A stretch of 64,000 nt of DNA, taken from assembly GCA_001029715.1 (NCBI GenBank), contig CP011212.1, positions 67,407 through 131,406 of the forward strand. Reading direction: 5' to 3'. The position numbers were made by a program, and so were the translations under genes. Under the pieces are notes generated by a model. That model saw nothing but the letters and a program-made list of their open reading frames with translations, was not told the origin of the DNA and searched no databases. This DNA comes from a candidate division TM6 bacterium GW2011_GWF2_28_16 (GTDB taxonomy: Bacteria > Patescibacteriota > Microgenomatia > UBA1400 > PJMF01). Positions 1 to 64,000 of this stretch are shown here, piece after piece (within the stretch, counting starts at the first letter, position 1; each line of letters opens with the position of its first letter).

Positions 1-1
1 T

Positions 2-2224
2 GAGCAAAAGCAACCACTTTTTCAAGAATTTAGTTTTGTAAATAACGCTAAGAGCCAAATTGAAAAACTAATTGATCAAAAAATCAGAGGTCTTATTGAT
101 CACGATGAAGAGCTAGATTCAATTGCTCCTACGGAGTTAGAGCTAAAGAAGGCTTTGGAAATAAGTAGATTGCAGAGAATTCGCCAAAATAAGAAAAATA
201 AGGTTCAAAAAAAGCTTCAGAAAGCTGAAGTAGACAATGCTTGGGAATTAATTAAAGAGACCGATAAAGAACCAACAGAAGGGCATGAGAGCCAGGCTTT
301 TGATTCGGAACTTGGCAATAGAATTGAAGAGATCTTCTCTACTCAAAGAGGTTTTGATAAATCTAAGCGCCAAGAAGAAAATATTGTTCAAGGTAAAAAA
401 ATTATTAAAAAAAGCAAAAAAAGAAAATTCCTTTTTTGGCTTGGCAGCATTGGTTTTAGCCTTAGTTTTATTTTTTTACTCCTATTCTCTCTTTTCAATT
501 TAAGTCAAAAAACCTTGCAAAACCAACTCTACAACGTAATTAAAAATGGCGGAAATAATATAGAAAAGATTGATAAATCAGTTATTTATGGTCTTTTTAA
601 GTTTCAGCTTGCTCAATATCAAAAAGTTTCATCTGAAGAAAGCCTTAGTGAGGCATTAGATATAAAAAAACTAGCAGATGTCCTCTCAGCTCTTTCAGAA
701 ACTCAGCTGAAATACGAAGAGTCTAGCTATGATTTATATAAAAAAACTCTTGATGGGGGAGTTAAGTTGGAACAATCTTATGAAGATTTAACCAACTCAA
801 TTGATAAAAAAATTGTCGCTCAAAAAGAATTTAACGCCTATTTAATGGCTCTAAATTTAGATCTATATCAAGGGGAAGAGAAAAAAGTCTGGCAAAATAT
901 TCTTGAGGGAAATAAGGCAGCTTTGAGGGATTCCATTCAGGTTCAGCGATTTTTAACTCCGTTTAAAGAATTCATTCTACAGGAGGGAAGAGTCAACGTA
1001 TTAGTTTTATTCCAGGACAGCAATGAACTAAGATCTACGGGCGGATTTTTAACTGAGCTTGCTATTCTGAGCTTTGAAAATGCTTCTTTAATAGACAAAC
1101 AAATTCTTGATGTAAATGATTTAGATATGAGAACCTACGGACATAAAGATTCGAGTCAGGAAATTAAAGATTTATTGGGAGAAAATATTCTTTATTTGCG
1201 CGACAGCAATTGGCAAGTAGATTTCTCAAAGAGTAGCCAAGAGATTAAGTGGTTTGCTGAGCAAGTTAGTGGTTCACAGGTGGATTTAGTTTTAGCAATA
1301 AACAGCAAAACAATTATTAAATTATTGGATTCTCTAAGTGGAGTAGAGTTGGCAAATAATGTTTCAGTTAATGGGGCTAATTATTTGGAGAATCAGGAAA
1401 AAACTGCTTCTTCAGATTATAAGTCTATTAGTGATAAAAAATTTAATTGGCAATTTGTTAGCGCTTTATTCGAAAAGGTTTTTAGTCTGAATAAAGAACA
1501 ATTAATGCTTTTTGAAAAGGTTGCTATTAGCCAACTAGGTGAGCGAGAAATTTTGATACAAAGCGCTGACCAAAACTTGCAGAAAGCCATTGAAGCCAAC
1601 TCGTGGAGTGGAAAAAAAGTGGAACTTGTTTGCCCAGCAGAGTTTAAACAGGATAATTGTTTATTGGACTTTATTTTTCAGGTGGAAAATAATGTGGGGA
1701 TAAACAAAGTGAATCCATATATTAAGGAAACAATTGAACATAATCTTGGAATCAGTGAGCAATTTATTCGTCATAAACGTAAAATCACTTTCGAAAATTT
1801 AGCCAAAAGTGATACTTGGCCTCTAGGGACTTATCGAGATTACTTAAAGTTTTATCTCAACTCTCAAGCTAGTTTGGAAAAAATTGAAATAAATGGTCAA
1901 AAAATAGATGGGTCACGCATTAAAATAATAGATGGAGAAGATGGTAGAGAAATCGCCATTCTTCTAGAAATTCCCAAAGAAAGCAAGTTGGAGTTCACGA
2001 TTATTTATTTAGTTCCCAATCAAGTAAAGGCTCCTTTTTCTTATGTTTTCTTTGATCAAAAACAAGCCGGACTTTTTGATAAAAAGACTAGCTATAATAT
2101 TGTTTTTGATGAAAAGTTCAAACCTCAATTAATTGCTCCTCAGGCTAGCTATCAAGATAAAGTTATTCATTTCAACAATGCCAACTTAGATCACTTTCTT
2201 TTTGCCATTAATTTTAGTGAGTAA
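2..2224 (+). CDS. DUF4012-domain membrane protein (5' end probably outside the window)
   Basis: The frame is open from the window edge, with no stop between nt 2 and 155. The first candidate start is TTG 155 and there is no in-frame ATG nearby. A TM segment (FLFWLGSIGFSLSFIFLLLFSLF) is followed by VLFQDSNELRSTGGF, which matches the DUF4012 core (..N.ELR.TGG.). Confidence 0.7.
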   Translation, partial: EQKQPLFQEFSFVNNAKSQIEKLIDQKIRGLIDHDEELDSIAPTELELKKALEISRLQRIRQNKKNKVQKKLQKAEVDNAWELIKETDKEPTEGHESQAFDSELGNRIEEIFSTQRGFDKSKRQEENIVQGKKIIKKSKKRKFLFWLGSIGFSLSFIFLLLFSLFNLSQKTLQNQLYNVIKNGGNNIEKIDKSVIYGLFKFQLAQYQKVSSEESLSEALDIKKLADVLSALSETQLKYEESSYDLYKKTLDGGVKLEQSYEDLTNSIDKKIVAQKEFNAYLMALNLDLYQGEEKKVWQNILEGNKAALRDSIQVQRFLTPFKEFILQEGRVNVLVLFQDSNELRSTGGFLTELAILSFENASLIDKQILDVNDLDMRTYGHKDSSQEIKDLLGENILYLRDSNWQVDFSKSSQEIKWFAEQVSGSQVDLVLAINSKTIIKLLDSLSGVELANNVSVNGANYLENQEKTASSDYKSISDKKFNWQFVSALFEKVFSLNKEQLMLFEKVAISQLGEREILIQSADQNLQKAIEANSWSGKKVELVCPAEFKQDNCLLDFIFQVENNVGINKVNPYIKETIEHNLGISEQFIRHKRKITFENLAKSDTWPLGTYRDYLKFYLNSQASLEKIEINGQKIDGSRIKIIDGEDGREIAILLEIPKESKLEFTIIYLVPNQVKAPFSYVFFDQKQAGLFDKKTSYNIVFDEKFKPQLIAPQASYQDKVIHFNNANLDHFLFAINFSE

Positions 2225-2410
2225 TTTCCACGTGTTTTATTTGATGCCTAAGATGTTTAGTTTATATCATCGGCATTTTTTATCTTTTCAAGGTTACAAA
2301 AAACTTTTTAGTTTGATACACTTTGTTATTAAAGTTGCCTTAAGCTTTTAAGTCGAGCAAGCGTATGATAGAATGATTGCCTGTAAAGCAGAAAGGCTCC
2401 AGATAAAAAT

Positions 2411-3091
2411 ATGGAAAAAATTAAATTAAACGCCTCAAAAAGGCAAAATAAAAAAACCAATCAATTGCGCAAAGAGGGCATTATCCCAGCTAATATGTAT
2501 CAGGCAGGGAAAGACTCTGTTGCTTTGGAATTAGATAATCTTACTTTTGTAAAATTAAGTCGTCATCTTAATGACAACGCAGTTATTTATTTACAAATTG
2601 CTGATGATAAAAAAGAACTTCCAGTCTTAATAGATGAAGTTCAACATGATGTTTATGGTAAGAATATTCTTCACGTGGTTTTTAGAAAAATTAATCTTGC
2701 CGAAAAAATTAGAGCTGATATTGCTATCGAGCTAGTTGGAGAATTTGATGTTGAAAATGGTGTTTTGGTTTTAGCCAAAGACAGCGTTGAAGTCGAAGCT
2801 CTTCCAACCGATTTGCCAGAGAAATTTGAGGTTGACCAGGGTCAACTCAAAGCTATTGGAGATAAAATTTCTCTAGATTCTTTGGAATTTGATTCAAGCA
2901 AAGTAACCATAATTTTAGGAGAAGACGAAGTAGCTGAAGATATCGCTATTGCCATCGTTCAAGAAAAAGCTGAGGAGATTATAGAAGAAGTGAGTGAAGA
3001 ATTAGTTGAGCCAGAATTAGCTGGTGAGAAGAAAGAGGAGGGAGAAGAGGATAAGGCCGAAACTCCAGCCGAAAAACCTTCAGAAGCTTAA
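2411..3091 (+). CDS. rplY: 50S ribosomal protein L25 / general stress protein Ctc
   Basis: The N-terminal L25 pattern is present (KLNASKRQ...NQLRKEGIIPANMY...VALELD), followed by the beta-barrel region and an acidic E/K-rich tail as in Ctc-type L25. Confidence 0.85.
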   Translation: MEKIKLNASKRQNKKTNQLRKEGIIPANMYQAGKDSVALELDNLTFVKLSRHLNDNAVIYLQIADDKKELPVLIDEVQHDVYGKNILHVVFRKINLAEKIRADIAIELVGEFDVENGVLVLAKDSVEVEALPTDLPEKFEVDQGQLKAIGDKISLDSLEFDSSKVTIILGEDEVAEDIAIAIVQEKAEEIIEEVSEELVEPELAGEKKEEGEEDKAETPAEKPSEA

Positions 3092-3573
3092 TTTTTTTCT
3101 AAGTAATTGATCTGAGGAGCAATTTGTTTAGCTTGCTTAAAATATTCTTTAGTGGGTTGATCTTGATCAAGGGCTTTATTTAATTGACTTAAATTAAGTA
3201 AAAGGCCCAGGCTTTTTATATTTAAGCTTTCCAGTTTTTGCAGTTGTTCTATCTCGATTAGAACTTCATTTTCAGTCATGGTCACAAGCTGGCTTTTTGG
3301 TAGCTCTAGTCCGGTTTTTTCGAAAATTTCTACATGCTGGATCTCAACTTGAGGGGTATTTTTTTGCTTAATTATTAAAAGATTTAAGCCAATGCTAAGA
3401 ATAATGAGAGAGAGCAGACTAATATTTAATAGTTTTTTTGCATTGATTTTTATGAGTAAAAAATTCAGGGCAAAAACAAATAAATTGAAGGCCAGCTTCA
3501 AACAAACCCAAGTCAATTTTAAATAAAATAGAAAGTTATCTAGCACGAGAAAATTATAGCCTATTCTGGCCAA
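3088..3573 (-). CDS. hypothetical membrane protein
   Basis: TTG-initiated ORF with two hydrophobic helices and no recognisable family. It overlaps the valS stop by 13 nt. Confidence 0.35.
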   Translation of the reverse strand: MARIGYNFLVLDNFLFYLKLTWVCLKLAFNLFVFALNFLLIKINAKKLLNISLLSLIILSIGLNLLIIKQKNTPQVEIQHVEIFEKTGLELPKSQLVTMTENEVLIEIEQLQKLESLNIKSLGLLLNLSQLNKALDQDQPTKEYFKQAKQIAPQINYLEKN

Positions 3574-5804
3574 GCACTGCTAGTTAGGATTTTATCTTCA
3601 ACTAAGTTTTCCTTAGCTAGCTCTTGCCAGATAGCTTCAGTAACAAAAGGAATAAATGGGTGAAGGAGTTTCAGGAAAGTTTTTAGTCCATCTAACATTA
3701 AATCTTGATTTATCAATCCTTTTTTTGATTCTTCTATGCATTGATCGCAAAACCAATGCCAAAATTCATTGTAAAGTGTATCAGCAGCTACACCGAGTTG
3801 AAATGATTCTAGATTTTTAGTGACGTCTTTAGTAATTTGTTTTAGTTTTTCTTTAAAAACTTGATCATGGGCACAGTTAATCGGCTGATTTACTTGATTT
3901 TCTTCTCTAGTAATTAGAATAAAGCGACTGGCATTCCAGAGCTTATTACTAAGATTTCTGCCAGCTTTAAAATCTGCATCGCCCACTGATTTGTCTAGTC
4001 CAGCGGAGGAACGAATCACAAGTGCCATTCTGAGCGCGTCAGTGCCATATTTTTCACTGATTTCCATAGGATTGACTACATTGCCCTTACTTTTACTCAT
4101 CTTTAGCCCTTTGGCGTCTCTAATCAGCCCGTGGAGGTAGATGTTTTTAAAAGGAGTTTGACCAGTTTTATAGATACCCATCATGAGCATTCTCATTACC
4201 CAAAACATCAAGATATCATAAGCAGTTTCCATGGTGTTAGTGGGGTAGAATCGTTCGAAATCGCCTGGTTTATTATTTATCAAAGTGACAAAAGGCCACT
4301 GGCTAGAAGAAAACCAAGTGTCAAAAGTGTCGGTTTCTTGAAGGTATCTTTCTCCAGGATTCTCTTGGCTAATCAAATAATTTGCTTCGATTCTGGCGCT
4401 AATGTTTTGCAGTCCAGCTCTAATTTCTTCAATTGAGTTTTCCTTGAGCAAATCTGCTAGTTTTCCAGAAACGCGATTCTTTTCTTGATCAATAAAAGTG
4501 ATTTGAGCATCTAGATTTTTGTCAATTTCATACCAGATGGGTAGGCGAATGCCCCAAACAATTTGTCGGCTAATATTCCAATCTTCGAGGGTTTCTAGCC
4601 AATGACGCAAAATTTTATCATGACCTGCGCCAAAAACTTTGATTTCTCCTTGATCGATTTTCTTAATTACCGAATTGGTTAGACTTTTTACTTTAATATA
4701 AAACTGAGGCAGAGGAAGCGGTTCAATAGGATTACCGCAGCGATAACAAACACTCAGATTATTGTGATAATTTTTATCTATTTTGACGAGTAAGCCTTTT
4801 TCCTCTAGATCTTTGATTACTTGTTCTCTAGCAATAGCAATTTTAAGCCCAGCATATTTGCCAGCGGTAGCCGTTAAGCGACCTTCAAAATCTACAATCT
4901 GTATTGGCTCTGGCAATTCATCTTTATGTCTTTGCCAGGCAGCAAAATCATTAAAGTCGTGATAAGGTGTAATTTTAACTACGCCTGTCCCGAATTTTGG
5001 ATCGACAAAATCGTCAGCGATTACTTTTAATTTGAAATTACCATTTAAGCCTTCAACTTCAATTTCTTGACCAATATATTTTTGGTAGCGCTTGTCGTCT
5101 GGATGAACAGCTAAGCCAGTGTCGCCAAATTTAGTTTCTGGTCTAGTGGTCGCCAAAGTGAAAGGGCCATACTTAATGTAATAAAGCGAAGTGTCTTGTT
5201 CTTTGTGATCAACTTCTAAATTACTAAAAGCAGTGCCACATTTTGGACAAAAATTTACCAAGCGATTGGCTCGATAAACTAAACCGTCTTGATTCATTTT
5301 AATAAAAGTTTCAGTTACAGTTTCGACAATGTCTTTATCGAGGGTAAATTTATAGCGACTCCAGTCAGCGCTGGCGCCTAATTGTTTGATTTGATCAACT
5401 GCAACGGCGGAATTTTCACTCACATAGTCCCAGATCATTTTAAAAAGAGTTTCGCGATCAAAATTAAAGCGACTTTTGCCTTCTTTTTTGAGTTTTTTCT
5501 CGAAAACAAATTGAGTTTCAATGCCTGCATGGTCAGTGCCAGGAATCCAAACAGTGTCCTTACCTTGCATGCGCGCAAAACGAATCATAATGTCCTCAAG
5601 AGTGACGAACATGGCGTGACCGACGTGTAGAGGGTCATTGGCATTAGGAGGAGGCATGATAATTGAAAAACTCTCGTTAGCTTTTTTTGATTTTTTGTTT
5701 AGATTTTGGCTAATTTCGCTGTCGGGGCTGAAGCAATCATGATCGAGCCACATCTTGTAGATTTTGGCTTCATGATCTTTGGCTTGGTATTGTTTATCTA
5801 GCAT
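3561..5804 (-). CDS. valS: valine--tRNA ligase
   Basis: Shows PPPNANDPLHVGHA (HIGH), GTDHAGIETQ and KMSKSKGN (KMSKS). The ORF track starts at TTG 5819, but ATG 5804 (MLDKQYQAKDHEAKIYKMW) is the more plausible start. The protein is short for a ValRS and has no C-terminal coiled coil. Confidence 0.92.
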   Translation of the reverse strand: MLDKQYQAKDHEAKIYKMWLDHDCFSPDSEISQNLNKKSKKANESFSIIMPPPNANDPLHVGHAMFVTLEDIMIRFARMQGKDTVWIPGTDHAGIETQFVFEKKLKKEGKSRFNFDRETLFKMIWDYVSENSAVAVDQIKQLGASADWSRYKFTLDKDIVETVTETFIKMNQDGLVYRANRLVNFCPKCGTAFSNLEVDHKEQDTSLYYIKYGPFTLATTRPETKFGDTGLAVHPDDKRYQKYIGQEIEVEGLNGNFKLKVIADDFVDPKFGTGVVKITPYHDFNDFAAWQRHKDELPEPIQIVDFEGRLTATAGKYAGLKIAIAREQVIKDLEEKGLLVKIDKNYHNNLSVCYRCGNPIEPLPLPQFYIKVKSLTNSVIKKIDQGEIKVFGAGHDKILRHWLETLEDWNISRQIVWGIRLPIWYEIDKNLDAQITFIDQEKNRVSGKLADLLKENSIEEIRAGLQNISARIEANYLISQENPGERYLQETDTFDTWFSSSQWPFVTLINNKPGDFERFYPTNTMETAYDILMFWVMRMLMMGIYKTGQTPFKNIYLHGLIRDAKGLKMSKSKGNVVNPMEISEKYGTDALRMALVIRSSAGLDKSVGDADFKAGRNLSNKLWNASRFILITREENQVNQPINCAHDQVFKEKLKQITKDVTKNLESFQLGVAADTLYNEFWHWFCDQCIEESKKGLINQDLMLDGLKTFLKLLHPFIPFVTEAIWQELAKENLVEDKILTSSAWPE

Positions 5805-5862
5805 AGTTCGATCTGGCAATTATAGCATTCCTCATGAGCCTAAGGTAGAATAGCTTCCAAAT

Positions 5863-6435
5863 ATGCGACAGGTTAATTTAGTTAATGATCAAGATGAAAT
5901 AATTGGGCAAACCGATCTCTTGGATGCTCATAGGGGAGAAGGAAAGAAGCATCAGGCTATTTCTTTATTTTTGTTTCATAAAAAAAGAAATGGCGAATTT
6001 GAACTATTAATTCAACAACGTAGCAATGAAAAAATTGTTGGTGCTTTAGAGTGGGCCAATACAATCTGTGCAAATTTATTACCAGGAGAAAATCATTTAA
6101 CTTGTTTGAAAAGAAGGGTTTTTGAAGAGCTTGGAATTAGATGGCAAGAGGAATGGCCACTAGAAAAAACAATGATTTTTGATTATCAAATTCCTTGCGA
6201 AAATGGTTTTTGTGAAAATGAAATTGATCATATTTTCGTTTCAGTTTTAGATGAAAAGCTGATTTCTAATTTGGAAATTTCACTAAATCCAAAAGAAGTG
6301 GTTGCCACTAGTTGGATTGATTGGAATGATCTCAAACTTAAAAAAGTAGGGGAGAAAAAAATAACTCCTTGGCTTAATCTATTTTTAGATAGCTCAGAAA
6401 TTATTAAAAAAATTGATCGGATGCTCATAAAATGA
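5863..6435 (+). CDS. idi: isopentenyl-diphosphate delta-isomerase, type 1 (Nudix fold)
   Basis: Matches the type-1 IDI layout: HRGEGKKHQAISLFLF.., QQRSNEKI.., WANTICANLLPGE, VFEELGI. Confidence 0.72.
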   Translation: MRQVNLVNDQDEIIGQTDLLDAHRGEGKKHQAISLFLFHKKRNGEFELLIQQRSNEKIVGALEWANTICANLLPGENHLTCLKRRVFEELGIRWQEEWPLEKTMIFDYQIPCENGFCENEIDHIFVSVLDEKLISNLEISLNPKEVVATSWIDWNDLKLKKVGEKKITPWLNLFLDSSEIIKKIDRMLIK

Positions 6436-7109
6436 CAGAAACAAAAAGCTTAGTTCCCAAACATGTAGCTATTATTATGGACGGTAATCGTCGCTGGGCT
6501 CGCCAACAGGGTTTGTCCATAATCAAAGGTCATCGCAAAGTTGCTGAGGAAATGATTGAGCGCCTGGCAGATTTTGCTATTGCCGAGGGAATAGAATATT
6601 TAACTCTTTGGGCTTTTAGTACAGAAAATTGGCAAAGACCAAAAGATGAATTAGATGGAATTATGGCTCTTTTTCGTGAAACCTTCTCTACTAGTGCCAA
6701 AAGACTACATAAAAAAGGAGTTAGAGTGGCTGTAATAGGGGATTTGAATCGTTTTCCAGATGATATTAGAAAAGGCGTGGAATTCTGGGTGGAAGAAACT
6801 AAAGAAAACAATAAGCTAATAGTGACTTTTGCCTTAAATTATGGTGGTAGAGATGATATTAAAAGAGCAGTTAAGCTTGGTGGTGAAGATTTCGAGAATT
6901 TTTTAGATACTAAAAGAGTAATTGATATTCCAGATCCAGATTTTTTGATTCGTCCCGGTGGGGAAAAAAGACTTTCTGGATTTTTAACTTGGCAGACGGT
7001 TTATACAGAATTGTATTTTACTGATGTTCTTATGCCGGACTTTGATGAAAAAGAATTTGCCAAAGCACTAGAAGACTATGCTCAGAGACAAAGAAGATTT
7101 GGGAAATAG
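6432..7109 (+). CDS. uppS: undecaprenyl-diphosphate synthase (cis-prenyltransferase)
   Basis: Shows HVAIIMDGNRRWA, LTLWAFSTENWQRP and LIRPGGEKRLSGFLTWQ. There is a 4-nt overlap with idi. Confidence 0.93.
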   Translation: MTETKSLVPKHVAIIMDGNRRWARQQGLSIIKGHRKVAEEMIERLADFAIAEGIEYLTLWAFSTENWQRPKDELDGIMALFRETFSTSAKRLHKKGVRVAVIGDLNRFPDDIRKGVEFWVEETKENNKLIVTFALNYGGRDDIKRAVKLGGEDFENFLDTKRVIDIPDPDFLIRPGGEKRLSGFLTWQTVYTELYFTDVLMPDFDEKEFAKALEDYAQRQRRFGK

Positions 7110-7135
7110 TCAAGCAATTTATTCTTCAGAAATTA

Positions 7136-7498
7136 TTACCAGTTTTTAGCTGATCCAGGGATGGTGAAGTTTTTAATAACTTCAAGACCGGTAAAATCGG
7201 AAATCAAATTAACGATAATAAATGAGGACAGAGCTAAAATAATACCAACAACTGCCATGGTAATTGTATTTTTAGATTTTTCTGTAGCCTGACTATTGCC
7301 ACCCATGATCATCATGTTAAAGGCTGCGTAGATAATCATTATGAAGCCAGCAATACCGAGAGCAGTCAGTGCAATTGAAAAAACATTGGCCAACATACAT
7401 CCAATTCCCTGTATGGTTGCTGTGCCATTATTAACACATCCTTCACTAATGTCTGACCAGGCTTGGGTTTGTGCGTAGGCTTGTTTGACGATTTGCAT
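7136..7498 (-). CDS. TrbC/VirB2-like T4SS-pilin-family small membrane protein (paralog 1, most divergent)
   Basis: 120 aa with a two-helix hairpin and a loop GGNSQATEKSKNTITMAVVGIIL that aligns with the GGD..K...A...I..A.IGL loop of the six neighbours. Confidence 0.6.
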   Translation of the reverse strand: MQIVKQAYAQTQAWSDISEGCVNNGTATIQGIGCMLANVFSIALTALGIAGFIMIIYAAFNMMIMGGNSQATEKSKNTITMAVVGIILALSSFIIVNLISDFTGLEVIKNFTIPGSAKNW

Positions 7499-7517
7499 TT
7501 ATTTCTAGATTATATAT

Positions 7518-7549
7518 TTAAAAAACCCGCTTTAAAAGCGGGTTTTTTA
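7518..7549. terminator. rho-independent terminator, bidirectional geometry
   Basis: The stem aaaacccgc (7522-7530) pairs with gcgggtttt (7538-7546) for 9 bp, with a 7-nt loop tttaaaa. A/T runs lie on both sides. It sits directly downstream of the minus-strand gene 7570-7977. Confidence 0.8.
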
Positions 7550-7569
7550 TATTTTCCATAAAATAATGA

Positions 7570-7977
7570 TTATTTATTTGGATTATTGATGTCGCCGACA
7601 TTATTGAAAACGTCATTGAAGTCACCAAATCCTAAGAATTGGACAACTAGAGTAACTATAGCGTAAGAAGCAGCTACAATTACCAAGCCAATTACAGCGG
7701 AAGTGAGTTTGTTTCTAGCGCTTTCTGCTTTGGTTTTATCTCCGCCTGAAGTAATCCATTCGATGCCTCCCCAAATCATGTAGGCGAAAACTAAGAGGGC
7801 TGCAACGAGCATAACTACATTCAAGATAGAACTGAACATAGTACCAAAATTATTTGCATATCCCTTACCAGTGGTAATTGGTTGGATGTCAACTTCAGCC
7901 ATGGCCATAGAGGCTGTACTCAACATGGTACCCATAGCGGCTCCGGTAGCGAGGACGATTTTCTTTAATGATTTCAT
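7570..7977 (-). CDS. TrbC/VirB2-like T4SS-pilin-family protein (paralog 2)
   Basis: Has a signal peptide (..STASMAMA/EV) and the core WGGIEWITSGGDKTKAESARNKLTSAVIGLVIVAASYAIV. Confidence 0.75.
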   Translation of the reverse strand: MKSLKKIVLATGAAMGTMLSTASMAMAEVDIQPITTGKGYANNFGTMFSSILNVVMLVAALLVFAYMIWGGIEWITSGGDKTKAESARNKLTSAVIGLVIVAASYAIVTLVVQFLGFGDFNDVFNNVGDINNPNK

Positions 7978-8021
7978 AATTTTTTCCTTTTTAATTACTA
8001 AATTAATTTATTATAAATACG

Positions 8022-8030
8022 ATTATATCA
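8022..8030 (-). promoter_or_regulatory. extended -10 promoter element TGATATAAT for gene 7570-7977
   Basis: The minus strand reads cTTGATATAATcg. An AGGA Shine-Dalgarno lies 7 nt before the ATG at 7977. No properly spaced -35 is present. Confidence 0.45.
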
Positions 8031-8044
8031 AGTTTAGTCAACTT

Positions 8045-8383
8045 TTAATTAAAAGTCAAAACATCTATCCCCAAAAATCCTTCTAAGAGTAAGAAAATTG
8101 CAGTCACGGCGGCTAAAATAATTAGGCCAATAACGGCATTGCCAATTCTACTTCTGGCTTTTTCTAACTTGCCTGAATCACCTGCAGAGGTAATCCACTC
8201 AATTGCTCCCCAGATCAAAAAACCAAAAACTAGCACTGCTGCTAAAGTCATTACTGCGCTCATGATATTGCCAAAAAATAATCCAAAGCCACCATCACTG
8301 GAGTTGGCATATTCAGCACCTTGCAAACCTTGGCTTTGAGCTTCTCCAGCAATGTCTAATGTTAGAGCTATTTGTCTTGTCAT
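8045..8383 (-). CDS. TrbC/VirB2-like T4SS-pilin-family protein (paralog 3)
   Basis: Core WGAIEWITSAGDSGKLEKARSRIGNAVIGLIILAAVTAIF. Confidence 0.75.
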   Translation of the reverse strand: MTRQIALTLDIAGEAQSQGLQGAEYANSSDGGFGLFFGNIMSAVMTLAAVLVFGFLIWGAIEWITSAGDSGKLEKARSRIGNAVIGLIILAAVTAIFLLLEGFLGIDVLTFN

Positions 8384-8395
8384 ATTTTTTCGTTT

Positions 8396-8824
8396 TTAGT
8401 TATAAGTAGGCAGAGTTAATTTTAGTAAATCGAAGTTGTCGCCAAAGAAAATCTTACTAATAAAGCTAAGAATAGTGAAGGAGGCAACTAAAATAATTAA
8501 GCCAATCACGGCATTGGTTATTCTTTTTCTAGCATCTTCGGCTTTTTTACTATCAGAACCAGAGCTAATCCACTCAATTGCTCCCCAGATAAAATAGGCA
8601 ATTACAGCTAGTGCTCCCAAGTTAATACTAACCTTCCATAAATAAACTACGTAGTTAATGAATTTGCTGCCATCGGCGGCGCCAGTGTTCGTGCCTAATT
8701 CTCCAACTACAGGGTTTTCTATGGCAGCGTAAGCATTTGTGGCAAAAAATGAGAACATTACCAAAGAAAATAAACTGACAAAGATGGTGTTTTTATTTAG
8801 TTTCATATTTAAATTAAATATCAT
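8396..8824 (-). CDS. TrbC/VirB2-like T4SS-pilin-family protein (paralog 4)
   Basis: Has a signal peptide (..ATNAYA/AIE) and the core WGAIEWISSGSDSKKAEDARKRITNAVIGLIILVASFTIL. Its start overlaps the stop of paralog 5; ATG 8806 is an alternative start. Confidence 0.75.
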   Translation of the reverse strand: MIFNLNMKLNKNTIFVSLFSLVMFSFFATNAYAAIENPVVGELGTNTGAADGSKFINYVVYLWKVSINLGALAVIAYFIWGAIEWISSGSDSKKAEDARKRITNAVIGLIILVASFTILSFISKIFFGDNFDLLKLTLPTYN

Positions 8825-9180
8825 TTAGCTACGCCTGGAATAATATTTTGAATTAAATCTCCAGGATTTAGGATGTCAACTCCGACTAAACTACCGATCA
8901 GGCCAATAATAGCATAGCTAGCTACGATTAAAATTATGCCCAATGTTCCCCAAATAAATCTATTTTTAGCTTTTTCTACCTTACTACTGTCTCCTCCTGC
9001 AGTCGCCCATTCAAAAGCTGCTAAAAATGAGAAAACCACAAAAAATAAAATAGCTAAAACGGTAATCGCTCCAATAATATCGCTAAGATACAATTCCAAA
9101 GAAGAGACAAAACCCTCATTGGTTAAACTTTCTGGAGCTCTTGCTTCGCTAACTGGTTGTATTGATCCAATGTCTGCCAT
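8821..9180 (-). CDS. TrbC/VirB2-like T4SS-pilin-family protein (paralog 5)
   Basis: Core AAFEWATAGGDSSKVEKAKNRFIWGTLGIILIVASYAII. Confidence 0.7.
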   Translation of the reverse strand: MADIGSIQPVSEARAPESLTNEGFVSSLELYLSDIIGAITVLAILFFVVFSFLAAFEWATAGGDSSKVEKAKNRFIWGTLGIILIVASYAIIGLIGSLVGVDILNPGDLIQNIIPGVAK

Positions 9181-9181
9181 A

Positions 9182-9649
9182 TTAAGTACCTATCACTGTT
9201 GGTATTTGCGGATTAATAATATACGTTGCATCTCCAAAAACGAGCAAACTAATTACGCCAATAATTGTATATGCTGCAACAATCAGAAGCAGTCCGGTTA
9301 CGCTGAGTGATAATTTTTCGCCAATCTTGGCATAAGCCCCACTATCACCATTGGAAGAAACATAAGTAAAGCCTGCAAAGACAAAATTAAACATCACCCA
9401 AATTCCAGCAATAATCGAGGCAAACTTGATCATGTTAGAGATGAAAATAAGTAGGCCAATGCTGTTTGTTCCGTTAGACGCACTTTCGGCCTGTGTATTT
9501 AATTCTGCAACTCCTGCTGGTGCGTCAATTTTACCAAAGACACCCTCTGTTAGATTAGGAGTAGGAGTTACTGTTTGAGCAACAGCTAATTGATTGCTTG
9601 AAAATAAGAGCGCAAGGGTAAAAAGTAGACTTAAAAGAATTTTTTTCAT
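9182..9649 (-). CDS. TrbC/VirB2-like T4SS-pilin-family protein (paralog 6)
   Basis: Has a signal peptide (..NQLAVA/QT) and the core FAGFTYVSSNGDSGAYAKIGEKLSLSVTGLLLIVAAYTII. Confidence 0.65.
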   Translation of the reverse strand: MKKILLSLLFTLALLFSSNQLAVAQTVTPTPNLTEGVFGKIDAPAGVAELNTQAESASNGTNSIGLLIFISNMIKFASIIAGIWVMFNFVFAGFTYVSSNGDSGAYAKIGEKLSLSVTGLLLIVAAYTIIGVISLLVFGDATYIINPQIPTVIGT

Positions 9650-9679
9650 TTTATATTTTGATTATAAACCATTTATCTA

Positions 9680-10099
9680 TTAAAAACCCATATTAATGCC
9701 GGTTAGAAGTTGAATGATTTGCATAATCCAGTAAGCTGCAAACATAATAATAAAGCCAAGTACAGCAGAAGTCATGGTGGTTTTGGCTTTTTCCGCATCT
9801 TTTCCACCTCCTTGAATCATTGCAAATCCAGCGCCGACAATCATGACAAATAGAACTAAGCCCGCGCCGACAAAGAGTACTTTGACAATTAAATTTAGCA
9901 TGTCATCGGTACTATTAAAAACATCCTTGACTGGCGTGCCGTCTTTGAGAATGAGTTTCTCTCCCAGAGAAATTTCAACTTCTTCTACTTGTGCTGAGCT
10001 AGTAGCCCCAACGGCTAAAGCTAGAGGCGTTTTTATAAAAGAAAAATTAAAGACAAAAGCCGAGAAAAGAAGTAAAAATAATAAAAATTTGTTCTTCAT
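9680..10099 (-). CDS. TrbC/VirB2-like T4SS-pilin-family protein (paralog 7)
   Basis: Has a signal peptide and the core GAGFAMIQGGGKDAEKAKTTMTSAVLGFIIMFAAYWIM. Confidence 0.65.
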   Translation of the reverse strand: MKNKFLLFLLLFSAFVFNFSFIKTPLALAVGATSSAQVEEVEISLGEKLILKDGTPVKDVFNSTDDMLNLIVKVLFVGAGLVLFVMIVGAGFAMIQGGGKDAEKAKTTMTSAVLGFIIMFAAYWIMQIIQLLTGINMGF

Positions 10100-10139
10100 T
10101 GAAAATTATTATATTAGCTATATCGATATGTTTCTAGTG

Positions 10140-10145
10140 TAAAAT
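10140..10145 (+). promoter_or_regulatory. -10-like TAAAAT placed 7 nt before the sigma-factor ATG (possible leaderless transcript)
   Basis: The sequence is gtgTAAAATagagctaATG. There is no Shine-Dalgarno between the element and the start codon. Confidence 0.3.
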
Positions 10146-10152
10146 AGAGCTA

Positions 10153-10713
10153 ATGCAAGATTTAACTCGTTTTGTTGGTTTCGACAATGAAGCAATTTTA
10201 GTGGAAGCCTTAAAGAATGGTAATGAATTGGCTGTCGAGTATTGGTTTAAAAAATATCGTCTTAAACTGAAAAAAATTGCTATTTTAAAAGTTCCTAGTC
10301 AAACGCAAGCTGCGGAAATTGTTCAAGAAACTTTCATTAATTGTCTACAAACCCTTAATTTATTTAAAGGTAATTCTTCACTTTTAACTTGGATGCAAAG
10401 CGTTATGCGTCATGAAATTGCTGACTTTTATCGCAAACGTTACGCAAAGAAATTTATTCAAACCATTCCTCTGAGTGATTTTCTTCTTGAACAGAACTAT
10501 AAAGATGCGGCGTCATCTGCAGAATTAGTAAGTCTGGTGCTTAAGAAAATGCTAAAAGAAAATCGAGAATTATTATTAAAAAAATATGTGGATTGTAAAA
10601 AAGTTAAAGATATTGCTTTCGAGATGGGTAATACCAGCAAAGCAGTTGAATCAAATTTGTTTAGAGCAAGACAAGAATTCAAGGCTTTGTGGTTAGAATT
10701 AGAAACAAAATGA
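10153..10713 (+). CDS. ECF-type RNA polymerase sigma-70 family factor
   Basis: Region 2 is recognisable (QETFINCLQTL..F....SLLTWMQSVMRHEIADFYRKR), as is the region 4 HTH (VKDIAFEMGNTSKAVESNLFRARQEFK). Confidence 0.85.
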   Translation: MQDLTRFVGFDNEAILVEALKNGNELAVEYWFKKYRLKLKKIAILKVPSQTQAAEIVQETFINCLQTLNLFKGNSSLLTWMQSVMRHEIADFYRKRYAKKFIQTIPLSDFLLEQNYKDAASSAELVSLVLKKMLKENRELLLKKYVDCKKVKDIAFEMGNTSKAVESNLFRARQEFKALWLELETK

Positions 10714-10904
10714 TAGAAAATAATTTTTTAAAGTTACTTAAAGATACTGCCAAAGAACAGAGTTATTTGGGTCAGGAAAAGCTAATTCCAGATCAACTAA
10801 GTGATCTGGCTAATTTTGTTGCCAATCATTTATGGCAAACGGCTTTGTTTTTAGCCTTTTTATCGACGATTTTATTAAATTTTTTAGCCACAATTAGACC
10901 ATGA
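10710..10904 (+). CDS. small single-pass membrane protein, candidate anti-sigma factor
   Basis: An ATGA overlap with the sigma gene stop indicates translational coupling. There is a C-terminal TM (LWQTALFLAFLSTILLNFL). The call rests on position only. Confidence 0.4.
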   Translation: MIENNFLKLLKDTAKEQSYLGQEKLIPDQLSDLANFVANHLWQTALFLAFLSTILLNFLATIRP

Positions 10905-11221
10905 AACATAAACAAAATAAATTTCTAATGATTTTTGACTCAATCATTTATTCCAGCGGACAAATGTTCCTTGGTTTGCTTTTGCATCCTTACCGCAGTA
11001 CTCAGCTTTTAGTTAAGAACAAGCTTTTATTACCATTTATTTTTTATCCTTTTTTAATTGCTTCCTTTTTTTATTTATTTATGCGAATTGATTTGATTTT
11101 GGGTTTTTACCAGAGTAACTTTTTCTTTAAATTTGCTTATCAAACGTTTTTATTCTTTTGTTTTTATTGGCAGATAGCTCTTTTTTATCTATGGTTTCGT
11201 TTTAGCAGGGTTTTTAATTAA
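10901..11221 (+). CDS. hypothetical multi-pass membrane protein
   Basis: Three hydrophobic segments and a 4-nt overlap with the upstream gene. No family recognised. Confidence 0.4.
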   Translation: MKHKQNKFLMIFDSIIYSSGQMFLGLLLHPYRSTQLLVKNKLLLPFIFYPFLIASFFYLFMRIDLILGFYQSNFFFKFAYQTFLFFCFYWQIALFYLWFRFSRVFN

Positions 11222-11222
11222 A

Positions 11223-12305
11223 ATGTTAATTAAATCTTTAGCTCTCCAAAATTTTCGCAATTTTTCTTTGATTAATTTCAGTTTTGAAAAAACTAATCTA
11301 ATTTTTGGCGAGAATGGCATTGGCAAGACCTCAATTATCGAAGCAATTTATTTATTGGCGAGTGCCGATAGCTTTAGAGCTGGTAAAGTCGAAGAAATGA
11401 TTCGTTTGGAAGCAGATTTGGGAAGAGTTCAGGGCTTAATTGATTTAGAGGGTCTCGGTGATGAAGAAAGTGAAGAACTAAAATTAGAAGCAATGCTGAC
11501 AAGAGGGATGGTTCAAGGAAAAAAAACTCAATATCGTTTATTTTCTGTTAACGATATTAGGCGTAGAAAAAAAGATTTTTTAGCTTTTTTTAAAGCAGTG
11601 GTTTTTAGACCAGAAGACCTACGCTTAGTAGAAGGTTCACCATCAAGAAGACGTAGTTTTTTAGATACAGCTTTAATAATGATTTCTGATGAATATCGAT
11701 CCGCTTTATCTAGATACGAGCAAACTCTAAAACGTAGAAATAGATTGTTACAAAAAGTTAATGAAGGCAAAGAGGGCCGAGAGACTCTTAATTTTTGGAA
11801 TACAAATTTAGTTAAAAATGGTGAATTTCTCCAAGCTCAGAGATCGAACCTAATTGATTTTATTAGCGAAGTGGTTTTTCCTTTTGAACTCAACATTGAA
11901 TATATTCCCTCTATAATTTCTGAAAAAAAGTTGCTAGAGCACTTAGATAAAGAGATTTTTCTTGGACACACTTTAATCGGGCCACATAAAGATGATTTTT
12001 TACTTAAGTTTTCACAGGAAGAAAAAGGTATTGATGACCTTAGTCTTTTGGCTTATGGCTCTAGAGGACAGCAACGACTGGGTGTTTTATGGCTTAAAAT
12101 AGCTGAATTACAGTTTTTGACTGATAAAATTGGTTACCAACCAGTGCTTTTGCTTGATGATATTTTGTCAGAGCTTGATATACACAGCAAAGATATGGTA
12201 CTCGATTTATTATCAAATTATCAGACTATTTTGACGACAGCAGACGCTGATGTTCTAGCAGACCTGCGTAGTCGAGTAAAAGATTTGAATCTAATTATCT
12301 TGTAA
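11223..12305 (+). CDS. recF: DNA replication/repair protein RecF
   Basis: Shows LALQNFRNF.., a Walker A (GENGIGKTSIIEAIYLLA), the signature region GSRGQQR and a Walker B (LLLDDILSELD). Confidence 0.92.
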   Translation: MLIKSLALQNFRNFSLINFSFEKTNLIFGENGIGKTSIIEAIYLLASADSFRAGKVEEMIRLEADLGRVQGLIDLEGLGDEESEELKLEAMLTRGMVQGKKTQYRLFSVNDIRRRKKDFLAFFKAVVFRPEDLRLVEGSPSRRRSFLDTALIMISDEYRSALSRYEQTLKRRNRLLQKVNEGKEGRETLNFWNTNLVKNGEFLQAQRSNLIDFISEVVFPFELNIEYIPSIISEKKLLEHLDKEIFLGHTLIGPHKDDFLLKFSQEEKGIDDLSLLAYGSRGQQRLGVLWLKIAELQFLTDKIGYQPVLLLDDILSELDIHSKDMVLDLLSNYQTILTTADADVLADLRSRVKDLNLIIL

Positions 12306-13122
12306 TTTGTTTGCGGGTTATTTCTAACTCTTGCCACAAAACTTCTGGAATTATTTCTACTAGATCACTACTATTGAAAAAAGTTCCCTGTTTTTTGTAA
12401 AGTTCTTCAGCTGATTTTTTATTAATGTAGCTGGCGACCAAGCAGCTCTCCAAGGCTTCACTTTTACAATAAAATGCGGCTAAAAGACCAGCTAAAACAT
12501 CCCCCGTGCCACCTTTAGTCATGCCGGCATTGCCACCCTCAACTTCAATTTCCTCTGGATTTTGAGGCTTAAAGATTTTATCAGTTTGTCCTTTGAGTAA
12601 ACAAAAACAATTAGCTTGATAATTTACCTCGTTAAATAAATTGTTTTTTTTTTGCAATAGCACCATCTCCTGATGATGTGGAGTAATGATATGATTTTTG
12701 TTTAGCAATTTTACGTCAAGCATTTGCAATGCTCCGGCGTCAATAACCCATTTTTTATTTGGATATTTTTTTAGCAAATTATTAATCAATCTCTTAGTAT
12801 AAAAAGACCGATCCATGCCTGGGCCAATCAAAACAGCATCAGCCTCGTCAATATAATTTTTGATTTGTTTGCGACTAATAACGATGCCATTCCAGAATTT
12901 TTCTTTTGCCTCATTGATCAATTTATTATTACTTGGAACTGAAGAGTAAAAAACCATGTCAACGATTTTACTTGCAATATCTAAGCTCCACTTACTGGCA
13001 GCATGAAATAATTCACTACCACCGATAATTAGCAATTTACCATTTTGGCCTTTATGAGAATTACTTTTTGGCAAAGAGAGTTGCGCAAGGGCAAGCTCTA
13101 GAGCTTGTATTTTTTTATTCAT
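12295..13122 (-). CDS. nnrD: ADP-dependent NAD(P)H-hydrate dehydratase (YjeF C-terminal family)
   Basis: Shows HKGQNGKLLIIGGS..FHAASKWS and GNAGMTKGGTGDVLAGLLAAF. Confidence 0.85.
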   Translation of the reverse strand: MNKKIQALELALAQLSLPKSNSHKGQNGKLLIIGGSELFHAASKWSLDIASKIVDMVFYSSVPSNNKLINEAKEKFWNGIVISRKQIKNYIDEADAVLIGPGMDRSFYTKRLINNLLKKYPNKKWVIDAGALQMLDVKLLNKNHIITPHHQEMVLLQKKNNLFNEVNYQANCFCLLKGQTDKIFKPQNPEEIEVEGGNAGMTKGGTGDVLAGLLAAFYCKSEALESCLVASYINKKSAEELYKKQGTFFNSSDLVEIIPEVLWQELEITRKQITR

Positions 13123-13237
13123 CTATTTGATTCTAACTTATTCTTTAGTTTTTGAGGACTTAGCTTTTATTCTGCTTTTATTGTAGATTATGCAAGAATC
13201 TTCCCAAAACCAACAAACTAGTTTAAAATCACACTAA

Positions 13238-14329
13238 ATGTATCAACCGAAGTTTAAGATTACCAATCACTTACTTGCCTACATTTCTTCCATTGAATCC
13301 GCCAAAGCCCTAATCGATCATTCTGCTCTCGTTCCTTCTTGGGAAGCAAAGTTTCGTGATGAAGCAATGATGAGGAGTGTCCATTTTGGTACTCACATCG
13401 AGGGAAATGAACTTAGTGCTGATCAAGCTGGCAAAGTTGTTCAGTTAAAAAATACCAGCAATCCGCAAATAGTGGTTGATCAAACTGGGATTATTGCTAG
13501 AGATAGAGATATTCAAGAAGTAATTAATTATCGCAACGTAATTGCTTGGATTGATCAGCGCCCAATTAAAAAATCTGGCGAAGATCTTAATTTAGAAACT
13601 CTAATGAGTTTACATAAATTAACCATGCAAAAACTCTTACCAGAGGAACAAATTGCTGTTTTTCGTGAAAAACAAGTCATCGTCAGAGGAGCGGCTAGTG
13701 GAAGCGTGGTTTTTCGTCCACCGGTTTCAGTAGAAGTGCCATTCTTAATTGAAGATTTCTTCACTTGGTTAAATAGTCCAGAAGCTTTAGAACTGCATCC
13801 GGTTTTTAGAGCTGCTATTACTCATTACAGCTTGGTTTATATTCATCCTTTTGTTGAAGGCAATGGTCGAGTGGCCAGGGCTTTTGCTACTTTTGTGCTT
13901 TACAGCTCTGGTTACGATTTTAAGCGTTTTTTTTCAATTGAAGAATATTTTGACAGCGATGTTGAAGCTTATTATCAGGCTCTTTTATCAGCTCAACAGA
14001 GCAGTGATAAAGACCTAACATACTTTTTGGAATATTTTGCTTATGGTTTGGCTTTGGAAATCGACAAGGTTAAACAAAAAGTTTTAAAGCTTTCTCAAGA
14101 TCTGAAAATCCAGCGTGAACTTGGTCAACAAGTAGCTTTATCTGAACGTCAGATCATTATTTTAGAAATTCTACAGAATCAGGGGCAGATGACGTCTGAT
14201 GATGCTCAAAAAGCTTTGCCCAATGTTTCTGTCGATACGATTTTGCGCGACTTAAAAGATTTAATCAGTAAAGGTGTGGTACAAAAACGAGGTGTCACTA
14301 AGGGTGTGAGTTACACTTTAATTAACTAA
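13238..14329 (+). CDS. Fic family protein (AMPylase-type) with C-terminal winged-helix domain
   Basis: The Fic motif HPFVEGNGRVARAF (HxFx[D/E]GNGR) is present. There is an N-terminal Fic_N-like ..THIEGN.. helix and a C-terminal HTH-like tail (ILRDLKDLISKGVVQKRG). Confidence 0.88.
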   Translation: MYQPKFKITNHLLAYISSIESAKALIDHSALVPSWEAKFRDEAMMRSVHFGTHIEGNELSADQAGKVVQLKNTSNPQIVVDQTGIIARDRDIQEVINYRNVIAWIDQRPIKKSGEDLNLETLMSLHKLTMQKLLPEEQIAVFREKQVIVRGAASGSVVFRPPVSVEVPFLIEDFFTWLNSPEALELHPVFRAAITHYSLVYIHPFVEGNGRVARAFATFVLYSSGYDFKRFFSIEEYFDSDVEAYYQALLSAQQSSDKDLTYFLEYFAYGLALEIDKVKQKVLKLSQDLKIQRELGQQVALSERQIIILEILQNQGQMTSDDAQKALPNVSVDTILRDLKDLISKGVVQKRGVTKGVSYTLIN

Positions 14330-14346
14330 GCTGTTAAAATGGTCTT

Positions 14347-16206
14347 ATGTTTTTCAGAGATTTTTCTATTTATTTGCAGAAAATTGAGGCAGTTTCTGCT
14401 CGTTTGAGCATTACTGCTATTTTAGCTGATCTTTTTAAGGATCTATCAGTTGGCCAGCAAGATCCAGACGAAATTGTTTTAGCCACTTATCTAATGCAGG
14501 GGAGTTTAGTACCCTCTTATTTATCTTTAGAATTTCAAATGTCAGAAAAAATGTTGATTAAAACTTTGGCAAGAGTTCAGGGCAAAGATAATAATTTTAA
14601 ATCAAACAATTCAGATAATCTTTTTGCAGAAGTGGATCAAAATTTATTTGAGGATCATTCTGTTTTAGAGAAAAAGTTGAGTGTCGAATATAAAAAAATA
14701 GGTGACATTGGTGAACTTTTTGAAAAAGTTTTAACCGAATTTTCATCTGATAAAACTTTGAGTGAGCAGCTTTCAATCACTCAAGTCCATCAATTCTTAA
14801 GTGAACTGGCCACTACTTCTGGACTCGGCTCTCAGGACAAAAAAATTGAATTACTTGCCAATTTACTACAAAAATTAGATCCTCTTTCTGCTCGGTACAT
14901 CAGTCGTATTATTTTAAGCAAAATGCGTCTTGGTTTTTCGACTATGACTCTGATAGATTCACTTTCTTTCGTCAAAAATAATGATAAAAGTGATAGCGCC
15001 AACTTAGAAAGAGCTTTTTTTAAAAAAGCAGATTTAGGTAAGTTGGCTAAGGCTTATTTATTAGATCATAGAGACTTAAATAGTGATGAATTATTGAAAA
15101 CTTATCAAGTGGAACTGGGTGTTCCAGTTTTGCCTGTGCTTTGTCAACGTCTCAATAGCGCTCAAGAAATTATTGAAAAAATGGGTGAAGTGCTTGCAGA
15201 GCCAAAATATGATGGTTTGAGAGTGCAGATTCATATCAACAAGGAAAAATTTGCTGACAGTGGTTTGCTTTATAAAGCTTTTACTAGAAATTTAGAAGAT
15301 GTTACTCATATGTTTCCAGAGTTGGCGGAGGTGGCCTCGGCATTAAAGGTCAAAAATTGCATTTTAGACACTGAGGCAATTGGAATAGATAAAAAAACCG
15401 GCAAGTTTTTATCTTTTCAAGAAACAATTCAGCGTAAGCGTAAACACGACATCTCAGCCAAAGCTCTAGAGGTGCCAATTTGTTTTTATGCTTTTGATTT
15501 GCTTTTGTTAGATGATCAGGTTTTGATTGATCGAGATTTGCTGGCTAGAAAAGCCAAATTAAATGAAGTTTTGAAAGATTCGGAATTTATCAAAAAAACT
15601 GAATATTCTCTGATTAGTGATCCGAGTGAATTAAAATCTTTTCATGAGCAACAACTTAATTTGGGTTTAGAGGGTGCCGTCATGAAACAGGGGAGTTCAG
15701 CCTATATTTCTGGTAGAAAATCTTGGCGTTGGGTCAAAATTAAAGAAGAAGAAGGTAGTCAAGGTAAACTCTCTGATACCATTGATTGCTTGATGCTGGG
15801 TTATTACCTTGGCAAAGGTAAAAGACAAGTTTTTGGAATAGGCGCTTTATTAGTGGGAGTTCTGGATAAAGACAAAGATGGCAATTTAGTGGTTAGATCT
15901 CTTTCCAAAATTGGAACTGGTTTGACTGATGAGCAGTTTCGTGAAGTTAAAAACTTAGCGGATAAATATCCAAGTAAAGATAATCAAAAACCAACTTTGT
16001 ATGATGTCGATAAAAATTTATTTCCTGATGTTTGGCTTGAGCCGCGTTTGGTTTTAGAAATTGCTGCTGATGAAATTAGCAAATCGCCAATTCACTCTGC
16101 AGGAGTAGCTTTGCGTTTTCCAAGATTAGTTCAAATTCGTTACGATAAAAGTTTCGAAAATGCTACTACTCTTGAGGAGTTGTCTTCAATTCATATTGCT
16201 GGCTAA
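14347..16206 (+). CDS. ATP-dependent DNA ligase, Lig1/archaeal type with N-terminal DNA-binding domain
   Basis: Shows the adenylation motif I AEPKYDGLRVQIH (KxDG), motif EGAVMK, and motif V/VI WVKIK .. LRFPR. Confidence 0.88.
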   Translation: MFFRDFSIYLQKIEAVSARLSITAILADLFKDLSVGQQDPDEIVLATYLMQGSLVPSYLSLEFQMSEKMLIKTLARVQGKDNNFKSNNSDNLFAEVDQNLFEDHSVLEKKLSVEYKKIGDIGELFEKVLTEFSSDKTLSEQLSITQVHQFLSELATTSGLGSQDKKIELLANLLQKLDPLSARYISRIILSKMRLGFSTMTLIDSLSFVKNNDKSDSANLERAFFKKADLGKLAKAYLLDHRDLNSDELLKTYQVELGVPVLPVLCQRLNSAQEIIEKMGEVLAEPKYDGLRVQIHINKEKFADSGLLYKAFTRNLEDVTHMFPELAEVASALKVKNCILDTEAIGIDKKTGKFLSFQETIQRKRKHDISAKALEVPICFYAFDLLLLDDQVLIDRDLLARKAKLNEVLKDSEFIKKTEYSLISDPSELKSFHEQQLNLGLEGAVMKQGSSAYISGRKSWRWVKIKEEEGSQGKLSDTIDCLMLGYYLGKGKRQVFGIGALLVGVLDKDKDGNLVVRSLSKIGTGLTDEQFREVKNLADKYPSKDNQKPTLYDVDKNLFPDVWLEPRLVLEIAADEISKSPIHSAGVALRFPRLVQIRYDKSFENATTLEELSSIHIAG

Positions 16207-16218
16207 TTCTGCCAACCA

Positions 16219-17325
16219 TTAGTTGAGAAGTCTGTCTATTTCTTTAAGCAAAATATTGATTGAATTTTGATTGTAAGCCTTAAGTTTTTTGATGTTTTTT
16301 GTAAAATCACTGATTTTCTCTGGATTCTCAATCAATTCTGCTAATTCTTTATTGGCTTTTTTGGCATTTTCTTCGACGATACCAATTTTAAAATCTCTAA
16401 TAATATCGAGATTACCATCTTCTTGACCATGGATGTGAGTAATAGCAAAAAACGGTTTTTCACAAGCCACGCTTTCAAATAAAGTATTTGGTCCAGCCTT
16501 ACCAACGATTAGATCGGCTGCCTGCATGTAGAGATGTAGCTCACTTGTATGATAAAGGGGAATAATTTCAGCCTTAGAAGAACTAAATTTGTCAAAACTC
16601 TGTTTGATACCAAGCATATTGTTATAAAGAAATTTATTTTTACCGCAGCTAATAATAAAGTTAACTTTTTGTTCACAGTTAATAATTGTTGGTAAAATTT
16701 TTAGAATAGCATTGGAACCCTCTGATCCAGAAACAATTAAAAAGGTCAAATCATTGCTAATTTTTAATTTTTTTCTAATTGTTTTTCGATCGTAATTATT
16801 TTCAAATTTACTTCTGATAAACCAGCCAGCCTTTTTCATATTTTTGTTTTTGTATTGTTTTACAAGATAATCATCAAAAACAAAATTGGAGTCAGCTTTT
16901 TCTGAAATTGTCAAAGAATGAACCGTTTTTGGATCAGTAACAATATTGATGAAAGGAATACCTTTTTGTTGAAATTTTTCTAGAATGGGATTACATTCAA
17001 AATAAGTACTTATACATAGGTTAATTTTATTTTTTTTGATAAAATCTGTTATTTCTTTATCGTAGTTCATTAAAAAATAAGCATCCGCCAATTTTCTAGC
17101 ACTCTTATCTTTTTGTGTTATTTTGGAGCTCCAATGAAAAGAAGAACCAATTGAAGTGGGGTTTATTTTAAATAAGTAGTCATAAGTTAAGTCCAACGCG
17201 CTTCGTTTGATAAAAAAGATTTTAATTGAATATTTATTTTTAGCATTTTCTTCAATTTTTTCTGCAATTGCCTTGGCTATGCTTTCGTGACCGTAGATGC
17301 TAGTAAAGATTCCAATGGTTTTCAT
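16219..17325 (-). CDS. glycosyltransferase, MGDG-synthase / GT28 (MurG-like C-terminal) family; probable glycolipid synthase
   Basis: The N-terminus is GIFTSIYGHESIA... The C-terminal GT-B block reads LIVSGSEGS ... ADLIVGKAGPNTLFESVACEKPF. Confidence 0.65.
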   Translation of the reverse strand: MKTIGIFTSIYGHESIAKAIAEKIEENAKNKYSIKIFFIKRSALDLTYDYLFKINPTSIGSSFHWSSKITQKDKSARKLADAYFLMNYDKEITDFIKKNKINLCISTYFECNPILEKFQQKGIPFINIVTDPKTVHSLTISEKADSNFVFDDYLVKQYKNKNMKKAGWFIRSKFENNYDRKTIRKKLKISNDLTFLIVSGSEGSNAILKILPTIINCEQKVNFIISCGKNKFLYNNMLGIKQSFDKFSSSKAEIIPLYHTSELHLYMQAADLIVGKAGPNTLFESVACEKPFFAITHIHGQEDGNLDIIRDFKIGIVEENAKKANKELAELIENPEKISDFTKNIKKLKAYNQNSINILLKEIDRLLN

Positions 17326-17347
17326 GATCTGGCTATTATATACTTTA

Positions 17348-17509
17348 TTAAAACTTCACGCTTTGACGAGTCACGGCAGACTAAAATTATTGGTGAAACA
17401 AATTAACAATCTTTGTCTGCCTCGGAGAAGTCGCTGTTTATAAACAATTATTTAGAGTTAAGCTGTTTCCCAGCTCCTTCTAGGGACTCTTTAAAGCGTG
17501 AAGTTTTAA
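17348..17509 (+). other. 162-nt element closed by a 25-bp inverted repeat (structured RNA or MITE-like element)
   Basis: 17348-17372 (ttaaaacttcacgctttgacgagtc) pairs with 17485-17509 as 23 Watson-Crick pairs, 1 G-U (plus sense) and 1 mismatch. Inner hairpins are ggcagac/gtctgcc (17375-81/17415-21) and agctg/cagct (17461-65/17471-75). It lies in the divergent spacer between the GT28-like gene and pth. Confidence 0.4.
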
Positions 17510-17526
17510 AATTTGGATAAATTGAT

Positions 17527-18081
17527 ATGAAAATAATCATGGGTCTTGGTAATCCGGGCAAAGAATATGAGCAGACTAGGCACAATGCTGGTTTTGCCCT
17601 GATTGATTATTTAGTAAAAAAATTCTCCCTCAGTCTTAAATTTGACAAGAAATTTAACGTGGAATACGTCAAAGCCGAAATTATTCAAAATGGAGTGGCT
17701 CAGGATATTTGCTTGATCAAGTCTATGACGTTTATGAATAGATCTGGTATAGCCTTAAGAGCTTTTTTAGATTATTTTTATCCAGAAATGCTTGAGGAAG
17801 ACGAGGGGAATCATTTGATCATTGCTCATGATGATCTCGATTTAGAATTAGGTCAATTTAAGCTTCAAAAAGGCAAGGGCCCAAAAATTCATAATGGCCT
17901 TGCTTCAATTTATGAAAATCTTAGACATAAGAATTTTTGGCATTTACGTCTCGGCGTAGATTCTAGAGCTGGCAATCGCAATATTGATCCGAGTAATTAT
18001 GTTTTGATGAAGCTAAATCAAGAAGAGAAAACCAGTTTAGAAAAGGTTATCATTGAGGTTTCAAGTTTACTTTTTAGTTGA
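17527..18081 (+). CDS. pth: peptidyl-tRNA hydrolase
   Basis: Shows MGLGNPGKEYEQTRHNAGF and the later ..HDDLDL..G.... block. Confidence 0.93.
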   Translation: MKIIMGLGNPGKEYEQTRHNAGFALIDYLVKKFSLSLKFDKKFNVEYVKAEIIQNGVAQDICLIKSMTFMNRSGIALRAFLDYFYPEMLEEDEGNHLIIAHDDLDLELGQFKLQKGKGPKIHNGLASIYENLRHKNFWHLRLGVDSRAGNRNIDPSNYVLMKLNQEEKTSLEKVIIEVSSLLFS

Positions 18082-18100
18082 GTTTTTATATTAAAGTCCT

Positions 18101-19303
18101 ATGCCCATCCTTCATTTAAATTTTCAAAAAACCAAAAATCTTAAATATATTTATGCAATTCGTCTTGTTCGTGAATTTGCCAATCAACTAATGGTTTTCT
18201 TTTTACCACTTTATTTTTTTAACATTCGTTTTTCCTTCATGAGCCATTTCGACCTATCTCCCCTGCAAGAAGGAATTTTTAACGTAATGATTGTTTTGTT
18301 GTTAACTCGGTTAGTTGCTTTATTTTCTGCCATTCCAATCGCCAAAATACTTAATAAATACGGTATTCGTCATGGTTTTTTGATGGGACATTTGCTGTAT
18401 TCTTTGTTTGTTCTATGTCTTTATCTTTCCAAAGCCAATCCTTATTTAGTTTTAACGGCTGCGATAATTGATGGTTTCCAAATTAATTTCTTTTGGAACA
18501 GTTATTATTATTCTATTAGTCGTAACAGCGACCAAGCAAAAATGGGTGCAAATCTAGGTGCTGTGAATTTTTTACTTCACTTACTAGCAATGATCGCTCC
18601 TGCTTTAGGTGGTTTAATTATTGTGACCTTAGGATATCAGACTTTGTTTTTACTTGGTTTAGTGATTATTCTTAGTGGAGTAATTTTTTCAATTTTACTC
18701 AACAATGTTAAAGTAAAAGATAAAATCTCCTTCAAAGAATTTTTAACTTGGCTTAAAGAGCCTGGATTTAAACGCCTGGCAGTAAGTTTTGCTGGAAAAT
18801 ATTTTAATGATGCTTCTGTTAGTTTGTGGGCACTTTATATGTTCATTTTGCTTGGTAGTACTGAGGGAGTTGGTTATTTATATAGCTTGTCTTTGCTTTT
18901 AGCTTTGCTTGTGAGCTATACGGCTGGTTCTTTTATAGATAAGCACAAAAATCGCAAACAATTCTTTATTTCTGGTGGATTTTTATCGATTTTTTGGGCT
19001 TTGAGGGGCTTTGTTGTTGGCATTTGGTCAATTACTATTTTAAATGCAGTCGACAGACTAACCTCAAGTTTTCACTGGTTATTTTTTGATCGTAGCTGGA
19101 TTCTGCGAGGCAAAGGTCGTGAAGCCCTTTCCTATTTTGTTTATCGAGAAATGATCTATTCTTTTGCAGCCATAGTTTTTTGGCTTATAGTGGCAATTTT
19201 ATTTTATTTCTTTGTTTTTGCTTGGAAGAGTTTGTTTATTGTTGCCGGAATGGGTGTTCTTTTAACTTTGCTAGTCAAAGAGCATCAAGGAGAAAGCAAT
19301 TAA
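18101..19303 (+). CDS. MFS-type transporter
   Basis: 400 aa with roughly 12 hydrophobic helices split by a central loop. Specificity is unknown. Confidence 0.6.
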   Translation: MPILHLNFQKTKNLKYIYAIRLVREFANQLMVFFLPLYFFNIRFSFMSHFDLSPLQEGIFNVMIVLLLTRLVALFSAIPIAKILNKYGIRHGFLMGHLLYSLFVLCLYLSKANPYLVLTAAIIDGFQINFFWNSYYYSISRNSDQAKMGANLGAVNFLLHLLAMIAPALGGLIIVTLGYQTLFLLGLVIILSGVIFSILLNNVKVKDKISFKEFLTWLKEPGFKRLAVSFAGKYFNDASVSLWALYMFILLGSTEGVGYLYSLSLLLALLVSYTAGSFIDKHKNRKQFFISGGFLSIFWALRGFVVGIWSITILNAVDRLTSSFHWLFFDRSWILRGKGREALSYFVYREMIYSFAAIVFWLIVAILFYFFVFAWKSLFIVAGMGVLLTLLVKEHQGESN

Positions 19304-20337
19304 AATTTCCTGGAAAAATTATATTCAAGAATTTCTTTTAAAAGGAGATTCATCTCTTTAGGCTCTATTTCTGCGATTTCAACTTGAGCTTTTTTCTTAA
19401 ATTGATTAAGTAATTTTTCAATTTTTGTTTGGGCGAATTGTCTAAAAAGATTTTGAATTTTGATGATTTCTTCTTTGCTAAGATTTTTTTGTCCATATTT
19501 TGCCATTAAAAACTCTTTTTCTGATGGAGGAATTTCCTCTAGTAGAGTTAAATAGAAAAGTGTCTTCTTACCCTCTCTAATATCAGAGGCAAAACTTTTG
19601 CCAGAAAGCTCTTCCGGAGTAAAAATGCTGATAGAATCATCCACTATTTGGAAGATTAAGCCGAGCTTTTCACCGATTTTTTCAAGTTGTGTGATTTCCT
19701 CATCTTTTAATTCATTGATTAGTCCAGCTAATTTCAATGGAAGAGAAAAAGTATAGCGAGCTGTTTTGAAAAGATACATTTCTAAGACTTCATCAAAACT
19801 TGGAAGTTCTTTTTGCGAGGTAATTTTGCTATCTAACATTTCTGCAAAATTAGTTTTAATGATTTCTTCTGAAATAGTTGGAAGAATATTTGTTTCTCTT
19901 AATAAAGAAATAGCTAGGAAATTTGCAATGTTGGCAAGGCAAATCGCTTGGTTTTGCCCATATTCTTTAGGATTCTGATAGTTTTCTCTTTCAGCATCCA
20001 ATTCATATTGATACCAAATTGAATTTTGACCACGGCGCTTCTTATCTTGGTCAATAATATCGTCATGGATGAGTAGGCTTGAGTGAATTAATTCTAATGC
20101 GGCGGCAATCTTTAGAAGTTTTTTTTGTTCTGTTTGATATTTTTTTTCATCAAGAGATTTGACGGCAAGTAAAAAAAGTCCGCCGCGCACAGTTTTACCA
20201 CTGATTACAAAATCTTTAATTTTGCTAAAAGCATCTTTCACCAAGCTTTGTTTTTCAAATTTCTTTTCTTCCTCAGAAAGAAAAGAGAGTAGAAAATTAT
20301 CAATGAGTTGTTTTTCTTCTTGTAATTTTTCTATCAT
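19300..20337 (-). CDS. polyprenyl diphosphate synthase (trans-IPPS, FPP/GGPP synthase family)
   Basis: The first Asp-rich motif is LIHDDIIDQDKKRRG. The second motif region is FQIVDDSISIF (DDxxS rather than DDxxD), followed by GKSFASDIREGKKTL. Confidence 0.82.
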   Translation of the reverse strand: MIEKLQEEKQLIDNFLLSFLSEEEKKFEKQSLVKDAFSKIKDFVISGKTVRGGLFLLAVKSLDEKKYQTEQKKLLKIAAALELIHSSLLIHDDIIDQDKKRRGQNSIWYQYELDAERENYQNPKEYGQNQAICLANIANFLAISLLRETNILPTISEEIIKTNFAEMLDSKITSQKELPSFDEVLEMYLFKTARYTFSLPLKLAGLINELKDEEITQLEKIGEKLGLIFQIVDDSISIFTPEELSGKSFASDIREGKKTLFYLTLLEEIPPSEKEFLMAKYGQKNLSKEEIIKIQNLFRQFAQTKIEKLLNQFKKKAQVEIAEIEPKEMNLLLKEILEYNFSRKF

Positions 20338-21011
20338 TTTAAGATTTTTTCTATTGTTGCTTCTGCCAAAATAGCCATGGAATCAAAAATTTCTGTTCCA
20401 GCATATATTGGAGTTAATAGTTGCAGATCAGTGCAAGCTAAAACAACATGTTTAATATCTTTCTTTGCAAATTTCTGAATAATTTTAATTAACTCAGTCT
20501 GATCTTTTTCACTGTATCTACTGCGAACTAAATTGTTAATTAGTTGGCCAATTTTCTCCTGATCTTTTTCTATGGGTAAATGAATTTTAATATCTTTTAA
20601 ATTGTACAAATTTGTCTTGATGGTTGGATTTGTTGCCAATAAAGCGATCTCTTTAATATCTCTTTTTTTAAGAAATTTCTCTGTTTCTTCAACAATGCTT
20701 AAAACTGGGATTTTAACAACTTGACGCACAGCATCAATGGCTAAGTGTACGGAATTGCAGGGAATCACAATAAAGTCTGCGCCGCCATTCTCCAATCTTT
20801 TAGCTGCATCTTGGAGATATGGAATATATTTTTCAAATCCCTGAGCTTTAGTAATAAAATCTTGTTCAAGCTGATATTCTAGAGGAATGCTCCAGATCAG
20901 CACAGGTGGTCTCTTTTTTTTATTTTTTTCAAAACTAGAAAAAATCAGTTTTAAATAAAATTCAGCCGTAGTTTCTGGTCCCAATCCACCAATGATTCCC
21001 GTAGTCTGCAT
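20334..21011 (-). CDS. aspartate/glutamate racemase family protein
   Basis: Shows GIIGGLGPETTAEFY, ..IVIPCNSVH.. and ..VVLACTDL.., which supply the two catalytic Cys contexts. Confidence 0.8.
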   Translation of the reverse strand: MQTTGIIGGLGPETTAEFYLKLIFSSFEKNKKKRPPVLIWSIPLEYQLEQDFITKAQGFEKYIPYLQDAAKRLENGGADFIVIPCNSVHLAIDAVRQVVKIPVLSIVEETEKFLKKRDIKEIALLATNPTIKTNLYNLKDIKIHLPIEKDQEKIGQLINNLVRSRYSEKDQTELIKIIQKFAKKDIKHVVLACTDLQLLTPIYAGTEIFDSMAILAEATIEKILK

Positions 21012-21099
21012 AGCTTGTCTATTTTATAACTAAAAAATCCAGATTGCCATGTAAATTCTTTGCATGATTTTTTTTGTTTTTTACGACTATTAGAGTGTA

Positions 21100-22278
21100 A
21101 TGTCATTTTTTAAGAAAAATATTCAAATGCAAAATGATGAGCAAGCAATTGCTTCTCGTCAAGAAGACTTGCTAAAGAATTGGAAAAAGGCTGATTTTAA
21201 GCAGCTTTTTTCTATCAACAAAGCACTGAGCAAAGCCAACCAATGCAATTGTGAAAATATGATTGGCGCAGTTACTTTACCGGTTGGTTTGGCTGGTCCA
21301 GTTAAAGTTATTTTAGAAGACAGCGAAACTGAATATTTTGTGCCCCTAGCAACTAGTGAGGGCGCTTTAGTTGCTAGCGTAAATAGGGGTTTAAAAGCAA
21401 TTAATCAAGCTGGCGGAGCTCAAGTTTTTGTCAAAAATGTTGGCATGACTAGAGCTCCAGTTTTTGCTTTTGAAAATGGCAAAGAAGCTTTTGCTTTTGC
21501 TACTTATTTGGAAGAAGCCAAAACTTTGGCGGAAATAAAAAAGATTACTGAACTAAGCAGCGATCACCTCCATTTTAAAAATCTCCAGAGTTTTGTCAGA
21601 GGTCGTAATGTCTATGTACGTTTTAGTTTCTTCACTGATCAAGCCATGGGCATGAACATGGTTACCCTTGCCCTTCAGAAATTGTGGGAAGAATTTTTGA
21701 GTAATTATCAGGGTATAAAAATGTTGGCTTTATCTAGTAATGTTTGTACTGATAAAAAATCTTCATTTATCAATCAATTACTTGGTAGAGGCTATAGTGC
21801 TCAGGCTGAGGTTTTTTTAAGTGAAGCAATTTTGGAAAATATTCTAAAAACTAGTTCTAAGGCTTTGTTTAAAACCCATCAAAGCAAAAATCAAATTGGT
21901 TCAAATCTAGCCGGGACTTTTTCTAACAATATGCAATTTGCCAATGTGGTGGCAGCTTTTTATATGGCTACTGGTCAAGATTTGGCTCATATCACTGAGG
22001 CAAGTCAAGGTAATACAATCGTCGAGGAAACTGAAGAAAAAGGCCTTTATTTTGCAGTTAACTTACCAGATTTGCCGCTTGGCAGTGTTGGTGGTGGAAC
22101 TAACTTGCCCGCTCAAAAAGAGTTGCGCAACTTAATTCATCAAAGTAACGAAGACCTAGGCTCAGTGCAACTAGTTAGTATTTTAGCGACTGGCGTTTTG
22201 GCAGCGGAAATTTCTGGTTTGGCAGCTCTTAGTAGTAATAGCCTAGCCCAGGCCCACCAAAGATTGGCAAGAAAATGA
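21100..22278 (+). CDS. hydroxymethylglutaryl-CoA reductase, class I (archaeal/eukaryal type catalytic domain)
   Basis: Shows ENMIGAVTLPVGLAGPV, TSEGALVASVNRG, DQAMGMNMV and GGGTNLP. Confidence 0.88.
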   Translation: MSFFKKNIQMQNDEQAIASRQEDLLKNWKKADFKQLFSINKALSKANQCNCENMIGAVTLPVGLAGPVKVILEDSETEYFVPLATSEGALVASVNRGLKAINQAGGAQVFVKNVGMTRAPVFAFENGKEAFAFATYLEEAKTLAEIKKITELSSDHLHFKNLQSFVRGRNVYVRFSFFTDQAMGMNMVTLALQKLWEEFLSNYQGIKMLALSSNVCTDKKSSFINQLLGRGYSAQAEVFLSEAILENILKTSSKALFKTHQSKNQIGSNLAGTFSNNMQFANVVAAFYMATGQDLAHITEASQGNTIVEETEEKGLYFAVNLPDLPLGSVGGGTNLPAQKELRNLIHQSNEDLGSVQLVSILATGVLAAEISGLAALSSNSLAQAHQRLARK

Positions 22279-23345
22279 AAACAAATCAAGTCGGCATAGT
22301 TGCCTATGGTGCAGCTATTCCAAGACACAAGGTTTCCACTAATATTATTGCTCAAAGTCAGGGTAAAAATGCTGATGTGGCTAAATCTTTGGGTGTTTTT
22401 TCAAAAACTATTCCAAGTTTAGATGAAGATACAGTGACTCTTTCTACAGAAGCAGGCAAAATTGCTTTGGATAGATTTTTATTAAATAAGGGCGCAGTCA
22501 AAAATATCGAAACTCTTTTTATTGGTAGCGAAAGTCATCCTTATGCTGTCAAACCATCTGGCACAGTAGTCAAAGAAGCTCTTGGTTTAAGCAACTATTT
22601 AAGTATGGCTGATCTACAATTCGCTTGCAAAGCTGGTTCTCAGTCTCTGCAAATCGCTGCAGCTTATGTTCAGGCAAAAATGGTTAAAAATGCCATGGCA
22701 ATTGGTGCAGATACTGCCCAAGCTCGTCCTGGAGATGCTCTAGAATATACTGCGGCGGCGGGCGCCGCCGCCTTCATCCTTGGTCATGAAGCGAATAGCG
22801 ATCAATTATTAGCTCGCTTATCAGCCACTAAATCAGTAGCAACTGATACGCCAGATTTTTGGCGCAAACCAAAAGAATCTTATCCGCAACATTTTGGCAG
22901 ATTTACTGGCGAGCCGGCTTATTTCAAGCATGTTTTGATGGCCAGTAGTGCGCTTCTTGCAGAAACAAAGTTGAAGCCAGCAGAAATTGATTTCTGCGTT
23001 TTTCATACGCCAAATGCCAAGTTTCCAGAGCAAGCCGCTAAAATACTTGGATTTACCAAAGAGCAATTAGCTCCATCTCTAGTCGTTAAAGAAATTGGTA
23101 ACACTTATGCCGCTGCTTCACTTTTAGCTCTAACTGCAGTTCTTGATGTCGCTCATGCTAGTGCTAAAATTTTGGTTTGTTCTTATGGTTCTGGTTCGGG
23201 GGCTGATGCTTTTTTGTTTGAAACAACTAAGAATTTGGAAACACAGAGAGTAAAGTATAAAAAAACTCTAGCAGCCCAAATTGCTGCTTTGGAAGCAATT
23301 GATGCTGAAACTTATCAAAAAATGAGGACTGACAATGAACATTAA
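22275..23345 (+). CDS. hydroxymethylglutaryl-CoA synthase (archaeal-type, short form)
   Basis: Shows GIVAYGAAIPRHKV, ..GSESHPYAVKP.. and FACKAGSQSL (catalytic Cys context), then HTPNAKFP. There is a 4-nt overlap with the HMGR gene. Confidence 0.85.
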   Translation: MKTNQVGIVAYGAAIPRHKVSTNIIAQSQGKNADVAKSLGVFSKTIPSLDEDTVTLSTEAGKIALDRFLLNKGAVKNIETLFIGSESHPYAVKPSGTVVKEALGLSNYLSMADLQFACKAGSQSLQIAAAYVQAKMVKNAMAIGADTAQARPGDALEYTAAAGAAAFILGHEANSDQLLARLSATKSVATDTPDFWRKPKESYPQHFGRFTGEPAYFKHVLMASSALLAETKLKPAEIDFCVFHTPNAKFPEQAAKILGFTKEQLAPSLVVKEIGNTYAAASLLALTAVLDVAHASAKILVCSYGSGSGADAFLFETTKNLETQRVKYKKTLAAQIAALEAIDAETYQKMRTDNEH

Positions 23346-24444
23346 AGTAATTGGCAATTACATTGGTAAATTTGCTGAGCTTTGGGAACAGAGCTTAACT
23401 GATTTGATTAAAGAAGGAGTAGAGGGCGTTTTAGCTGATGCGCAAATTGATCCAAAATCAATTGATGCGATTTTTGTAGCCAATAAAGCTAGTGGTAGTT
23501 TTAATAATCAACGTCATTTAGGTGCTTTAGTGAGTGAGCAATTTGCTCATTTTCCTCCAGCAATGCGCATTGAGGGCGCTTGTGCTTCGGGTGGTTTAGC
23601 TATGCTAGCTGCGGAGCAAGCCTTACTCAGCGGTGTTTATAAAACAGTTTTAGTGCTCGGAGTAGAGAAAATGACTGATGTCTCTGGTTCGGAAACAGCA
23701 GCTATTTTAGCGACTGCAGCTAGTCGAGAGAAAGAATATGGCTCTACTTTCCCAGCCCTCTATGCGATTTTGGCCAATTATCACATGAATAAATACGGCA
23801 CTACCAGAGAGCAGTTATCTAGTGTAGTGGTTAAGAACCACTTACACGCCTTCGATAATCCTAAAGCCCAGTTTCATAAGAAATTTACTTTAGAAGATGT
23901 TGCCAATTCTGCCATGGTCGCTTCGCCTTTGCGCTTGTTAGATTGTTCACCAATTAGCGATGGAGTAGCTGCCGTCATTCTTAGCAGTAAACCTTCTTCT
24001 CGCAAAGCTAAAATTCTTGGTTTTGGACATGGCCAAGATACTTTGGCACTTGCCGATCGCCAAGATTTAGGCAGATTGGCTGCGACAGAAAAAGCAGCCA
24101 AACAAGCGTTCTTAATGGCCAAATTGAGTCAGACAGACATTCAAGTGGCAGAAGTTCATGATTGTTTCAGTATTGCTGAAATTTTGGCAGTGGAAGACTT
24201 AGGCTTCTTTGCCAAAGGAAAAGCCGCCGCCGCCATTGCTAAAGGCAAAGCTACTTACGGTGGGCAAATAGTTATCAATCCTTCCGGCGGCCTCAAAGCT
24301 TGTGGGCATCCAGTTGGAGCGACCGGAGTGAAGCAAATTGCTTTTTTGGCTAATTTAATTGAAAAAGGAAAATTTGAACGAGTTCTAGCTCATAATGTTG
24401 GCGGCAGTGGAGCAACCGCGGCTGTAAATATTTTAGGAATATAA
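23335..24444 (+). CDS. acetyl-CoA acetyltransferase (archaeal-type thiolase)
   Basis: Shows RIEGACASGGLA (active-site Cys), ..EVHDCFSIAE.. and NPSGGLKACGHPVGATG. Confidence 0.85.
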   Translation: MNIKVIGNYIGKFAELWEQSLTDLIKEGVEGVLADAQIDPKSIDAIFVANKASGSFNNQRHLGALVSEQFAHFPPAMRIEGACASGGLAMLAAEQALLSGVYKTVLVLGVEKMTDVSGSETAAILATAASREKEYGSTFPALYAILANYHMNKYGTTREQLSSVVVKNHLHAFDNPKAQFHKKFTLEDVANSAMVASPLRLLDCSPISDGVAAVILSSKPSSRKAKILGFGHGQDTLALADRQDLGRLAATEKAAKQAFLMAKLSQTDIQVAEVHDCFSIAEILAVEDLGFFAKGKAAAAIAKGKATYGGQIVINPSGGLKACGHPVGATGVKQIAFLANLIEKGKFERVLAHNVGGSGATAAVNILGI

Positions 24445-24446
24445 AT

Positions 24447-24740
24447 ATGAATATAACGGAGTATTGGCGCTCAAACAAACAATGGTCTAAATATCTTGGC
24501 AAAAAAGCCAAGGTTTTAGCTGTTTCATTGATGGAAGTGGCGGCTTCAGATCAAACTGCGCTTTTGCCTTATTCTTATTTGCTCCTAGATTTAGAGAAAA
24601 GTAAAATTTCTTTGATGGGTGCTGCTCATCAAGAATTTAAAATTGGTGATGAGGTAGAAATTGTTTTGCGCAAAATTAAAAAAGAGGCTCAGGAAGAGAT
24701 AATCGTTTATGGTCTCAAAGCGGAAAAAATTTATGTCTAG
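24447..24740 (+). CDS. DUF35-type OB-fold protein lacking the N-terminal zinc ribbon (thiolase/HMGS partner)
   Basis: 97 aa with no Cys. The pattern G..AKVLAVS..........LPYSYLLLDLE...ISLMG.......IGDEVEIVLRK resembles the DUF35 OB-fold. It occupies the same position as the archaeal thiolase-HMGS-DUF35 triad. Confidence 0.55.
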   Translation: MNITEYWRSNKQWSKYLGKKAKVLAVSLMEVAASDQTALLPYSYLLLDLEKSKISLMGAAHQEFKIGDEVEIVLRKIKKEAQEEIIVYGLKAEKIYV

Positions 24741-25599
24741 TTTTTACAGTGGCAAAGTTATTTTAAGTGGGGAACATAGCGTGGTTTATGGCTATCAGGC
24801 TGTTCTGGCGAGCTTGGATTTAGGAATTTCTTGTATTGCTAAAGAAGGCTCTTTGAGTCATGAGCAAAAAAGTGATCTATATCTACAGCACATTCTAGAG
24901 ATGTTTTCTAAGCTTGCACAAATTAAAGAAATTCAGTTAGCACTTAAAATTAAATCGAATTTGCCTCAAAAATCAGGTCTTGGTTCTTCAGCGGCTTTTG
25001 CAGCAGCAGTTTTTTCAGAGTTGGCAGATTTTTATAATTATTCACTCAACCAAGATCGCCTCTACAAATTGGTTTTAGAAGCAGAAAATTTTATTCATGG
25101 TCGTTCCAGCGGAGCTGATCCAGCGATTGTTGTTTATGGTGGCTTAATTGCTTTTAGTCAAGGTAAAGTAGAGCATTTGCCAGATTTAGCCTTGGCAAAG
25201 AAAAGTTTTTTCTTAATTGATTCTGGAATTGCTGATGAATCCACTGGTGAAATGGTGGCTAAAGTTGCTGCTAATAAGTCTAGCCGGCCATTTATAGATG
25301 AAATTGGCGGAATTAGTCAAAAAATGATAGTTGATTTAAAGAATAGTTTCTTCAATCCTCAACTTTTGAATGAAAATCAAGCACTTTTAGAAGAAATTGG
25401 CATAATTGCTGATTCAGTGAAAGACACTATTCGCCAATTACAAAAGTTAGGTGCTTTTTGTAAAATTACTGGAGCAGGCGGACTGAAGAGTGGCTCTGGT
25501 TTTATTTTAGCTTTTCACCAAAATGAAGCAAACTTTGAGCAAAATTTAAAAAATATGGGTTTGAGTTTTTTCAAAACCCAACTAGGAAATACGAAATGA
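24733..25599 (+). CDS. GHMP kinase, mevalonate-kinase-like (paralog 1)
   Basis: Shows GKVILSGEHSVVYG (motif I) and QKSGLGSSAAFAAAV (motif II), then KITGAGG. ATG 24733 (MSSFYSGK..) is preferred over the longer 24709 start. Confidence 0.8.
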   Translation: MSSFYSGKVILSGEHSVVYGYQAVLASLDLGISCIAKEGSLSHEQKSDLYLQHILEMFSKLAQIKEIQLALKIKSNLPQKSGLGSSAAFAAAVFSELADFYNYSLNQDRLYKLVLEAENFIHGRSSGADPAIVVYGGLIAFSQGKVEHLPDLALAKKSFFLIDSGIADESTGEMVAKVAANKSSRPFIDEIGGISQKMIVDLKNSFFNPQLLNENQALLEEIGIIADSVKDTIRQLQKLGAFCKITGAGGLKSGSGFILAFHQNEANFEQNLKNMGLSFFKTQLGNTK

Positions 25600-26585
25600 A
25601 AAAAGTGAAGACTTCTGCCCCAGGAAAATTGATGCTTTTTGGTGAACATAGTGTGGTTTTTGGTCATCCTTGTATTGTGACTGCCGTTGATCGTCGTTTA
25701 TCAATTACTGTTGAGGAAAATGGCGAAGAAGTTTTTATTTTAGATGCGCCAGATTTGGGTTTACGAGCTTATTCTAAGCGAATTTGTGATCTTGGTAATA
25801 AAGATTTGCCAAAAGAAGTTAGCTTTATCGAAACTTGCTATAAGCTATTTTTGGAGAAATACCCACAACAAAAAACTATTCATGTTTATAGCAAGAATGA
25901 ATTCAAATCTTCTTATGGTCTTGGTTCAAGTAGTGCTAGCACAGTGGCTTTTGCTAAAGCTTTAAGTGAGTTTTATGAAGTGCCAATGAATAATGATCAG
26001 TTGTTCGATTTGGCTTATCAGACTGTTTTAGAAGTGCAGGGTGTGGCTTCTGGTTTTGACATTGCAGCTGCAATTTGGGGTGGAACGATTTATTACATCA
26101 CTCCTCATGGCAAACTTAGTAAACATAAAACTGTCGAACCAATCAAAATCAAAAACTTGCCTTTGTTAGTTGCCTATACTGGTATTAAAGCTGATACTGC
26201 CACCTTAATTCGAATGGTGCAAAATTTGCACAGTGAAAACAAAGGAACAGTTAATCACATTTTTACCGATATTACTCTTTTGGTAGAACAGGCTAAAAAG
26301 ACTCTTCAACAGCAAGACTGGCCACATCTTGGCTTATTAATGGATGAGAACCAAGCTTTACTACGTAAATTGCAAATTAGTAGCATTGAGCTAGAGAATC
26401 TCATCGCTGCTGGCAAAAGTGCCGGAGCAATGGGAGCCAAGCTCTCTGGAGCTGGAGGCGGTGATTGTATGTTAGCTTTAGTTGATGAAGCTGAGAAAAA
26501 AGCCGTTGCTCAAGAAATTACCAAGGCTGGTGGTAAAATTATTGAGGTGGAGATGAATGCGGAGGGCGTACGTTTGGAAAACTAA
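25596..26585 (+). CDS. GHMP kinase, mevalonate/phosphomevalonate kinase (paralog 2)
   Basis: Shows APGKLMLFGEHSVVFG, SSYGLGSSSASTVAFA and KLSGAGGGDCMLAL. There is a 4-nt overlap with paralog 1. Confidence 0.8.
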   Translation: MKKVKTSAPGKLMLFGEHSVVFGHPCIVTAVDRRLSITVEENGEEVFILDAPDLGLRAYSKRICDLGNKDLPKEVSFIETCYKLFLEKYPQQKTIHVYSKNEFKSSYGLGSSSASTVAFAKALSEFYEVPMNNDQLFDLAYQTVLEVQGVASGFDIAAAIWGGTIYYITPHGKLSKHKTVEPIKIKNLPLLVAYTGIKADTATLIRMVQNLHSENKGTVNHIFTDITLLVEQAKKTLQQQDWPHLGLLMDENQALLRKLQISSIELENLIAAGKSAGAMGAKLSGAGGGDCMLALVDEAEKKAVAQEITKAGGKIIEVEMNAEGVRLEN

Positions 26586-26694
26586 GTTTCGAGCCAGAGA
26601 TCGCTTGAATAAATACATTTTTTCACGCGCTCAAATGTCTCTAAACTTAGTTTTCCAAAACGTACTTTATTTAATTAAGCAAATTGAAAAAAAT

Positions 26695-27693
26695 ATGAAA
26701 AAAACAACGGTTCAAGCAGGTAGTGATATCGCTTTTGTTAAGTATTGGGGCAAAAAGGATAAAATCCTACGTTTACCAAGCAATGGTAGTATTTCCATGA
26801 TTTTAGATTCTTTGCAGAGCAAAACTACTGTCGAGTTTTTGCCAAATTTAGCTAAGGATGAGATCATAATAGGTGGCGAAGTTGAAGAGGGAGAGGCTTC
26901 TCGTGCCATTAAACATTTGGACAGAATTAGAACTTTAGCCAAAGAAAAAGGATTGATAGATAAAGATATTTTTGCTAAAGTCGTTTCGGAGAATAATTTT
27001 CCCAAGAGCACTGGTCTTTCTAGCTCTGGTTCTGGTTTTGCTGCTTTGACCATGGCTGCCACTAAGGCTATTGGTTTAGATCTTTCAGAAAAAGAATTGT
27101 CTATTTTAGCCAGGCAAGGATCTGGCTCTGCCTGTCGCTGTGTTTGTGGTGGTTTTGTTGAGTGGTTAGATGGTGAAACTTCTGAAGAATCTTATGCACA
27201 AAGCTTTGCTAAGTCAGAAGATTTTGATATTAGAGATTTAGTGGCGATTGTTTCAGAAGATAAAAAGAATTTAAGCTCAAGTGATGGACATGATTTAGCA
27301 GAAAGCAGTTTGTTTTTTAAGGCTCGTCAAGAAAAAATTGATACCAAGTTAGCAGCTGTCAAAAGAGCAATTTTACAAAAAGACTTTGAAACCCTAGGTG
27401 AAATAGTAGAAGCCGAGGCTTTAGAGTTTCACTCAATTTTATTAACCAGTCAGCCAACTATCTTGTTGTTTTATCCGGGAACGATTGAGGTGATGCAGGC
27501 TGTTCGTCAATTGCGTAAGACTGGTGTGCCAGTTTATTTCACTATTAATACCGGCTTCAATGTCCACATTTTGACTTTACCTCAATATGAGAAACAGGTA
27601 GCTGCTGTTTTGCAAAATTTACCAAGTGTGCAGAAAATTATTATCTCAGGAGCAGGTAATCAGCCAGAATATTTAGAAAAACATTTGTTTTAA
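26695..27693 (+). CDS. mvaD: diphosphomevalonate decarboxylase
   Basis: Shows SDIAFVKYWGKKD, PKSTGLSSSGSGFAAL and GSGSACR. ATG 26695 (MKKTTVQAG..) is preferred; the 46-codon upstream extension in the ORF track has no homology-like content. Confidence 0.85.
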   Translation: MKKTTVQAGSDIAFVKYWGKKDKILRLPSNGSISMILDSLQSKTTVEFLPNLAKDEIIIGGEVEEGEASRAIKHLDRIRTLAKEKGLIDKDIFAKVVSENNFPKSTGLSSSGSGFAALTMAATKAIGLDLSEKELSILARQGSGSACRCVCGGFVEWLDGETSEESYAQSFAKSEDFDIRDLVAIVSEDKKNLSSSDGHDLAESSLFFKARQEKIDTKLAAVKRAILQKDFETLGEIVEAEALEFHSILLTSQPTILLFYPGTIEVMQAVRQLRKTGVPVYFTINTGFNVHILTLPQYEKQVAAVLQNLPSVQKIIISGAGNQPEYLEKHLF

Positions 27694-28109
27694 AAACTTG
27701 GTGTCGAACTGCGACTGGCTTCGTATTGCTTAACTACTTCTTGGCAGTAAATATATTTGCCATATTCAAAAGCTTTTTCAGAAATATTTTGCTCGCCATT
27801 TTCGTCAACTCTGACGGCCTCTTGGACAAATTCTTGAGCAACTCCACCAGCCTCTTTGGCTTTTTCTGTCAAAATCTTAATTTGTGAAACACCATTTTCA
27901 CCTAAATTTTTAAAGTCTTCTTGCTTGAAATCAATTTGATCAAATTCAATTTCTTTATCTTTTTGCCAGGGAAGAGTGATACTTTTTGGGAGGCCTTCTT
28001 CTATTTTGGAAAAAATTTCATTATTAAGCCAACCTTTGTTTTTGGCAAATTTATAGGCAAAAACAACTAGAGCTATGGCGATAATAATGGTAAACAATTT
28101 GCGAAGCAT
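27690..28109 (-). CDS. hypothetical N-terminally anchored protein
   Basis: 139 aa with an N-terminal TM (LFTIIIAIALVVFAY) and no recognisable family. Its start codon lies inside a 9-bp hairpin (28104-28129). Confidence 0.5.
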   Translation of the reverse strand: MLRKLFTIIIAIALVVFAYKFAKNKGWLNNEIFSKIEEGLPKSITLPWQKDKEIEFDQIDFKQEDFKNLGENGVSQIKILTEKAKEAGGVAQEFVQEAVRVDENGEQNISEKAFEYGKYIYCQEVVKQYEASRSSTPSF

Positions 28110-28187
28110 GCTTTTATTTTAGCATGCTTTAAGGAGCGGCTGTGCACCCTGCGGGTACTACCCAGGTTTGCTTTGCAAACTTGGCGG

Positions 28188-28261
28188 TGCGTGTGCTAGG
28201 ACTCGAACCTAGAACCGCCAAGGTATAAGCTTGGAGCTCTAACCAATTGAGCTACACACGC
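28188..28261 (-). tRNA. tRNA-Ile, anticodon UAU
   Basis: The minus-strand sequence folds into a clean 74-nt cloverleaf: acceptor GCGTGTG/CACACGC, D arm GCTC-AATTGGTTA-GAGC, anticodon stem CCAAG/CTTGG with loop C-T-TAT-A-C, variable CGGTT, T arm CTAGG-TTCGAGT-CCTAG, discriminator A. CCA is not encoded. Confidence 0.88.
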
Positions 28262-28303
28262 GTTGATTTGTGTCAGGGGTAGATTTTACTAAATTTATTG
28301 ACT

Positions 28304-29287
28304 TTATAGAAGTAGTAGCAAGAGTGCGCCAACGCCTAGGGCTCCAAGGCCAGCTTTAATGTAGTTCATCCAATCAGCTGGGCCACTTTCAGTAGGAACG
28401 TTGATTGGGCGCACGATGGTGGTTTCACCATTTGCTAATTTGCATTGACTATCTGTAGGATTGACGTCGAGGCGACATTGACCGCTGTAACAAATATGAC
28501 TAATGTTGCTACAGTCAGCATTGGCATTACAAGTTTCGTTGCAGCCAACAGTGGTAATAACGGTGGTAACAGATGGAGTTGGAGTGCTGGTAGCGGTCAC
28601 AGTAGTAGTTGGAGTTACGGTTGTAGTTACAGTAGTGGTTGGAGTAACAGTTGTAGTAACGGTTGGAGTAACAGTTACGGTTGCTTCACAACAAGTTGTG
28701 CTACTAGGATCGGCGACACATTCATCGAGATAATCTTCATCTGCACAGTATTTAACAATGTTTCCATCGCCATCAGTATCTGAAGTAGAAATACAAACAT
28801 AACCATCTTCGCAGTCATCGCTGTTGGTACAGTCTTTTTCACCACAAGAAAGCAAGTTTTCTTCTGGAGCGGTGCAACAAGAGTCAGTGTTTGGATCATC
28901 TATACAGGCTGTTTTATAATCTTCATCTGCACAATATTTATTGCCATTGTCGGCCTCAATACAAATTAAATTACTGCTACAGTCATCGTCACTTTCGCAA
29001 CCACTCAAACCACAGGTAATTTTATCTGGTTCTGTAACTGTAAATTCAAGAGTACAAGTTTGAGTTTTTTCAATATAAGCAGCTGGCTGAGATTGAGGGG
29101 CAGTTGGGGCGACTGGAGTAGTGTCTTGTTTTTGCGTAATTAAGAAAACACTAACTGCGCCACCAACAAAAATTAGTAGACCCAGCAACATAGCGATCAC
29201 TTTAAAATCGCCTTTTTTCTTCAGAGCAGTTTGTCCTTGCTTTGATTTTACGTAGGTCGCTGGTGTTTCAATTTGTTCTATGTTCAT
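28304..29287 (-). CDS. Cys-rich surface protein with N-terminal signal anchor, T/V/P repeat stalk and C-terminal hydrophobic anchor
   Basis: The TM is FKVIAMLLGLLIFVGGAVSVFLI. Two roughly 50-aa modules (CG..(G/D)C..(D/S)DDC.....C......YCADEDY...C..DP.....CC) are followed by (TVTPTTTV)n, a third degenerate module, and the terminal GLGALGVGALLLLLL. Confidence 0.7.
   Translation of the reverse strand: MNIEQIETPATYVKSKQGQTALKKKGDFKVIAMLLGLLIFVGGAVSVFLITQKQDTTPVAPTAPQSQPAAYIEKTQTCTLEFTVTEPDKITCGLSGCESDDDCSSNLICIEADNGNKYCADEDYKTACIDDPNTDSCCTAPEENLLSCGEKDCTNSDDCEDGYVCISTSDTDGDGNIVKYCADEDYLDECVADPSSTTCCEATVTVTPTVTTTVTPTTTVTTTVTPTTTVTATSTPTPSVTTVITTVGCNETCNANADCSNISHICYSGQCRLDVNPTDSQCKLANGETTIVRPINVPTESGPADWMNYIKAGLGALGVGALLLLLL
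28590..28684. repeat. imperfect ~24-nt tandem repeat inside the CDS, encoding (TVTPTTTV)n
   Basis: Repeating units such as ggttggagtaacagttgtagtaac are visible on the plus strand. The wider T/V/P-coding tract spans about 28549-28686. Confidence 0.7.
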
Positions 29288-29291
29288 TATT

Positions 29292-30683
29292 TTAATTCAC
29301 ATTATCTATCATTGTGCTTGGTGAATTATCCACCATTTCCCAAACTTGGCATTCCGTTCCCCAGCAAATACGACCCTGGACAACGTAATCTCCAAAGCTT
29401 GAAATGGTGTAGGAATCAGATACATTTTTAGCAATTGCGCCACTAGTGTCAGTTAGATCTATCCAAGAGCTCATGCCTGGAGCCCAGATTCTAAATTCAT
29501 AATTAAAGTCAACTCCTTGGTTGCCGACAGCAGTGCAACGGAAGCGCACCTCATCTCCGTCCTTGAGACTATCATCATCGTTTGCTTCCATAGTATTGTT
29601 ATTAGCATCTAGCATATCTATGCTGGCACAAACTGGCATAGCCTGGCTTTCACAACAATTGGCAGTGCTTGGATCAGCTGCGCAAAACAATTGATTTTCT
29701 CCTTTGGCACAAATACCAGTCGATTGAGAGTCGACTGTTACTGTTTGACAAGTAAGACCATTTTGACAGTCAGAATTTTGAGTACAACCAATCACTCCGC
29801 AGGCTAAAAGTTCTGGAGGTGTAGTAGGAGTTGGAGTAGGTGTTCTATTTGGAGGATTAGTTGGAGTAGGGGTTGGTGTGGCGCAATCTGAACAATCAGC
29901 TCCAGCATCACCGCATAAAGCATCACAACTTGAGGCACTGCCTATCACCCACCAGCCAGCGCTACATTGGCAACGCATTAAGCCAGATTCTTCACAGTTT
30001 TCGATTACTGAAGTATTTGGATTGTCGCACCAATCTCCGCCCATGGATTGTTCTGTGCACGGATCTTGATCGGTAACGTAACCGCACATGGTATCGCCAT
30101 TGGCGATTATTCTACAGGTAGTACTAACACATGGTCCACCAGCTACGAGTCTATGCAGATTTGGACCGCAGGCCGCCACAGTTGTGGTTGGAGTAACGGT
30201 CGAACCACCCGTGGGTGTACAGGCACCATCAATTACACGATAGCCAGTAATACATCTTCCACTAGTACCATTACAATATGGATCTCCTTCCATACACATC
30301 TCACTGGCTTGTTGGCGGTTGTCTTGATTTTGTCTGCTAAGTATATAACTAGAAAAAACCCCAACTACCAAGAAAAAAACTATAAGTAAGCCAGCCAATT
30401 TATTATTTGATTTCTTTTTCACTTGAAAAGATGGTTTTTGATCAGTTGAAAGTGGATTTTGAATAGAAACAGTTTCAGCACCTGACTTAACTGCCTCTTT
30501 GAGAGGTTCATTATCTGTAATTGTATTACCGCGATATTCTGGTATTTCTGGTTCTTTAGCAAGATCATTCCAAGGGGAATCAATTTTTTCTGGTTCTTTA
30601 ACAAAGTTATCGGAAGAATCCTCTGCCTTGTCTATCTGGCTTTTTTTATATTTAGCTGGTATAAAATCTCTAGGATTATTCAT
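29292..30683 (-). CDS. Cys-rich surface protein (signal anchor, PT-linker, shared Cys module, C-terminal beta-rich domain)
   Basis: About 95 aa of cytoplasmic N-terminus precede the TM LAGLLIVFFLVVGVFSSYIL. Then come a Cys-rich region, a PTPTPTPTNPPNRTPTPTPTTPP linker, and the module CGVIGCTQNSDCQNGLTC...FCAADPSTANCC shared with the neighbouring gene. Confidence 0.7.
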   Translation of the reverse strand: MNNPRDFIPAKYKKSQIDKAEDSSDNFVKEPEKIDSPWNDLAKEPEIPEYRGNTITDNEPLKEAVKSGAETVSIQNPLSTDQKPSFQVKKKSNNKLAGLLIVFFLVVGVFSSYILSRQNQDNRQQASEMCMEGDPYCNGTSGRCITGYRVIDGACTPTGGSTVTPTTTVAACGPNLHRLVAGGPCVSTTCRIIANGDTMCGYVTDQDPCTEQSMGGDWCDNPNTSVIENCEESGLMRCQCSAGWWVIGSASSCDALCGDAGADCSDCATPTPTPTNPPNRTPTPTPTTPPELLACGVIGCTQNSDCQNGLTCQTVTVDSQSTGICAKGENQLFCAADPSTANCCESQAMPVCASIDMLDANNNTMEANDDDSLKDGDEVRFRCTAVGNQGVDFNYEFRIWAPGMSSWIDLTDTSGAIAKNVSDSYTISSFGDYVVQGRICWGTECQVWEMVDNSPSTMIDNVN

Positions 30684-30787
30684 TATTAGACAAAGAAAAT
30701 ACTTCTTCTTTTAAGAATAACCTATTTATAATTGTCTTTGCAAGAGGATATTAGTGTGTTATCTTGCGATTTTAGAGATCATCAACA

Positions 30788-31588
30788 ATGAAATTTTTAA
30801 AATTAAATACAAAACAAAGATATTGGCTAGATTTTATTCTTGTGATGACGCAAAAGGAGATAAAGGCAAGGTATAAGAGAACTTTTTTAGGTCTTTTGTG
30901 GGTAATTTTTAATCCATTCTTGCAGATGCTAATAATTGGTTTGATTTTTCAATTTTTTGTTCCTATGCAAATTGAGAATTATTTTCTTTATCTTTTTGCT
31001 GGTCTTTTACCTTGGAATTTCTTTTCAATGGCGCTTTTGCGCGCGACACCTCTTTTAGTGCAGGAAAGATCTTTGATTCAAAAAGCTGCTTTTCCTAGAG
31101 AATTAATGGTTGTGGCAGTGGTCATGGCAAATTTATTTCATACTTTAGTGGCTAGTTCAGTATTTTTGCTATTTTTAGCTTTTCTAAAGACGAGTTTTTT
31201 TGCTGGTGTCCTATTTTTTATATCTAGCTTTTTCTTAATCTTTTTAATACTTATCTTTTTATTATTTTTTACTTTGGCGACTTGTTTAGTTATTTCTGCA
31301 TTATATGTAAAGATAAGAGATTTAATTTTCATTATCCAACTTTCAATTCAATTGCTATTTTATGCTGTGCCAGTTATCTATAGTCTAGAGATGTTACCGG
31401 AATTTTTTAGAAATCTACTTTATCTAAATCCATTGGTTAGCTATATTGAGGTTTTTAGAGCGGCTGCTTTAAATAGTGTTTTCAATTATAAAATGGCAAT
31501 TTATGCCGGTCTTTTTTCCATTTTTTTTCTATTTTTTGCTCTGCAATTTTTTCGAAAAGAAAGCAAAAATTTTGATGATTGGTTTTAA
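30788..31588 (+). CDS. ABC-2 type transporter permease (Wzm/TagG-like)
   Basis: 266 aa with six TM helices. The N-terminal cytoplasmic helix EIKARYKRTFLGLLWVIFNP is typical of ABC-2 polysaccharide/teichoic-acid exporters. Confidence 0.82.
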   Translation: MKFLKLNTKQRYWLDFILVMTQKEIKARYKRTFLGLLWVIFNPFLQMLIIGLIFQFFVPMQIENYFLYLFAGLLPWNFFSMALLRATPLLVQERSLIQKAAFPRELMVVAVVMANLFHTLVASSVFLLFLAFLKTSFFAGVLFFISSFFLIFLILIFLLFFTLATCLVISALYVKIRDLIFIIQLSIQLLFYAVPVIYSLEMLPEFFRNLLYLNPLVSYIEVFRAAALNSVFNYKMAIYAGLFSIFFLFFALQFFRKESKNFDDWF

Positions 31589-31596
31589 ATTTTAAA

Positions 31597-32649
31597 ATGA
31601 AAAACAGTAAAAATAAAAAAATAGCTATAAATATAGAAAACGCTAGTAAACGCTATTTCTTGCGATCTGCAAAAGCTAAGAAAAAAGAAACTTTTTTTGC
31701 CTTAAAAGATATAAATATAAAAATATTTAAGGGAGAAAAAGTAGCTATTCTTGGTGACAATGGGGCTGGCAAGACTACTTTGCTCAAAGTAATGACTGGA
31801 ATAGCAGAACCAACTTGTGGGAAAGTGAATAGTATTGGTAAGCTTGTTTCCTTAATTGATATCACGGCTGGTTTTCATCCTGAGTTTTCAGGTCGTGAAA
31901 ATATTTATTTCAATGGCATTCTTTTAGGAATGAATCTTTCTTCAATTAAAAAATTAGAGCAAGAAATAATTAATTTTTCAGGTATAGAAAAATTTATAGA
32001 TCAAGCTCTTTATACCTATTCTTCAGGTATGGTTTTGCGGCTTGGTTTTTCTATTGCTATTCACAGCGATCCAGATATTTTAATTTTGGATGAGGAGGTG
32101 GTGGTGGGAGATCAGGATTTTCAGAAAAAGGCCTATGATGAAATTGAGAAGATTTTTGCTGAAGGTAAAACCATTGTTGTTTGTAGTCATGTTTTACCTT
32201 TACTGAGTAGACTTTGTGAGCGCTTCATCTGGCTAGATAAAGGCAAAGTAAAAATGGATGGAGGTAAAGAGGTTGTTATTGAATATAAAAAGAATCGAAG
32301 TAAATTGGATATAGAAAAAATTGGCAAGATTAAAAATGAAAAAAAATTTTTTCAATTTCTGCAATCTTTGCCAATCGGAGAGAGGTTTATTGTAGAAGCA
32401 GTCAGTGGCAGTATGGAGCCACTTATCTTAAAGGGCGATGAGGTAAGAGTTGAAAGGTGTTCACTTAAAAATATAAGAGTTGGCAACATAATTGCTTATT
32501 GGAGCGATGAATTTAAAAATATCATTGTTCATAGAATTTATAAGAAAAGCTCTAAGGGGATTTTCTTGACTAGAGGAGATAGTAACTATATTGTAGATGA
32601 GATGCCAGTCACAGAAGATATTTTTTTAGGTAAAGTTATTAATTTTTAA
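31597..32649 (+). CDS. ABC transporter ATP-binding protein (Wzt/TagH-like) fused to a C-terminal S24/S26-superfamily (SipW/Sec11-type) peptidase domain
   Basis: The NBD shows Walker A GDNGAGKTTL, TagH-like AGFHPEFSGRENIY, signature YSSGM and Walker B ILILDE. The C-terminal roughly 95 aa show SGSMEPLILKGDEV, IIVHRIY and TRGDSNYIVDE. No hydrophobic segment lies between the domains. ATG 31597 is preferred over 31579. Confidence 0.8.
   Translation: MKNSKNKKIAINIENASKRYFLRSAKAKKKETFFALKDINIKIFKGEKVAILGDNGAGKTTLLKVMTGIAEPTCGKVNSIGKLVSLIDITAGFHPEFSGRENIYFNGILLGMNLSSIKKLEQEIINFSGIEKFIDQALYTYSSGMVLRLGFSIAIHSDPDILILDEEVVVGDQDFQKKAYDEIEKIFAEGKTIVVCSHVLPLLSRLCERFIWLDKGKVKMDGGKEVVIEYKKNRSKLDIEKIGKIKNEKKFFQFLQSLPIGERFIVEAVSGSMEPLILKGDEVRVERCSLKNIRVGNIIAYWSDEFKNIIVHRIYKKSSKGIFLTRGDSNYIVDEMPVTEDIFLGKVINF
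32350..32646 (+). other. peptidase-like domain of the ABC ATPase (candidate Ser at nt 32410-32412 in SGSMEP, candidate His at 32530-32532 in VHRI)
   Basis: The box order SGSMEP - GD - VHR - GDSN..D matches the conserved boxes B, C, D and E of ER/archaeal-type signal peptidases (S26B). Confidence 0.6.
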
Positions 32650-32934
32650 ATGAGGATAAATATGAAAATATTATATATTCGAGACAATGATCTTTATTTT
32701 AAGGAGGAAGACGGCAAAATATTGGTTTTAAAAAAGAACAAAAAAGAAATTGTGGAATTAAATGAGGTTGGCTCTTTGATTTGGAAAGCTTTGAAGACGA
32801 AGAAGTCTATTGATGCTTTGGTGAAAAAAATAAATTCAGCTTTTGAGGGGGCAGATTCTAAGGAGGTAAAAAAAGATGTTGAGGAGTTTATTCTCAAGTG
32901 TTTAAAAGATTCAATAATAGAAAAAATAAATTAG
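32650..32934 (+). CDS. PqqD-family protein (RiPP recognition element-like)
   Basis: 94 aa with the pattern ..DGKILVLKKNKKEIVELNEVGSLIWKAL..KKSIDALVKKINSAFE....EVKKDVEEFILKCLKDSII. This is the typical PqqD/RRE layout of a beta-strand region followed by a winged helix. Its start abuts the upstream stop. Confidence 0.75.
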   Translation: MRINMKILYIRDNDLYFKEEDGKILVLKKNKKEIVELNEVGSLIWKALKTKKSIDALVKKINSAFEGADSKEVKKDVEEFILKCLKDSIIEKIN

Positions 32935-32938
32935 AGTT

Positions 32939-33922
32939 ATGAAAAAAATTAGCAGACAAGAGTTTGATTATTTAATTAAAAAAAGAAAGCTTGAAGATCC
33001 AAAGAAAATTAAAGCTTTTGAAAAAATACTAAAAGATGAGCGCGGTTATGTTTTCAAAATGCCTAAAAGAGGTTCGAATGTTATTTTAATGGCTTCTGGT
33101 GGACTTGATTCAATGGTTGTTTGGGGAATTTTAATGAAAGAATATGGCTTGAATGTTTATCCGATTACTTTTGACAGAGGTGAAAAAAAAAGAAACAGGG
33201 AATTTGCTGCTTTTAAATATTTTGATAAATTTTATCAGAAAAAATTTCCTAAAAATTATAGAAAATTTTTAGATTTAGACGTAGGACAAGATCAGATTTC
33301 AATAAAAATTGAAGACGGTGTCAAAGATCTACGAGAAGAAACATTATTAAATAATTTTAGAGATGACTTAATGTTTTTTAACCCCTCTTTAGGTGTTTTT
33401 ACTATCTTGCCACTTTTTGCACGTAGTTATGCCATGTATCTAAATGCAATTAAAGGTCTAAAAATTAATACTATTTTTTGTGCCGTCACAGCCAATGATG
33501 GGGAATTAATTGCTCATCAAACCTTAACTTCATTGAGGTCTATTATGTGCAACATGTGTGTTTCAATCAAAGATTATTCTTGGCAGTTTTTGTCAATTTG
33601 TTTAGAGCCAGAAATTAATTCTTTTATAAAGAAATCAGATCTTGTTAAGTGGGGAGAAGATAATAGTTTACCACTAGAAAAATCTTGGAGTTGTTACCAT
33701 GCGAAAAAGTATCAATGTGGTGGAGATAACTGTATTGCTTGTGAAGCGAGAAGAAAAGCATATTTAGAGGCAAAAATAGAAGATAGAACTATTTATAAAA
33801 GCCTTGCAGATCAGGAGATCCTAATTAAAAAAGCGAAAAAAACTTTAAGAAAGTATCTTTCTAGAACAAAAAAGAACTTAATAAACACAGTTAAACGTTT
33901 TTTTGAAGATACGATAAGATAG
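32939..33922 (+). CDS. QueC-like PP-loop ATP pyrophosphatase (divergent, with ~45-aa N-terminal extension)
   Basis: The PP-loop is VILMASGGLDSMVVW, followed by ITFDRGEK (QueC: FDYGQR). The C-terminal four-Cys cluster SCYHAKKYQCGGDNCIACEARR sits at the position of the QueC zinc site. Confidence 0.7.
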   Translation: MKKISRQEFDYLIKKRKLEDPKKIKAFEKILKDERGYVFKMPKRGSNVILMASGGLDSMVVWGILMKEYGLNVYPITFDRGEKKRNREFAAFKYFDKFYQKKFPKNYRKFLDLDVGQDQISIKIEDGVKDLREETLLNNFRDDLMFFNPSLGVFTILPLFARSYAMYLNAIKGLKINTIFCAVTANDGELIAHQTLTSLRSIMCNMCVSIKDYSWQFLSICLEPEINSFIKKSDLVKWGEDNSLPLEKSWSCYHAKKYQCGGDNCIACEARRKAYLEAKIEDRTIYKSLADQEILIKKAKKTLRKYLSRTKKNLINTVKRFFEDTIR

Positions 33923-33964
33923 AACTATCAAGGGGAAATCTAAGAATGCTGTTTAGAACTAAAT

Positions 33965-34033
33965 TTATTCAGCTACTACTAAGATAGCTTTTAGATCAAT
34001 AATTCTAAGTTGAGGTTTTTTATATTTTTGCAT
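33965..34033 (-). CDS. un-called 22-codon ORF MQKYKKPQLRIIDLKAILVVAE; candidate RiPP precursor / leader-like peptide
   Basis: Hand-translated from the minus strand. Y4-x-x-P7-x-L9 matches the YxxPxL leader motif bound by PqqD-like RREs. A TTGACA-17-TAACAT promoter ends 9 nt before the ATG. There is no Shine-Dalgarno, and the ORF is very short. Confidence 0.35.
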   Translation of the reverse strand: MQKYKKPQLRIIDLKAILVVAE

Positions 34034-34042
34034 TGTAATTTA

Positions 34043-34071
34043 ATGTTAGATAATTTTTAAGTTGTTGTCAA
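34043..34071 (-). promoter_or_regulatory. sigma-70-type promoter TTGACA-17 nt-TAACAT upstream of the 22-codon ORF
   Basis: On the minus strand, -35 TTGACA is at 34071-34066 and contains the TGA stop of the methyltransferase gene. The spacer is 17 nt and -10 TAACAT is at 34048-34043. The ATG is at 34033. Confidence 0.45.
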
Positions 34072-34784
34072 CGATTAGATTGCTTTTGAATTATGCCCAG
34101 TCCAGAGCCTAAATAATTTACTTCAATCTTATTTTTGTTTGTTTTTTCTTCCCAAAGTTTCCAGACTCCGTATTTTCCTTCTGGCAAAGTTTCTTTTATA
34201 GAAATATCGTGCAGAAGCATAAGACCTCCTTCATGGAGCATCGGCCAGAAGAGTTTAAAATCTGTTTTTATTCCTTCATAGGAATGGTCTCCGTCTATAT
34301 AGATATATTCATAGCTCATGTTTTTATATTTTTTGGCAAATTTTTGCGTAGTTGTTACAAATAGTTGGATATTATTTTCTAAGCCAAAATTTTTGAAATG
34401 ATCTTTGCCTTCTTGAGTTTTCCAAAAACCTTTTCCGGTCCATGAGCTTTTACCTTCTTTTTTTATTTCATCGCCAAATCCCGCATCAACAAAGTCGACT
34501 TTGCCAAAACCATTGTCATGACAAGCTTGAGCTAGAACAGCTGGTATATATCCATATCGGGATCCAATGCAAAGAATTTTCTTTGCTTTTATTTGTCTGA
34601 GTAGGCCATAGTGAATCCAACCATATCCTAGGTCAGCATTTTTGATATTGGATTCGTGTCCAAATTCATCTGCTTCAAAAAAATTCATTAATTCGGTAAT
34701 TCTTAAATCATTGGAGAGCTTTTTACTTTTTTCTTGCTGATGGAATATTAAATATTTTAAGATTTTTGTTTTGATTCCAAACAT
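34068..34784 (-). CDS. class I SAM-dependent methyltransferase (CmcI / Methyltransf_24-like)
   Basis: Shows ILCIGSRYGYIP (a degenerate G-rich motif I) and YIYIDGDHSYEGIKTDFKLFWPMLHEGGLMLLHDI. Confidence 0.7.
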   Translation of the reverse strand: MFGIKTKILKYLIFHQQEKSKKLSNDLRITELMNFFEADEFGHESNIKNADLGYGWIHYGLLRQIKAKKILCIGSRYGYIPAVLAQACHDNGFGKVDFVDAGFGDEIKKEGKSSWTGKGFWKTQEGKDHFKNFGLENNIQLFVTTTQKFAKKYKNMSYEYIYIDGDHSYEGIKTDFKLFWPMLHEGGLMLLHDISIKETLPEGKYGVWKLWEEKTNKNKIEVNYLGSGLGIIQKQSNR

Positions 34785-34789
34785 AGGTT

Positions 34790-35917
34790 TTAATTCTTTA
34801 AAATTTCGCTAATTTTTTTAATTTTATTATACCAACTATTTTCAATGGCTAATTGTCTAGCCTCTTTTCCATTTTTTTCAATCCAGCTATTTTTTTCAAT
34901 TGTTTCTATATGCTTTTTCCATTCTTGAGCATTTTTTCCTATTTTAATGAATTTTTTGAATTTATTATCAGTTAGTTCTTTTATTTCTGTAGAAATTATT
35001 GGTTTTTCAAAATAAAGATACTCAAAAGTTTTCATTGGATAGCAATTAGCATTAAATGGATAACTGACGTCATAGGGTATTATGCAGAGGTCAAATTGAG
35101 ATATTAATTGAGGAATTTTATCTTTTTTTTGAGATTCAATTTTTTTTACATTGGAGAAAGATAAAAATTTTTTAATTCGTTTTCTTTTATTTTCTTTTAT
35201 TTTTAAGTCTCTTTTAATTGGTCCAATAAAAGTGAAATTAGTTTCTGGCATTAACTTGACTAAATTTATCATTAGATCGTAGTCAATGCGGTCGCTTATG
35301 GCTCCAATAAAACCAACGTTTATTTTCTTCTTCTTTGAGAATTTTATGGGCGATTTTTCAAACATTTGCAAATCAAAGCCCTGAGACACTAAATGAAGCT
35401 TTTTTTTATTATATTTTGCCACTTCTTTTTTTAGGGTCTTTGAATTAACAAAAATATAGTTTGCTTTATCTAAATTTGTTTTATATTTTTTGAAATCAAA
35501 CCAATCAACTATATCTAAGATCAGCTCTCTTTTTTTCAAGTTATGCTTTTCTATTTCCACTGTAAGATCAAAGATCCACTCATATGTTTTTTTATTTATC
35601 GATAGAAAGAAAATAATAAACTCAGTAATAAAATAATTAATTTTGTTATTTAGTTTTGAAAATAAATCTTTTGTAAAGAGAAATTTAATTTTCTTTGGAA
35701 AAAAGTAAAAATATTTATAATAAAAAATGTCATTTTTTTTACTTAATAAAAAGAATTCTTGTTGAAAAAGCTTTTTCCAACTCAAGGAGAAATTTTTTTC
35801 AATAACTAAGACTTTATTATTATTTTGTGTTAAGATCCGAATAGTTTGTAATATGAAATCGCAAATTTCTTGAGGATTTTCATGAGTGGGAACAATAATA
35901 AAACTATTTCTAAGCAT
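34790..35917 (-). CDS. glycosyltransferase, GT-B fold (GT1/GT4-like)
   Basis: The C-terminal half reads INVGFIGAISDRIDYDLMINLVKLMPETNFTFIGPI ... IIPY......NANCYPMKTFEYL...KPIIST. Confidence 0.65.
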   Translation of the reverse strand: MLRNSFIIVPTHENPQEICDFILQTIRILTQNNNKVLVIEKNFSLSWKKLFQQEFFLLSKKNDIFYYKYFYFFPKKIKFLFTKDLFSKLNNKINYFITEFIIFFLSINKKTYEWIFDLTVEIEKHNLKKRELILDIVDWFDFKKYKTNLDKANYIFVNSKTLKKEVAKYNKKKLHLVSQGFDLQMFEKSPIKFSKKKKINVGFIGAISDRIDYDLMINLVKLMPETNFTFIGPIKRDLKIKENKRKRIKKFLSFSNVKKIESQKKDKIPQLISQFDLCIIPYDVSYPFNANCYPMKTFEYLYFEKPIISTEIKELTDNKFKKFIKIGKNAQEWKKHIETIEKNSWIEKNGKEARQLAIENSWYNKIKKISEILKN

Positions 35918-37435
35918 CGACTATATATTAGCAAAGTTTTTGATTTATTTTTTATCAAAAAAAATGCTTTTTCTAAACAAGAAAAAATTTCTATACTTAT
36001 ATCTATTTTGTTTTTAGTTTCAGTTTTCTTCATTCCAAACAATAAATTTTTATTCATGGTTACTGCAACTTACATACTTTCTTTATTTATCGTGAACAAG
36101 TCAATTTATGAAACCGTCTTTTATGCTTTTTTACCACTGAGTTTAGTTTTAGTTGGTCAAGGTTATTCTTATATTGCTATTCCTGGTGAAGCAATAAAAT
36201 CAGAGGGCTATGAAGAGGGAAAAATTTTAAATTATTTTTTTTCTCCATTTATTGTTTTGTTGATTTTAATTAGTTTTTTATTTTTTGTTAATTTAACTCA
36301 AAAACTTTTTAGAAAAAAATCTTTTATTAAATTTAAGCCATTTATTATTTCTTTTTTATTCTTTTTTCTTTTTTCTTTTTTTTCTGCAATTAGCAATGAT
36401 TCTTTTCCAAAATTGTCCTTTCTTTACTTTTTAAATGATTTTCTATTTTTTATTTCTTGTTTTTTTATTGCGCTGTTTATTTCAGATAGCAAGGAAAAAA
36501 CAAATAAAATGAATTTGATTCTATTAAATTTGATAATTTTATCTGTTTTTTTAGGGATGGTTGTGATTTTTCAATTTATAAACAAATCACCCTTAGGAAT
36601 AATAGCTGAAATGAGCCACGAAGTCCCATTTTTTGGAGGTGGAGCAGATGAAGACAGTTCTTTATTTAGACCGATAGGAATTTTTACTCACGCTAATATT
36701 CTGGCTAACTATTTAAGCAATTTATTTTTTTCTATATTTTTATTGAAAGCTTATTTAATAGAAAAAAAAGAATTACTCATTAATAAAAAGTTTATCAATA
36801 TTGGATTGCTTCTCATTTTTATTTCTATATTCTCAACTCTCTCAAGAGCAGTTTATTTAGCTTTGTTTTTATCAGCATTGATTTATGTGTTTATTTTTAG
36901 AAAAGAAATATCCGCAAGCGGTAAGAAAATAGTTAAAAAAATATTGAAAGTTAAATATTTAATTTTTCTTTTACCTTTGATGTGGAATGTAGCTGTAAGA
37001 ATAATTTACAGTTTCAATAGCTTTTATCAAGAGGGAGGGGTTGGAGTTCGGGAAAAACTAACTATAGAGAGCTTAGCTCTTTTAAGAAGAAATTTTTTTT
37101 ATGGAGTGGGAACTGGCATGTTTATCCCATCTTTGTTTAGGGAAAATCCCATTGGAATCATAAGCGAATTTCCGGAGTCAGTTCATAATGGTATTTTATT
37201 AAATTTAATTGAAAATGGGTTTCTTTCTTTTTTCTTCTTTTTGATGGTTTATTTTTTATTTTTCAAAGCTTTAATAGCTTTAAAAGCTAATAAGAAAATC
37301 ATCGTAATTTCTTTTCTAGCAATTTTTTCCCAATTAGTAATAAGTTTCTTTCATCCATTCACAAACACCGTTACTCTATATACTTTTATTATGATTTTGA
37401 TAATATATGATCTATATGCAATTGAAAAAAAATAA
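35870..37435 (+). CDS. O-antigen ligase/polymerase-like (Wzy_C family) membrane protein
   Basis: Polytopic, with LSRAVYLALFLSALIY and ESVHNGILLNLIENGFLSF (a WaaL/Wzy-type loop and motif). The start is uncertain because the ORF overlaps the divergent gene's 5' end. Confidence 0.65.
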   Translation: MRIFMSGNNNKTISKHRLYISKVFDLFFIKKNAFSKQEKISILISILFLVSVFFIPNNKFLFMVTATYILSLFIVNKSIYETVFYAFLPLSLVLVGQGYSYIAIPGEAIKSEGYEEGKILNYFFSPFIVLLILISFLFFVNLTQKLFRKKSFIKFKPFIISFLFFFLFSFFSAISNDSFPKLSFLYFLNDFLFFISCFFIALFISDSKEKTNKMNLILLNLIILSVFLGMVVIFQFINKSPLGIIAEMSHEVPFFGGGADEDSSLFRPIGIFTHANILANYLSNLFFSIFLLKAYLIEKKELLINKKFINIGLLLIFISIFSTLSRAVYLALFLSALIYVFIFRKEISASGKKIVKKILKVKYLIFLLPLMWNVAVRIIYSFNSFYQEGGVGVREKLTIESLALLRRNFFYGVGTGMFIPSLFRENPIGIISEFPESVHNGILLNLIENGFLSFFFFLMVYFLFFKALIALKANKKIIVISFLAIFSQLVISFFHPFTNTVTLYTFIMILIIYDLYAIEKK

Positions 37436-38294
37436 AATTTTAAAGTGGCTAAAGTCTTTTGACAAGATAGATATTATTGGCATTGTTTTCTTTTTTTTGA
37501 TTCTATTTAGTTCTGCATTATTTCTTTTAAGAAGGTCTGAATATGTGTACATTACCATAAGAGTTACCAAAGAAGACAGCCTTCATAATCAATGGTGGGT
37601 TCAGCCGTCTAATTGGTATTTGAAAAATTTAACTGATGGCCTGGAAGATAAAGACCTAATGGGGAAAGTTAATGCGAGATTAGAAAATATGTATTTTTAT
37701 CCAAGAAATGAATCGGTTCAAGATATATTTATAGTTTTAAAATTAGAGGCAACATACAATAAGAGATCAAATCAATATTCATATAAGGGCTTACCTCTTT
37801 TAATGGGCAGCTATCAAAAAATTGAACTAGGAGGAAATTCAATAAGAGGAATGGTTCAAGATCTTAGCTTAGACCCTCCGGTTAGAAAGATGAAATCTTT
37901 TAGGGTTAAAGTCGAGTTAGAGGCTGAAAATAATAGATCTGCTTTTACCAATGCAAATATCGAATATCGTGGAATTGATAATTTTTTGGCAGATCCGATC
38001 AAAGTAGGACTAGTTTCTTATGACAGCGAAAAAGAAGAAATTGTTAAAGTAATTGATGTAAAAAAATCTCCTTCTTATAAAATTTTTATTTCTCCTTTGA
38101 CCAATAAATTAGTCAGTGCCTATGATCCAGATAGACAAAAAGTAGAAATGGAGATGATAGTTAAGCAAGCTGAGGTTTTTGATGGCACTTATTTATACAG
38201 AGAAGATTTGGTAATTGCTTTGGGAGAGGTAATTCCTCTTTATTTTGATTCTCTAACCTTAAACGCAACTGTCACAGGTATAGAGGAGCTCTAG
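37407..38294 (+). CDS. N-terminally anchored protein, DUF4330-like
   Basis: The N-terminus is KWLKSFDKIDIIGIVFFFLILFSSALFLL, followed by a soluble beta-rich domain. The family assignment is tentative. Confidence 0.4.
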   Translation: MIYMQLKKNKILKWLKSFDKIDIIGIVFFFLILFSSALFLLRRSEYVYITIRVTKEDSLHNQWWVQPSNWYLKNLTDGLEDKDLMGKVNARLENMYFYPRNESVQDIFIVLKLEATYNKRSNQYSYKGLPLLMGSYQKIELGGNSIRGMVQDLSLDPPVRKMKSFRVKVELEAENNRSAFTNANIEYRGIDNFLADPIKVGLVSYDSEKEEIVKVIDVKKSPSYKIFISPLTNKLVSAYDPDRQKVEMEMIVKQAEVFDGTYLYREDLVIALGEVIPLYFDSLTLNATVTGIEEL

Positions 38295-38301
38295 AGTTTT
38301 T

Positions 38302-39774
38302 TTATTGGCAATTCCATTTTTCTATTGTTTGTAGCTCGTGCTCCAAAAAACAATTTTCATTTAAAATTTTTCGAACTTCTTCTTTGTTTTTTAAATTATC
38401 TTGATATTCTTTTTCTAGATAAAGTTTTTTTGATTTCAATAGGCTCTCTAAACTACTGAGATTGTTGAGATAAATTCTATTGGTAACTTCGCTATTTTTA
38501 TTTTCATTAGACTTAATATATGTTGAATCATTTTCCATAGTATTAATGCTTAGAGTGTCTAGAAGAATACTTTCTGGAAAATATAAACTTAGCTCATTTC
38601 TTTCTTTGGTGAGATATTCAATTTTTTCTAATCTTTGTTTTGAATAAATACTTTTTAAGTTTGATAAGTTTTGAGGAATCCAAATAATAAACATCAGGAG
38701 AATTATCAAAAAAATATTGTTTTTTTTGATAAATATTTTTTTCACATAAAAAACAAAAAATATGATGTAAAGAATATGCGCTCTTGGAATCAAAACTGAT
38801 ACGTTTGGAAAAATTGTTCCAATTTTATAAATAGATGACAATATTGGAGATAGCAATGAGTAGCTCAAGGTAATTATAAATGGAGTGCTTACTAGCAACG
38901 CTATTTCTTTATTTTTTTTGAGGGTTTTGCTTTTTATGATTTTGGAAGTTATAAAAATTGTTATTAATATGAATATTAAAATTGTTAAAAATTTATTTTT
39001 AAAAATATTAATTCCAATGTTTTCTAAATAAAAACTGCTCAAATTTAAAAGAGTGGGCTTTTTTATCCAATCAATATTATTAAACTGCTGATAATTTTTA
39101 TAAGCACTGATAAGTAAAAATTCAAAAAAATAAATAAGTAGAAAACTTAGATATTGGATTATCTTTTTATTTTTATATAGTAGATAAGAAATTAATGTGA
39201 CCGCTAATACTATAAAACTATAGTCAACATAAATTCCCAGAACTGTTGATAAAATTAGCAAGAATAATGTTTTTTTATTTTTATTATTTAGATAGAGGTC
39301 AAATAAGATAATACTGGTACTACCAATAAAAATTAATAAGCTATACATTCTCAGTTGCCATGATTGTTGAATTATAAGAGGATGAAAACTTATTAAAGTC
39401 GCAAGCAAAACAGCAGAAAAAAAGTCTTTTCTAGTTTTTAATTTATAAAAAGATAAAAATATTATTGCTAGAACTTGAAAAACTAGAGAAGATAAAATTC
39501 TTAAAAATGTTAAATCTCTAGTAAAGAAAAGCAAAAATTTTAGATACAAATAATATCCCCCAGGATGTACATCCTGATTGAAATTAATAGCCATTTCTTT
39601 GAAATTGTATCTTTGAGTAAAAAACAAGGAATATTTTTCATCCAGCCACAGCGGTTGTGTTTTGATCGTGTATAATTTGATTATTATTCCAGACAGAATT
39701 ATAAGAAAAAGAATTATCTTTTCCTTTTTCTGAGGAATGCTATTTATATAAGTTTTAATAGATTTAAGTTTCAT
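38302..39774 (-). CDS. GT-C fold membrane glycosyltransferase (ArnT/PMT, GT39/GT83-like)
   Basis: About 12 TM helices, with the early loop PLWLDEKYSLFF carrying a D-E motif typical of GT-C enzymes. ATG 39774 (MKLKSIKTY..) is preferred over 39828. Confidence 0.6.
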   Translation of the reverse strand: MKLKSIKTYINSIPQKKEKIILFLIILSGIIIKLYTIKTQPLWLDEKYSLFFTQRYNFKEMAINFNQDVHPGGYYLYLKFLLFFTRDLTFLRILSSLVFQVLAIIFLSFYKLKTRKDFFSAVLLATLISFHPLIIQQSWQLRMYSLLIFIGSTSIILFDLYLNNKNKKTLFLLILSTVLGIYVDYSFIVLAVTLISYLLYKNKKIIQYLSFLLIYFFEFLLISAYKNYQQFNNIDWIKKPTLLNLSSFYLENIGINIFKNKFLTILIFILITIFITSKIIKSKTLKKNKEIALLVSTPFIITLSYSLLSPILSSIYKIGTIFPNVSVLIPRAHILYIIFFVFYVKKIFIKKNNIFLIILLMFIIWIPQNLSNLKSIYSKQRLEKIEYLTKERNELSLYFPESILLDTLSINTMENDSTYIKSNENKNSEVTNRIYLNNLSSLESLLKSKKLYLEKEYQDNLKNKEEVRKILNENCFLEHELQTIEKWNCQ

Positions 39775-40678
39775 GGATAAAAAAGTTTCAGTAGTCATTG
39801 TAACAAAAAATAGACAGAATGATCTCACTCATTGCCTCGGTTCACTCCTATCTCAATCCATTGTTTTAGACCAGTTGATTTTAATCGATAATAACTCAAC
39901 TGATAAAACAAAAGAAATTTTCTCTAACTTTGCTAAGAATAGCCAGATACCATGTAAATATGTTTTAGAAAAAAGAAAAGGATATCCTACCGTCTACAAT
40001 CGAGGTTTAAAAGAAGCTAAAAACACTTGGGTGGCATTTATTGATGATGATTGCGTAGCAGATGTTGATTGGTACATGAATATTAAAAAAAGAGTAAATA
40101 AAGAACGCGATGTTAATTTAGCTGCTATTCTTGGTTTTTCAGACACTTATTATCAAACAGATATTTTTTCTTTAGCCACCAATTTCTTTGATTTAATCTG
40201 GAAAAAATCAGGAAGCATTGGAGGAAAAGTAAGAGATTTCGAAATCCTTGATAACAAAAACATTGTTTACAATAAAAACTTTTTAATTAAAAACAAGTTA
40301 AGCTTTGATGAATCTAGAGTAAGGTTTTTCAATGGAGCTAGTGAAGATTGTGATTTAGGTAGACAAATATTTGAAACTAAAAAAGCTGTGGCTATTTATG
40401 ATAGATCAATCAAAATTTGGCATAAAGATCCGGTGAATTTTTCTTGGTTTGTAAAAAAATATTTATCTTCCATTAGTGCTTACTCTTATTATCTAAGTAA
40501 GTGGGGAAATGAATCCCACAATTTAGTTAAAAATAAAATTAACTTTAAAAAAGAACTCATTCTTTTTATTAAGCACCACAGAATTAAATCTTTTAAAAAA
40601 ATAGCTTTATATATTTTGATATATTTTCATGTGGTGCTAGATTATTTCTTTCTCTTGTTTTATAAATCTAAACACTGA
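39773..40678 (+). CDS. glycosyltransferase family 2 (copy A)
   Basis: Shows VSVVIVTKNRQNDLTHCLGSLLSQS, ILIDNNSTD and AFIDDDC (DxD). Confidence 0.85.
   Translation: MDKKVSVVIVTKNRQNDLTHCLGSLLSQSIVLDQLILIDNNSTDKTKEIFSNFAKNSQIPCKYVLEKRKGYPTVYNRGLKEAKNTWVAFIDDDCVADVDWYMNIKKRVNKERDVNLAAILGFSDTYYQTDIFSLATNFFDLIWKKSGSIGGKVRDFEILDNKNIVYNKNFLIKNKLSFDESRVRFFNGASEDCDLGRQIFETKKAVAIYDRSIKIWHKDPVNFSWFVKKYLSSISAYSYYLSKWGNESHNLVKNKINFKKELILFIKHHRIKSFKKIALYILIYFHVVLDYFFLLFYKSKH
39818..40074. repeat. 257-bp block, 100% identical to 41883-42139
   Basis: Compared base by base by eye. Covers the N-terminal halves of the two GT2 genes. Confidence 0.9.
40234..40361. repeat. 128-bp block, 100% identical to 42302-42429
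   Basis: Compared by eye. The offset is 2068 nt versus 2065 nt for block 1, and the blocks are separated by strongly diverged sequence. Confidence 0.88.
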
Positions 40679-40680
40679 TT

Positions 40681-41841
40681 ATGAAAAAATTTCTATTTAT
40701 TTCAGAAACATATCCGTCTGGATTGACTGGCACCAGTGTTAAGACGAGAAACACTATCCAGCATTTGCTGAAATTAGGTCATAAGGTTGATGTAGCCTGT
40801 ATAAGTTTTGACACCTTGGTTAAAAAAGAACTCAAGCATAAAAATTTTAGAGCATTTGCTATCCGTGAAAAAGGAATAAGACGTTTTCGTATAGGTTGGT
40901 TTTGGCGTGTTTTTGAAATTATTTTTACCTATAAACCCTTTATTGTGAGTTCTATTTTTAATAAAAAAGTGCAAATGGTTTTTGATGCGCTCGGAGAAGA
41001 GTACGACAGAGTCTTTTTTGATGGTTTTGCTACTCTTCAATATGCTAGAAAGAAAGATGCTAGATATATTTACATAGATGATGAAGATATAACCTACTTG
41101 ATGAAAAGAAGAGTTGATCAGGAATCAAATATTTTTCTAAAAATATTTTTATATACAGAGTTCCTGAGATCCTTGTTTTTTGAAAAAATAAAGCTCTCTT
41201 ATATGGATCAGGTTTGGGCGATCGCTAAAGAAGATCAGAAACGTTTAAAAACTCTTAGTCCTTCAAAAACTTTATTGATGCCAACTTTAATTGAAGAACA
41301 AAAAAACTGTTTTTCTAAAAAATCTAAAGACTTTATTTTTGTGGGAACTTTAAGTTGGAGGGAAAATTATTTGGGTTTAAGGTGGTTTATTAAAAACTGT
41401 TGGTCTGAAATTTCAAATGATTTTCCAGATTCAAAATTATTAATAGTTGGTCAACAAGGAGATGATAGCTGGGAAAAACTGATTAAAAATTATAAAAACA
41501 TCAAGTTGCTTGGGTTCGTAGACGAGCTAGATTCTGTTTTCAAAAAATCCGCCATCGCTATTTCACCTGTTTTTGTAAATGTTGGGATTAAAATTAAGGT
41601 TTTAACTTATTTGTCTTATGGAATTCCAACAATCTCTACAAAGATATCAACCGGAGGAATGGCAAGTACAAACGGTATTTATTTAGCAAATAAAAATAAT
41701 TTTGCTAAAAAAACTAAAGAACTTTTTAAAAAATCAGATCTGAGATTAAAACTATCCAAAGAAGGTTGGGAAAATATCAAAAAGAACCATTCAAACTCTG
41801 CTTTAGATTTGTTTTTTTCAAAAAGTAAGATTTTTGATTAA
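40681..41841 (+). CDS. glycosyltransferase family 4 (GT-B)
   Basis: Shows FIFVGTLSWRENYLGLRWFI..., KLLIVGQ and the C-terminal ..SPVFVNVGIKIKVLTYLSYGIPTIST. Confidence 0.75.
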   Translation: MKKFLFISETYPSGLTGTSVKTRNTIQHLLKLGHKVDVACISFDTLVKKELKHKNFRAFAIREKGIRRFRIGWFWRVFEIIFTYKPFIVSSIFNKKVQMVFDALGEEYDRVFFDGFATLQYARKKDARYIYIDDEDITYLMKRRVDQESNIFLKIFLYTEFLRSLFFEKIKLSYMDQVWAIAKEDQKRLKTLSPSKTLLMPTLIEEQKNCFSKKSKDFIFVGTLSWRENYLGLRWFIKNCWSEISNDFPDSKLLIVGQQGDDSWEKLIKNYKNIKLLGFVDELDSVFKKSAIAISPVFVNVGIKIKVLTYLSYGIPTISTKISTGGMASTNGIYLANKNNFAKKTKELFKKSDLRLKLSKEGWENIKKNHSNSALDLFFSKSKIFD

Positions 41842-41843
41842 TT

Positions 41844-42746
41844 ATGAAAATTTCTGTTGTTATAGTTAGTAAAAATAGGAGTAATGATCTCACTCATTGC
41901 CTCGGTTCACTCCTATCTCAATCCATTGTTTTAGACCAGTTGATTTTAATCGATAATAACTCAACTGATAAAACAAAAGAAATTTTCTCTAACTTTGCTA
42001 AGAATAGCCAGATACCATGTAAATATGTTTTAGAAAAAAGAAAAGGATATCCTACCGTCTACAATCGAGGTTTAAAAGAAGCTAAAAACACTTGGGTGGC
42101 ATTTATTGATGATGATTGCGTAGCAGATGTTGATTGGTATGAGAGTATTAAAAAAGAACTTTTATCTCTAGATATAAATACTGAAATAGTAGCAATTTTA
42201 GGAAATTCTCAAACTTATTATAAAAATAATCTCTTTTCTCTTTTAACCCTCTTCAAAGATAAAATTTGGAAAGGATCTAAAATTAAGAAAAATAAGGTTT
42301 TAGATTTCGAAATCCTTGATAACAAAAACATTGTTTACAATAAAAACTTTTTAATTAAAAACAAGTTAAGCTTTGATGAATCTAGAGTAAGGTTTTTCAA
42401 TGGAGCTAGTGAAGATTGTGATTTAGGTATGCAAATATTTGAGAAAAAAGGCAAAGCAAAATATTTACCGGAAATGTTAGTTTTTCATAAGGATCCTCAT
42501 AGCTCTTTTCAGTTTTATAGAAAAATATATTTTTCAACTCTTGGTCATATCAAATATGAGGAAAAGTGGAGCAATTTTAGAAAAAACAACTTAGCAATTA
42601 ATCATGATTTTAATTTTTTTCGCTTCACAATGAGTTTTATGAATGAAAATAAGCTTTCATTTTTACAGAAAGTACTTTTTGCTGTTAACTTATTATTGAT
42701 GGCTTTTTTATTAAAAGGAATTAAATTTTATGTCAAAAGTTTTTAA
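41844..42746 (+). CDS. glycosyltransferase family 2 (copy B, mosaic paralog of 39773-40678)
   Basis: Carries the same GT2 motifs and shares two perfectly identical nucleotide blocks with copy A. Confidence 0.85.
   Translation: MKISVVIVSKNRSNDLTHCLGSLLSQSIVLDQLILIDNNSTDKTKEIFSNFAKNSQIPCKYVLEKRKGYPTVYNRGLKEAKNTWVAFIDDDCVADVDWYESIKKELLSLDINTEIVAILGNSQTYYKNNLFSLLTLFKDKIWKGSKIKKNKVLDFEILDNKNIVYNKNFLIKNKLSFDESRVRFFNGASEDCDLGMQIFEKKGKAKYLPEMLVFHKDPHSSFQFYRKIYFSTLGHIKYEEKWSNFRKNNLAINHDFNFFRFTMSFMNENKLSFLQKVLFAVNLLLMAFLLKGIKFYVKSF
41883..42139. repeat. 257-bp block identical to 39818-40074
   Basis: See the partner block. Confidence 0.9.
42302..42429. repeat. 128-bp block identical to 40234-40361
   Basis: See the partner block. 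Confidence 0.88.
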
Positions 42747-43713
42747 TAAAATTTTAGTAACAGGAGGAGCTGGTTTTATAGGTTCTCATCTTGTTACTCG
42801 TTTATTAAAAGATGGATATGAAGTTACATTAATAGATGACCTATCTAGGGGTAATATTAAATTTTTAGATTTTTTAAAAGAAAAACCAAAATTTTTAAAA
42901 ATGGATTTAAGCAAAGAGGAGGGTTTACTTAAAGTTTTTGAAGGGCATGATCTAGTTTTTAACTTAGCAGCTCTTAATACTGGGGTAGATTATGATGAAG
43001 GTAGAACTCAGCTCATGTTTGAAAATAATATGCTTTTACAAATGATTCCTCTTCGTGTGGCTGCCAAAACTAAATCAATAAAAAAGTTTATTCAAATTAG
43101 CTCAGCCTCAGTTTATTCTAGAGAAGTTATGAACAAGGTTCCATGTATCAAAGAAGAGTCAGACACTAATAATCCAGAGCCTTCAAAGCTGGGTTATGCC
43201 CTCGCCAAAAAAATGGGAGAAAATTTGGCTTCTTGGTATGCGTCTAACAGTAAGCTAGAAACAATTTCTGCAAGATTTATTAATGTTTTTGGAGAGAATG
43301 ACCACTATGATCAACTTGGGCATTTCATTCCTATGATGATTAGAAAAATTATTGAAGCAGAAAAAAAAGTTGAGGTTTTTGGTAGTGGTAATCAAAGCAG
43401 ATCTTTTGTTTACGTAGAAGACGTAGCTGATGCTCTTTTATTGCTTGCAAAAAAGGGCAAGAACGGAGAAATCTATAACGTAGATGCCAACCAGGAGAAA
43501 ACAGTTAAAGAAGTTGTTTCGATGATCAAAAAATATCTAAAAAAAGATTTACAAGTAAATTTTGATCTTAGCAAGCCAGAGGGTTCAAAAAGAAGAATGC
43601 TGGATAGTAGTAAGCTGAGAAGCTTGGGTTGGAAACCAAAGACATCTTTTGCTCTGGCTCTTAAAAAAACAATTAAAGATATTAATGAAAGAATAAAAAG
43701 TGAAAACTCTTAA
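42730..43713 (+). CDS. NAD-dependent nucleotide-sugar epimerase/dehydratase (SDR family)
   Basis: Shows ILVTGGAGFIGSHL (Rossmann fold) and YALAKKMGE (the YxxxK catalytic pair). Confidence 0.85.
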   Translation: MSKVFNKILVTGGAGFIGSHLVTRLLKDGYEVTLIDDLSRGNIKFLDFLKEKPKFLKMDLSKEEGLLKVFEGHDLVFNLAALNTGVDYDEGRTQLMFENNMLLQMIPLRVAAKTKSIKKFIQISSASVYSREVMNKVPCIKEESDTNNPEPSKLGYALAKKMGENLASWYASNSKLETISARFINVFGENDHYDQLGHFIPMMIRKIIEAEKKVEVFGSGNQSRSFVYVEDVADALLLLAKKGKNGEIYNVDANQEKTVKEVVSMIKKYLKKDLQVNFDLSKPEGSKRRMLDSSKLRSLGWKPKTSFALALKKTIKDINERIKSENS

Positions 43714-44422
43714 AATCTTTGACCAGAGAGTTGATTCTTTGTCTTTTAAAGAATGTTTTAAGCTAACTAAACTAGCGGTTTCTTCTAAAGAGAAGAAGCT
43801 GTTTTTTGCATTGAACATTCATATCTTAAATTTGCTTTCAAAAGACAAAACTTTTAAAAACAAACATAAAAAAATAGCAAGCGTTATATTTTCAGATGGT
43901 TTGCCACTCGTCATTTTGTCGAGATTAAAATCTGTCAGTAAGGAAAAAATTATAGAAAGAATTAGTGGAACAGATCTTGTTGAAAAAATTTTAGAGGATA
44001 AGTCATTAAAAGTTTTTATTTTGGGAAGTGATGAAAAAACCTTGGAAGTTTTACAGAAAAAGTATAAGAATATAACTGGTTTTTATTCTCCGCCTTACAG
44101 TAATAATTGGTCTAATAAAGAAAATTTAAAAATTATTGAAAAAATAAAAACTTCTAAAGCCAATGTTTTATTAATTGGAGTTGGCCCATTAAAACAAGAG
44201 AAATGGCTGTTAAAATATTTTGATCAAATAGAAAATTTATATGTTGGAATAGGTGTAGGGTCAGCTTTTGATATTCTTTCTGGAAAAACACCTCGAGCTC
44301 CAAAATTGTTTAGAAATTTTTCTTTAGAATGGTTGTGGAGATTGATTCTTGAACCAAGGCGCTTATTTAGACGTTATTTTGATGATTCTAAATTTTTATT
44401 CAAGCTTTTTTTCCATTATTAA
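43700..44422 (+). CDS. WecG/TagA/CpsF family glycosyltransferase (GT26)
   Basis: GTG start. Shows FSDGLPLV, ..GVGPLKQEKW.. and SLEWLWRLILEPRRLFRRY. Confidence 0.82.
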   Translation: MKTLKIFDQRVDSLSFKECFKLTKLAVSSKEKKLFFALNIHILNLLSKDKTFKNKHKKIASVIFSDGLPLVILSRLKSVSKEKIIERISGTDLVEKILEDKSLKVFILGSDEKTLEVLQKKYKNITGFYSPPYSNNWSNKENLKIIEKIKTSKANVLLIGVGPLKQEKWLLKYFDQIENLYVGIGVGSAFDILSGKTPRAPKLFRNFSLEWLWRLILEPRRLFRRYFDDSKFLFKLFFHY

Positions 44423-45868
44423 AAAGTTATCGTTTTCATATAAAAAATTAAAATTATTCTCTAGATCCAAATAGAAATCATCTTTGCTCTTTTGCCAAAC
44501 GATAATTCCAAACTGAAGATTGGGATTTAAAGCAACTTTTTCATAGTAATGATGAGAGCTTGTTTTTTCATCAGAAAAATTATTGTCTGTAAAATAAAAA
44601 AATGGTTGATCGAGCCAGAGATTATTTTTAGATGAATAAAAATATGAGGTTTTCTTATCAACTTTGTTTTGTTTGATTTTATTGAAATGATCAAGCAAGT
44701 CATACAAATCTTTTTTATTTAAGACAACATCTCTATTCATGTCTTTATAAATGATGGACATTTGTTGAAAGTTGAAAATAAAAATTGACCCTAAAGAAAA
44801 TAAAATAAAAATTAGGTAAATTCTTATCTTATATTCATTTTTCAACCAAGAAAAAATTGAGATGATGGAAGAAGAAACAAGTGGAAGAGAGAGAGCTATT
44901 GGAAGCAGTAAGTATCGATTTGCTTCCCACTCCATAGTTCCAAAATACACTTGTGCAACTAAAATAATGAAAAAATAGATTGCCAATCCCCAGGCTATTA
45001 TTTGGTTTTTTTTGTTTTGTTTTTTGCTTATGAGTAAATTAATAAGAAGGCTAACTATAAAAACATTGTTAACGTTTTGTTTTAGTTTTCTCCACCAAGC
45101 CATAAAGCTACTTGAGATATTGTAATAATTTCTGTTTGCGTATTTTTGTGCGGTGTCATTTTTTTCATTAAAGAAAAAGAGACTTTCTCCATAAATTAAA
45201 TAATTATTTATCATCCAGTAAATTGGAAAAGAAGTACTTAGTAGCAAATAAATAATTTTTTCTACAGAACTTATTTTTTTGTCCAGAACAATAAGAAGAT
45301 AAATAAATGGTAATACAAGCCAAGCTTCAAATCTGATTCCTTGAGAAATGTTTAGAAATAAAATCCCCAGTAGATAATTTGGCTTTTTTTTCAAAAAAAA
45401 GCAGAGAGCAGTGATAAAGAAAAAAATAAAAACAGGCTCTGAAAGAGTTTGAGCCGCCATGATAATTCTCATTGGCAACAATAAATAGAGAAGACTAGCT
45501 AAAATTGCAGTTTTTTTATCTTTATTGATTAAATAACTGTAGATAAATATAACTACGATACTGAGTAAATTTATTATAAGAGTAATTACTCTAGGAGAGA
45601 TATATGCTGTTTTTAAGTAAAAAGAACTGCTTAGAATGACGAAGTGTAGTGGCAACCATGTTCCAATGTATTTTTGATAAAGAACACCATCTTTATAGTT
45701 TGCAAAAGCAATGTTAAATCTTGCGTATGCATCTGGTTCAGCAATCATTGGATTTCTTAGATCTTCTAGTGATATAAAGAAAGCAATAATTATCAAAATA
45801 ACTAATGCAAAATAATATTTATCAGTCTTGTTTAGAACTTGTTTAATTTTTATGAAAAATTTACTCAT
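44396..45868 (-). CDS. polytopic membrane protein, GT-C-like glycosyltransferase
   Basis: 490 aa with more than 10 TM helices and an early loop with EPDAYARF. The family assignment is tentative. Confidence 0.45.
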   Translation of the reverse strand: MSKFFIKIKQVLNKTDKYYFALVILIIIAFFISLEDLRNPMIAEPDAYARFNIAFANYKDGVLYQKYIGTWLPLHFVILSSSFYLKTAYISPRVITLIINLLSIVVIFIYSYLINKDKKTAILASLLYLLLPMRIIMAAQTLSEPVFIFFFITALCFFLKKKPNYLLGILFLNISQGIRFEAWLVLPFIYLLIVLDKKISSVEKIIYLLLSTSFPIYWMINNYLIYGESLFFFNEKNDTAQKYANRNYYNISSSFMAWWRKLKQNVNNVFIVSLLINLLISKKQNKKNQIIAWGLAIYFFIILVAQVYFGTMEWEANRYLLLPIALSLPLVSSSIISIFSWLKNEYKIRIYLIFILFSLGSIFIFNFQQMSIIYKDMNRDVVLNKKDLYDLLDHFNKIKQNKVDKKTSYFYSSKNNLWLDQPFFYFTDNNFSDEKTSSHHYYEKVALNPNLQFGIIVWQKSKDDFYLDLENNFNFLYENDNFLIMEKKLE

Positions 45869-46730
45869 AGGATATGGATATTGGGGTAAAAAGATTGAAT
45901 CAGTGTTACTTAATTATGGTGAATTATGCATCTTTGACAAGAATAACAAAATTTCTCCATGCCTGTCTACAGCACTAGAAGACTTACTAGATGACAAACT
46001 AATTGAAAATTGTTTCATTGCTACTCCTGAAGATACCCATTTTGAATTAGTGAAAGAATGTCTTTTGAAAAATAAAAATGTTTTTGTAGAAAAACCATTA
46101 ACTTTAAAAGAATCTGAAGCTAAAAAATTGATTGATTTGGCAAAGAAAAAAAAGAAACTTCTTTTTATAGATTCTATTTTTTTATATGATCCATTTTTCA
46201 ATGAATTGAAAAAAATGGTACAGCTAGGAAAAATTGGAAATATAAATAAAATAGAATCAATTAGATTTAGTGTTGGATTTGATAAAAAAAATATCTCAGT
46301 CACCGATGACCTAGCAACGCATGATTTTTACATTTTTGAAAAACTTTTATCTCAAAAAATAAATCTGAAATCAATTAAAACAGATCTAAAAAATAATTTT
46401 CAGGAGGCTTTTGCTAATTATGAATCCGAAAATGGAGTTCAAATGGAATCCATTTATAGTTGGATCAGAAAAAATCCGCAAAGAAAAATGACTGTTTACG
46501 GAACAGAAGGAAAAATTATTTGGGACAAGAACTTTGATTATTTAAAAATAGAAAAAGCAACAGGTCTAGAAAAAAAATATATTAAGGAAGAGCTCAAGTC
46601 TCCTTTGGAAAAAATGATTGATGATTATTTTTCTTTACGCAGTAGCAAAGAAAAATTTCCAGATCTTCTTAGTCACCAAAGGTATGTTTGCATGCTAGAA
46701 TGTTTAAGAAATGAATGTACCCCTTTTTGA
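45852..46730 (+). CDS. Gfo/Idh/MocA family oxidoreductase (sugar dehydrogenase)
   Basis: Shows LLIGYGYWGKK (Rossmann fold) and ATPEDTHFELVKECLLKNKNVFVEKPL. ATG 45852 is preferred. Confidence 0.78.
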   Translation: MKNLLIGYGYWGKKIESVLLNYGELCIFDKNNKISPCLSTALEDLLDDKLIENCFIATPEDTHFELVKECLLKNKNVFVEKPLTLKESEAKKLIDLAKKKKKLLFIDSIFLYDPFFNELKKMVQLGKIGNINKIESIRFSVGFDKKNISVTDDLATHDFYIFEKLLSQKINLKSIKTDLKNNFQEAFANYESENGVQMESIYSWIRKNPQRKMTVYGTEGKIIWDKNFDYLKIEKATGLEKKYIKEELKSPLEKMIDDYFSLRSSKEKFPDLLSHQRYVCMLECLRNECTPF

Positions 46731-47835
46731 TCTTAAAAGACAAAACCAAAAATTAAAAAAAGAATTTCTCAAATCAATATCCATAGCAATTGATGAGAGT
46801 GAATTTGTCCACGGTGAAGCTATAAAAGAATTTGAAAAAAATTTTGCAAATTATTGCAATAGTAAATATTGTTTGGCTGTAAATTCTGGAACGACGGCTT
46901 TAATTCTCGCTCTTAAAGCAATAGGGGTTAGCAGTGGTGATGAGATTATTACCACTCCATGTACCTTTTCAGCAACATCAGATGCGGTCGTTTGGCTTAA
47001 TGCCAAACCAGTTTTTGTGGATGTTGATGAAAAAACAGGCAATATAGATCCCTCAAAAATAGAAGCTAGAGTTAACAAGAAAACAAAAGCAATCTTAGTT
47101 GTTCATTTGTATGGCATTCCTTGTGAGATGGATGAAATAAATAGAATAGCAAAAAAACATAAACTTAAAGTGGTAGAAGATGCTTCTCATGCTCATGGAT
47201 CTGAATATAAAGGTAGGAAGGTGGGAGGCTTAGCGGATATTTCTTGTTTTTCTGCTTATCCATCAAAAACATTAGGTTCTTTTGGTAATGCAGGGATGAT
47301 TGTTTCCAATAATAAAAAATTTATGGAAAAAGCTAGAGAGTTTGCTGACAATGGTGTTTTTGATCCGAAGAAAAAATATTTTCACAACCTTTGTGGAATT
47401 AATGGCTTAATCAATAATTTTCAGGCCATTTCATTGATATTAAAGTTAAAAGAAATTGATTCAGTTATAAATAAAAGGTTAAAAATAGCAAAAACTTATA
47501 ATCAGCAATTACAAGAGTTAGGTCTTAAGGGAATGTTCTGGGACGATAAAAAGATTAAGCCGTCTTTGTATGTTTATAGTTTTCAATATAAAGATAGAGA
47601 TAAATTAAGAGAATTTTTAACGAGCAGGGGTGTAGGCAACTCAGTTTACTATCCAATTCCTTTACATTTACAAAAATCGTTTTTACCTTTGTCTTATAAA
47701 AAAGGCGATTTTCCGATAGCAGAAAGATTTTTTAAACAAACAATTAGCCTGCCTTTGTATTCTGGTTTGTCAAAGAAAGAGGTAGACTATGTTCTCAGCT
47801 CTCTTGTAACTTTTTTTAAAAAACAATATCATTAA
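46711..47835 (+). CDS. DegT/DnrJ/EryC1/StrS family sugar aminotransferase (PLP-dependent)
   Basis: Shows AVNSGTTALILALKA, VEDASHAHGSEYKGRKVG and SAYPSKTLGSFGNAGM (PLP-Lys context). Confidence 0.88.
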   Translation: MNVPLFDLKRQNQKLKKEFLKSISIAIDESEFVHGEAIKEFEKNFANYCNSKYCLAVNSGTTALILALKAIGVSSGDEIITTPCTFSATSDAVVWLNAKPVFVDVDEKTGNIDPSKIEARVNKKTKAILVVHLYGIPCEMDEINRIAKKHKLKVVEDASHAHGSEYKGRKVGGLADISCFSAYPSKTLGSFGNAGMIVSNNKKFMEKAREFADNGVFDPKKKYFHNLCGINGLINNFQAISLILKLKEIDSVINKRLKIAKTYNQQLQELGLKGMFWDDKKIKPSLYVYSFQYKDRDKLREFLTSRGVGNSVYYPIPLHLQKSFLPLSYKKGDFPIAERFFKQTISLPLYSGLSKKEVDYVLSSLVTFFKKQYH

Positions 47836-47838
47836 CTT

Positions 47839-50139
47839 ATGATATTGGCTCTCGTTATTAGCCTGCTTTTCTTATTTTTAATTTTGCTTGGTGATAACCA
47901 ATTTGGAGCTTATGTTATTTTTATTGCATCTGGATTGTTGTTATTTCTCTCTCCAAAGCTCTTATCTAGGAAAAAAATAAGTATTTTTTTCTCTAGAAAA
48001 GATCTTGTATTTTTATTTTTATTAATTCTTATATTTTTAACGATTTCCAGCCTTAGCTTGATTTATACGATTAGTTTGCCACATTCAATCAATCGTTTAA
48101 TAACTTTAATTTTTTCATTTTTAATTTTCTTCTTCTTTCTATTTATAAAAGATAAGTATATTGAAAAAGAAAATCTTCTTTTAATGTTTAATTTGTTAAT
48201 TGTTTCACTTGGTTTGCTAGTTCTAATATTAACTATTTTCCCTGGAATTGGTGAATTTTTACCAGGGATGAATTTAATCTTTCTCAGTTATGGGCATAAT
48301 CATTTTGCAGCATTTTTATTATTGATTTTACCGCTATTTTATTGGCAATTATTAAGTCGCAAGAGCGGGTTTCATCTTTTTATTTTTATTTTTTCTTATT
48401 TTTTAATACTTATCAGTTTCGCTAGAGTAGTTATTCTATTAGCAGTAGTGGAATTTCTTCTTCTTTTGTTTGTTTCTAAAGATTCATTTATATCTTTAAA
48501 AGCTAGCTTTAAGAAAATAATTACTATTACAATTACTTTTCTTTCTTTCTTTCTATTATTAATGGCTATTTTTAGTTTTTCTAATTTGTTTAAGTTGAAT
48601 TCCGTGTGCAACTCCGATTTAAAAGTAATTTGTAAAGATATTTCTAACGAAGGTAGAAAAACATATTGGACGAATTCTATTCTTATATTTAAAGAAAACA
48701 TTATAAATGGAACTGGATTGAATACTTACTCTTTAGAAAATCAGAAATATATACACTATGGAGATACTGCGACGAGTTATCCTCATAATGAGTTTTTACA
48801 AATGTTTTCAGATCTTGGAATTGTAGGCGGGTTTTCTTTTTTGATCCTAATGTATTATCTTTTATATTTATCTTTTAAGATTATTAAAAAAACAGAAAAA
48901 AAATCAATAAATAGATTTTTATTTGTAGGATTAATTTTTACTTATCTAAATTCTTTTTTTGATTTCGATTGGCAATTTGTTTCAATATATTCATTAACAC
49001 TAATCTTTTTTTCTCTTATTTTAAGACAAGCTTTAAAAGATGATCTTTTGAGTAAAGAGAAGGTTAGCTTCAGTTACCTTTTTTCTAGTTTTTACTATTT
49101 TTTAAATATACCTTTATTTTTAGTTACTTTGCTTATAGTGAGCAGTAATCTTTTGGGTTTTTTTGGAAAAGATGATTTAGCTTTTAGAGTTTATCCTTAT
49201 TCTTTTTATCAAAAATTTGTGTTTTTAAAGAGTGAGCTTTTGTCTGGTAACGACAGAAAAAAACTGGAGAATCTTTACAGAAATGATCCATTTTTTTTGA
49301 TTCAAAGTTCTAGGTCGAAAACTTTTGAAGAAAAATTAAATTCTTATACAAAAGCATTTGAGAAATATCCTTTGTCTATTTCCACTAAAGATTTTTCATT
49401 ATTTATTGAAAACGAATGTTTGAATGAAGATAATTACATAAAATCAAAAGAACTTTTGTTTAGAATGGTTAATTTTATTGTTGAAGAACAGAATAAAGGA
49501 TTTCCAGTGTCCGACGATATAAAAAATGATGTGGGAAATTATTTAGTATCTTTAGGCAACATTGCTTATAAAGAAAGGAACTTGATTTATTTAGGAGAAA
49601 TATATCATGAATATTCTAGGATTTTTATCCAGTTCCCAAAAGGATATAATCCTTCGTTTTTATCCGATGAAGTTGAGTTGACACATGCATCTTTTTTATT
49701 TTCTATGGGAGAATTCAATCCTTTTTTGTTTAGAGATCAAACTGAGAAATTCATTGAATTTTACAGAAATACTGCGGAAGAACTTTTAGTTTATGGAAGG
49801 TCTGAAGAAGCATATGAACTATATTCAAGAATGTTGCCGATTTTTAGGAGAGAAGGTACCTGGTTTGGAGATATTTCAGATTTTGTCTTAAAAGAGACTT
49901 CATCAAAAGTAAAAAAGAAAAATGCTGATTTAGATCTCTATTTATCTAATTTTATGAATTTTTATTTTCAAAATGAAGATCTTTATTGGAATTATTTTTT
50001 TAAAAAAGAATTGTCTTTTGATCTTGTAAATTTAGCTAATGATGTTTATTTAGAAAATGAACCTTTAGCTCTTAAATATTATTCTTTTGCCCATACTTTA
50101 GATGAGTGGAGCCTTTTAGATAATGGAATCAACATTTAA
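47839..50139 (+). CDS. O-antigen ligase-like (Wzy_C) membrane protein with large C-terminal helical-repeat domain
   Basis: The N-terminal roughly 430 aa are polytopic and carry SYPHNEFLQMFSDLGIVGG (WaaL/Wzy motif). The C-terminal roughly 330 aa are soluble and look like TPR-type helical repeats. Confidence 0.65.
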   Translation: MILALVISLLFLFLILLGDNQFGAYVIFIASGLLLFLSPKLLSRKKISIFFSRKDLVFLFLLILIFLTISSLSLIYTISLPHSINRLITLIFSFLIFFFFLFIKDKYIEKENLLLMFNLLIVSLGLLVLILTIFPGIGEFLPGMNLIFLSYGHNHFAAFLLLILPLFYWQLLSRKSGFHLFIFIFSYFLILISFARVVILLAVVEFLLLLFVSKDSFISLKASFKKIITITITFLSFFLLLMAIFSFSNLFKLNSVCNSDLKVICKDISNEGRKTYWTNSILIFKENIINGTGLNTYSLENQKYIHYGDTATSYPHNEFLQMFSDLGIVGGFSFLILMYYLLYLSFKIIKKTEKKSINRFLFVGLIFTYLNSFFDFDWQFVSIYSLTLIFFSLILRQALKDDLLSKEKVSFSYLFSSFYYFLNIPLFLVTLLIVSSNLLGFFGKDDLAFRVYPYSFYQKFVFLKSELLSGNDRKKLENLYRNDPFFLIQSSRSKTFEEKLNSYTKAFEKYPLSISTKDFSLFIENECLNEDNYIKSKELLFRMVNFIVEEQNKGFPVSDDIKNDVGNYLVSLGNIAYKERNLIYLGEIYHEYSRIFIQFPKGYNPSFLSDEVELTHASFLFSMGEFNPFLFRDQTEKFIEFYRNTAEELLVYGRSEEAYELYSRMLPIFRREGTWFGDISDFVLKETSSKVKKKNADLDLYLSNFMNFYFQNEDLYWNYFFKKELSFDLVNLANDVYLENEPLALKYYSFAHTLDEWSLLDNGINI

Positions 50140-51431
50140 TTTTTTAATACCTCCACCCCAGGTAACTTCTCTCCACCCAAGAACTCCAAAGCAGCTCCTC
50201 CAGCAGTTGAGACATGGGTAAAACGGTCTCTCAGCCCACAAGCATTAATTAGAGCATTGGTTTCACCTCCACCGCAAACTGTGGTAGCTGGTGAGTCAGT
50301 AGTATTGTTAGCGATATTTTTAGCAAGAGCGCGACTGCCTTTGGCAAAAAGAGGATTTTCAAAAACACCCATTGGGCCATTAAAGAAAATCGTTCTAGCC
50401 TTAGAAAGTAAAAGTTTATATAAATCGGTAGTTTTTCTACCGATGTCTAAGTATTGCAAGTCTAAGTCATTTTCAGTGTCGGCGACATCTTTTAATAATT
50501 CCAGGTTTACAACTTCTTTTTCATTGCTGATATCTTGATTTTTAGCAGCCAGCACATCGATTGGCATAATCACTTTTGGTAGTGGCAAATTTTTACCATT
50601 TTCTTCGACGTTGATCATGGTTCTTTCTGTCTTGTGTTCATCAAGAATTTCTTTGGCAATTCTGACGTTTGCCTCAGCATTTTTACCCATAAAAGATTTG
50701 TGAACCTCAATACCATTAGCTTTTAAGAAAGCGTTGGCGATGCCACCACCTACCAAAACTAGGTCTGCCAGAGCAGAAAGATTTTTTACAGCTGAGACTT
50801 TATCATCAATTTTGGCTCCACCGAGTACAACGATGAAAGGGCGCTGAGCTTTTTCTAGAATTTTACTTAGGATTTTTATTTCTGCAGAAAGATCAAAGCC
50901 GGCAAAACTAGGTAATAACTTAGCCAAGCCAACTACAGAAGCATGGGCTCTGTGCGAAGCAGAAAAAGCTTCATTAATGAAAACTTCAGCACCAGTGTCT
51001 TTGATAATATTTTTAGCAAAATCAGGCTCATTGGCTTCTTCTTCTGGATGGAAACGTAAGTTTTCGAGTAGCAAGACTTCGCCTTTTTGTAATGAGAGAG
51101 TTTTTTGAGCAACTTCTTCACCAATGCAGTCATGGGCAAAAGTTGTATTCAAGCCTAAATTTTTATTTAAATAGCTAGCTACTGGACTAAGACTAAATTC
51201 TTTGCTTACTTTTCCATCTGGTCGGCCTAAGTGAGAAATTAAGATAATTTTGGCGCCATGCTCCTTCAAAAAAAGAATTGTCTCTAAAGCACTTCTAATG
51301 CGTTGATCGTCAGAGACTAGATACTTAAAATCTTCACCCTGAGCGACTTTTTTAAGAGGAACATTAAAGTCCACTCTAACTAATACTGTTTTGTCTTGGA
51401 TGTCTGAGACTTTAGGAGTGTGAATGATCAT
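50136..51431 (-). CDS. pgk: phosphoglycerate kinase
   Basis: Shows VLVRVDFNVPL, ILISHLGRP and the C-terminal STAGGAALEFLGG. ATG 51431 is preferred over TTG 51446. Confidence 0.93.
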   Translation of the reverse strand: MIIHTPKVSDIQDKTVLVRVDFNVPLKKVAQGEDFKYLVSDDQRIRSALETILFLKEHGAKIILISHLGRPDGKVSKEFSLSPVASYLNKNLGLNTTFAHDCIGEEVAQKTLSLQKGEVLLLENLRFHPEEEANEPDFAKNIIKDTGAEVFINEAFSASHRAHASVVGLAKLLPSFAGFDLSAEIKILSKILEKAQRPFIVVLGGAKIDDKVSAVKNLSALADLVLVGGGIANAFLKANGIEVHKSFMGKNAEANVRIAKEILDEHKTERTMINVEENGKNLPLPKVIMPIDVLAAKNQDISNEKEVVNLELLKDVADTENDLDLQYLDIGRKTTDLYKLLLSKARTIFFNGPMGVFENPLFAKGSRALAKNIANNTTDSPATTVCGGGETNALINACGLRDRFTHVSTAGGAALEFLGGEKLPGVEVLKN

Positions 51432-51481
51432 ATTGTTATGATACAATCTCGCAATCCAAAAAGAAAGGAAATATTTTTGCT

Positions 51482-52594
51482 ATGACTGATAAAACGGTCA
51501 AGAAATTACAAACTATGGAGGAACTCTTAACTGCTAACGCAGGTAAGCTAGTGATCCCAAAAAAAGGTGACACCATTTCTGGAGTCATTGTTGAAAAAAA
51601 TAAAAAGAGTTTAATCATTGATTTAGGCTCTAAAACTGAAGGCATTGTTGCCGAAAAAGAATTCGAATTTGCCGTCGATTTTGTCAAAGAACTCAAAGAA
51701 GGTGACGAGGTTAAAGCAATTGTTATCTCAACTGATAATGATAAGGGTCAAGTCGTTCTATCTCTCAAAGGCGCTGCTTCGGATGCCAAATGGGAATATT
51801 TCGAAGAGGCTATGGAGAAGGATCAAGAAATTAAGGCTACCGGTATCGAAATGAATCGTGGTGGCTTAATTATCTTAGTCAATGGCATTCGTGCTTTTGT
51901 ACCTTCCAGCCAATTTAGTCGTAAATACATGGGTAAAATCCAAAATCTTAAAGGTGTTGATTTTCCAGTCAAAGCTATCGAAGTCGATCGCGAGAAAAAT
52001 CGTTTGATTTTCTCAGAGAGACACGTTAGTGAAGCTAAAGAATTAGCCCAAAAAGATTTGGCAGTTGCTAGTGTTGAAGAAGGCAAAATCTACGATGGCG
52101 TCGTTTCCGGAGTAATGCATTTTGGTTTATTTGTCACTGTTGAAGTTCCTGTCAAAGATTCAGAAAAAAAAGATAGTATTGGCTATGTTGAAGGTTTGAT
52201 TCATATCTCAGAAATTTCTTGGGAAAAAGTCAATCATCCAAAGGATTATCACAAAGTTGGTGATCGCATTAAGGTTAAAGTTTTGGGGATTGATGAAAAA
52301 ACCAATAAACTTAATCTTTCTATCAAGCAATTAGATGCTGATCCATGGGAGAGTATTGAAGAGCGCTATGGTGTTGGCACCACCTTTACTGGTGAAGTCA
52401 CTCGTGTAGAAGCTTTCGGTGCTTTTATCAATGTTGAAAAAGGTGTCGATGCTTTAATCCATGCCTCCAAACTTGAGGGACATGATCTCCAAGTTGGTGA
52501 AAAAGTTACGGTTAACGTTGAAAACGTTGTGCCAGAACAGCGTCGTATGAGTTTATCTATTATTGATACTTCTACACCAATTGCTTACAAGTAA
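51482..52594 (+). CDS. rpsA: 30S ribosomal protein S1 (four S1 domains)
   Basis: Repeated S1 OB-fold motifs are present (G..ISGVIV, G..Y.GVVSGVMHFGLFV, TGEVTRVEAFGAFINV). An AAGGAA Shine-Dalgarno lies upstream. Confidence 0.88.
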   Translation: MTDKTVKKLQTMEELLTANAGKLVIPKKGDTISGVIVEKNKKSLIIDLGSKTEGIVAEKEFEFAVDFVKELKEGDEVKAIVISTDNDKGQVVLSLKGAASDAKWEYFEEAMEKDQEIKATGIEMNRGGLIILVNGIRAFVPSSQFSRKYMGKIQNLKGVDFPVKAIEVDREKNRLIFSERHVSEAKELAQKDLAVASVEEGKIYDGVVSGVMHFGLFVTVEVPVKDSEKKDSIGYVEGLIHISEISWEKVNHPKDYHKVGDRIKVKVLGIDEKTNKLNLSIKQLDADPWESIEERYGVGTTFTGEVTRVEAFGAFINVEKGVDALIHASKLEGHDLQVGEKVTVNVENVVPEQRRMSLSIIDTSTPIAYK

Positions 52595-52613
52595 AATCTT
52601 TTAAGAAATAATG

Positions 52614-52646
52614 AAGAGCGCCTTTTTAAGGCGCTCTTTTATTTTT
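52614..52646. terminator. rho-independent terminator between convergent rpsA and the sugar-transferase gene
   Basis: aagagcgcc (52614-22) pairs with ggcgctctt (52630-38) as a 9-bp GC-rich stem with loop tttttaa, followed by ttatttttg. Confidence 0.85.
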
Positions 52647-52647
52647 G

Positions 52648-53310
52648 TTAACTAAATAAATTATTAATCTGTTTCAAGATTATTTTAAGAATGATCAAAG
52701 CTTGATCTTTAGTGTTCATTCTTAAACTTTCTTTTTCAAGTTTCTTCCAATAAGCAAAAGATCTATTGTGTGCTGAATCAGCTGCCCAAAGCGAAAAGAC
52801 TCCTGGTTTGACGCTATGTCTCCATTCGTACCAATTAGGATCAATTTTTTTAAGCGCCGTAGCCTCTATAGTGGGGAGAGGTCTTGGTCCAATGAGGCTC
52901 ATCTCACCTTTTAGAATATTAAGCAGTTGAGGAATTTCATCTAGACCAGAGCGAGATAAGAACTTTCCAACTTTGACTATAAGCGGCTTTTTAAAGCCGA
53001 ATATTCTGATTTCTTTTTTAAGAAAACGGGGGTCTTCTGCAATTTTAAACATTGGATTTGGAGCCTCATTTTTGCTTAGATATTTTTTTCTATTTGATTG
53101 AGCGTTTTTTTTCATGCTACGCAATTTATATAAGATAAATTTTTGTCCGTTTTTGCCGATTCTTTCTTGCTTGAAGATAATAGGCTGGCCAATAAAAAAC
53201 ATTAAAAAAGGATAAGCTAAAATTGTGAATGGAACAGCTACAAGCAGTGCTAAAACAGCAGTAATAAGGTCAAAAGCTCTTTTTTTATTAAACATAAAAG
53301 TGTCTCCCAT
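52648..53310 (-). CDS. polyprenyl-phosphate sugar-phosphate transferase (bacterial sugar transferase, WbaP C-terminal / PglC-like)
   Basis: Shows KRAFDLITAVLALLV, PIIFKQERIGKNGQKFILYKLRSM and LDEIPQLLNILKGEMSLIGPRP. Confidence 0.9.
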   Translation of the reverse strand: MGDTFMFNKKRAFDLITAVLALLVAVPFTILAYPFLMFFIGQPIIFKQERIGKNGQKFILYKLRSMKKNAQSNRKKYLSKNEAPNPMFKIAEDPRFLKKEIRIFGFKKPLIVKVGKFLSRSGLDEIPQLLNILKGEMSLIGPRPLPTIEATALKKIDPNWYEWRHSVKPGVFSLWAADSAHNRSFAYWKKLEKESLRMNTKDQALIILKIILKQINNLFS

Positions 53311-53359
53311 TCTAACCGCAAAAAACTAAAAAACCAGACGTTAAACTGTCTTTTTTCTA

Positions 53360-53525
53360 TAGCCTTTTCGAGTGGTAAAAATCACAATTTCTTCACATCT
53401 ATTTATTCATTTTTGTATGTTAGAGCTTCACTCAAGTAGGCAAAGCTACTATCGTAAATCTCTGCCTTCAAAAATAAATAAATATATGCGAAGTTATCAG
53501 TAATTTTTACCACCCGAAAAGGCTA
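53360..53525 (-). ncRNA. candidate ~166-nt rod-shaped structured RNA (6S-like sRNA or 5' leader of the sugar-transferase gene)
   Basis: The outer stem 53360-82/53503-25 is 23 bp and the inner stem 53391-414/53470-93 is 24 bp. There are 4 non-Watson-Crick positions. Three of them are A/C in plus sense and therefore G-U in minus sense. The apical part has agag/ctct and agtag/ctact helices separated by two internal loops. A minus-strand TATTAT lies about 11 nt upstream. Confidence 0.45.
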
Positions 53526-53532
53526 CTGCAAG

Positions 53533-53541
53533 TGATATAAT
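53533..53541 (+). promoter_or_regulatory. extended -10 promoter TGATATAAT, 6 nt upstream of the ATG at 53548 (leaderless geometry)
   Basis: The sequence is agTGaTATAATacgcctATG. The hexamer is at 53536-53541, and a start site about 7 nt downstream coincides with the A of the ATG. Confidence 0.45.
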
Positions 53542-53547
53542 ACGCCT

Positions 53548-53715
53548 ATGGCAAAACAAAGAATGATTGTTACAGACGACCAACTATTAATCGACATGGA
53601 TCTATTATTTAATGCGATTCGCGAAGCCAAAGGTAATTGGCAGCAAGTCGAACAAGAAATGAAGCAATATTTAGCTGCTGTTCAAGGCATGACCAACGAA
53701 GCTAACGAAGAATAA
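53548..53715 (+). CDS. un-called 55-aa acidic helical protein
   Basis: Hand-translated: MAKQRMIVTDDQLLIDMDLLFNAIREAKGNWQQVEQEMKQYLAAVQGMTNEANEE. It fills an otherwise empty 450-nt gap and has a promoter directly upstream. Confidence 0.45.
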   Translation: MAKQRMIVTDDQLLIDMDLLFNAIREAKGNWQQVEQEMKQYLAAVQGMTNEANEE

Positions 53716-53768
53716 GCTCGCCTCATTTTTTATAATCTGTTTTCTGCCCTAAACAAGAAGGTAGTTTA

Positions 53769-54452
53769 ATGTCAGACAAAAATAATCAAGAAAATCTCAC
53801 TCCAGAAGTTGTCAAAGTTCCTTTGGTAATTGCCTGCGGTGATGAGGGTGTACAAATCAACGTCGGTCGTCGCTTGGCTTTTTTAGGCGCAGGCTTGAAA
53901 TTAGAGGGTTTTGATAAGGTTTTAGTAGCTGTGCGTAAAATGCTTGAATCCTACAGCGATCAATCAGATCGTCAATTGCGTTTAGTTGCCAGTGAAGAAA
54001 ATTCTTATGTCAAGGAAGTTTTAGGTCTCAATGATTTTGATGAAGCTAATGCTAGCATGCAACAGCATTTACAGGCTTTATCAGATAAAGAAAACTTGCT
54101 TTATGTCGGAATTTTGCCTTTTGCCGATCCTTTAGAACTAAAACATGGGATCAAAGGTCACATGGTTCGTCCTCGCAATATTCATATTGCTAATAAAATT
54201 TGCTTTACCTTGTCAGGTGGTGAAACTACTTACAACCTTGGTCAATATTTGATCTCAGCTGATTGGTTGGCTTTTGCCGATAAAGATTTAGTCAAGTCAG
54301 TCATAGATACTCAGGTTAAATTTTACGAAAAATTAGCCAAGAGACCTTTGAAGTTTGTGATTGAAGAAGCAGGAGATCTGCCAAGCGAGATAGTTGCGAA
54401 GAATAAAACCATTCTATTTAGCTTAGGTTATAATTTCTCTTTAGATGTCTAA
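53769..54452 (+). CDS. hypothetical protein
   Basis: 227 aa, soluble, with no recognisable motif. It overlaps the next gene by 8 nt. Confidence 0.55.
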   Translation: MSDKNNQENLTPEVVKVPLVIACGDEGVQINVGRRLAFLGAGLKLEGFDKVLVAVRKMLESYSDQSDRQLRLVASEENSYVKEVLGLNDFDEANASMQQHLQALSDKENLLYVGILPFADPLELKHGIKGHMVRPRNIHIANKICFTLSGGETTYNLGQYLISADWLAFADKDLVKSVIDTQVKFYEKLAKRPLKFVIEEAGDLPSEIVAKNKTILFSLGYNFSLDV

Positions 54453-54807
54453 ATCTAAATCATCAAATCAAGCCATTTCTTTATTTAGTGAATTTGAAGA
54501 TGCTAAACCAGCCCAGGAGAGAAAACGTCAACAAACAGAATTTACCTCGACTAAAGATTTGCTTGTTAAATATCAAGTCAATGAAACAAATAAGCATATT
54601 TCTCACGAATTTCAAAGCTTTGGTTGCCATTTGGCAGAAGCCTTAGCAGACAAGCGTCACACCTCGTTGTATATTAAGTTAGCCAAAACAGTTTCGCGTG
54701 GTCTTTTAGAACGAGCTTTAAGTTTTGTAACTGATTCAACTGCAGATAATAAAGCCAAGCTTTTCATGTGGAAGTTGGAGCAATTAAAAAAAGCTAAATC
54801 GACTTAA
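54445..54807 (+). CDS. hypothetical protein (basic, helical)
   Basis: 120 aa. The C-terminal half (SLYIKLAKTVSRGLLERALSFV...NKAKLFMWKLEQLKK) looks like an HTH or helical bundle. No family assigned. Confidence 0.5.
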   Translation: MSKSKSSNQAISLFSEFEDAKPAQERKRQQTEFTSTKDLLVKYQVNETNKHISHEFQSFGCHLAEALADKRHTSLYIKLAKTVSRGLLERALSFVTDSTADNKAKLFMWKLEQLKKAKST

Positions 54808-54809
54808 TT

Positions 54810-55970
54810 ATGAAACACTGGACAACTAAATTACTAATTTTTTTCCTTTTTCTTCTAGTTTTAGTTTCTGCTTATAATTATTTTAAGAAACCTTTCTTTA
54901 AAAGTTCAGATGTTGTTTCTGAAGATTTGAGTCCTACTCCGACACCAACTCCGAGTAAAGCTCCTAAGAAAGAATTAAATAGTAAAGAGAAAGTTTCTCA
55001 ACTATTAGCAATTCCAGTCGACATTAATGAACTAGATGAAGATAGTAGTGCTAGTGCCAAAATCTTGCGTTTTATTGAGGACAATGATCCTGGCTTTGTC
55101 TTATATTTTGGTGAAAAAATTTCTACAGAGTCAGCTGCTTTAGCCACGATTAAGATTAATGGTCTTTTTACTGAAAAAGATTATTTGCCACTTATTGCAG
55201 TTGACCACGAAGGTGGTCTAGTCCAGCGTTTAAGTGGAGAAGGTTTCACCAAGCTAGATTCTTGGCAAAAAATAGTTAGTACTTACTCAGTAACTCAGCA
55301 AAAAGCTATTTTTAATCAATCAGCTCGAGAACTGGAGTCAGCTGGAATCAACATTGTTTTTGCTCCGGTAGTTGACTTAGCTTCAAACAGTGCAGTTCTT
55401 AAAACAAGAGCTGCCAGCGATTCTGAAGAGACTTACTTTGCTACCAGTAATTTTATTTATGCTTTTTCTCAAAATGGAGTTATGCCAGTCATTAAACACT
55501 TTCCTGGTATAGGTTCTATAAGCAAAGATCCTCACAATGCAGTCTCCACAATTAGTTTGAGTAAAGACGATACGGCAATTTTTAGTAAGATTTTAGATAA
55601 ATTCAACAACATCGGAGTAATGACCACTCACGTGCGTTTGGAAAATAAATTGTCTGGAGAGATTTGTAGTTTAAGTGAAGAGTGCTTGGCTCAGTTTAAG
55701 CAGTCTTATCCAAAAGTTTTGCTTTTCACTGACGATCTAACAATGAAAGCAGCCAGAGCTCAAGAATCTGGAGAAGGAGAAAGGGATATTTCTGAAGTAG
55801 CAATTGAAGCAGTCAAAGCAGGGAATAATGTTTTAGTTTTTGGCAGAGGAATTGATTCCTCCGTACTTGAAAAAATTATTTATGCTTTACAACAAGAATA
55901 TGATGACTCAGAAAGCTTTAGAGCAAAGGTAGATAATTCAGTAGAGAAGATTTTAAGCCTAAAGAAATGA
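54810..55970 (+). CDS. glycoside hydrolase family 3 N-terminal domain protein (NagZ-like beta-N-acetylhexosaminidase), membrane-anchored
   Basis: An N-terminal TM is followed by AVDHEGGLVQRL, KHFPGIGS and TDDLTM. Confidence 0.82.
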   Translation: MKHWTTKLLIFFLFLLVLVSAYNYFKKPFFKSSDVVSEDLSPTPTPTPSKAPKKELNSKEKVSQLLAIPVDINELDEDSSASAKILRFIEDNDPGFVLYFGEKISTESAALATIKINGLFTEKDYLPLIAVDHEGGLVQRLSGEGFTKLDSWQKIVSTYSVTQQKAIFNQSARELESAGINIVFAPVVDLASNSAVLKTRAASDSEETYFATSNFIYAFSQNGVMPVIKHFPGIGSISKDPHNAVSTISLSKDDTAIFSKILDKFNNIGVMTTHVRLENKLSGEICSLSEECLAQFKQSYPKVLLFTDDLTMKAARAQESGEGERDISEVAIEAVKAGNNVLVFGRGIDSSVLEKIIYALQQEYDDSESFRAKVDNSVEKILSLKK

Positions 55971-56473
55971 AGCAAATTTTTACCAAGAAACAAATCGTTT
56001 TTAAACTCATTTTTTCTTTTTTATTTTTGATTTCTTTAGTAATTTTTTATAAAGCTTGGCAAAATGTTAGTACCTTAATTGCTTTTGTTCTAGCTTATTC
56101 AGTTGCTGTTTTTTTACTCTATTTAGATGAACAATTTTTGTATAAGTTTTATGTAGAAAAGATTGATAATGGAGAGGAAAGATCTTCGCATTTTCCAGCA
56201 CTCGCTAGCCGAAACTTCTTCTTTATTTTAATGTTACCTTTTCTAAGTATTTTTGTTTTAACTTCATCAGGAAGTGTTTTAGGGATTGCTTTGATTTTGG
56301 CAATTAACTTTTATTTATTAATTGAAGTGTGGCAATTACGTGATGAATTTTTACTTTTCAAAGATCGTTTTCTAGCACTTTCAAAAATAAAAACTAACAG
56401 CAGAATGGTTCGTAAAATTTCTTGGATTGCTTTATTTTACTTTGTTTTTTTGCTAATCATTTTATATTTTTAA
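55967..56473 (+). CDS. hypothetical multi-pass membrane protein
   Basis: 168 aa with 4-5 hydrophobic helices and a 4-nt overlap with the GH3 gene. Confidence 0.5.
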   Translation: MKQIFTKKQIVFKLIFSFLFLISLVIFYKAWQNVSTLIAFVLAYSVAVFLLYLDEQFLYKFYVEKIDNGEERSSHFPALASRNFFFILMLPFLSIFVLTSSGSVLGIALILAINFYLLIEVWQLRDEFLLFKDRFLALSKIKTNSRMVRKISWIALFYFVFLLIILYF

Positions 56474-56474
56474 T

Positions 56475-56972
56475 ATGAAAAAGGTTTTTTTTATTTTTGC
56501 TCTATTTAGTCTTTTTATTTTTTCCATTTATTTTTTCTATCGAAGCTATGCTTTTATTTTTTTTGTAAAAGATAGACAAGTAATTAAGCTAGTTTTAAAA
56601 GAGAATTTTTTTGCTAGTAAAGAAAAGGAACTTTTAGTTGAAGTAGTTAGAACCAAACAGAGTACCACGGAGGGTCTTTCTAATCGTAAAAGTTTAGAAA
56701 GTGTAAACGGTCAAAAGATCGACGGTCTTCTTTTTATTTTTCCAGAGAAAACAGTTCGTCGATTTTGGATGAAAGAAATGCTATTTAATATTGACATCTG
56801 TTGGCTAAACAACTTGGATTTTCTTTCCTGTCAGAGATCAGCTCAGCTTCCTTCACCAGGTGAAGACTTAAAAATTTATAGCTCCAATTCAGACTCTAAT
56901 GTAGTTCTAGAAACCAACCCAAATCGATTGAGCGATGATGATCTCAAACTAAAGCTCTTCTTCCAGTGGTAA
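56475..56972 (+). CDS. DUF192 domain protein
   Basis: A signal/TM segment is followed by TEGLSNRKSL...DGLLFIFPEK..RRFWMKEMLFNIDICWL, matching the DUF192 core (GLM.R..L....GMLF.F......FWMKNT..PLDI). Confidence 0.7.
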   Translation: MKKVFFIFALFSLFIFSIYFFYRSYAFIFFVKDRQVIKLVLKENFFASKEKELLVEVVRTKQSTTEGLSNRKSLESVNGQKIDGLLFIFPEKTVRRFWMKEMLFNIDICWLNNLDFLSCQRSAQLPSPGEDLKIYSSNSDSNVVLETNPNRLSDDDLKLKLFFQW

Positions 56973-57685
56973 AGAAAAAACGTTATGATAAATGCGTGAC
57001 AAATAATCACTCCTTACAGAGGATGTTTTCTAGTTCTGATCCAGGCAAATATCCAACTATTGGTAGGTTTTTGCCGTCGGCCACCAAGCAACAGGCTGTT
57101 TTTCCTGCAGCAAGCAAGAAGGCAGATGATCAAAAGGAAGATAAAAATGATTTAGATTTACTTGATCAATTAGTAAGTCAGACTATTTTAAGTCGTGTTG
57201 ATACTTCGTCAGTTGCTCAAGCTCCTCAGGTTTCAAGCCAGACAACTGCTCGCGCCAAAGAGTTTTTAGCTAATCAGGTAGTTACAGAGTCGCCTATTGT
57301 AAACGCAGAAATTAATACCGAGGCAACTGCTGAATCTACTTCTGAGTCCGCTATCGAGTCTGCTCCTGAAGTTACAGTGACTCCAGAAATGGCAGAACTT
57401 TCCAAAGAATTAAAAGAAGTTTCTAGTGAAACTAAAGAGCAACGTGAGCAAGCGGCGATTAAAGAAAAACAACAAGAGATCAATAATTTAGCTGCAACAG
57501 TCACTACTCCCGTGGCAGTTTCAGATAAACCAGTGGTGGTTTTGCCAATTACAGCAAAAAGTAAAGAAGAGGCAAAATTTAAGAGTACTAAATATAGTGT
57601 AAAGTGGTTGGTGGAATGGTGTGTAAAAGTTGCTAAAATGTTTTCTGGAGCAGTAATTTATAAAGAAGAAATAGCAGATGAATGA
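56966..57685 (+). CDS. hypothetical protein with S/T/E/A-rich low-complexity centre
   Basis: GTG start, with ATG 57023 as an alternative. There is an 8-nt overlap with the downstream ATPase gene. No family recognised. Confidence 0.45.
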   Translation: MVKKKRYDKCVTNNHSLQRMFSSSDPGKYPTIGRFLPSATKQQAVFPAASKKADDQKEDKNDLDLLDQLVSQTILSRVDTSSVAQAPQVSSQTTARAKEFLANQVVTESPIVNAEINTEATAESTSESAIESAPEVTVTPEMAELSKELKEVSSETKEQREQAAIKEKQQEINNLAATVTTPVAVSDKPVVVLPITAKSKEEAKFKSTKYSVKWLVEWCVKVAKMFSGAVIYKEEIADE

Positions 57686-60020
57686 ACAAAGCCAAAATCT
57701 ACTATCAAATTTAAATAGTTTTTTTATTACCTTTTTTTTATGGATTGGTTTGCTGGTTTTAATAGTTCTAATAGTTTTATTAATTGCTTCTTTGATTAAG
57801 AACCAGCGTCGAGAAAATTACGTACTGAATTTCGTTACTCTCCTTGTAAAGTTGCCAAAGGGTAATGAGATTAAAATTGATGCTGCAGAGCAAATGTTTG
57901 CCGGACTTTATTCGCTTAAGAAAGAAGGTTTTTTCTCTTTTCTTAAACCAGAAGACACCATCAGTTTTGAAATAGTAGGTATGAAAGAAGATATTGCTTT
58001 TTATGTGACTTGTCACAAAGCAATTCGCGATTTTGTAGAAAAACAAGTTAATGGTGCTTATCCATTGGCTGAAATTAGTGAAATGGATGAGGTCAATATT
58101 TTTAATGAAAAAGGTCGAGTAGCTTTTGCCCCGATTAAACTAGAAAAAGCTAATTTTTATCCAATTAAAACTTACAAAGATCTCCCAACTGATGGCTTAT
58201 CTTTGATTACTTCTGCTATGTCAAAAATGAGTGATGGTGAGGGCGCAACCTTGCAAATTTTAATGAGACCAGAGGGGAAACGTTGGCAAACGAGCGGTCA
58301 GAAATACAATCAAAAAGAAAAAAAGCGCGAATCAGATCCAGATAAAGCTAACTACACTCACGATCCAAAAGAAGTTGAAGCAGTTAATAACAAAGTTGGT
58401 AAATCAGGTTTTAGAGTTTCAATTCGAGCGGTAGTGTCAGCACAAAATGCAACTACAGCGCAATCCAATCTCAATAATATCGTTGGTGCTTTTTCGCAGT
58501 TCAGTTCTACTTATAACAAATTCAAAAAACCTAATTTTTTACTTTTCAAACATTTATTCATGATTGATTTTATTTATCGCTACATGCCGATTTTTAATGC
58601 CAATACAATGATTCTGAATACTGAGGAATTAGCCACAGTCATGCATTTTCCAAATAAAACTGTCGAGACGCATCACATTCGCAAGTTGACTGCTAAAAAT
58701 GCTCCAGCTCCAAACAAGATTCCTACTTCTGGCTTGTTTATGGGTAAATCGATCTATCGTGGCGAAGAAAGAGATATTTATGCAGGTCTCAATGATCGCC
58801 GTCGTCACACCTACATCATTGGTAAAACTGGTACTGGTAAGTCAGAATTTCTTAAGGACATGGTTTTACAAGATATAGAGGCTGGGCATGGTGTAGCAGT
58901 CATCGATCCTCACGGTGATTTAGTTGATGATGTTTTGCAATTAATGCCTCCAGAAAGAGCTGAGGATGTGATCTATTTCAATCCTTCTGATTTGACTAGA
59001 CCGCTTGGACTCAACATTATGGAAGCCGAGACAGAAGAGCAAATGCACTTTGTAGCGAGTTCCATTATTGGCTTAATGTATAAGCTCTATGATCCTCACC
59101 ACACTGGTATCGTCGGTCCTCGTTTTGAGCACGCTATTCGTAATGCCATGTTAACCATTATGTGCAAGCCTGGTAGTACCTTTATTGAAATGGTGCGTGT
59201 TTTAACCGATGCAAAATTTGTTGAAGAATATTTGCCATTAATTAAAGATGGTATGGTTAAGCGTTATTGGACCGATCAGATTGCCAATACCAGTGATTTC
59301 CATAAGTCAGAGGTAATGGATTACATTGTTTCTAAGTTTGGCAAATTCGTGACCAATAAAACCATGCGCAATATCATTGGTCAGCCTGTTAGTTCTTTTG
59401 ATTTTCGCAAAGCCATGGATGAAAAGAAAATTGTGCTTTGTAATTTATCTAAAGGTATTTTAGGCGAAGAAGATGCTAAATTTCTTGGTTTGATTTTGGT
59501 ACCAAAAATTCTGGCTGCCGCCATGAGTCGTCAGAATGTTCCCATGGAGCAACGTCCTGACTTCTTTCTCTATGTTGATGAGTTTCAGAACTTTGCTACT
59601 GAAGATTTTGCAGCTATTCTTTCTGAGGCTCGTAAATATCGCTTAAATTTAATTGTTGCTAACCAGTTTATTGGTCAGATTGATGAAGAAATCAAAAATG
59701 CTGTTTTTGGTAACGTTGGCACAATGGTTTCTTTCCGCGTTGGTGTAACTGACGCTAACTTCTTACAACATGAGTTTGCCCCAACTTTCTCTGAAAATGA
59801 TTTAACCAACGTAGAAAAATACCATGCTTATATTAAGACAATCGTTGATAATGAGCCAGTTTCAGCTTTCAGCATGTCTCTCTATAAGGATATTAAAGCT
59901 CAGGAAGCCAGAATGAATCCTAAATTAGCTGAAATGATTAAGCAGCTTTCACGTCTTAAATATGGCAAAGATAAAGAATTGGTGGAGGCAGAAATTAATC
60001 AAAGAGCGAGGTTACTCTGA
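57678..60020 (+). CDS. T4SS coupling-protein-like AAA ATPase (VirD4/TraD/TrwB-type DNA-binding-domain family), N-terminal TM
   Basis: The TM is FFITFFLWIGLLVLIVLIVLLIASLI. Walker A is IIGKTGTGKSEF, followed by VIDPHGDL. Walker B is FLYVDEFQNFAT, followed by ARKYRLNLIVANQ. Confidence 0.68.
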   Translation: MNEQSQNLLSNLNSFFITFFLWIGLLVLIVLIVLLIASLIKNQRRENYVLNFVTLLVKLPKGNEIKIDAAEQMFAGLYSLKKEGFFSFLKPEDTISFEIVGMKEDIAFYVTCHKAIRDFVEKQVNGAYPLAEISEMDEVNIFNEKGRVAFAPIKLEKANFYPIKTYKDLPTDGLSLITSAMSKMSDGEGATLQILMRPEGKRWQTSGQKYNQKEKKRESDPDKANYTHDPKEVEAVNNKVGKSGFRVSIRAVVSAQNATTAQSNLNNIVGAFSQFSSTYNKFKKPNFLLFKHLFMIDFIYRYMPIFNANTMILNTEELATVMHFPNKTVETHHIRKLTAKNAPAPNKIPTSGLFMGKSIYRGEERDIYAGLNDRRRHTYIIGKTGTGKSEFLKDMVLQDIEAGHGVAVIDPHGDLVDDVLQLMPPERAEDVIYFNPSDLTRPLGLNIMEAETEEQMHFVASSIIGLMYKLYDPHHTGIVGPRFEHAIRNAMLTIMCKPGSTFIEMVRVLTDAKFVEEYLPLIKDGMVKRYWTDQIANTSDFHKSEVMDYIVSKFGKFVTNKTMRNIIGQPVSSFDFRKAMDEKKIVLCNLSKGILGEEDAKFLGLILVPKILAAAMSRQNVPMEQRPDFFLYVDEFQNFATEDFAAILSEARKYRLNLIVANQFIGQIDEEIKNAVFGNVGTMVSFRVGVTDANFLQHEFAPTFSENDLTNVEKYHAYIKTIVDNEPVSAFSMSLYKDIKAQEARMNPKLAEMIKQLSRLKYGKDKELVEAEINQRARLL

Positions 60021-60023
60021 GGT

Positions 60024-61094
60024 ATGGAATTTCCAGAAGAAATTACTAAAGAAAAATTATCAATTGGGTGTGGGAAAAAATACTTCAACCTATTATTAAT
60101 ATTTGTATCTTTGTTATTTTCTTTAATTTTATTTGAGTTTTACTTAAGAATAATAAAATATCCATATCAGGGTTGTGAAGAAGTTCAGTTAGCCAGCGAG
60201 TCTTGGTTGGGAGAATTTAATAAAGCAACTGGCTGGTCTTACAAGAAATCATTTTCTTATTATGAGGATAATGGTAAGTTTGAATATCATTTTGATAAAA
60301 ATGGCATTAGGGTTGAGAGTGAGAACTATGAAATAAATCATGATAAAAAAATAATAGCTTTCATTGGAGATTCTGTTACTTTTGGAGAAGAGTTGTCTTT
60401 TAAAGATACTTTTCCTGCCAAAATAGGAGAATTACTTGGTGAAGAATTTGAAATTGTAAATTTAGGAGTTCAGGGTTTTGGAACAAGCCAGTCAATGATT
60501 CATTTGAAAAATTTAATCTCTGAAATCAGGCCTGATTTCGTTGTTTATACTTTTATTCCAGATCATATTAATAGAGATATTAATTATGATAGGAGAATTC
60601 ACGTTAAATGTCTTGATTTTAATGGTACTAAGCCTGTTTTTAGAATTGTTGATGGGCAATTAAAGCAAATTAGAAAACCAAAGCTATATAAAACAGTTGA
60701 TAGATTTAAACTTGCTCTATTTTTAGATGATATTTATCAAATTAGTAAAGAAAGAGAACAAATTGAGAGTGGAGATGCAGAAAAAATAACAAAAGAGATT
60801 ATTAATCAGATATCTGAGCTTGTAAGAAATAATGGTGCACAAGATTATTACATATACTACGACAATGTATATGACACCAGCATTTATAGTTATAATGATT
60901 ATCTTGTTAAATATATTTTTGATGGTGATAAAGAAGATAAAGTTTTTAATTTTACTAATTGGGCAATAGATTCTCAAACAAAGGGAAAAAAATATTATGT
61001 TAACGATGAGGATGACTACCATCCTAATGCAAGTTTGTCAGCAGAAATAGCTAAGGGCTTTTTTAATAAATTTAAAGATCATTTTCTTGATTAA
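60024..61094 (+). CDS. SGNH/GDSL hydrolase family protein, membrane-anchored
   Basis: A TM is followed by block I IAFIGDSVTFGEE, then GVQGFGT and a C-terminal DDYHPN (DxxH). Confidence 0.72.
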   Translation: MEFPEEITKEKLSIGCGKKYFNLLLIFVSLLFSLILFEFYLRIIKYPYQGCEEVQLASESWLGEFNKATGWSYKKSFSYYEDNGKFEYHFDKNGIRVESENYEINHDKKIIAFIGDSVTFGEELSFKDTFPAKIGELLGEEFEIVNLGVQGFGTSQSMIHLKNLISEIRPDFVVYTFIPDHINRDINYDRRIHVKCLDFNGTKPVFRIVDGQLKQIRKPKLYKTVDRFKLALFLDDIYQISKEREQIESGDAEKITKEIINQISELVRNNGAQDYYIYYDNVYDTSIYSYNDYLVKYIFDGDKEDKVFNFTNWAIDSQTKGKKYYVNDEDDYHPNASLSAEIAKGFFNKFKDHFLD

Positions 61095-62613
61095 TGTTAA
61101 GTTTTTGAGTTAAGAAATCAAATATGTATTCTGCAAGCAATTGTTGTCCATAATTACTTAAATGAACAAAGTCCCACCAAAGTAATCCCGTAGAATCCTT
61201 TTCTTTTAGAAATTCGTTAGTATCTATAAGATAGACATCATTTTCTTTAGAAATTTTCTTCATTATTGAGTGAAATTGATTTTCAATTCCTTTTTCGTAT
61301 GAATTCGCCTCTAGCATTAAAATTGTTTTAATATTGTTTTTTTTATTTATTTCAATGAACTTTTCAATATTTTTTTTGAAAATTGCTTTGTCTATTTCAT
61401 ATGAAAAATCATTGCTAGATAGATTTATGAATACTATTTTAGGATTTAATTGAATCCACTTTTCTTGATAAAGATCAATTAGTTCTACACTGGTTAAACC
61501 AGATATCCCAGTGTTAACAATATTGATCTTTTTTTTAAAATTAATAATCATTGGTTCTGATTCGGTAGCTTCTTTGGGAGTTTCGATTAGGTTTTTATTA
61601 AGTCTTTCTTCTAGAATAGCCGTAAATGTTTTTTTATATTCAGAGGCACCAGTTCCCTCTGTTTGAGAAGAGCCAATAAACATGATCTTTTGTTCTTCAT
61701 CATGTACGTAAGCATTCATTATTTCGTTTGATATTTTTTCAGTGATATTTTCTATATATTCTTCTTCCTTATTTTTTAAATTATTCAAACCAAAATTTAT
61801 ACTTGGATAATTTCCAACAAAAAAGAAGACAAGATAAAAGTAGTAAATTATTAAGGATATATTAATAGAGATTAAAATTAAAATTAATTTGTCAAAATAA
61901 CTAATTAATATTATAGAGATTATAATTAATGAGAATAAGGATACGAAGAATGGCCAGCTCAGGTGATTTTTGTTTGAAAAATTTTCTTTAAAGATGATTT
62001 TGTTTCCTGTCCTCAATGAAACATTGTCTACTAAACTTTTATGATACGAACCTTTAAAGCCGATTTTAGAAGATTCTTTATCAACGGATACTTCACAGGT
62101 AAACAATTTTTTATTTATTTCTAAGTTTATAAAATTTTCCTTAAAAGTAATTTTGGCATGATTCCACTTACCTACATTTATTCTTAAATTTTCAATTGAA
62201 TTATTAGACAAAAATTTGCCATTTTCGTCAATTTTTAAACAAGAATTTTGTTTAGGATCATCAGCAATTTTTATACTATGCTTATAATTGTCTTTTATAA
62301 ATAAATGGACTATTAGATAGGCCTCTTTTTCAATAAAAAAATCAAACTCCATCTGCTCATAGTTATATTCTGTTTTTGTAATTACCTCTTGAAATCCGTG
62401 CCAAGCTGATAAATCTAAACGCTCAAAGTTAAGTGTTTGCGTTTGAGTGAGAAACTGTTCTGCACCCATTATATCTAACTCTAGTTTTGATTTTTCACTG
62501 TCCCAAGTGTTGCCTTTTTCTAGGGTATTATTGCTGAGTAGATGTATTTTATTAATAATTCCTGATATTAGAATAATTAAAATCAAAGTTGCCAATTTCC
62601 TCTTTATTTTCAT
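61072..62613 (-). CDS. membrane protein with N-terminal beta-sandwich-like domain and C-terminal SGNH-hydrolase-like domain
   Basis: The C-terminal part shows IMFIGSSQTEGTG, GISGLTS and WWDFVHLS (DxxH). Mid-protein TM helices are present. ATG 62613 (MKIKRKLATL..) is preferred over TTG 62637. Confidence 0.6.
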   Translation of the reverse strand: MKIKRKLATLILIILISGIINKIHLLSNNTLEKGNTWDSEKSKLELDIMGAEQFLTQTQTLNFERLDLSAWHGFQEVITKTEYNYEQMEFDFFIEKEAYLIVHLFIKDNYKHSIKIADDPKQNSCLKIDENGKFLSNNSIENLRINVGKWNHAKITFKENFINLEINKKLFTCEVSVDKESSKIGFKGSYHKSLVDNVSLRTGNKIIFKENFSNKNHLSWPFFVSLFSLIIISIILISYFDKLILILISINISLIIYYFYLVFFFVGNYPSINFGLNNLKNKEEEYIENITEKISNEIMNAYVHDEEQKIMFIGSSQTEGTGASEYKKTFTAILEERLNKNLIETPKEATESEPMIINFKKKINIVNTGISGLTSVELIDLYQEKWIQLNPKIVFINLSSNDFSYEIDKAIFKKNIEKFIEINKKNNIKTILMLEANSYEKGIENQFHSIMKKISKENDVYLIDTNEFLKEKDSTGLLWWDFVHLSNYGQQLLAEYIFDFLTQKLNINQENDL

Positions 62614-62629
62614 TTTTTTTAAATAGTGC

Positions 62630-62773
62630 TCAAACAAGCATGTAAATAAATGGACTTATTGGAGAAGTTGTTGAAAAAGCAATTAATAGGGCAAAGATAA
62701 TAAATAAGATTATTGGAGGAATTAACCACCATTTTTTATTTTTCATCAAGTACTCTGCGATTTCTTTAAACAT
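62630..62773 (-). CDS. un-called 47-aa DUF5989-like small membrane protein
   Basis: Hand-translated: MFKEIAEYLMKNKKWWLIPPIILFIIFALLIAFSTTSPISPFIYMLV. The ..KKWWL.P.I......LL......S...PFIY.. pattern and the position right after a carbamoyltransferase match the known DUF5989 context. Confidence 0.6.
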   Translation of the reverse strand: MFKEIAEYLMKNKKWWLIPPIILFIIFALLIAFSTTSPISPFIYMLV

Positions 62774-62777
62774 ATTT

Positions 62778-64000
62778 TTATTTTCCTTTTTTAACCATAT
62801 AGTTGTCTATAACTAGATAGTCAATATCTGTTGTTAAAAAGCAATTAATAGCATCTTTAGGAGTACAAACTATCGGTTCACCTTTTACATTGAAAGAGGT
62901 ATTAATAATAATTGGTATTTTAGTTTTTTTCTTGTAACTTTTAACTAAGTCATAGTATTTTGGATTATCTTCTCTAATTAGTGTTTCTAGTCTTCCACTA
63001 TTATCGACATGGACAACGGCTGGAACTTCTTTAATTCCTTTTTCTTTAAATGGATAAACCATAAGCATCCATCTTGCTGACGGTGATATGTATTCATCTG
63101 TTTTGAAATATTTTTTTGTTTCTTCTTCTAGAATCACTGGGGCAAAAGGTCTAAACATTTCTCTTTTTTTAACTTTTTCATTAATAATATCTCTCATTTT
63201 TGTAGTGGTAGCAGATGCAAGAATGCTTCTATTGCCTAAAGCTCTTGGGCCCCATTCCATTCTTCCTTGAAACCATCCAATTACTTTTTTATTTTTTATT
63301 AAAGCAGCTGTTTTATCGATCAACTCTTGATCATTTTCTATAAATTTATATTTTAATTTATATTTTTTAAGTTCTTTTTCAACTTGATACCACTTGTATT
63401 CTGGACCAAGATAAGGGTGAAATTTTTCTTTATTTGTGAGTTTGCCTGTTAATCTAGTGTAGCTGTAAAGAGCAGCCCCCATTGCTGCTCCAGCATCACT
63501 TGGATCTGGAGGAATGAATATTTTTTTAAAAGGAGTATTGCTTAATATCTTTCCATTTAAAACAGAATTAAGAGCAACGCCACCAGCTAAGCATAGATTT
63601 TTATTTTTATGATTTTTGTAAGTTTGATTTAAAATATTAAAGACTACCTCTTCTAGTTTTAATTGTAGAGCGGCAGCAATATCTTCGTGGTATTTTTTAA
63701 CAATTTCGTCTTTTTTTCTAGCTGGATGACCCAGGAGTTTAGACATTTTTTTAGAAGGCATTTCTTTTGACCAGTCAAAGTCAAAATAATCCATATTTAA
63801 CTGAAAACTACCGTCTGAAAAAACTTCAACAATTTGATCAAATTTTTCTTTATATATATCAGGGTTTCCGTAAGCAGCTAAACCCATAACCTTATATTCG
63901 CTATCATTAGCGCTAAAACCAAGATAAGTCGTAAGAGTACTATAGAGTAGTCCAAGGGAATGCGGAAAATTAATTTGTTTCTCTATTTTTATTTTTTTAC
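62778..64000 (-). CDS. carbamoyltransferase (NodU/CmcH family), 5' end beyond the window
   Basis: Shows MGLAAYG, GGVALNS and NTSFNVKGEPIVCTP. The frame stays open upstream of the ORF-track ATG (...HSLGLLYSTLTTYLGFSANDSEYKV-MGLAAYG) to nt 64000. Confidence 0.88.
   Translation of the reverse strand, partial: KKIKIEKQINFPHSLGLLYSTLTTYLGFSANDSEYKVMGLAAYGNPDIYKEKFDQIVEVFSDGSFQLNMDYFDFDWSKEMPSKKMSKLLGHPARKKDEIVKKYHEDIAAALQLKLEEVVFNILNQTYKNHKNKNLCLAGGVALNSVLNGKILSNTPFKKIFIPPDPSDAGAAMGAALYSYTRLTGKLTNKEKFHPYLGPEYKWYQVEKELKKYKLKYKFIENDQELIDKTAALIKNKKVIGWFQGRMEWGPRALGNRSILASATTTKMRDIINEKVKKREMFRPFAPVILEEETKKYFKTDEYISPSARWMLMVYPFKEKGIKEVPAVVHVDNSGRLETLIREDNPKYYDLVKSYKKKTKIPIIINTSFNVKGEPIVCTPKDAINCFLTTDIDYLVIDNYMVKKGK

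What the first reader, a model, noticed from the sequence alone, without database searches (positions are those of the whole stretch)
7136..10099. Seven tandem, highly diverged T4SS-pilin-like (TrbC/VirB2-type) genes next to an ECF sigma factor
Seven consecutive minus-strand genes (112-155 aa) all encode a two-helix hairpin. The inter-helix loop follows W(G/A)xIEWxxSGGDxxKxxxAxxxIxxAxIGL, degenerating in paralogs 1, 6 and 7.

Four paralogs have cleavable signal peptides and three do not. Outside the loop the sequences are strongly diverged.

The array is split into transcription units. Paralogs 7-3 are packed with overlaps or gaps of 30 nt or less. Paralog 2 has its own TGATATAAT element and a strong terminator. 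Paralog 1 has its own TATAAT 10 nt from the ATG.

No VirB3/4/6/8-11 genes are adjacent. The only T4SS-type ATPase in the window is 47 kb away. An ECF sigma and a putative anti-sigma are divergently transcribed from the array's upstream end.

This could be a repertoire of alternative surface filament or adhesion subunits in an episymbiont rather than a conjugation pilus.
Basis: partly seen in the sequence, partly recalled or inferred. Interest (0 to 1): 0.6.

Follow-up and report, generated by a model that had tools for sequence, protein, structure and literature searches.

The report
Patescibacterial T4SS-pilin-like gene array
Seven neighbouring genes in an ultra-small (Patescibacteria, Woesebacteria-like) bacterium encode diverged copies of a small two-helix membrane protein of the 'T4SS pilin' family; such arrays are already described for this phylum, so this is an ordinary member, but it shows a fixed seven-member set, one probable major subunit and a conserved sigma-factor neighbour.

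Summary
Seven minus-strand genes (7136-10099, 112-155 aa) each encode a two-helix hairpin with a conserved loop. Five pass the Pfam PF18895 (T4SS_pilin) threshold and two fall just below it.

The kind is already published. Quinonero-Coronel et al. 2025 report 441 VirB2-like arrays of 2-11 genes in Patescibacteria, abundant in Microgenomatia. Wang et al. 2023 showed such an array is essential in a Saccharibacterium.

Three details go beyond those papers:
- The seven paralogs are seven fixed orthogroups in the same order in 29 of 29 related seven-gene loci. This argues against a swappable or antigenic repertoire.
- par2 is a conserved monocistron with a canonical promoter, a Shine-Dalgarno site and a terminator, and is the best conserved paralog. 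It is probably the major subunit and the other six are minor ones.
- The sigma plus two small membrane ORFs lie divergent from the array in 57 of 66 species, and in 4 of 4 loci found through sigma.

Caveats: there is no detectable sequence homology to canonical VirB2/TrbC, no VirB4 lies nearby, and the array promoters look housekeeping-type. Sigma control and pilus formation are therefore inferences.

The parts
7570..7977 (-). par2: PF18895 pilin-like protein and probable major subunit. It has a signal peptide (MKSLKK...AMA|EV) and is a monocistronic unit.
   Evidence: PF18895 at 35.4 bits, the best of the seven. It has the highest ortholog identity (63% mean, loop 87%). Its own promoter with Shine-Dalgarno is found in 28/29 loci and its terminator in 24/29. 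In the AF2 model the hairpin H44-76/H81-114 has pLDDT about 90.
7136..7498 (-). par1: pilin-like paralog with a short leader (MQIVKQAYA|QTQ) in place of a full signal peptide, and a conserved Cys pair. It has its own leaderless-type promoter.
   Evidence: PF18895 at 28.5 bits. Its orthogroup is fixed in 29/29 loci. Distant orthologs carry a full signal peptide. The L001/L006 ortholog has a C-terminal Cys-rich extension.
8045..8383 (-). par3: pilin-like paralog without a signal peptide. Its length (112-113 aa) is highly conserved.
   Evidence: PF18895 at 34.2 bits. None of 30 orthologs has an N-terminal h-region. It is the best match at its own array position in 27/29 loci.
8396..8824 (-). par4: pilin-like paralog with a signal peptide.
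   Evidence: PF18895 at 34.8 bits. A signal-peptide h-region is found in 21/30 orthologs. Its orthogroup is fixed in 29/29 loci.
8821..9180 (-). par5: pilin-like paralog without a signal peptide. It overlaps par4 by 4 nt.
   Evidence: PF18895 at 34.4 bits. Only 1/30 orthologs has an N-terminal h-region. Its orthogroup is fixed in 29/29 loci.
9182..9649 (-). par6: diverged pilin-like paralog with a signal peptide.
   Evidence: PF18895 at 23.1 bits, below the gathering score of 26.6. The family-specific HMM gives E=3.6e-35. A signal peptide is found in 28/30 orthologs. Its orthogroup is fixed in 29/29 loci.
9680..10099 (-). par7: the first gene of the array and the most diverged paralog, with a signal peptide.
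   Evidence: PF18895 at 20.4 bits, below the gathering score. The family HMM gives E=4.4e-30. Its orthogroup is fixed in 29/29 loci, with the lowest ortholog identity at 48%.
8022..8030 (-). Extended -10 element TGATATAAT of the par2 promoter, followed by a leader of about 40 nt with an AAGGA Shine-Dalgarno at 7985-7989.
   Evidence: Read directly from the sequence. TAWAAT lies upstream of par2 orthologs in 28/29 loci and TGnTAWAAT in 21/29, usually with TTGAC about 17 nt upstream and AAGGAG before the ATG.
7519..7549 (.). Palindromic GC-rich intrinsic terminator (AAAAAACCCGC-TTTTAAA-GCGGGTTTTTT) that ends the par2 transcript.
   Evidence: The terminator scan reports 14 stem pairs. A hairpin of -12 to -22 kcal/mol followed by a T-run sits at the same place in 24/29 orthologous loci.
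7509..7514 (-). TATAAT 10 nt before the par1 ATG, a leaderless-type promoter.
   Evidence: TAWAAT lies in the par2-par1 gap in 18/29 loci.
10108..10113 (-). TATAAT 8 nt before the par7 ATG, with TAGAAA 17 nt upstream. It is the promoter of the par7-par3 operon.
   Evidence: A TATAAT-type box 3-17 nt before the first pilin ATG recurs across most of the 54 loci. The same style precedes at least six unrelated genes in the window.
10153..10713 (+). ECF-type (group 4) sigma factor, divergent from the array across a 53-nt spacer.
   Evidence: Sigma70_r2 and Sigma70_r4_2 hits, and TIGR02937 at 58.3 bits against a cutoff of 42.9. It is adjacent to the array in 57/66 species loci and in 4/4 sigma-anchored loci.
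10689..10904 (+). sm71: small tail-anchored membrane protein, a candidate minimal anti-sigma. The true start is probably the ATG at 10710.
   Evidence: It has one C-terminal TM helix (residues 51-69) and matches no family. It is present in all 59 sigma-bearing loci.
10901..11221 (+). sm106: small polytopic membrane protein with the conserved motif GLLLHPYxTxQxLV. It is the third gene of the sigma module.
   Evidence: It matches no family. It is present in all 59 sigma-bearing loci, and its motif is at least 90% conserved.

Best explanation
What it is. This is an ordinary, chromosomal member of the 'VirB2-like pilin arrays' already described in Patescibacteria. The host is a Microgenomatia (Woesebacteria/Pacebacteria-like) bacterium.

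The proteins. Each of the seven genes encodes a small protein that inserts into the cytoplasmic membrane as a two-helix hairpin. Both termini face outward. The short, conserved, positively charged loop faces the cytoplasm, and would face the lumen of an assembled filament.

Proposed mechanism (inferred). An MPF-FATA-like VirB4 type IV secretion machine, encoded elsewhere in the genome, extracts the proteins from the membrane. It polymerises them into a pilus-like surface structure or conduit used in the epibiotic interaction with a host cell.

Roles of the paralogs. The seven are not interchangeable. They are seven ancient, fixed orthogroups. par2 is the best conserved and is expressed from its own canonical promoter, Shine-Dalgarno site and terminator, so it is most likely the major subunit. 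par7-par3 (one operon) and par1 are lower-abundance minor or specialised subunits, for example for initiation, the tip or adhesion.

The sigma module. The divergent ECF sigma and its two small membrane ORFs form a conserved partner module. It most likely senses or tunes envelope status linked to these membrane pilins. It is probably not the main driver of the array promoters.

Shown: family membership, hairpin fold, orthogroup fixity, transcription architecture and sigma linkage.

Inferred: pilus formation, dependence on a T4SS, major and minor roles, and the function of the sigma module.
For: Family:
- PF18895 is above the gathering score for 5/7 paralogs, and 143/148 array members across 18 species hit it.
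- A family HMM finds only these seven ORFs in the window.
- Homologs of par2 carry Woesebacteria or Pacebacteria names.

Fold:
- The AF2 hairpin has pLDDT about 90.

Published knowledge:
- 441 arrays of 2-11 pilin genes with mean identity 25%, abundant in Microgenomatia (PMC12102498).
- The pilin array is essential in S. epibionticum (PMC10633639; PMC12857230).
- T4SS pilins are among the five most highly expressed signal-peptide genes in two Paceibacteria MAGs (PMC10936435).

Non-redundancy:
- The best-hit matrix is diagonal in 29/29 loci (27/29 for par3).
- Ortholog identity is 48-63%, against 15-38% between paralogs.
- Signal-peptide status is position-specific and conserved.

par2 as the major subunit:
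- Its promoter with Shine-Dalgarno is present in 28/29 loci and its terminator in 24/29.
- It has the highest conservation, with 87% identity in the loop.

Topology:
- Relatives carry large Cys-rich extracellular domains fused at either terminus of the hairpin.
- Within orthogroups the termini evolve about twice as fast as the core.

Sigma linkage:
- 57/66 loci carry the sigma module, against 36/75 for the next-best neighbour, uppS.
- 4/4 independent sigma-anchored loci carry a divergent array.
Against: - No pilus made by a Patescibacterial T4SS has been seen.
- No VirB4, VirB6 or other T4SS machinery lies in the 64-kb window.
- Among representatives of all large unannotated ORFs within 10 kb of the array in 80 species, no T4SS family appeared among the 25 of 36 Pfam families displayed. 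No homolog of the window's T4CP was found in these loci.
- There is no detectable sequence homology to canonical VirB2. hhalign gives probability 0.7% and score 16.3, against 15.7-16.9 for reversed controls. A profile search of PDB sequences finds nothing.
- Three of the seven proteins lack a signal peptide.
- The major/minor assignment rests on promoter, Shine-Dalgarno, terminator and conservation patterns only. There are no expression data for this organism.
- All recognisable array promoters are TATAAT-type, like many unrelated genes here. This gives no support for direct ECF control.
Confidence: 0.6

Rival explanations
1. The array is a repertoire of alternative, interchangeable surface subunits. 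It would be used for antigenic or phase variation or for matching different host strains.
For: - The paralogs are strongly diverged, at 16-39% identity.
- The outward-facing termini evolve about twice as fast as the core.
- Array size varies from 5 to 11 genes across more distant species.
- There are several internal promoters.
- Bartonella and Anaplasma offer a precedent (cited).
Against: - Each paralog is a distinct orthogroup in the same order in 29/29 loci.
- The best-hit matrix shows no sign of turnover or gene conversion.
- Signal-peptide status and protein lengths are position-specific and conserved.
- par7-par3 are co-transcribed with gaps of 30 nt or less, so they cannot be chosen individually.
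- All pilins of the S. epibionticum array are reported as essential.
Confidence: 0.15
2. The proteins are not filament subunits. They are small integral membrane components that stay in the membrane, for example VirB3/PrgI-like parts of the translocon or an envelope scaffold. The neighbouring ECF sigma/anti-sigma module would monitor their load.
For: - There is no sequence homology to VirB2.
- Monoderm T4SSs normally lack pili.
- The two-TM hairpin fold is generic.
- The family is tightly linked to a membrane-anchored sigma module.
- Three paralogs lack signal peptides.
Against: - Family members carry large Cys-rich extracellular domains at either terminus. This suits surface display better than a translocon part.
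- par2 has the hallmarks of very high expression, and relatives are among the top expressed secreted proteins.
- No VirB3 or PrgI Pfam family is among the top families hit by 148 members.
Confidence: 0.15
3. The array is a T4SS-independent surface filament or adhesion system that is assembled by Sec/YidC alone. It would be transcriptionally controlled by the adjacent ECF sigma in response to host contact.
For: - The array is uncoupled from any T4SS gene in the window and in 80 related loci.
- The sigma linkage is conserved in 57/66 loci and in 4/4 sigma-anchored loci.
Against: - The promoters of par7, par6, par2 and par1 are TATAAT-type, with par2 close to the full housekeeping consensus. They do not resemble most characterised ECF promoters.
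- No known mechanism extracts a two-TM hairpin from a membrane into a filament without a VirB4-type ATPase.
- In other Patescibacteria classes the same family sits inside virB4 clusters. The pilin gene is near virB4 in 1135 of 1948 assemblies.
Confidence: 0.1

Closest known systems
VirB2-like pilin arrays of Patescibacteria (Quinonero-Coronel et al. 2025, PMC12102498), including the essential six-pilin array of Ca. Southlakia epibionticum ML1 (Wang et al. 2023, PMC10633639)
   Same: - Same Pfam family (PF18895).
- Tandem array of 2-11 genes.
- Mean paralog identity of about 25%.
- Monoderm host of the same phylum.
- The Microgenomatia class is named in the paper as rich in such arrays.
   Different: - Here the array is not in a virB4 cluster, whereas the S. 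epibionticum array is inside the T4SS locus.
- Not reported in those papers: a divergent ECF sigma with two small membrane ORFs.
- Not reported in those papers: strict orthogroup and order conservation.
- Not reported in those papers: a monocistronic, promoter/terminator-flanked par2.
Canonical conjugative pilins VirB2/TrbC/TraA (Pfam PF04956; the T-pilus and F-pilus)
   Same: - Small size.
- A cleavable signal peptide in four of the seven.
- A two-helix hairpin with both termini outward and a basic loop that would face the lumen.
   Different: - No detectable sequence or profile similarity.
- A monoderm host.
- No adjacent VirB machinery.
- Seven paralogs instead of one major pilin.
- No evidence for cyclisation or acetylation.
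Major and minor pilin sets of type IV pili and type II secretion pseudopili
   Same: One highly expressed major subunit sits next to several co-transcribed, diverged but conserved minor subunits that share a conserved hydrophobic core. This is an analogy of logic only.
   Different: - Unrelated fold: a hairpin rather than an N-terminal helix with a globular head.
- No prepilin-peptidase site.
- A different assembly ATPase family.
Mbov_0395 / MMCAP2_0565 pilin-like conjugal transfer protein of Mycoplasma ICEs (NCBIfam NF045849)
   Same: It is the best non-Pfam sequence match. Six of the seven paralogs hit it with E between 2e-7 and 5e-3 across the whole 80-residue model. It comes from a wall-less monoderm with an MPF-FATA-type T4SS.
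   Different: - All scores (16-30 bits) are below the curated 40-bit cutoff.
- It is a single gene on a mobile element, not a chromosomal seven-gene array.

Membership tests
Pfam PF18895 T4SS_pilin | The whole-protein score reaches the gathering cutoff of 26.6 bits. | tested here: met
   par1-5 score 28.5-35.4 bits. par6 (23.1) and par7 (20.4) fall below the cutoff. Both are recovered at E below 1e-29 by an HMM built from the array family, and both are positional orthologs of members in 29 loci.
Patescibacterial VirB2-like pilin array (as defined in PMC12102498) | Two to eleven pilin-family genes in tandem or separated by one non-pilin gene, with low identity between copies (mean about 25%, maximum 54%), in a Patescibacteria genome. 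| tested here: met
   Seven contiguous genes with pairwise identity of 16-39%. The closest homologs carry Woesebacteria, Pacebacteria or Microgenomates names.
Patescibacterial VirB2-like pilin array | Located near virB4. This holds in 1135 of 1948 assemblies, so it is not obligatory. | tested here: not met
   No VirB4-like protein lies in the 64-kb window. The only ORFs of at least 600 aa are DUF4012, ValS, DNA ligase, Wzy_C and a T4CP-like ATPase. No T4SS family appeared among the 25 of 36 Pfam families displayed for representatives of the large flanking ORFs in 80 loci.
TrbC/VirB2 pilin (Pfam PF04956) | Sequence or profile similarity to the family. | tested here: not met
   The best hit is 13.5 bits (par4) against a cutoff of 27.9. 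Only 15/148 array members hit at E of 0.1 or less, the same level as unrelated TM families. hhalign against 120 true VirB2 sequences gives probability 0.7% and score 16.3, against 15.7-16.9 for reversed controls.
TrbC/VirB2 pilin | A two-helix hairpin with a short basic loop, termini outward, and an N-terminal signal peptide. | tested here: inconclusive
TrbC/VirB2 pilin | Polymerises into an extracellular pilus through a VirB4-dependent T4SS. | not testable with these tools
   This needs microscopy or biochemistry. No Patescibacterial T4SS pilus has been visualised according to the 2025 review.
ECF (group 4) sigma factor | Only the sigma-2 and sigma-4 domains are present, and the protein passes the ECF superfamily model. 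| tested here: met
   Sigma70_r2 at 36.6 bits, Sigma70_r4_2 at 33.8 bits, and TIGR02937 at 58.3 bits against a cutoff of 42.9, in a 186-aa protein.
ECF sigma / anti-sigma pair | A co-transcribed downstream gene with a recognisable anti-sigma domain. | tested here: inconclusive
   sm71 overlaps the sigma stop, is tail-anchored, and is conserved in all sigma-bearing loci. It matches no Pfam or NCBIfam family and has no zinc-finger motif.
ECF sigma regulon (array as target) | An ECF-type promoter, distinct from the TATAAT type, lies upstream of the target and usually of the sigma gene itself. | tested here: not met
   The first pilin gene, par6, par2, par1 and the sigma gene all carry TATAAT/TAAAAT-type -10 boxes. 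par2 orthologs carry a near-consensus TTGAC-N17-TGnTATAAT. ECF promoters of this phylum are uncharacterised, so this does not exclude control.
NCBIfam NF045849 Mbov_0395 pilin-like conjugal transfer protein | The score reaches the curated cutoff of 40 bits. | tested here: not met
   Scores are 16.4-30.3 bits, with E between 2.4e-7 and 5e-3 for six of the seven. This indicates a related family, not membership.

The most novel reading that the evidence does not exclude
In Microgenomatia the pilin array has been detached from the T4SS gene cluster and has become a self-contained module with a dedicated ECF sigma, a tail-anchored anti-sigma and a small membrane sensor. The module builds a heteromeric pilus from one major subunit (par2) and six fixed minor subunits. 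The sigma module couples pilin supply or envelope stress to host contact. This would be the first regulatory circuit and the first major/minor subunit architecture proposed for any T4SS-type pilus in a monoderm.
Probability: 0.25. Interest if true: 0.6.

Novelty: new member of a known kind. Interest (0 to 1): 0.38.

Why it matters
Patescibacteria make up a large share of uncultured bacterial diversity and live attached to host cells. In the one species tested genetically, the T4SS and its pilin array are essential, yet what they build and do is unknown.

This locus adds no new kind of system. The comparison across about 80 species does give testable structure to the problem:
- The paralogs are fixed and non-redundant.
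- One paralog looks like the major subunit.
- A sigma/anti-sigma-like module travels with the array.

These points tell experimenters which gene to tag or image first (par2 orthologs), which to knock down for tip or initiation roles, and which regulator to perturb.

Tried and rejected
- A profile search of the par2 family against PDB sequences found nothing at E up to 10.
- Foldseek against the PDB gave no hit with E below 1.
- hhalign against a true VirB2 alignment equalled the reversed controls, so I rejected the claim of demonstrable VirB2 homology.
- tblastn of par2 against 72,556 plasmids and 50,697 phages found no match, so the family is not carried on known mobile elements.
- A PADLOC scan of the ATPase neighbourhood gave only generic HerA/FtsK-type P-loop hits and was uninformative.
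- A search for an ECF-type promoter in the sigma-pilin spacer found only TATAAT-type boxes. The spacer is 53 nt here and 26-45 nt in four sigma-anchored relatives, too short to hold much else.
- I tested whether the large protein that follows arrays in the distant clade is a VirB1-like hydrolase. Only 2 of 9 members tested show an SLT or SLT_3 domain, which is too weak to claim.
- The 515-665-aa polytopic protein downstream of distant arrays has no Pfam hit. A VirB6-like role remains a guess.
- I could not locate virB4 of this organism.

Full report
**1. Observation**

The seven minus-strand ORFs are present exactly as described:

| Paralog | Coordinates | Length |
|---|---|---|
| par1 | 7136-7498 | 120 aa |
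| par2 | 7570-7977 | 135 aa |
| par3 | 8045-8383 | 112 aa |
| par4 | 8396-8824 | 142 aa |
| par5 | 8821-9180 | 119 aa |
| par6 | 9182-9649 | 155 aa |
| par7 | 9680-10099 | 139 aa |

The gaps from par1 to par7 are 71, 67, 12, -4, 1 and 30 nt. All seven proteins align over two long hydrophobic helices separated by a short charged loop. The loop motif is clear in par2-4, partial in par5, and degenerate in par1, par6 and par7.

par2, 4, 6 and 7 begin with signal-peptide-like segments that end in AxA. par1, 3 and 5 do not.

- TGATATAAT at 8030-8022.
- A palindromic terminator at 7519-7549.
- A TATAAT 10 nt before the par1 ATG.

The divergent gene at 10153-10713 is an ECF-type sigma factor.

The only T4SS-type ATPase in the window is at 57678-60020. 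Its best matches are the coupling proteins TraD, VirD4, TrwB and DotL, all weak, so it is a T4CP homologue and not a VirB4.

**2. Family**

Pfam PF18895 (T4SS_pilin) is the top hit for all seven. It is above the gathering score for par1-5 and just below it for par6 and par7. An HMM trained on the array family recovers exactly these seven ORFs in the 64-kb window.

PF04956 (TrbC/VirB2) is not matched in any meaningful way:
- The best score is 13.5 bits against a cutoff of 27.9.
- Only 15 of 148 array members from 18 species hit it, no more than hit unrelated membrane families.

I also tested the VirB2 link directly. I recovered 120 genuine VirB2 proteins and ran a profile-profile comparison. 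The probability was 0.7% and the score 16.3, the same as the reversed-profile controls at 15.7-16.9.

A profile search of PDB sequences found nothing.

The best additional sequence link is NCBIfam NF045849, a pilin-like conjugal transfer protein of Mycoplasma ICEs. E-values go down to 2e-7, but all scores are below its cutoff.

The family assignment to PF18895 is therefore solid. The 'VirB2-type' label rests on fold and context, not on demonstrable sequence homology.

**3. Organism and literature**

Homologs of par2 come from Woesebacteria, Pacebacteria and Microgenomates MAGs.

The kind of feature is already published:
- Quinonero-Coronel et al. 2025 (PMC12102498) searched 3,035 Patescibacteria genomes with PF18895 and related profiles. 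They report 441 'VirB2 arrays' of 2-11 pilin genes in 383 assemblies. [quoted passage not shown] The pilin gene is near virB4 in 1135 of 1948 assemblies.
- Wang et al. 2023 (PMC10633639) found the pilin series inside the T4SS cluster of S. epibionticum to be essential.
- A 2025 review (PMC12857230) discusses the possibility of a pilus on a monoderm.
- Kuroda et al. 2024 (PMC10936435) found T4SS pilins among the five most highly expressed signal-peptide genes in two Paceibacteria MAGs.

None of these papers, nor a search combining Patescibacteria, ECF sigma and pilin, mentions a sigma factor next to the arrays.

**4. Comparative anatomy**

These results come from 80 species loci, four further loci and four sigma-anchored loci.

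(a) Array size. Among arrays wholly inside a locus, sizes are 5-11 genes. Seven is the commonest size, found in 30 loci.

(b) Fixed orthogroups. In the 29 other seven-gene loci, each window paralog finds its best match at the same array position in 29, 29, 29, 29, 27, 29 and 29 loci. Mean ortholog identity is 48-63%, against 15-38% across positions. The duplications therefore predate these species, and order and identity have been frozen since.

(c) Signal peptides are position-specific:
- par3 and par5 orthologs essentially never have one.
- par6 and par4 orthologs usually do.
- par1 has a truncated leader (MQIVKQAYA|QTQ) in close relatives and a full signal peptide in distant ones.

(d) Core versus termini. 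Within orthogroups the helix-loop-helix core is 47-87% identical, with the par2 loop at 87%. The outward-facing termini are 21-54% identical.

(e) Extracellular fusions. More distant relatives contain 360-545-aa proteins made of a signal peptide, a large Cys-rich extracellular region and a C-terminal pilin hairpin. One par1 ortholog carries a C-terminal Cys-rich extension. Both termini can therefore carry extracellular cargo.

**5. Transcription architecture**

Upstream of par2 orthologs there is a near-consensus housekeeping promoter in 28 of 29 loci. It has the form TTGAC-N~17-TGnTATAAT, and the TG extension is present in 21 of 29. A leader of about 40 nt and an AAGGAG Shine-Dalgarno site follow. 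A GC-rich intrinsic terminator follows the gene in 24 of 29 loci.

par7 to par3 have median gaps of 30, 3, 5 and 3 nt and no terminators.

par7, par6 and par1 are preceded by TATAAT boxes 8-17 nt from the ATG. This leaderless style is also seen at the sigma gene and at six or more unrelated genes in the window.

A strongly signalled, monocistronic, best-conserved par2 next to a co-transcribed set of diverged paralogs is the pattern expected for one major subunit plus minor subunits.

**6. The sigma module**

The sigma and two small ORFs lie immediately upstream of, and divergent from, the array in 57 of 66 loci with enough flank. The two ORFs are sm71, which is tail-anchored, and sm106, which carries the conserved motif GLLLHPYxTxQxLV.

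The count of 57 was reached as follows. One search counted 47 under a strict non-overlap rule. Ten further loci listed have sigma present but with its longest-ORF call overlapping the first pilin ORF. Nine loci lack the module.

The next most conserved neighbour, uppS, is adjacent in only 36 of 75 loci. The sigma linkage survives rearrangements that move recF, carbK, uppS and valS.

Starting from sigma instead of the pilins, four distant homologs (48-55% identity) on long contigs were examined. All four sit 26-45 nt from a divergent 6-9-gene PF18895 array.

The linkage is thus robust in both directions. However, the promoters in the tiny spacer are TATAAT-type, so there is no positive evidence that this sigma transcribes the array. 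sm71 has no recognisable anti-sigma domain.

**7. Link to a T4SS**

Nothing in the window besides the orphan T4CP-like ATPase belongs to a T4SS. No homolog of that ATPase lies within 10 kb of the array in 80 species. No T4SS family appeared among the 25 of 36 Pfam families displayed for representatives of the large flanking ORFs in those loci.

In the distant clade with 8-11 pilin genes, the array is followed on the same strand by two conserved genes:
- An 800-1440-aa secreted protein in 30 loci. Only 2 of 9 members tested show a lytic-transglycosylase-like domain.
- A 515-665-aa polytopic membrane protein in 24 loci, with no family hit.

Neither has a homolog in this window. Dependence on a T4SS is therefore inferred from the family's behaviour in other classes, not shown here.

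**8. Interpretation**

The best-supported reading is a conserved, non-redundant set of pilin-like subunits, with par2 as the major one and six as minor ones. They would be assembled by a VirB4-type machine encoded elsewhere into a surface structure used in epibiosis. A co-inherited ECF sigma/anti-sigma-like module would sense or tune envelope status.

Three rivals remain:
- An interchangeable antigenic or host-range repertoire. The frozen orthogroups and co-transcription disfavour this.
- Membrane-resident, non-filament components.
- A T4SS-independent, sigma-controlled filament.

**9. Verdict**

The feature is a new member of an already described kind, so its interest is moderate.

The added value lies in three comparative findings that I did not find in the literature searched:
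- The orthogroups are fixed.
- par2 is a conserved monocistron.
- The sigma module travels with the array.

Noticed in passing
window 57678-60020 (+): An orphan VirD4/TraD-like coupling-protein (T4CP) homologue of 780 aa. It has no other T4SS gene beside it. Its neighbours are a GH3 hydrolase, DUF192, GDSL lipases and unannotated small proteins. The literature notes about two such T4CP homologues per Patescibacteria genome, rarely near virB4 and non-essential in S. epibionticum.
   Followed up: partly
L028, L032, L042, L044, L045, L047, L050, L053, L056, L057, L060, L061, L062, L065, L066, L079, L084 (e.g. L044:1175-2677): Proteins of 360-545 aa consisting of a signal peptide, a large Cys-rich extracellular region and a C-terminal pilin hairpin. 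They usually occur as a pair at the head of the array or just beyond uppS. They could be adhesin-bearing or tip pilins. No counterpart exists in the window.
   Followed up: partly
L001/L006:10520-11287: The par1 ortholog is 255 aa instead of 120. The extra length is a C-terminal low-complexity linker followed by two Cys-rich repeats after the hairpin.
   Followed up: no
L040:11531-14899 and L040:15936-17549 (and 30 / 24 other loci): In species with 8-11 pilin genes, the array is followed on the same strand by a secreted protein of 800-1440 aa and, 4-5 kb further on, by a 515-665-aa protein with a signal peptide and a polytopic membrane domain. The first has a weak SLT, SLT_3 or glycosyl-hydrolase domain in a minority of members. 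The second has no family hit. They are possible VirB1-like and VirB6-like partners, but this is unproven.
   Followed up: partly
window, many gene starts (e.g. 10153, 13238, 14347, 16219-17325(-), 20334-21011(-), 27690-28109(-), 54445): TAWAAT boxes lie 12-17 nt upstream of the start codon with no Shine-Dalgarno sequence. This suggests that leaderless mRNAs are common in this organism. par2 is an exception, with a long leader and an AAGGA site.
   Followed up: partly
window 28186-28261 (-): A tRNA-Ile with anticodon UAU (ARAGORN 'tat'; Rfam tRNA at 71.7 bits). From my own knowledge, this is an uncommon way for bacteria to read AUA, because most use a lysidine-modified CAU tRNA.
   Followed up: no
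window about 32000-50000: A low-GC block (26-31% against about 33-42% in the flanking DNA). It holds two Wzy_C/O-antigen-ligase-like membrane proteins (35870-37435 and 47839-50139) and a glycosyltransferase-like protein (44396-45868). It is probably a surface-glycan gene cluster.
   Followed up: partly
window 5863-7109 and related loci L085-L088: The array is flanked by uppS (Prenyltransf) and a NUDIX gene. In more distant relatives it is flanked by mevalonate-pathway genes (HMG-CoA reductase and synthase, GHMP kinases). The pilin/sigma module therefore sits inside an isoprenoid or undecaprenyl-phosphate synthesis neighbourhood.
   Followed up: no
window 10901-11221 (+): The small membrane protein sm106 has a nearly invariant motif GLLLHPYxTxQxLV across 59 species and matches no Pfam or NCBIfam family. 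It always follows sigma and sm71.
   Followed up: partly
L005-L008 and many other loci (record titles): Many of the MAG records that carry this clearly Patescibacterial locus are titled 'uncultured Pseudomonadales bacterium', and one is titled 'Vitreimonas sp.' (L029). These are probably mislabelled or chimeric records in the public collection.
   Followed up: no

Follow-up and report, generated by a model that had tools for sequence, protein, structure and literature searches.

Mevalonate-pathway genes have been described in Peregrinibacteria (PMC4736985) and, as a gene set with a synteny typical of Microgenomates, in CPR bacteria (Hoshino and Gaucher, 2018; PMC6107057). The latter article infers this gene set in the CPR ancestor, describes MEP genes as sparse in CPR, and reports synteny with cis-IPPS as typical of CPR. 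For the upper half of the pathway, the closest described system is the thiolase/HMGS/DUF35 channeling complex of Methanothermococcus thermolithotrophicus (PDB 6esq/6et9), and a zinc-ribbon domain is present in every structurally characterised DUF35 scaffold (PMC6996347). For the lower half, the locus can be compared to the classical MVK-PMVK-DMD route of eukaryotes and Gram-positive bacteria and to the Chloroflexi/haloarchaeal pathway, consisting of MVK, phosphomevalonate decarboxylase and isopentenyl-phosphate kinase (IPK). The stretch of 64,000 nucleotides analyzed here (the window) contains a real, intact mevalonate-pathway operon from the same host group as the cluster of PMC6107057. Its mixed archaeal/classical gene set has already been published for CPR and is ordinary for the lineage. 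In contrast to the published cluster, the operon has a trans-prenyl synthase gene as its neighbor, and the cis-prenyl synthase and IDI genes are located 14 kb away. The main text of PMC6107057 holds no occurrence of DUF35, and neither the Asn substitution nor the intra-operon hairpin described below was found in the sections read.

The operon comprises seven intact genes on the forward strand between 21100 and 27693 (Table 1), and the ORF table agrees with the initial annotation, which had described a complete set of co-directional genes with short overlaps or gaps and one longer spacer. Two ORFs extend further upstream than the genes listed, namely that of kinase 1 (24709-25599, which gives 296 aa when its ATG at 24709 is used) and that of the decarboxylase (26557-27693), while HMGR has an alternative start at 21127, which yields 383 aa, the length called for it elsewhere on other contigs. 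In gene order, the junctions are a 4-nt overlap, an 11-nt overlap, a 2-nt gap, an 8-nt overlap (counted from the kinase 1 start at 24733), a 4-nt overlap and a 109-nt spacer (26586-26694) between kinase 2 and the decarboxylase. Among the 120 matches listed, decarboxylase orthologues are nearly all 321-344 aa long, mostly 326 or 332, and the Pfam match in the long ORF begins only at residue 51-56; therefore, 26695 is taken as the real start.

Table 1. Features of the mevalonate operon and of the associated prenyl genes in the window.
Feature	Coordinates	Strand	Basis
IDI-1-like NUDIX protein	5863..6435	+	NF002995, TIGR02150, residues
cis-Prenyltransferase (undecaprenyl-PP synthase)	6432..7109	+	TIGR00055, PF01255
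trans-Prenyl diphosphate synthase, closest models short-chain	19300..20337	-	PF00348, NCBIfam
Class-I (NADPH-type) HMG-CoA reductase (HMGR), 392 aa	21100..22278	+	PF00368, TIGR00533, motifs
Archaeal-type short HMG-CoA synthase (HMGS), 356 aa	22275..23345	+	NF003274, TIGR00748, 6esq_I, E-C-H-N tetrad
Archaeal-type (SCP-X-like) acetoacetyl-CoA thiolase, 369 aa	23335..24444	+	PRK06064, AcCoTHIOL_METTL, 6esq_A, motifs
DUF35 homologue without zinc ribbon (N-terminal helix and OB-fold), 97 aa, no cysteine	24447..24740	+	profile against 6esq_E, PF01796 homologues, AF2/Foldseek
GHMP kinase 1, mevalonate-kinase-like, 288 aa	24733..25599	+	TIGR00549, solved relatives, motifs
GHMP kinase 2, MVK/PMK hybrid by sequence, 329 aa	25596..26585	+	TIGR00549, TIGR01220, Arch_PMK
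Hairpin of about 98 nt across the kinase 2 stop codon and the kinase 2-decarboxylase spacer	26568..26665	+	MFE, covariation
Diphosphomevalonate-decarboxylase homologue, 332 aa, with Asn285 in place of the catalytic Asp of the family	26695..27693	+	TIGR01240, 6n0x

The gene families named in the initial annotation were all recovered, including the assignment of HMGR to class I and of the HMGS/thiolase/DUF35 triad to the archaeal type. HMGR matched PF00368 with 343 bits and scored far higher with TIGR00533, the model for the class-I, NADPH-type enzymes (336 bits), than with the class-II model TIGR00532 (34 bits), although the TIGR00533 cutoff of 442, an archaeal equivalog threshold, was not reached. 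Its top solved relative is 6hr7 (264 bits), class-II structures among the matches listed lying at about 25-31 bits, and it carries CENMIG, CTDKK, GQD and a C-terminal His, which we take to be the catalytic E/K/D/H. HMGS exceeded the cutoffs of both NF003274 (412 bits; cutoff 244) and the archaeal equivalog TIGR00748 (372 bits; cutoff 353) and reached no more than 108 bits with TIGR01835, the model for bacterial MvaS. The thiolase remained below its archaeal equivalog thresholds (PRK06064, 417 bits, cutoff 420; AcCoTHIOL_METTL, 380 bits, cutoff 600). Following the motif definitions of PMC12960953, the E-C-H-N tetrad of HMGS (GSESHPY, FACKAG, VFHTPN, GNTY) and the CxS (CAS), HDxF (HDCF) and GHx (GHP) motifs of the thiolase are intact. 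The 97-aa protein gave no match in a Pfam search to E<=10; its match to 6esq_E had E=2.4e-3 by phmmer and E=2.2e-6 with a profile of 22 orthologues (chain residues 47-124), three homologues carry PF01796, and its AlphaFold model (pLDDT 77; two short helices, five strands) retrieved DUF35 proteins as the top 11 Foldseek matches, which together identify it as a DUF35 OB-fold protein.

The resemblance to the Methanothermococcus complex is thus based on three adjacent genes, intact catalytic and HDxF motifs, and scores against its subunits of 270 bits for the thiolase (6esq_A) and 316 bits for HMGS (6esq_I), in addition to the profile match of the DUF35 protein. However, the host is bacterial, the complex is putative, and the DUF35 protein, while retaining the N-terminal helix and OB-fold, has a deletion of the rubredoxin-like zinc ribbon of about 30 residues. 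The CxxC...CxxC ribbon was absent from all 24 CPR orthologues examined, and no description of this loss was found in the literature searched. Without the ribbon, complex formation is not assured.

The window carries genes for a bacterial Pth, a sigma-70 factor and CPR-type T4SS pilins, and dnaN-rpmH-rnpA-yidC is located just upstream of it; hence the host is a bacterium, as initially proposed. Exactly identical proteins are encoded by contigs from Rifle groundwater and by Ca. Pacebacteria GW2011_GWF2_38_9, and the host is a CPR/Microgenomates (Ca. Pacebacteria) bacterium of groundwater. The genome of the window is part of the Rifle data on which CPR was founded. The closest loci belong to Pacebacteria, Microgenomatus, Woesebacteria and Magasanikbacteria, and about 23 CPR genomes or loci contain the HMGR-HMGS-thiolase-miniDUF35 core, its identity dropping with relatedness. 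In the nearest relatives (10-11 species), the full seven-gene order is kept together with the flanking MGDG-Pth-MFS-IPPS genes, the mevalonate proteins being 52-89% identical as compared to 47-84% for the flanking genes. The designation of the operon as archaeal type holds for its upper half but not for its lower half, which is organised in the classical bacterial/eukaryotic way, with a DMD homologue following two GHMP kinases, and not according to the archaeal MVK/IPK layout, with no IPK within the window; the operon is therefore a mosaic. Together with the statement in PMC6107057 that thiolase II, MvaS and HMGR-II are the enzymes of most bacteria, this composition makes an ancient inter-domain transfer into the CPR stem possible, if doubtful: function would be the same and only the deep origin would differ, yet the same source explains this topology by descent from a common ancestor or from LUCA.

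With respect to the lower half, kinase 1 is, judged by its sequence, a probable mevalonate kinase: it scored 159 bits on TIGR00549 (cutoff 163) and only 52 bits on the PMK model, its top solved relatives are all mevalonate kinases, and it contains GKVILSGEHSVVYG, GLGSSAA, HGRSSGAD and KITGAGG. Kinase 2, which shares 27% identity with kinase 1, exceeded the TIGR00549 cutoff (198 bits) and aligned at full length to the PMK models TIGR01220 (131 bits) and Arch_PMK (112 bits); with its motifs SGFDIAAAIWGG and SGAGGGDC, which we take to resemble those of PMK, it is probably a phosphomevalonate kinase. Neither kinase met the curated PMK thresholds, both score best as mevalonate kinase, and both genes carry the NCBI name 'mevalonate kinase'. 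The decarboxylase passed the DMD equivalog model TIGR01240 (255 bits; cutoff 171), and its motif reads YFTINTGFNVH as compared to the canonical FTxDAGPN. The Asn at the catalytic Asp position, with co-conserved Thr and Phe changes, is found in 124 of 128 CPR homologues, and no description of it was found in the literature searched. The locus therefore has in common with the classical route that two GHMP kinases are followed, in the order of the pathway, by a DMD-family protein, but differs in that both kinases are nearer to MVK than to any characterised PMK and in that the decarboxylase, besides its Asn, has a Chloroflexi enzyme as nearest relative, namely the phosphomevalonate decarboxylase of Anaerolinea thermophila (6n0x, 271 bits; other chains deposited as (di)phosphomevalonate decarboxylases, <=202 bits).

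This relative, the Asn with its accompanying changes and the MVK-like look of both kinases would be in line with a non-classical lower half, in which the decarboxylase acts on mevalonate 5-phosphate and an IPK elsewhere in the genome completes IPP, or in which the decarboxylase is kinase-only or otherwise altered and one MVK-like kinase has a non-canonical substrate. Moreover, IPK lies within the cluster in five loci of other CPR lineages, in one of them adjoining the decarboxylase gene, and Asp-to-Thr/Val mutants of the S. solfataricus DMD turn into 3-kinases, although its D281N mutant kept DMD activity (PMC9254496). We nevertheless consider such a route unlikely: two kinases directly upstream fit MVK and PMVK, kinase 2 aligns at full length to PMK models, TIGR01240 was passed while the haloarchaeal PMD model gave 198 bits, far under its cutoff of 475, and no IPK was found either in the window or within the 8-10 kb that flank the cluster in its closest relatives. 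In addition, the context of two kinases is shared by CPR lineages whose decarboxylase keeps the canonical Asp (three loci).

The initial annotation had also suggested an inter-domain transfer. If recent, it would mean that a methanogen-like archaeon had passed the operon or its upper half to this bacterium or to its close ancestors. Such an event appears highly improbable, despite the fact that M. thermolithotrophicus is the source of the nearest solved structure for each of HMGR, HMGS, thiolase and DUF35 and that HMGS lies above the archaeal equivalog cutoff. GC3 of the operon (0.287 ± 0.026) is host-like and indistinguishable from that of the other window genes (0.274 ± 0.045). In a neighbor-joining tree without support values, HMGS falls in a CPR clade, with a Babeliales (Dependentiae) sequence in the sister clade, one CPR sequence (Beckwithbacteria) just outside the main CPR clade, and the M. 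thermolithotrophicus and Lokiarchaeota sequences elsewhere. These two results and the presence of the core across CPR leave a recent transfer without support; it is further opposed by the synteny of the flanks, the sub-cutoff scores of thiolase and HMGR, the CPR-specific ribbon-less DUF35 form and, in PMC6107057, distinct CPR clades branching congruently with the CPR species tree. A recent transfer is thus largely refuted, and the operon looks inherited, not recently gained from archaea. Finally, bacterial PhlABC/MucABC triads share this architecture (PMC12960953) and PhlA-type acylases are the second-best solved matches of HMGS, but a triad repurposed as such a Friedel-Crafts acyltransferase instead of forming HMG-CoA is scarcely credible and refuted at the sequence level, given that the HMGS tetrad and thiolase HDxF, both lost in PhlA/C and MucA/B, are intact, that HMGS scores favor a true HMGS (316 vs 155-161 bits), and that HMGR on one side and the mevalonate kinases on the other enclose the triad.

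The hairpin before the decarboxylase gene has an RNA MFE of -42.8 kcal/mol (z=-5.9) and recurs at the same site in two related loci, with compensatory changes on both sides in 8 of 33 pairs. In seven other close relatives the gap between kinase and decarboxylase is just 5-23 nt, and alignment with two of these showed that the hairpin is missing there. No Rfam family was found for it, and no description of an intra-operon hairpin was found in the literature searched.

The prenyl genes named in the initial annotation were substantiated to different degrees. The trans-prenyl synthase, encoded two genes upstream of the operon in divergent orientation, matched PF00348 with 170 bits, has LIHDDIID as FARM, and its best NCBIfam matches, all under cutoff, include GGPP and IdsA short-chain synthases; its adjacency to the operon is kept in nine related loci. 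The undecaprenyl-PP synthase scored 228 bits on TIGR00055 (cutoff 110), and its gene overlaps that of the IDI-1-like protein by 4 nt. The latter is, from its residues, a probable IPP isomerase: it keeps the equivalents of E. coli H25, H32, C67, E114 and E116, with H69 replaced by Asn, all positions presumably being catalytic, but its scores are below curated cutoffs (NF002995, 103.5 bits, cutoff 127; TIGR02150, 78 bits, cutoff 106). In addition to UPPS, the window holds genes for a Bac_transf initiating transferase, WecG, Wzy_C and glycosyltransferases, and the proposed supply of the lipid carrier undecaprenyl-phosphate is a sensible role. Counted against the explanation that follows were the lack of a kinase at PMK threshold, the decarboxylase Asn, a phosphomevalonate decarboxylase as nearest solved relative, DUF35 without zinc ribbon, and IDI below curated cutoffs.

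Taken together, the locus is very probably a lineage-inherited housekeeping mevalonate operon of CPR (Microgenomates/Ca. Pacebacteria) by which the cell makes IPP and DMAPP, the MEP pathway being presumably absent. Following this, we propose that thiolase would condense two acetyl-CoA and HMGS would add a third to form HMG-CoA, while the small DUF35-like protein may, by analogy to Methanothermococcus, tether both enzymes, so that the unfavorable thiolase step would be pulled forward. Class-I HMGR would reduce HMG-CoA to mevalonate, which kinase 1 most likely converts to mevalonate 5-phosphate and kinase 2 to the 5-diphosphate, from which the decarboxylase homologue would then yield IPP by the classical route. 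From IPP, undecaprenyl-PP would be reached through the IDI-1-like protein, the trans-prenyl synthase next to the operon and UPP synthase, and it would serve as the carrier both for peptidoglycan and for the window's own glycan locus of the Wzy/Bac_transf type.

The seven-gene mevalonate operon represents an arrangement already known from the host bacterial group, and its residual, potentially new content is limited to three small variants: a DUF35 protein without zinc ribbon, a decarboxylase with asparagine at the catalytic aspartate position, and a conserved hairpin preceding the decarboxylase gene. According to Hoshino and Gaucher (2018; PMC6107057), mevalonate genes of the candidate phyla radiation (CPR) are usually clustered and syntenic with prenyl synthases, HMGR-II is missing, MEP genes are sparse, and the CPR sequences form clades of their own, which lie close to archaea in the case of the early enzymes and at the base of the bacteria in that of the late enzymes; the mevalonate genes are placed in the CPR ancestor. 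A mevalonate pathway has likewise been reported in Peregrinibacteria (Anantharaman et al., 2016; PMC4736985). In view of these reports, the operon as initially annotated is therefore a published property of the lineage.

Coordinates of the mevalonate operon, its variant elements and neighbouring features
Feature	Position	Strand	Details
IDI-like NUDIX gene and UPP synthase gene	5863-7109		genes overlap
Seven small ORFs between UPP synthase and sigma-70 genes	7136-10099	-	five of seven match PF18895 (T4SS_pilin)
Mevalonate operon, seven ORFs	21100-27693	+	junctions in order: 4-nt overlap, 11-nt overlap, 2-nt gap, 8-nt overlap (24733 start), 4-nt overlap, 109-nt spacer
97-aa DUF35-like ORF	24447-24740	+	hypothetical protein in GenBank
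Hairpin	26568-26665	+	about 98 nt; kinase 2 stop codon and spacer; MFE -42.8 kcal/mol, z = -5.9
Decarboxylase gene	26695-27693	+	
Asn285 codon	27547-27549	+	
Three ORFs without Pfam family	27690-30683	-	139, 327 and 463 aa; convergent with operon; first overlaps decarboxylase stop by 4 nt
tRNA-Ile, anticodon UAU	28186-28261	-	directly downstream of operon region; ARAGORN; Rfam tRNA, 71.7 bits
Glycan-assembly locus	34000-50200		two Wzy_C; GT2, GT4 and WecG transferases; epimerase; aminotransferase; several ORFs without Pfam match

The ORF table reproduced the unidirectional seven-gene layout with its annotated overlaps and gaps, and Pfam, NCBIfam and PDB sequence searches bore out the gene identities; judged from their sequences, the operon genes look functional. 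The assignment of HMGR to class I also held, the protein scoring 336 bits on the class I (NADPH) model TIGR00533 (curated equivalog cutoff 442, not reached) vs 34 bits on the class II model TIGR00532. Its best PDB match was 6hr7 (264 bits), with plant and human class I structures at 207-214 bits and class II structures, among the matches listed, at about 25-31 bits. The HMGR translation contains CENMIG, CTDKK, GQD and a C-terminal AHQ, which we take to carry the catalytic Glu, Lys, Asp and His by analogy to human HMGR. HMGS is of the short archaeal type (TIGR00748, 372 bits, cutoff 353; NF003274, 412 bits, cutoff 244; bacterial MvaS model, 108 bits). The thiolase is of the SCP-X/archaeal type and, with 417.1 bits on PRK06064 (cutoff 420) and 380 bits on AcCoTHIOL_METTL (cutoff 600), appears to lie near, yet just outside, the curated archaeal models. 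The thiolase, HMGS and DUF35 genes are adjacent, and the thiolase retains HDxF; both features bear on a putative channeling complex such as that of Methanothermococcus thermolithotrophicus (6esq). A Friedel-Crafts acylase of the PhlABC/MucABC type, another possible identity of this triad, was ruled out by the intact catalytic motifs: residue-level alignment to the HMGS chain 6esq_I showed the E-C-H-N tetrad, which is lost in PhlA/MucA acylases (PMC12960953), to be kept in GSESHPY, FACKAG, VFHTPN and GNTY, and alignment to the thiolase chain 6esq_A showed the CxS, HDxF and GHx motifs (criteria from PMC12960953) to be kept as CAS, HDCF and GHP.

The initial annotation had further proposed inter-domain transfer, and as a recent event this was not upheld by composition, synteny or phylogeny. 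The operon has a higher total GC content, with the excess at codon positions 1 and 2, and its total-codon Jensen-Shannon distance is somewhat high, being reached by 2% of random gene sets; this distance is due to GC at those two positions, i.e., amino-acid content, and not to GC3. The GC3 of the operon genes (0.287 ± 0.026, n = 7) did not differ from that of the other genes of the window (0.274 ± 0.045), and recent horizontal transfer was rejected on this ground. Moreover, in the nearest relatives all seven genes stand in the same order and are likewise flanked by the MGDG-synthase, Pth, MFS and trans-prenyl-synthase genes, with identities of 52-89% for the mevalonate proteins and 47-84% for the flanking genes; the racemase gene located between the prenyl synthase gene and the operon was detected in only one relative (L007). 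The HMGR-HMGS-thiolase-miniDUF35 core, the last being the ribbon-less form of DUF35, was found in about 23 CPR loci. The informatively named related loci from species-representative genomes all belong to CPR (Pacebacteria, Microgenomatus, Woesebacteria, Magasanikbacteria and the Parcubacteria group), the sole clear non-CPR locus being a weak match of 29%. The surrounding genes are bacterial and CPR-typical (Pth, sigma-70 factor, ATP-dependent DNA ligase and T4SS-type pilins), and dnaN-rpmH-rnpA-yidC lie immediately upstream of the window.

For HMGS, a neighbour-joining tree was computed from labelled CPR sequences, the M. thermolithotrophicus chain and representatives, at 50% identity, of a set of 1.8 billion proteins. 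In this tree the window gene did not group with archaea and belonged to a CPR clade; its sister clade holds a protein from Babeliales (Dependentiae) and the next clade one from Beckwithbacteria. Methanothermococcus and Lokiarchaeota, the latter with a 506-aa form extended at the N-terminus by about 150 residues, fall elsewhere. Since the tree has no support values, it excludes only a recent origin within archaea and does not discriminate between ancient transfer and vertical descent; it agrees with the published trees. As the close relatives are all Microgenomates, the TM6 name of the host looks like a mislabel, and a wrong name of this kind could contaminate studies of Dependentiae. Identical copies of the window's proteins are encoded on groundwater contigs of the Rifle aquifer (PRJNA268031) and are found in GenBank under two names, Ca. 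Pacebacteria bacterium GW2011_GWF2_38_9 and candidate division TM6 bacterium GW2011_GWF2_28_16, the records including KKQ88416-KKQ88424 and locus tags US01_C0001G...; under the Ca. Pacebacteria name they lie on a contig of 853,053 bp.

The description of the operon as archaeal in type applies to its upper half (HMGR to DUF35) and not to its lower half, which consists of two GHMP kinases and a homologue of diphosphomevalonate decarboxylase (DMD), and tblastn with a CPR isopentenyl phosphate kinase (IPK; 196 bits on NF040647) found no IPK in the window. GenBank names both kinases "mevalonate kinase", and the best solved matches of both are all mevalonate kinases (MVKs). Kinase 1 is MVK-like only, with 159 bits on TIGR00549 (cutoff 163) vs 52 bits on the phosphomevalonate kinase (PMK) model. 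Kinase 2 scored 198 bits on TIGR00549, above the cutoff, and also matched PMK models over its full length (TIGR01220, 131 bits, cutoff 166; Arch_PMK, 112 bits, cutoff 500); its DIAAxxWGG and GAGGGDC motifs are PMK-like. On these grounds we assign, with moderate confidence, the MVK role to kinase 1 and the PMVK role to kinase 2, the latter call resting on gene count, gene order and the phylogenetic labelling in PMC6107057. Archaeal-type IPK genes (NF040647, 196 bits, cutoff 120) are located inside the mevalonate clusters of five related CPR loci, L017 (10475-13174), L018, L020, L022 and L028. In the first four of these the order is HMGR-HMGS-thiolase-miniDUF35-IDI, one or two further genes (in L017 a second NUDIX protein), IPK and undecaprenyl-PP synthase, and no GHMP kinases were found within 8 kb in loci of this type; L019 begins in the same way and its sequence ends inside the IPK gene, and in L028 the decarboxylase adjoins IPK. 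This suggests that CPR lineages differ in their solution for the lower pathway, and the IPK-bearing loci agree with the published statement that CPR carry parts of both lower routes.

The last gene of the operon could be read from 26557 as a 378-aa decarboxylase; however, domain matches start about 50 residues into this ORF, and nearly all of the best 120 orthologues listed have 321-344 aa, mostly 326 or 332. The longer reading is therefore probably an artefact and was rejected in favour of a start at 26695. The protein scored 255 bits on TIGR01240, over the curated equivalog cutoff of 171, and its best solved relative is 6n0x (271 bits; true DMDs, at most 202 bits), the phosphomevalonate decarboxylase (PMD) of Anaerolinea thermophila (PMC9254496). 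KYWGKKD, GLSSSGSG and the arginines of R...SGSACR are retained, but the conserved catalytic Asp of the FTxDAGPN loop is absent, its position (D282 in E. faecalis, D283 in S. epidermidis, D281 in S. solfataricus, D280 in A. thermophila) being occupied by Asn285 within the strictly conserved YFTINTGFNVH. This stretch aligns gap-free to YFTIDAGPNVH of the CPR locus L029, and since the flanks align without gaps the assignment of Asn285 is secure. Asn was found at this position in 124 of 128 aligned CPR homologues, co-conserved with an ACRCVC motif and with Thr/Phe changes close by, the other four (L023, L025, L028 and L029) having the canonical DAG(P/A) loop. Among the best 120 matches listed in the homologue search, all organism-named ones are CPR and the others are metagenome proteins with 58-95% identity, so that they provide no outgroup. 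The catalytic Asp is reported to be conserved throughout the DMD, PMD and MBD enzymes, but not in the non-decarboxylating mevalonate 3-kinase; exchanges D281T and D281V turned the Sulfolobus enzyme into a 3-kinase, whereas D281N retained DMD activity, and the equivalent D309N abolished the activity of Picrophilus MBD (PMC9254496). Given these mutant results, it is plausible that the Asn-bearing protein is a working decarboxylase, which would be the most likely reading. A keyword literature search found no paper addressing Asn at the catalytic Asp position of the decarboxylase.

For the 97-aa protein, a Pfam scan gave no match, DUF35 included, even at E ≤ 10. Nevertheless, the annotation as a DUF35 OB-fold protein was confirmed by other means: the best PDB sequence match was the DUF35 subunit of the channeling complex (6esq_E, E = 2.4e-3), a profile built from 22 orthologues matched the same chain at E = 2.2e-6, and PF01796 (DUF35 OB-fold) was found in three homologues. 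The AlphaFold model (pLDDT 77) shows a five-strand barrel preceded by two short helices, and the top 11 Foldseek matches of this model are all DUF35 proteins (6esq, BbsA, MucC, Trf and ChsH2). Taken together, sequence and model identify the protein as a DUF35 OB-fold protein in truncated form. It contains zero cysteines, and its alignment to 6esq_E passes from the N-terminal helix with the YWR motif directly to the OB-fold, skipping chain residues of about 23-46, i.e., the rubredoxin-like ribbon. A CxxC...CxxC zinc ribbon was found in none of the 24 CPR DUF35 orthologues encoded beside thiolase (L007-L032), whereas zinc is bound at the equivalent site in every DUF35 protein characterised by structure (PMC6996347). 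The ribbon-less form is therefore a structural variant that extends across the lineage.

The hairpin in front of the decarboxylase gene is also present in two related loci, at about 5522-5608 in L011 and about 12554-12640 in L012. Its 5' arm is coding sequence, with which the 3' arm co-varies across species, both sides being changed in 8 of 33 pairs. In seven other close relatives the gap from kinase to decarboxylase is just 5-23 nt, and alignment of two of these (L007 and L016) showed the hairpin to be missing. A repeated mobile element was rejected as its identity, the only blastn match being the site itself (single-copy), and Rfam returned no family, with sub-threshold matches to miRNA-like hairpins only. 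The hairpin could act in mRNA processing, mRNA stability or attenuation. Promoter and terminator scans yielded no more sites than shuffled sequence. Directly beyond the operon, all three convergent ORFs occupy the same position in the Pacebacteria-like loci L007, L012, L014, L015 and L016, whereas L008 and L013 have only one or two of the three there. The tRNA-Ile gene found there has the anticodon UAU; bacteria usually read AUA via a lysidine-modified CAU tRNA, and the UAU isoacceptor is uncommon.

With regard to the products downstream of the mevalonate route, the UPP synthase scored above its cutoff, while the IDI-like protein remained below the curated cutoffs (103.5 vs 127 and 78 vs 106 bits); the latter retains the Cys, the glutamates of ENE and two of the His ligands, with Asn in place of one His ligand. 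A trans-prenyl synthase is encoded two genes upstream of the operon. The glycan genes of the window comprise a Bac_transf initiating transferase, a WecG-type transferase, two Wzy_C proteins, sugar-modifying enzymes and several glycosyltransferases. Thus, supply of polyprenyl-phosphate carriers would be a reasonable purpose of the operon, as deduced from this gene content. It is the glycan locus and not the operon that stands out by composition in the window, its GC content of 0.28 (0.24-0.33) and GC3 of 0.23 being markedly below the rest. CPR bacteria have tiny genomes and reportedly lack most lipid and cofactor synthesis. Despite this genome size, about 6.6 kb are spent on a full mevalonate route, a cost in keeping with the idea that the cell cannot scavenge the polyprenyl-phosphate carriers needed for its wall and surface glycans. 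The combination of an upper half of archaeal type with a classical lower half has been used in the literature to argue for an ancient mevalonate pathway, and the window offers a clean closed-genome example of this pattern without extending it.

As a broader and rather doubtful proposal, a large Microgenomates clade might have re-tooled two textbook modules of the pathway, having an Asn decarboxylase with modified mechanism or substrate and a minimal DUF35 protein of helix and OB-fold that holds thiolase and HMGS. The exchange of the catalytic Asp for Asn together with the co-conserved Thr, Phe and Cys changes is the reason why mechanism or substrate may be modified, and altered substrates may be mevalonate 5-phosphate or a 3-phosphorylated intermediate arising from one of the MVK-like kinases. 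If the minimal DUF35 protein indeed tethers thiolase and HMGS, channeling would not require the zinc ribbon. A demonstration of either point would bring a new variant into the enzymology of the mevalonate pathway.

Follow-up and report, generated by a model that had tools for sequence, protein, structure and literature searches.

A genomically encoded tRNA-Ile(UAU) in a small Pacebacteria-type genome and its relatives across the CPR/Patescibacteria

Introduction

How is the codon AUA read, and kept apart from AUG, in a bacterium whose AT-rich genome carries a tRNA-Ile gene with the anticodon UAU? The TilS/lysidine system is treated as the near-universal and essential bacterial answer to the AUA/AUG problem, and TilS, encoded by about 98% of the bacterial genomes annotated (PMC12514573), has come under discussion as a target for antibacterials. 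The few exceptions examined to date are parasites with tiny genomes. Nine species without tilS were counted in 2013 (PMC3575796), TAT tRNAs were reported in 19 species of tRNADB-CE (PMC4013482), and the tRNAscan-SE 2.0 survey found Ile3-TAT in place of Ile2(CAU) in 17 genomes (PMC8450103). The supplementary table of that survey names B. adolescentis, haemoplasmas, M. mobile, Neorickettsia and the candidate division WWE3 bacterium RAAC2_WWE3_1 (PMC8450103), the last being a member of the CPR that lacks Ile2 and has Ile3-TAT (File S5, PMC8450103). Of the cultured bacterial species that have a TAT tRNA, roughly half retain tilS, as in Lactobacillus casei/plantarum, Cyanothece and Ferrimonas (PMC3575796, PMC4013482).

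The gene studied here lies in a stretch of 64,000 nucleotides, referred to as the window, and was first noticed in a reading of its letters without database searches (the sequence-only reading), which presented UAU tRNAs as rare exceptions to TilS/lysidine decoding. For the literature on cultured bacteria, with its counts of 9, 19 and 17, that description holds. We report on the structure, surroundings, conservation and distribution of this gene, on the use of AUA in the window, and on the systems that could read the codon.

Results

ARAGORN found a single tRNA in the 64-kb window, a tRNA-Ile with the anticodon tat (28186-28261, minus strand), and Rfam matched the same gene to RF00005 (28261-28188, model positions 1-71 of 71) with 71.7 bits (E=1e-13; the gathering score is 29) and a posterior probability of '*' across all positions. 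The covariance model, with a score over its gathering threshold, and ARAGORN thus agree on membership in the tRNA family. The RNA reads GCGUGUG-UA-GCUC-AAUUGGUUA-GAGC-U-CCAAG-CUUAUAC-CUUGG-CGGUU-CUAGG-UUCGAGU-CCUAG-CACACGC-A, with perfect Watson-Crick pairs in its stems (7/4/5/5), U12-A23, the loop C32-U33-U34-A35-U36-A37-C38 and the discriminator A73 (Table 1). The 3' CCA is not encoded; the trailer is CCG, and the ARAGORN end at 28186 takes in the encoded CC. Thermodynamic folding gave a minimum free energy structure that is not a cloverleaf, which is common for tRNAs and uninformative. The canonical cloverleaf and the loop C-U-U-A-U-A-C with a genomically encoded UAU (28227-28225), both described in the sequence-only reading with the strand unstated, were therefore recovered, and ARAGORN, run on the window, returned no identity or anticodon other than Ile/tat. 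Having a genomic TAT anticodon, a 7-nt loop, U33 and A37, the gene is a member of the bacterial Ile3-UAU kind. Its predicted Ile identity rests on the anticodon together with A73, A37 and U12-A23; position 38 is C and the pair 29-41 is A-U, both unlike the E. coli Ile identity set.

Table 1. Features of the window and its flanks, in window positions unless another contig is given
Feature	Position	Strand	Basis or remark
tRNA-Ile(UAU) gene, positions 1-73	28188..28261	minus	ARAGORN + Rfam RF00005 + sequence reading
Anticodon UAU, positions 34-36	28225..28227	minus	ARAGORN + sequence; plus strand = ATA
Anticodon loop CUUAUAC	28223-28229	minus	sequence reading
Upstream ORF, 327 aa	28304..29287	minus	no Pfam/PHROG match; ends 42 nt before tRNA
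Hairpin, 10 bp	28162-28184	minus	directly 3' of tRNA
Palindrome GCAUGC-N10-GCAUGC	28105-28126		overlaps start codon of downstream ORF
Downstream ORF	27690-28109		
Mevalonate block	19300-27693	plus	downstream of tRNA; ends 500 nt from tRNA
ABC-transporter ATPase	31579-32649	plus	C-terminal extension
PP-loop ATPase, 327 aa	32939-33922	plus	4.7 kb from tRNA; SGGLDS at aa 52-57
ValRS (class I synthetase)	3561-5819		
T4SS-pilin (PF18895) genes, five, and VirB4-like ATPase	7136-9180 and L006 1-1147	minus (7136-9180)	pilin genes in tandem, near origin
Low-GC regions	33000-50200 and 60000-64000		24-30% vs about 37%
VirD4/T4CP-like ATPase, 780 aa	57678-60020	plus	29 kb from tRNA; DUF8128, DUF87, TrwB_AAD_bind
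tRNA-Ala(UGC)-23S-5S	L129 14974-18461		~65.0-68.4 kb, past 3' end of window

A promoter and terminator scan around the tRNA gave nothing specific. Since no sigma-70-like promoter was found between the upstream ORF and the tRNA, this ORF is probably the transcriptional context of the tRNA, with which it would be co-transcribed. Downstream, the hairpin (CCAAGUUUGC-AAA-GCAAACCUGG) has one A.C mismatch and no U-run; this hairpin and the palindrome beyond it are possible processing or translational-control elements.

The host is a small-genome CPR/Patescibacteria bacterium, as established by its gene content, NCBI protein identities and flanks. Its genome has 853 kb and bears the public-record label Candidatus Pacebacteria; proteins of the window are identical to AKM81029.1, KKQ08780.1 and KKQ88419.1 ('Candidatus Pacebacteria bacterium', with one draft labelled TM6) and are also found in Rifle-aquifer assemblies, and the CPR hallmarks DUF4012, T4SS pilins and an ATP-dependent ligase are encoded. 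The window is densely coding with a G+C of about 33%, and its genes include ValRS, ATP-dependent DNA ligase, PGK, ribosomal protein S1, a DUF4012 protein, a tandem array of T4SS pilins, a VirD4-like ATPase and a large low-GC cluster for glycan synthesis. The upstream flank carries dnaA-dnaN-rpmH-rnpA-yidC, and the window therefore begins about 7.6 kb from the replication origin; the downstream flank carries tRNA-Ala(UGC)-23S-5S and lepA. In this downstream flank the tRNA-Ala(UGC)-23S-5S unit directly follows a protein-coding gene, and 16S rRNA and tRNA-Ile(GAU) are both absent upstream of it; the rRNA operon is split at this site, where the usual spacer tRNA-Ile is missing. Near the origin, the five pilin genes and a VirB4-like ATPase just upstream of dnaA constitute a CPR type IV secretion or competence-like apparatus. 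The low-GC regions encode glycosyltransferases, two Wzy-like O-antigen ligase/polymerase proteins, an epimerase, a DegT aminotransferase and a GDSL lipase, and may represent an envelope island that was gained by horizontal transfer or evolves fast.

The tRNA itself is flanked by a mevalonate operon and an ABC transporter. The mevalonate block is complete, with a polyprenyl synthase, a class I (NADPH) HMG-CoA reductase, an archaeal-type HMG-CoA synthase with its thiolase partner and three GHMP members, namely mevalonate kinase, phosphomevalonate kinase and diphosphomevalonate decarboxylase. The ABC-transporter ATPase has a C-terminal extension weakly like Peptidase_S24 (E=2e-4, under the Pfam cut-off), a LexA/signal-peptidase fold; this fusion would be unusual if real.

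As the sequence-only reading had stated, AUA is frequent in the genes of this AT-rich window: it was counted 350 times in 63 ORFs (17.2/1000, or 20% of Ile codons), compared with 341 AUG codons, and it occurs in 57 of the 63 ORFs. On a published scale that calls more than 10/1000 AUA 'high' (Muraski et al., PMC12514573), the usage in the window is high, and the proteome needs an AUA reader. Usage reaches 25-52/1000 in the envelope and glycan genes of 24-30% GC versus 0-7/1000 in housekeeping genes, where AUA makes up 0 of 30 Ile codons in S1, 1 of 29 in PGK and 5 of 57 in ValRS. To see which residue the codon stands for, PGK, ValRS and UppS were compared with their E. coli orthologues, and ValRS also with three CPR homologues. 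Homologue residues facing AUA codons were I (4), L (3), V (3) and other residues (8), with M at none of the 18 positions, versus M at 22 of the 65 positions facing AUG (Fisher p=0.002). Because the AUA positions face I, L and V and never M, the codon appears to be read as an aliphatic residue, which is consistent with Ile.

To examine how the gene is distributed, one genome of each GTDB species was scanned with a generic pattern (AGAGC-N6-CTTATA-N14-GGTTCGANTCC). This gave at least 120 matches, a sample that speaks for breadth and not for frequency, and ARAGORN called tRNA-Ile(tat) in 119 of the 120 matches listed. At least 68 of these 120 are CPR-labelled and cover many CPR classes; they are mostly Saccharibacteria, with Woese-, Levyi-, Dojka-, Kaiser-, Taylor- and Nomurabacteria also represented, along with Uhr-, Falkow-, Morani-, Niyogi-, Vogel- and Nealsonbacteria and Paceibacteria, and the non-CPR remainder among the matches listed is chiefly Chloroflexota, Planctomycetota and unlabelled MAGs. 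The figure of 68 is a lower bound because some CPR contigs are probably mislabelled: a protein of CPR type is encoded, as a 53-62% identical copy, on several contigs with the label Gammaproteobacteria or Bathyarchaeia, which are probably CPR DNA under a wrong label. The loci with such labels are L134, L152, L154, L171, L199, L210, L226 and L235 (Gammaproteobacteria/Pseudomonadales) and L140 and L196 (archaea), and on several of these contigs a VirD4-like ATPase (53-62%), ValRS (40%), Pacebacteria-like synteny and a CPR-type tRNA-Ile(UAU) make the labels look wrong. The Planctomycetota loci (L156, L164, L165, L166 and L205) are a separate, non-CPR occurrence, in which tRNA-Ile(UAU) stands in arrays of 8 to 35 tRNA genes per 8 kb, adjoining tRNA-Ile(GAU) and between tRNA-Lys genes. 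At two Dormibacterota loci a class I synthetase beside tRNA-Ile(UAU) was considered as a linkage with ileS and rejected, the gene being LeuRS. The UAU tRNA is thus common across the CPR/Patescibacteria and not peculiar to the genome of the window, and the earlier statement that a UAU anticodon is known from only a few lineages needs to be divided: it is accurate for the literature on cultured bacteria, where such tRNAs are rare, but not for the CPR. The main text of the literature searched held no link between CPR/Patescibacteria and lysidine, tilS or tRNA-Ile(UAU); the breadth of this tRNA in the CPR is absent from it, and the one CPR precedent is a published table entry.

The tRNA of the window is 95% identical to that of its nearest relative, L171, and 83-87% identical to those of MAGs from Patescibacteria, Saccharibacteria and Woesebacteria. 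L171 further has homologues of the two ORFs that flank the tRNA in the window (a homologue of the upstream ORF's C-terminus lies directly upstream of the tRNA there) and of the PGK/S1 pair, and this shared arrangement argues for vertical inheritance of tRNA-Ile(UAU) within the order. A family of 75 sequences, 72 of them unique, keeps 97-100% pairing in the acceptor, D, anticodon and T stems through compensatory changes, and most stem positions show between three and six different pair types; A73 is found in all 75 and the loop CUUAUAC in 52. The covariation of the 72 homologues and the copy in L171 mark a conserved gene under selection and not a chance or decaying copy.

Is the gene then functionally a tRNA-Ile? 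One might suspect a copy in decay, a tRNA that receives a different amino acid or a regulatory element resembling a tRNA, given that the isotype is taken from the anticodon only, that C38 and A29-U41 depart from the E. coli Ile identity set and that no promoter-like or terminator-like site lies beside the gene. The four perfect stems with a full-length Rfam match, the 72 distinct homologues that keep the structure by compensatory change together with A73, the presence in 57 of 63 ORFs of a codon that needs a reader, and the positions of that codon, which face I, L or V and never M, make any of these possibilities very improbable.

We also looked for a tRNA from which the UAU form might have arisen recently. 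The family signature of the CPR type is AGCUUAUACCU, whose UAU form is found in 37 of the 119 tRNAs among the genome matches listed. Its CAU twin gave 19 matches in the entire metagenome collection, none of them CPR-like; all 19 have GGCG(A/G)GG acceptor stems, lie on contigs of 41-62% GC and look like elongator tRNA-Met of other phyla, and they were rejected as members of the family. This search of the metagenome collection thus gave no evidence of a recent switch from C34 to U34. In CPR loci the CAU tRNAs that adjoin the UAU gene resemble initiator and elongator Met tRNAs, with no third, Ile2-like one.

Transfer RNA genes are classic integration sites, and tRNA-Ile(UAU) is very common on viral contigs, where the generic pattern had at least 120 matches. 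The gene might accordingly be cargo or an attachment site of a phage or mobile element, acquired horizontally and standing outside the core decoding set, and the adjacency of the UAU tRNA to a VirD4/T4CP-like ATPase gene in 8 CPR loci could be counted in favour of such an origin. Phage tRNAs share the anticodon with the window gene. The latter, however, is chromosomal and without phage context, the six flanking ORFs have no PHROG, integrase or capsid match, the 3' 22-mer of the tRNA recurs nowhere else in the window even when 3 mismatches are allowed, and the search of flanking ORFs and 3'-end repeats gave no prophage or ICE location. Its flanks are the mevalonate operon and the ABC transporter, the chromosomal CPR signature AGCUUAUACCU is found on just 4 viral contigs, synteny is partly kept in L171, and the ATPase is a 44-71% identical protein of CPR core type. 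We regard a mobile origin as hardly credible. The ATPase homologues in question are full-length (44-71%) and lie about 0.05-2.5 kb from tRNA-Ile(UAU) in L134, L140, L154, L173, L185, L200, L201 and L214, eight loci that span several CPR classes; the linkage may be a conserved ancestral synteny or a tie to the CPR type IV system.

Lastly, we searched for the components of the usual system. About 84 of the 853 kb (the window and 10 kb on either side, L006 and L129) contained neither a PF01171/TilS gene nor a CAU tRNA, and ileS is absent from the window, in which the class I synthetase is ValRS. One protein of the window, the PP-loop ATPase of Table 1, was considered as TilS and rejected, having a QueC-like C-terminus with a Cys cluster; only this C-terminus matches QueC, QatC and phage QueC-like models. 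It is a singleton at the 90% cluster level, borders the low-GC glycan cluster and may be a sugar amidotransferase-type enzyme. Beyond it, no SGGxDS PP-loop protein was found in the 120 GTDB loci listed or in the flanks. A profile of the TilS N-domain, made from Aquifex, Geobacillus and E. coli sequences in PDB alignments, was run against a set of 5.8 billion proteins, and the best 120 of 2886 matches were all from Enterobacteria or Aquificae. The viral contigs held 41 phage PP-loop proteins, none adjoining ftsH, and yielded no CPR seed for TilS. In the CPR at large, Southlakia epibionticum, a cultured saccharibacterium, has a 294-aa TilS (SEML1_0730) that adjoins ftsH and was scored as essential by two out of three analyses, and a single gene with the name tRNA-Ile; its IleRS (978 aa) matches eukaryotic IleRS templates and has no match to the Zn-binding domain. 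The CPR are heterogeneous: Southlakia has an apparently essential TilS, and the WWE3 genome shows replacement of Ile2(CAU).

These results bear on whether the UAU tRNA is a redundant decoder, that is, an accessory reader of AUA in a genome that also has TilS and tRNA-Ile2(CAU). The existence of TilS in a member of the CPR (SEML1_0730), its near-ubiquity among annotated bacterial genomes (about 98%, PMC12514573) and its retention by some half of the species that earlier surveys recorded with a TAT tRNA all speak for redundancy, as does the fact that our negative results for TilS and CAU tRNAs cover 84 of 853 kb. The skew of AUA towards glycan genes (25-52/1000 vs 0-7/1000) would likewise fit a supplementary tRNA, which in a variant of this explanation might serve the AUA-rich, low-GC envelope genes. 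In contrast, two decoding systems are unlikely to last in a reduced genome of 853 kb, and the small genomes known so far to have a TAT tRNA (haemoplasmas, M. mobile, Neorickettsia and WWE3) all lack Ile2(CAU). Furthermore, the UAU gene was kept with full covariation over very deep CPR divergences, and no CPR locus has an Ile2-like CAU tRNA adjoining it. We therefore consider redundancy unlikely, while giving it far more weight than a mobile origin or a function other than that of a tRNA-Ile. On balance we lean towards tRNA-Ile(UAU) as the sole AUA decoder, which would have replaced TilS and tRNA-Ile2(CAU) in this lineage.

Discussion

Several known systems resemble the one described here. Mycoplasma mobile and the haemoplasmas share with it a chromosomal TAT anticodon, a small AT-rich genome, frequent AUA and a cloverleaf with A37 and A73 (PMC3575796), although M. 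mobile belongs to an unrelated lineage (Tenericutes, versus CPR) and the loss of tilS and tRNA-Ile2(CAU), the unmodified U34, the Arg865 of IleRS and the discrimination of AUG by the ribosome were demonstrated in that organism (PMC3575796). The closest published phylogenetic precedent is the Ile3-TAT of RAAC2_WWE3_1, a complete CPR genome with a UAU tRNA; it belongs to a different CPR class, and it was published as a bare table entry, without an analysis of TilS, IleRS or distribution (PMC8450103). In Bifidobacterium adolescentis and Neorickettsia the TAT tRNA replaces Ile2(CAU) and the synthetase is a eukaryote-type IleRS2, and by analogy a type-2 IleRS is plausible as an enabling factor in the genome of the window as well. 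In addition, the Southlakia IleRS offers a hint, through its match to eukaryotic templates, that CPR synthetases may be of a permissive type. Lactobacillus casei/plantarum, Cyanothece PCC 7424 and Ferrimonas balearica also have a genomic tRNA-Ile(UAU), but their genomes are larger, they have kept TilS, and redundancy is presumed.

Outside the bacteria, the tRNA-Ile(UAU) of some archaea (Nanoarchaeum equitans, Korarchaeum) and of the eukaryotic cytoplasm likewise reads AUA with U34 and not with a modified C34, and in Nanoarchaeum equitans and Korarchaeum it is found alongside reduced genomes too. Eukaryotes use a pseudouridine-A-pseudouridine anticodon, and archaea otherwise rely on agmatidine and TiaS. 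Unlike these tRNAs, that of the window has the bacterial T-loop UUCGAGU and a bacterial D-arm, and it groups with CPR sequences.

In the explanation that we favour, the locus is a functional gene on the chromosome, inherited vertically, that encodes a minor tRNA-Ile3(UAU) of a CPR-wide family; this tRNA would read the AUA codons that abound in the 853-kb genome of Pacebacteria type. The gene and its fold, the conservation and covariation in the CPR, the use of AUA and the Ile or aliphatic, not Met, character of its positions are direct observations. U34 would pair with the A of AUA, IleRS would accept the U34-A35-U36 anticodon, and AUG would largely be spared because U:G pairs are weak at the A site and tRNA-Met competes. 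This mechanism is modelled on Mycoplasma mobile and on the suppressor of a Bacillus subtilis tilS deletion; an unmodified U34 can bind AUA strongly and AUG just weakly on the ribosome (PMC3575796, PMC3919564). For the genome of the window, we infer that the tRNA is charged with Ile, how U34 is modified, if at all, and that TilS and tRNA-Ile2(CAU) are both absent.

A wider reading can be offered tentatively, with less confidence than the one for this lineage: instead of being a late and scattered replacement, tRNA-Ile(UAU) could be the standard means of reading AUA in much of the CPR/Patescibacteria, and perhaps the ancestral one. If so, lysidine would play no part in the translation of AUA in a major bacterial radiation, and undescribed adaptations of IleRS, U34 modification or the decoding centre would be expected throughout the lineage; such an ancestral state would fit the proposal that UAU decoding predates TilS (Taniguchi et al. 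2013). The interest of the finding, which we consider moderate, comes from its breadth in the CPR and is contingent on TilS status: if TilS is present in these genomes, the finding shrinks to a redundant minor tRNA of modest interest. If instead the UAU tRNA is the sole AUA reader, annotation and completeness checks that expect TilS or tRNA-Ile2(CAU) would misjudge such genomes, and the ways in which IleRS accepts U34 and misreading of AUG is avoided become testable questions. Should the same be true of dozens of CPR lineages, a substantial part of bacterial diversity would live under a different decoding rule.
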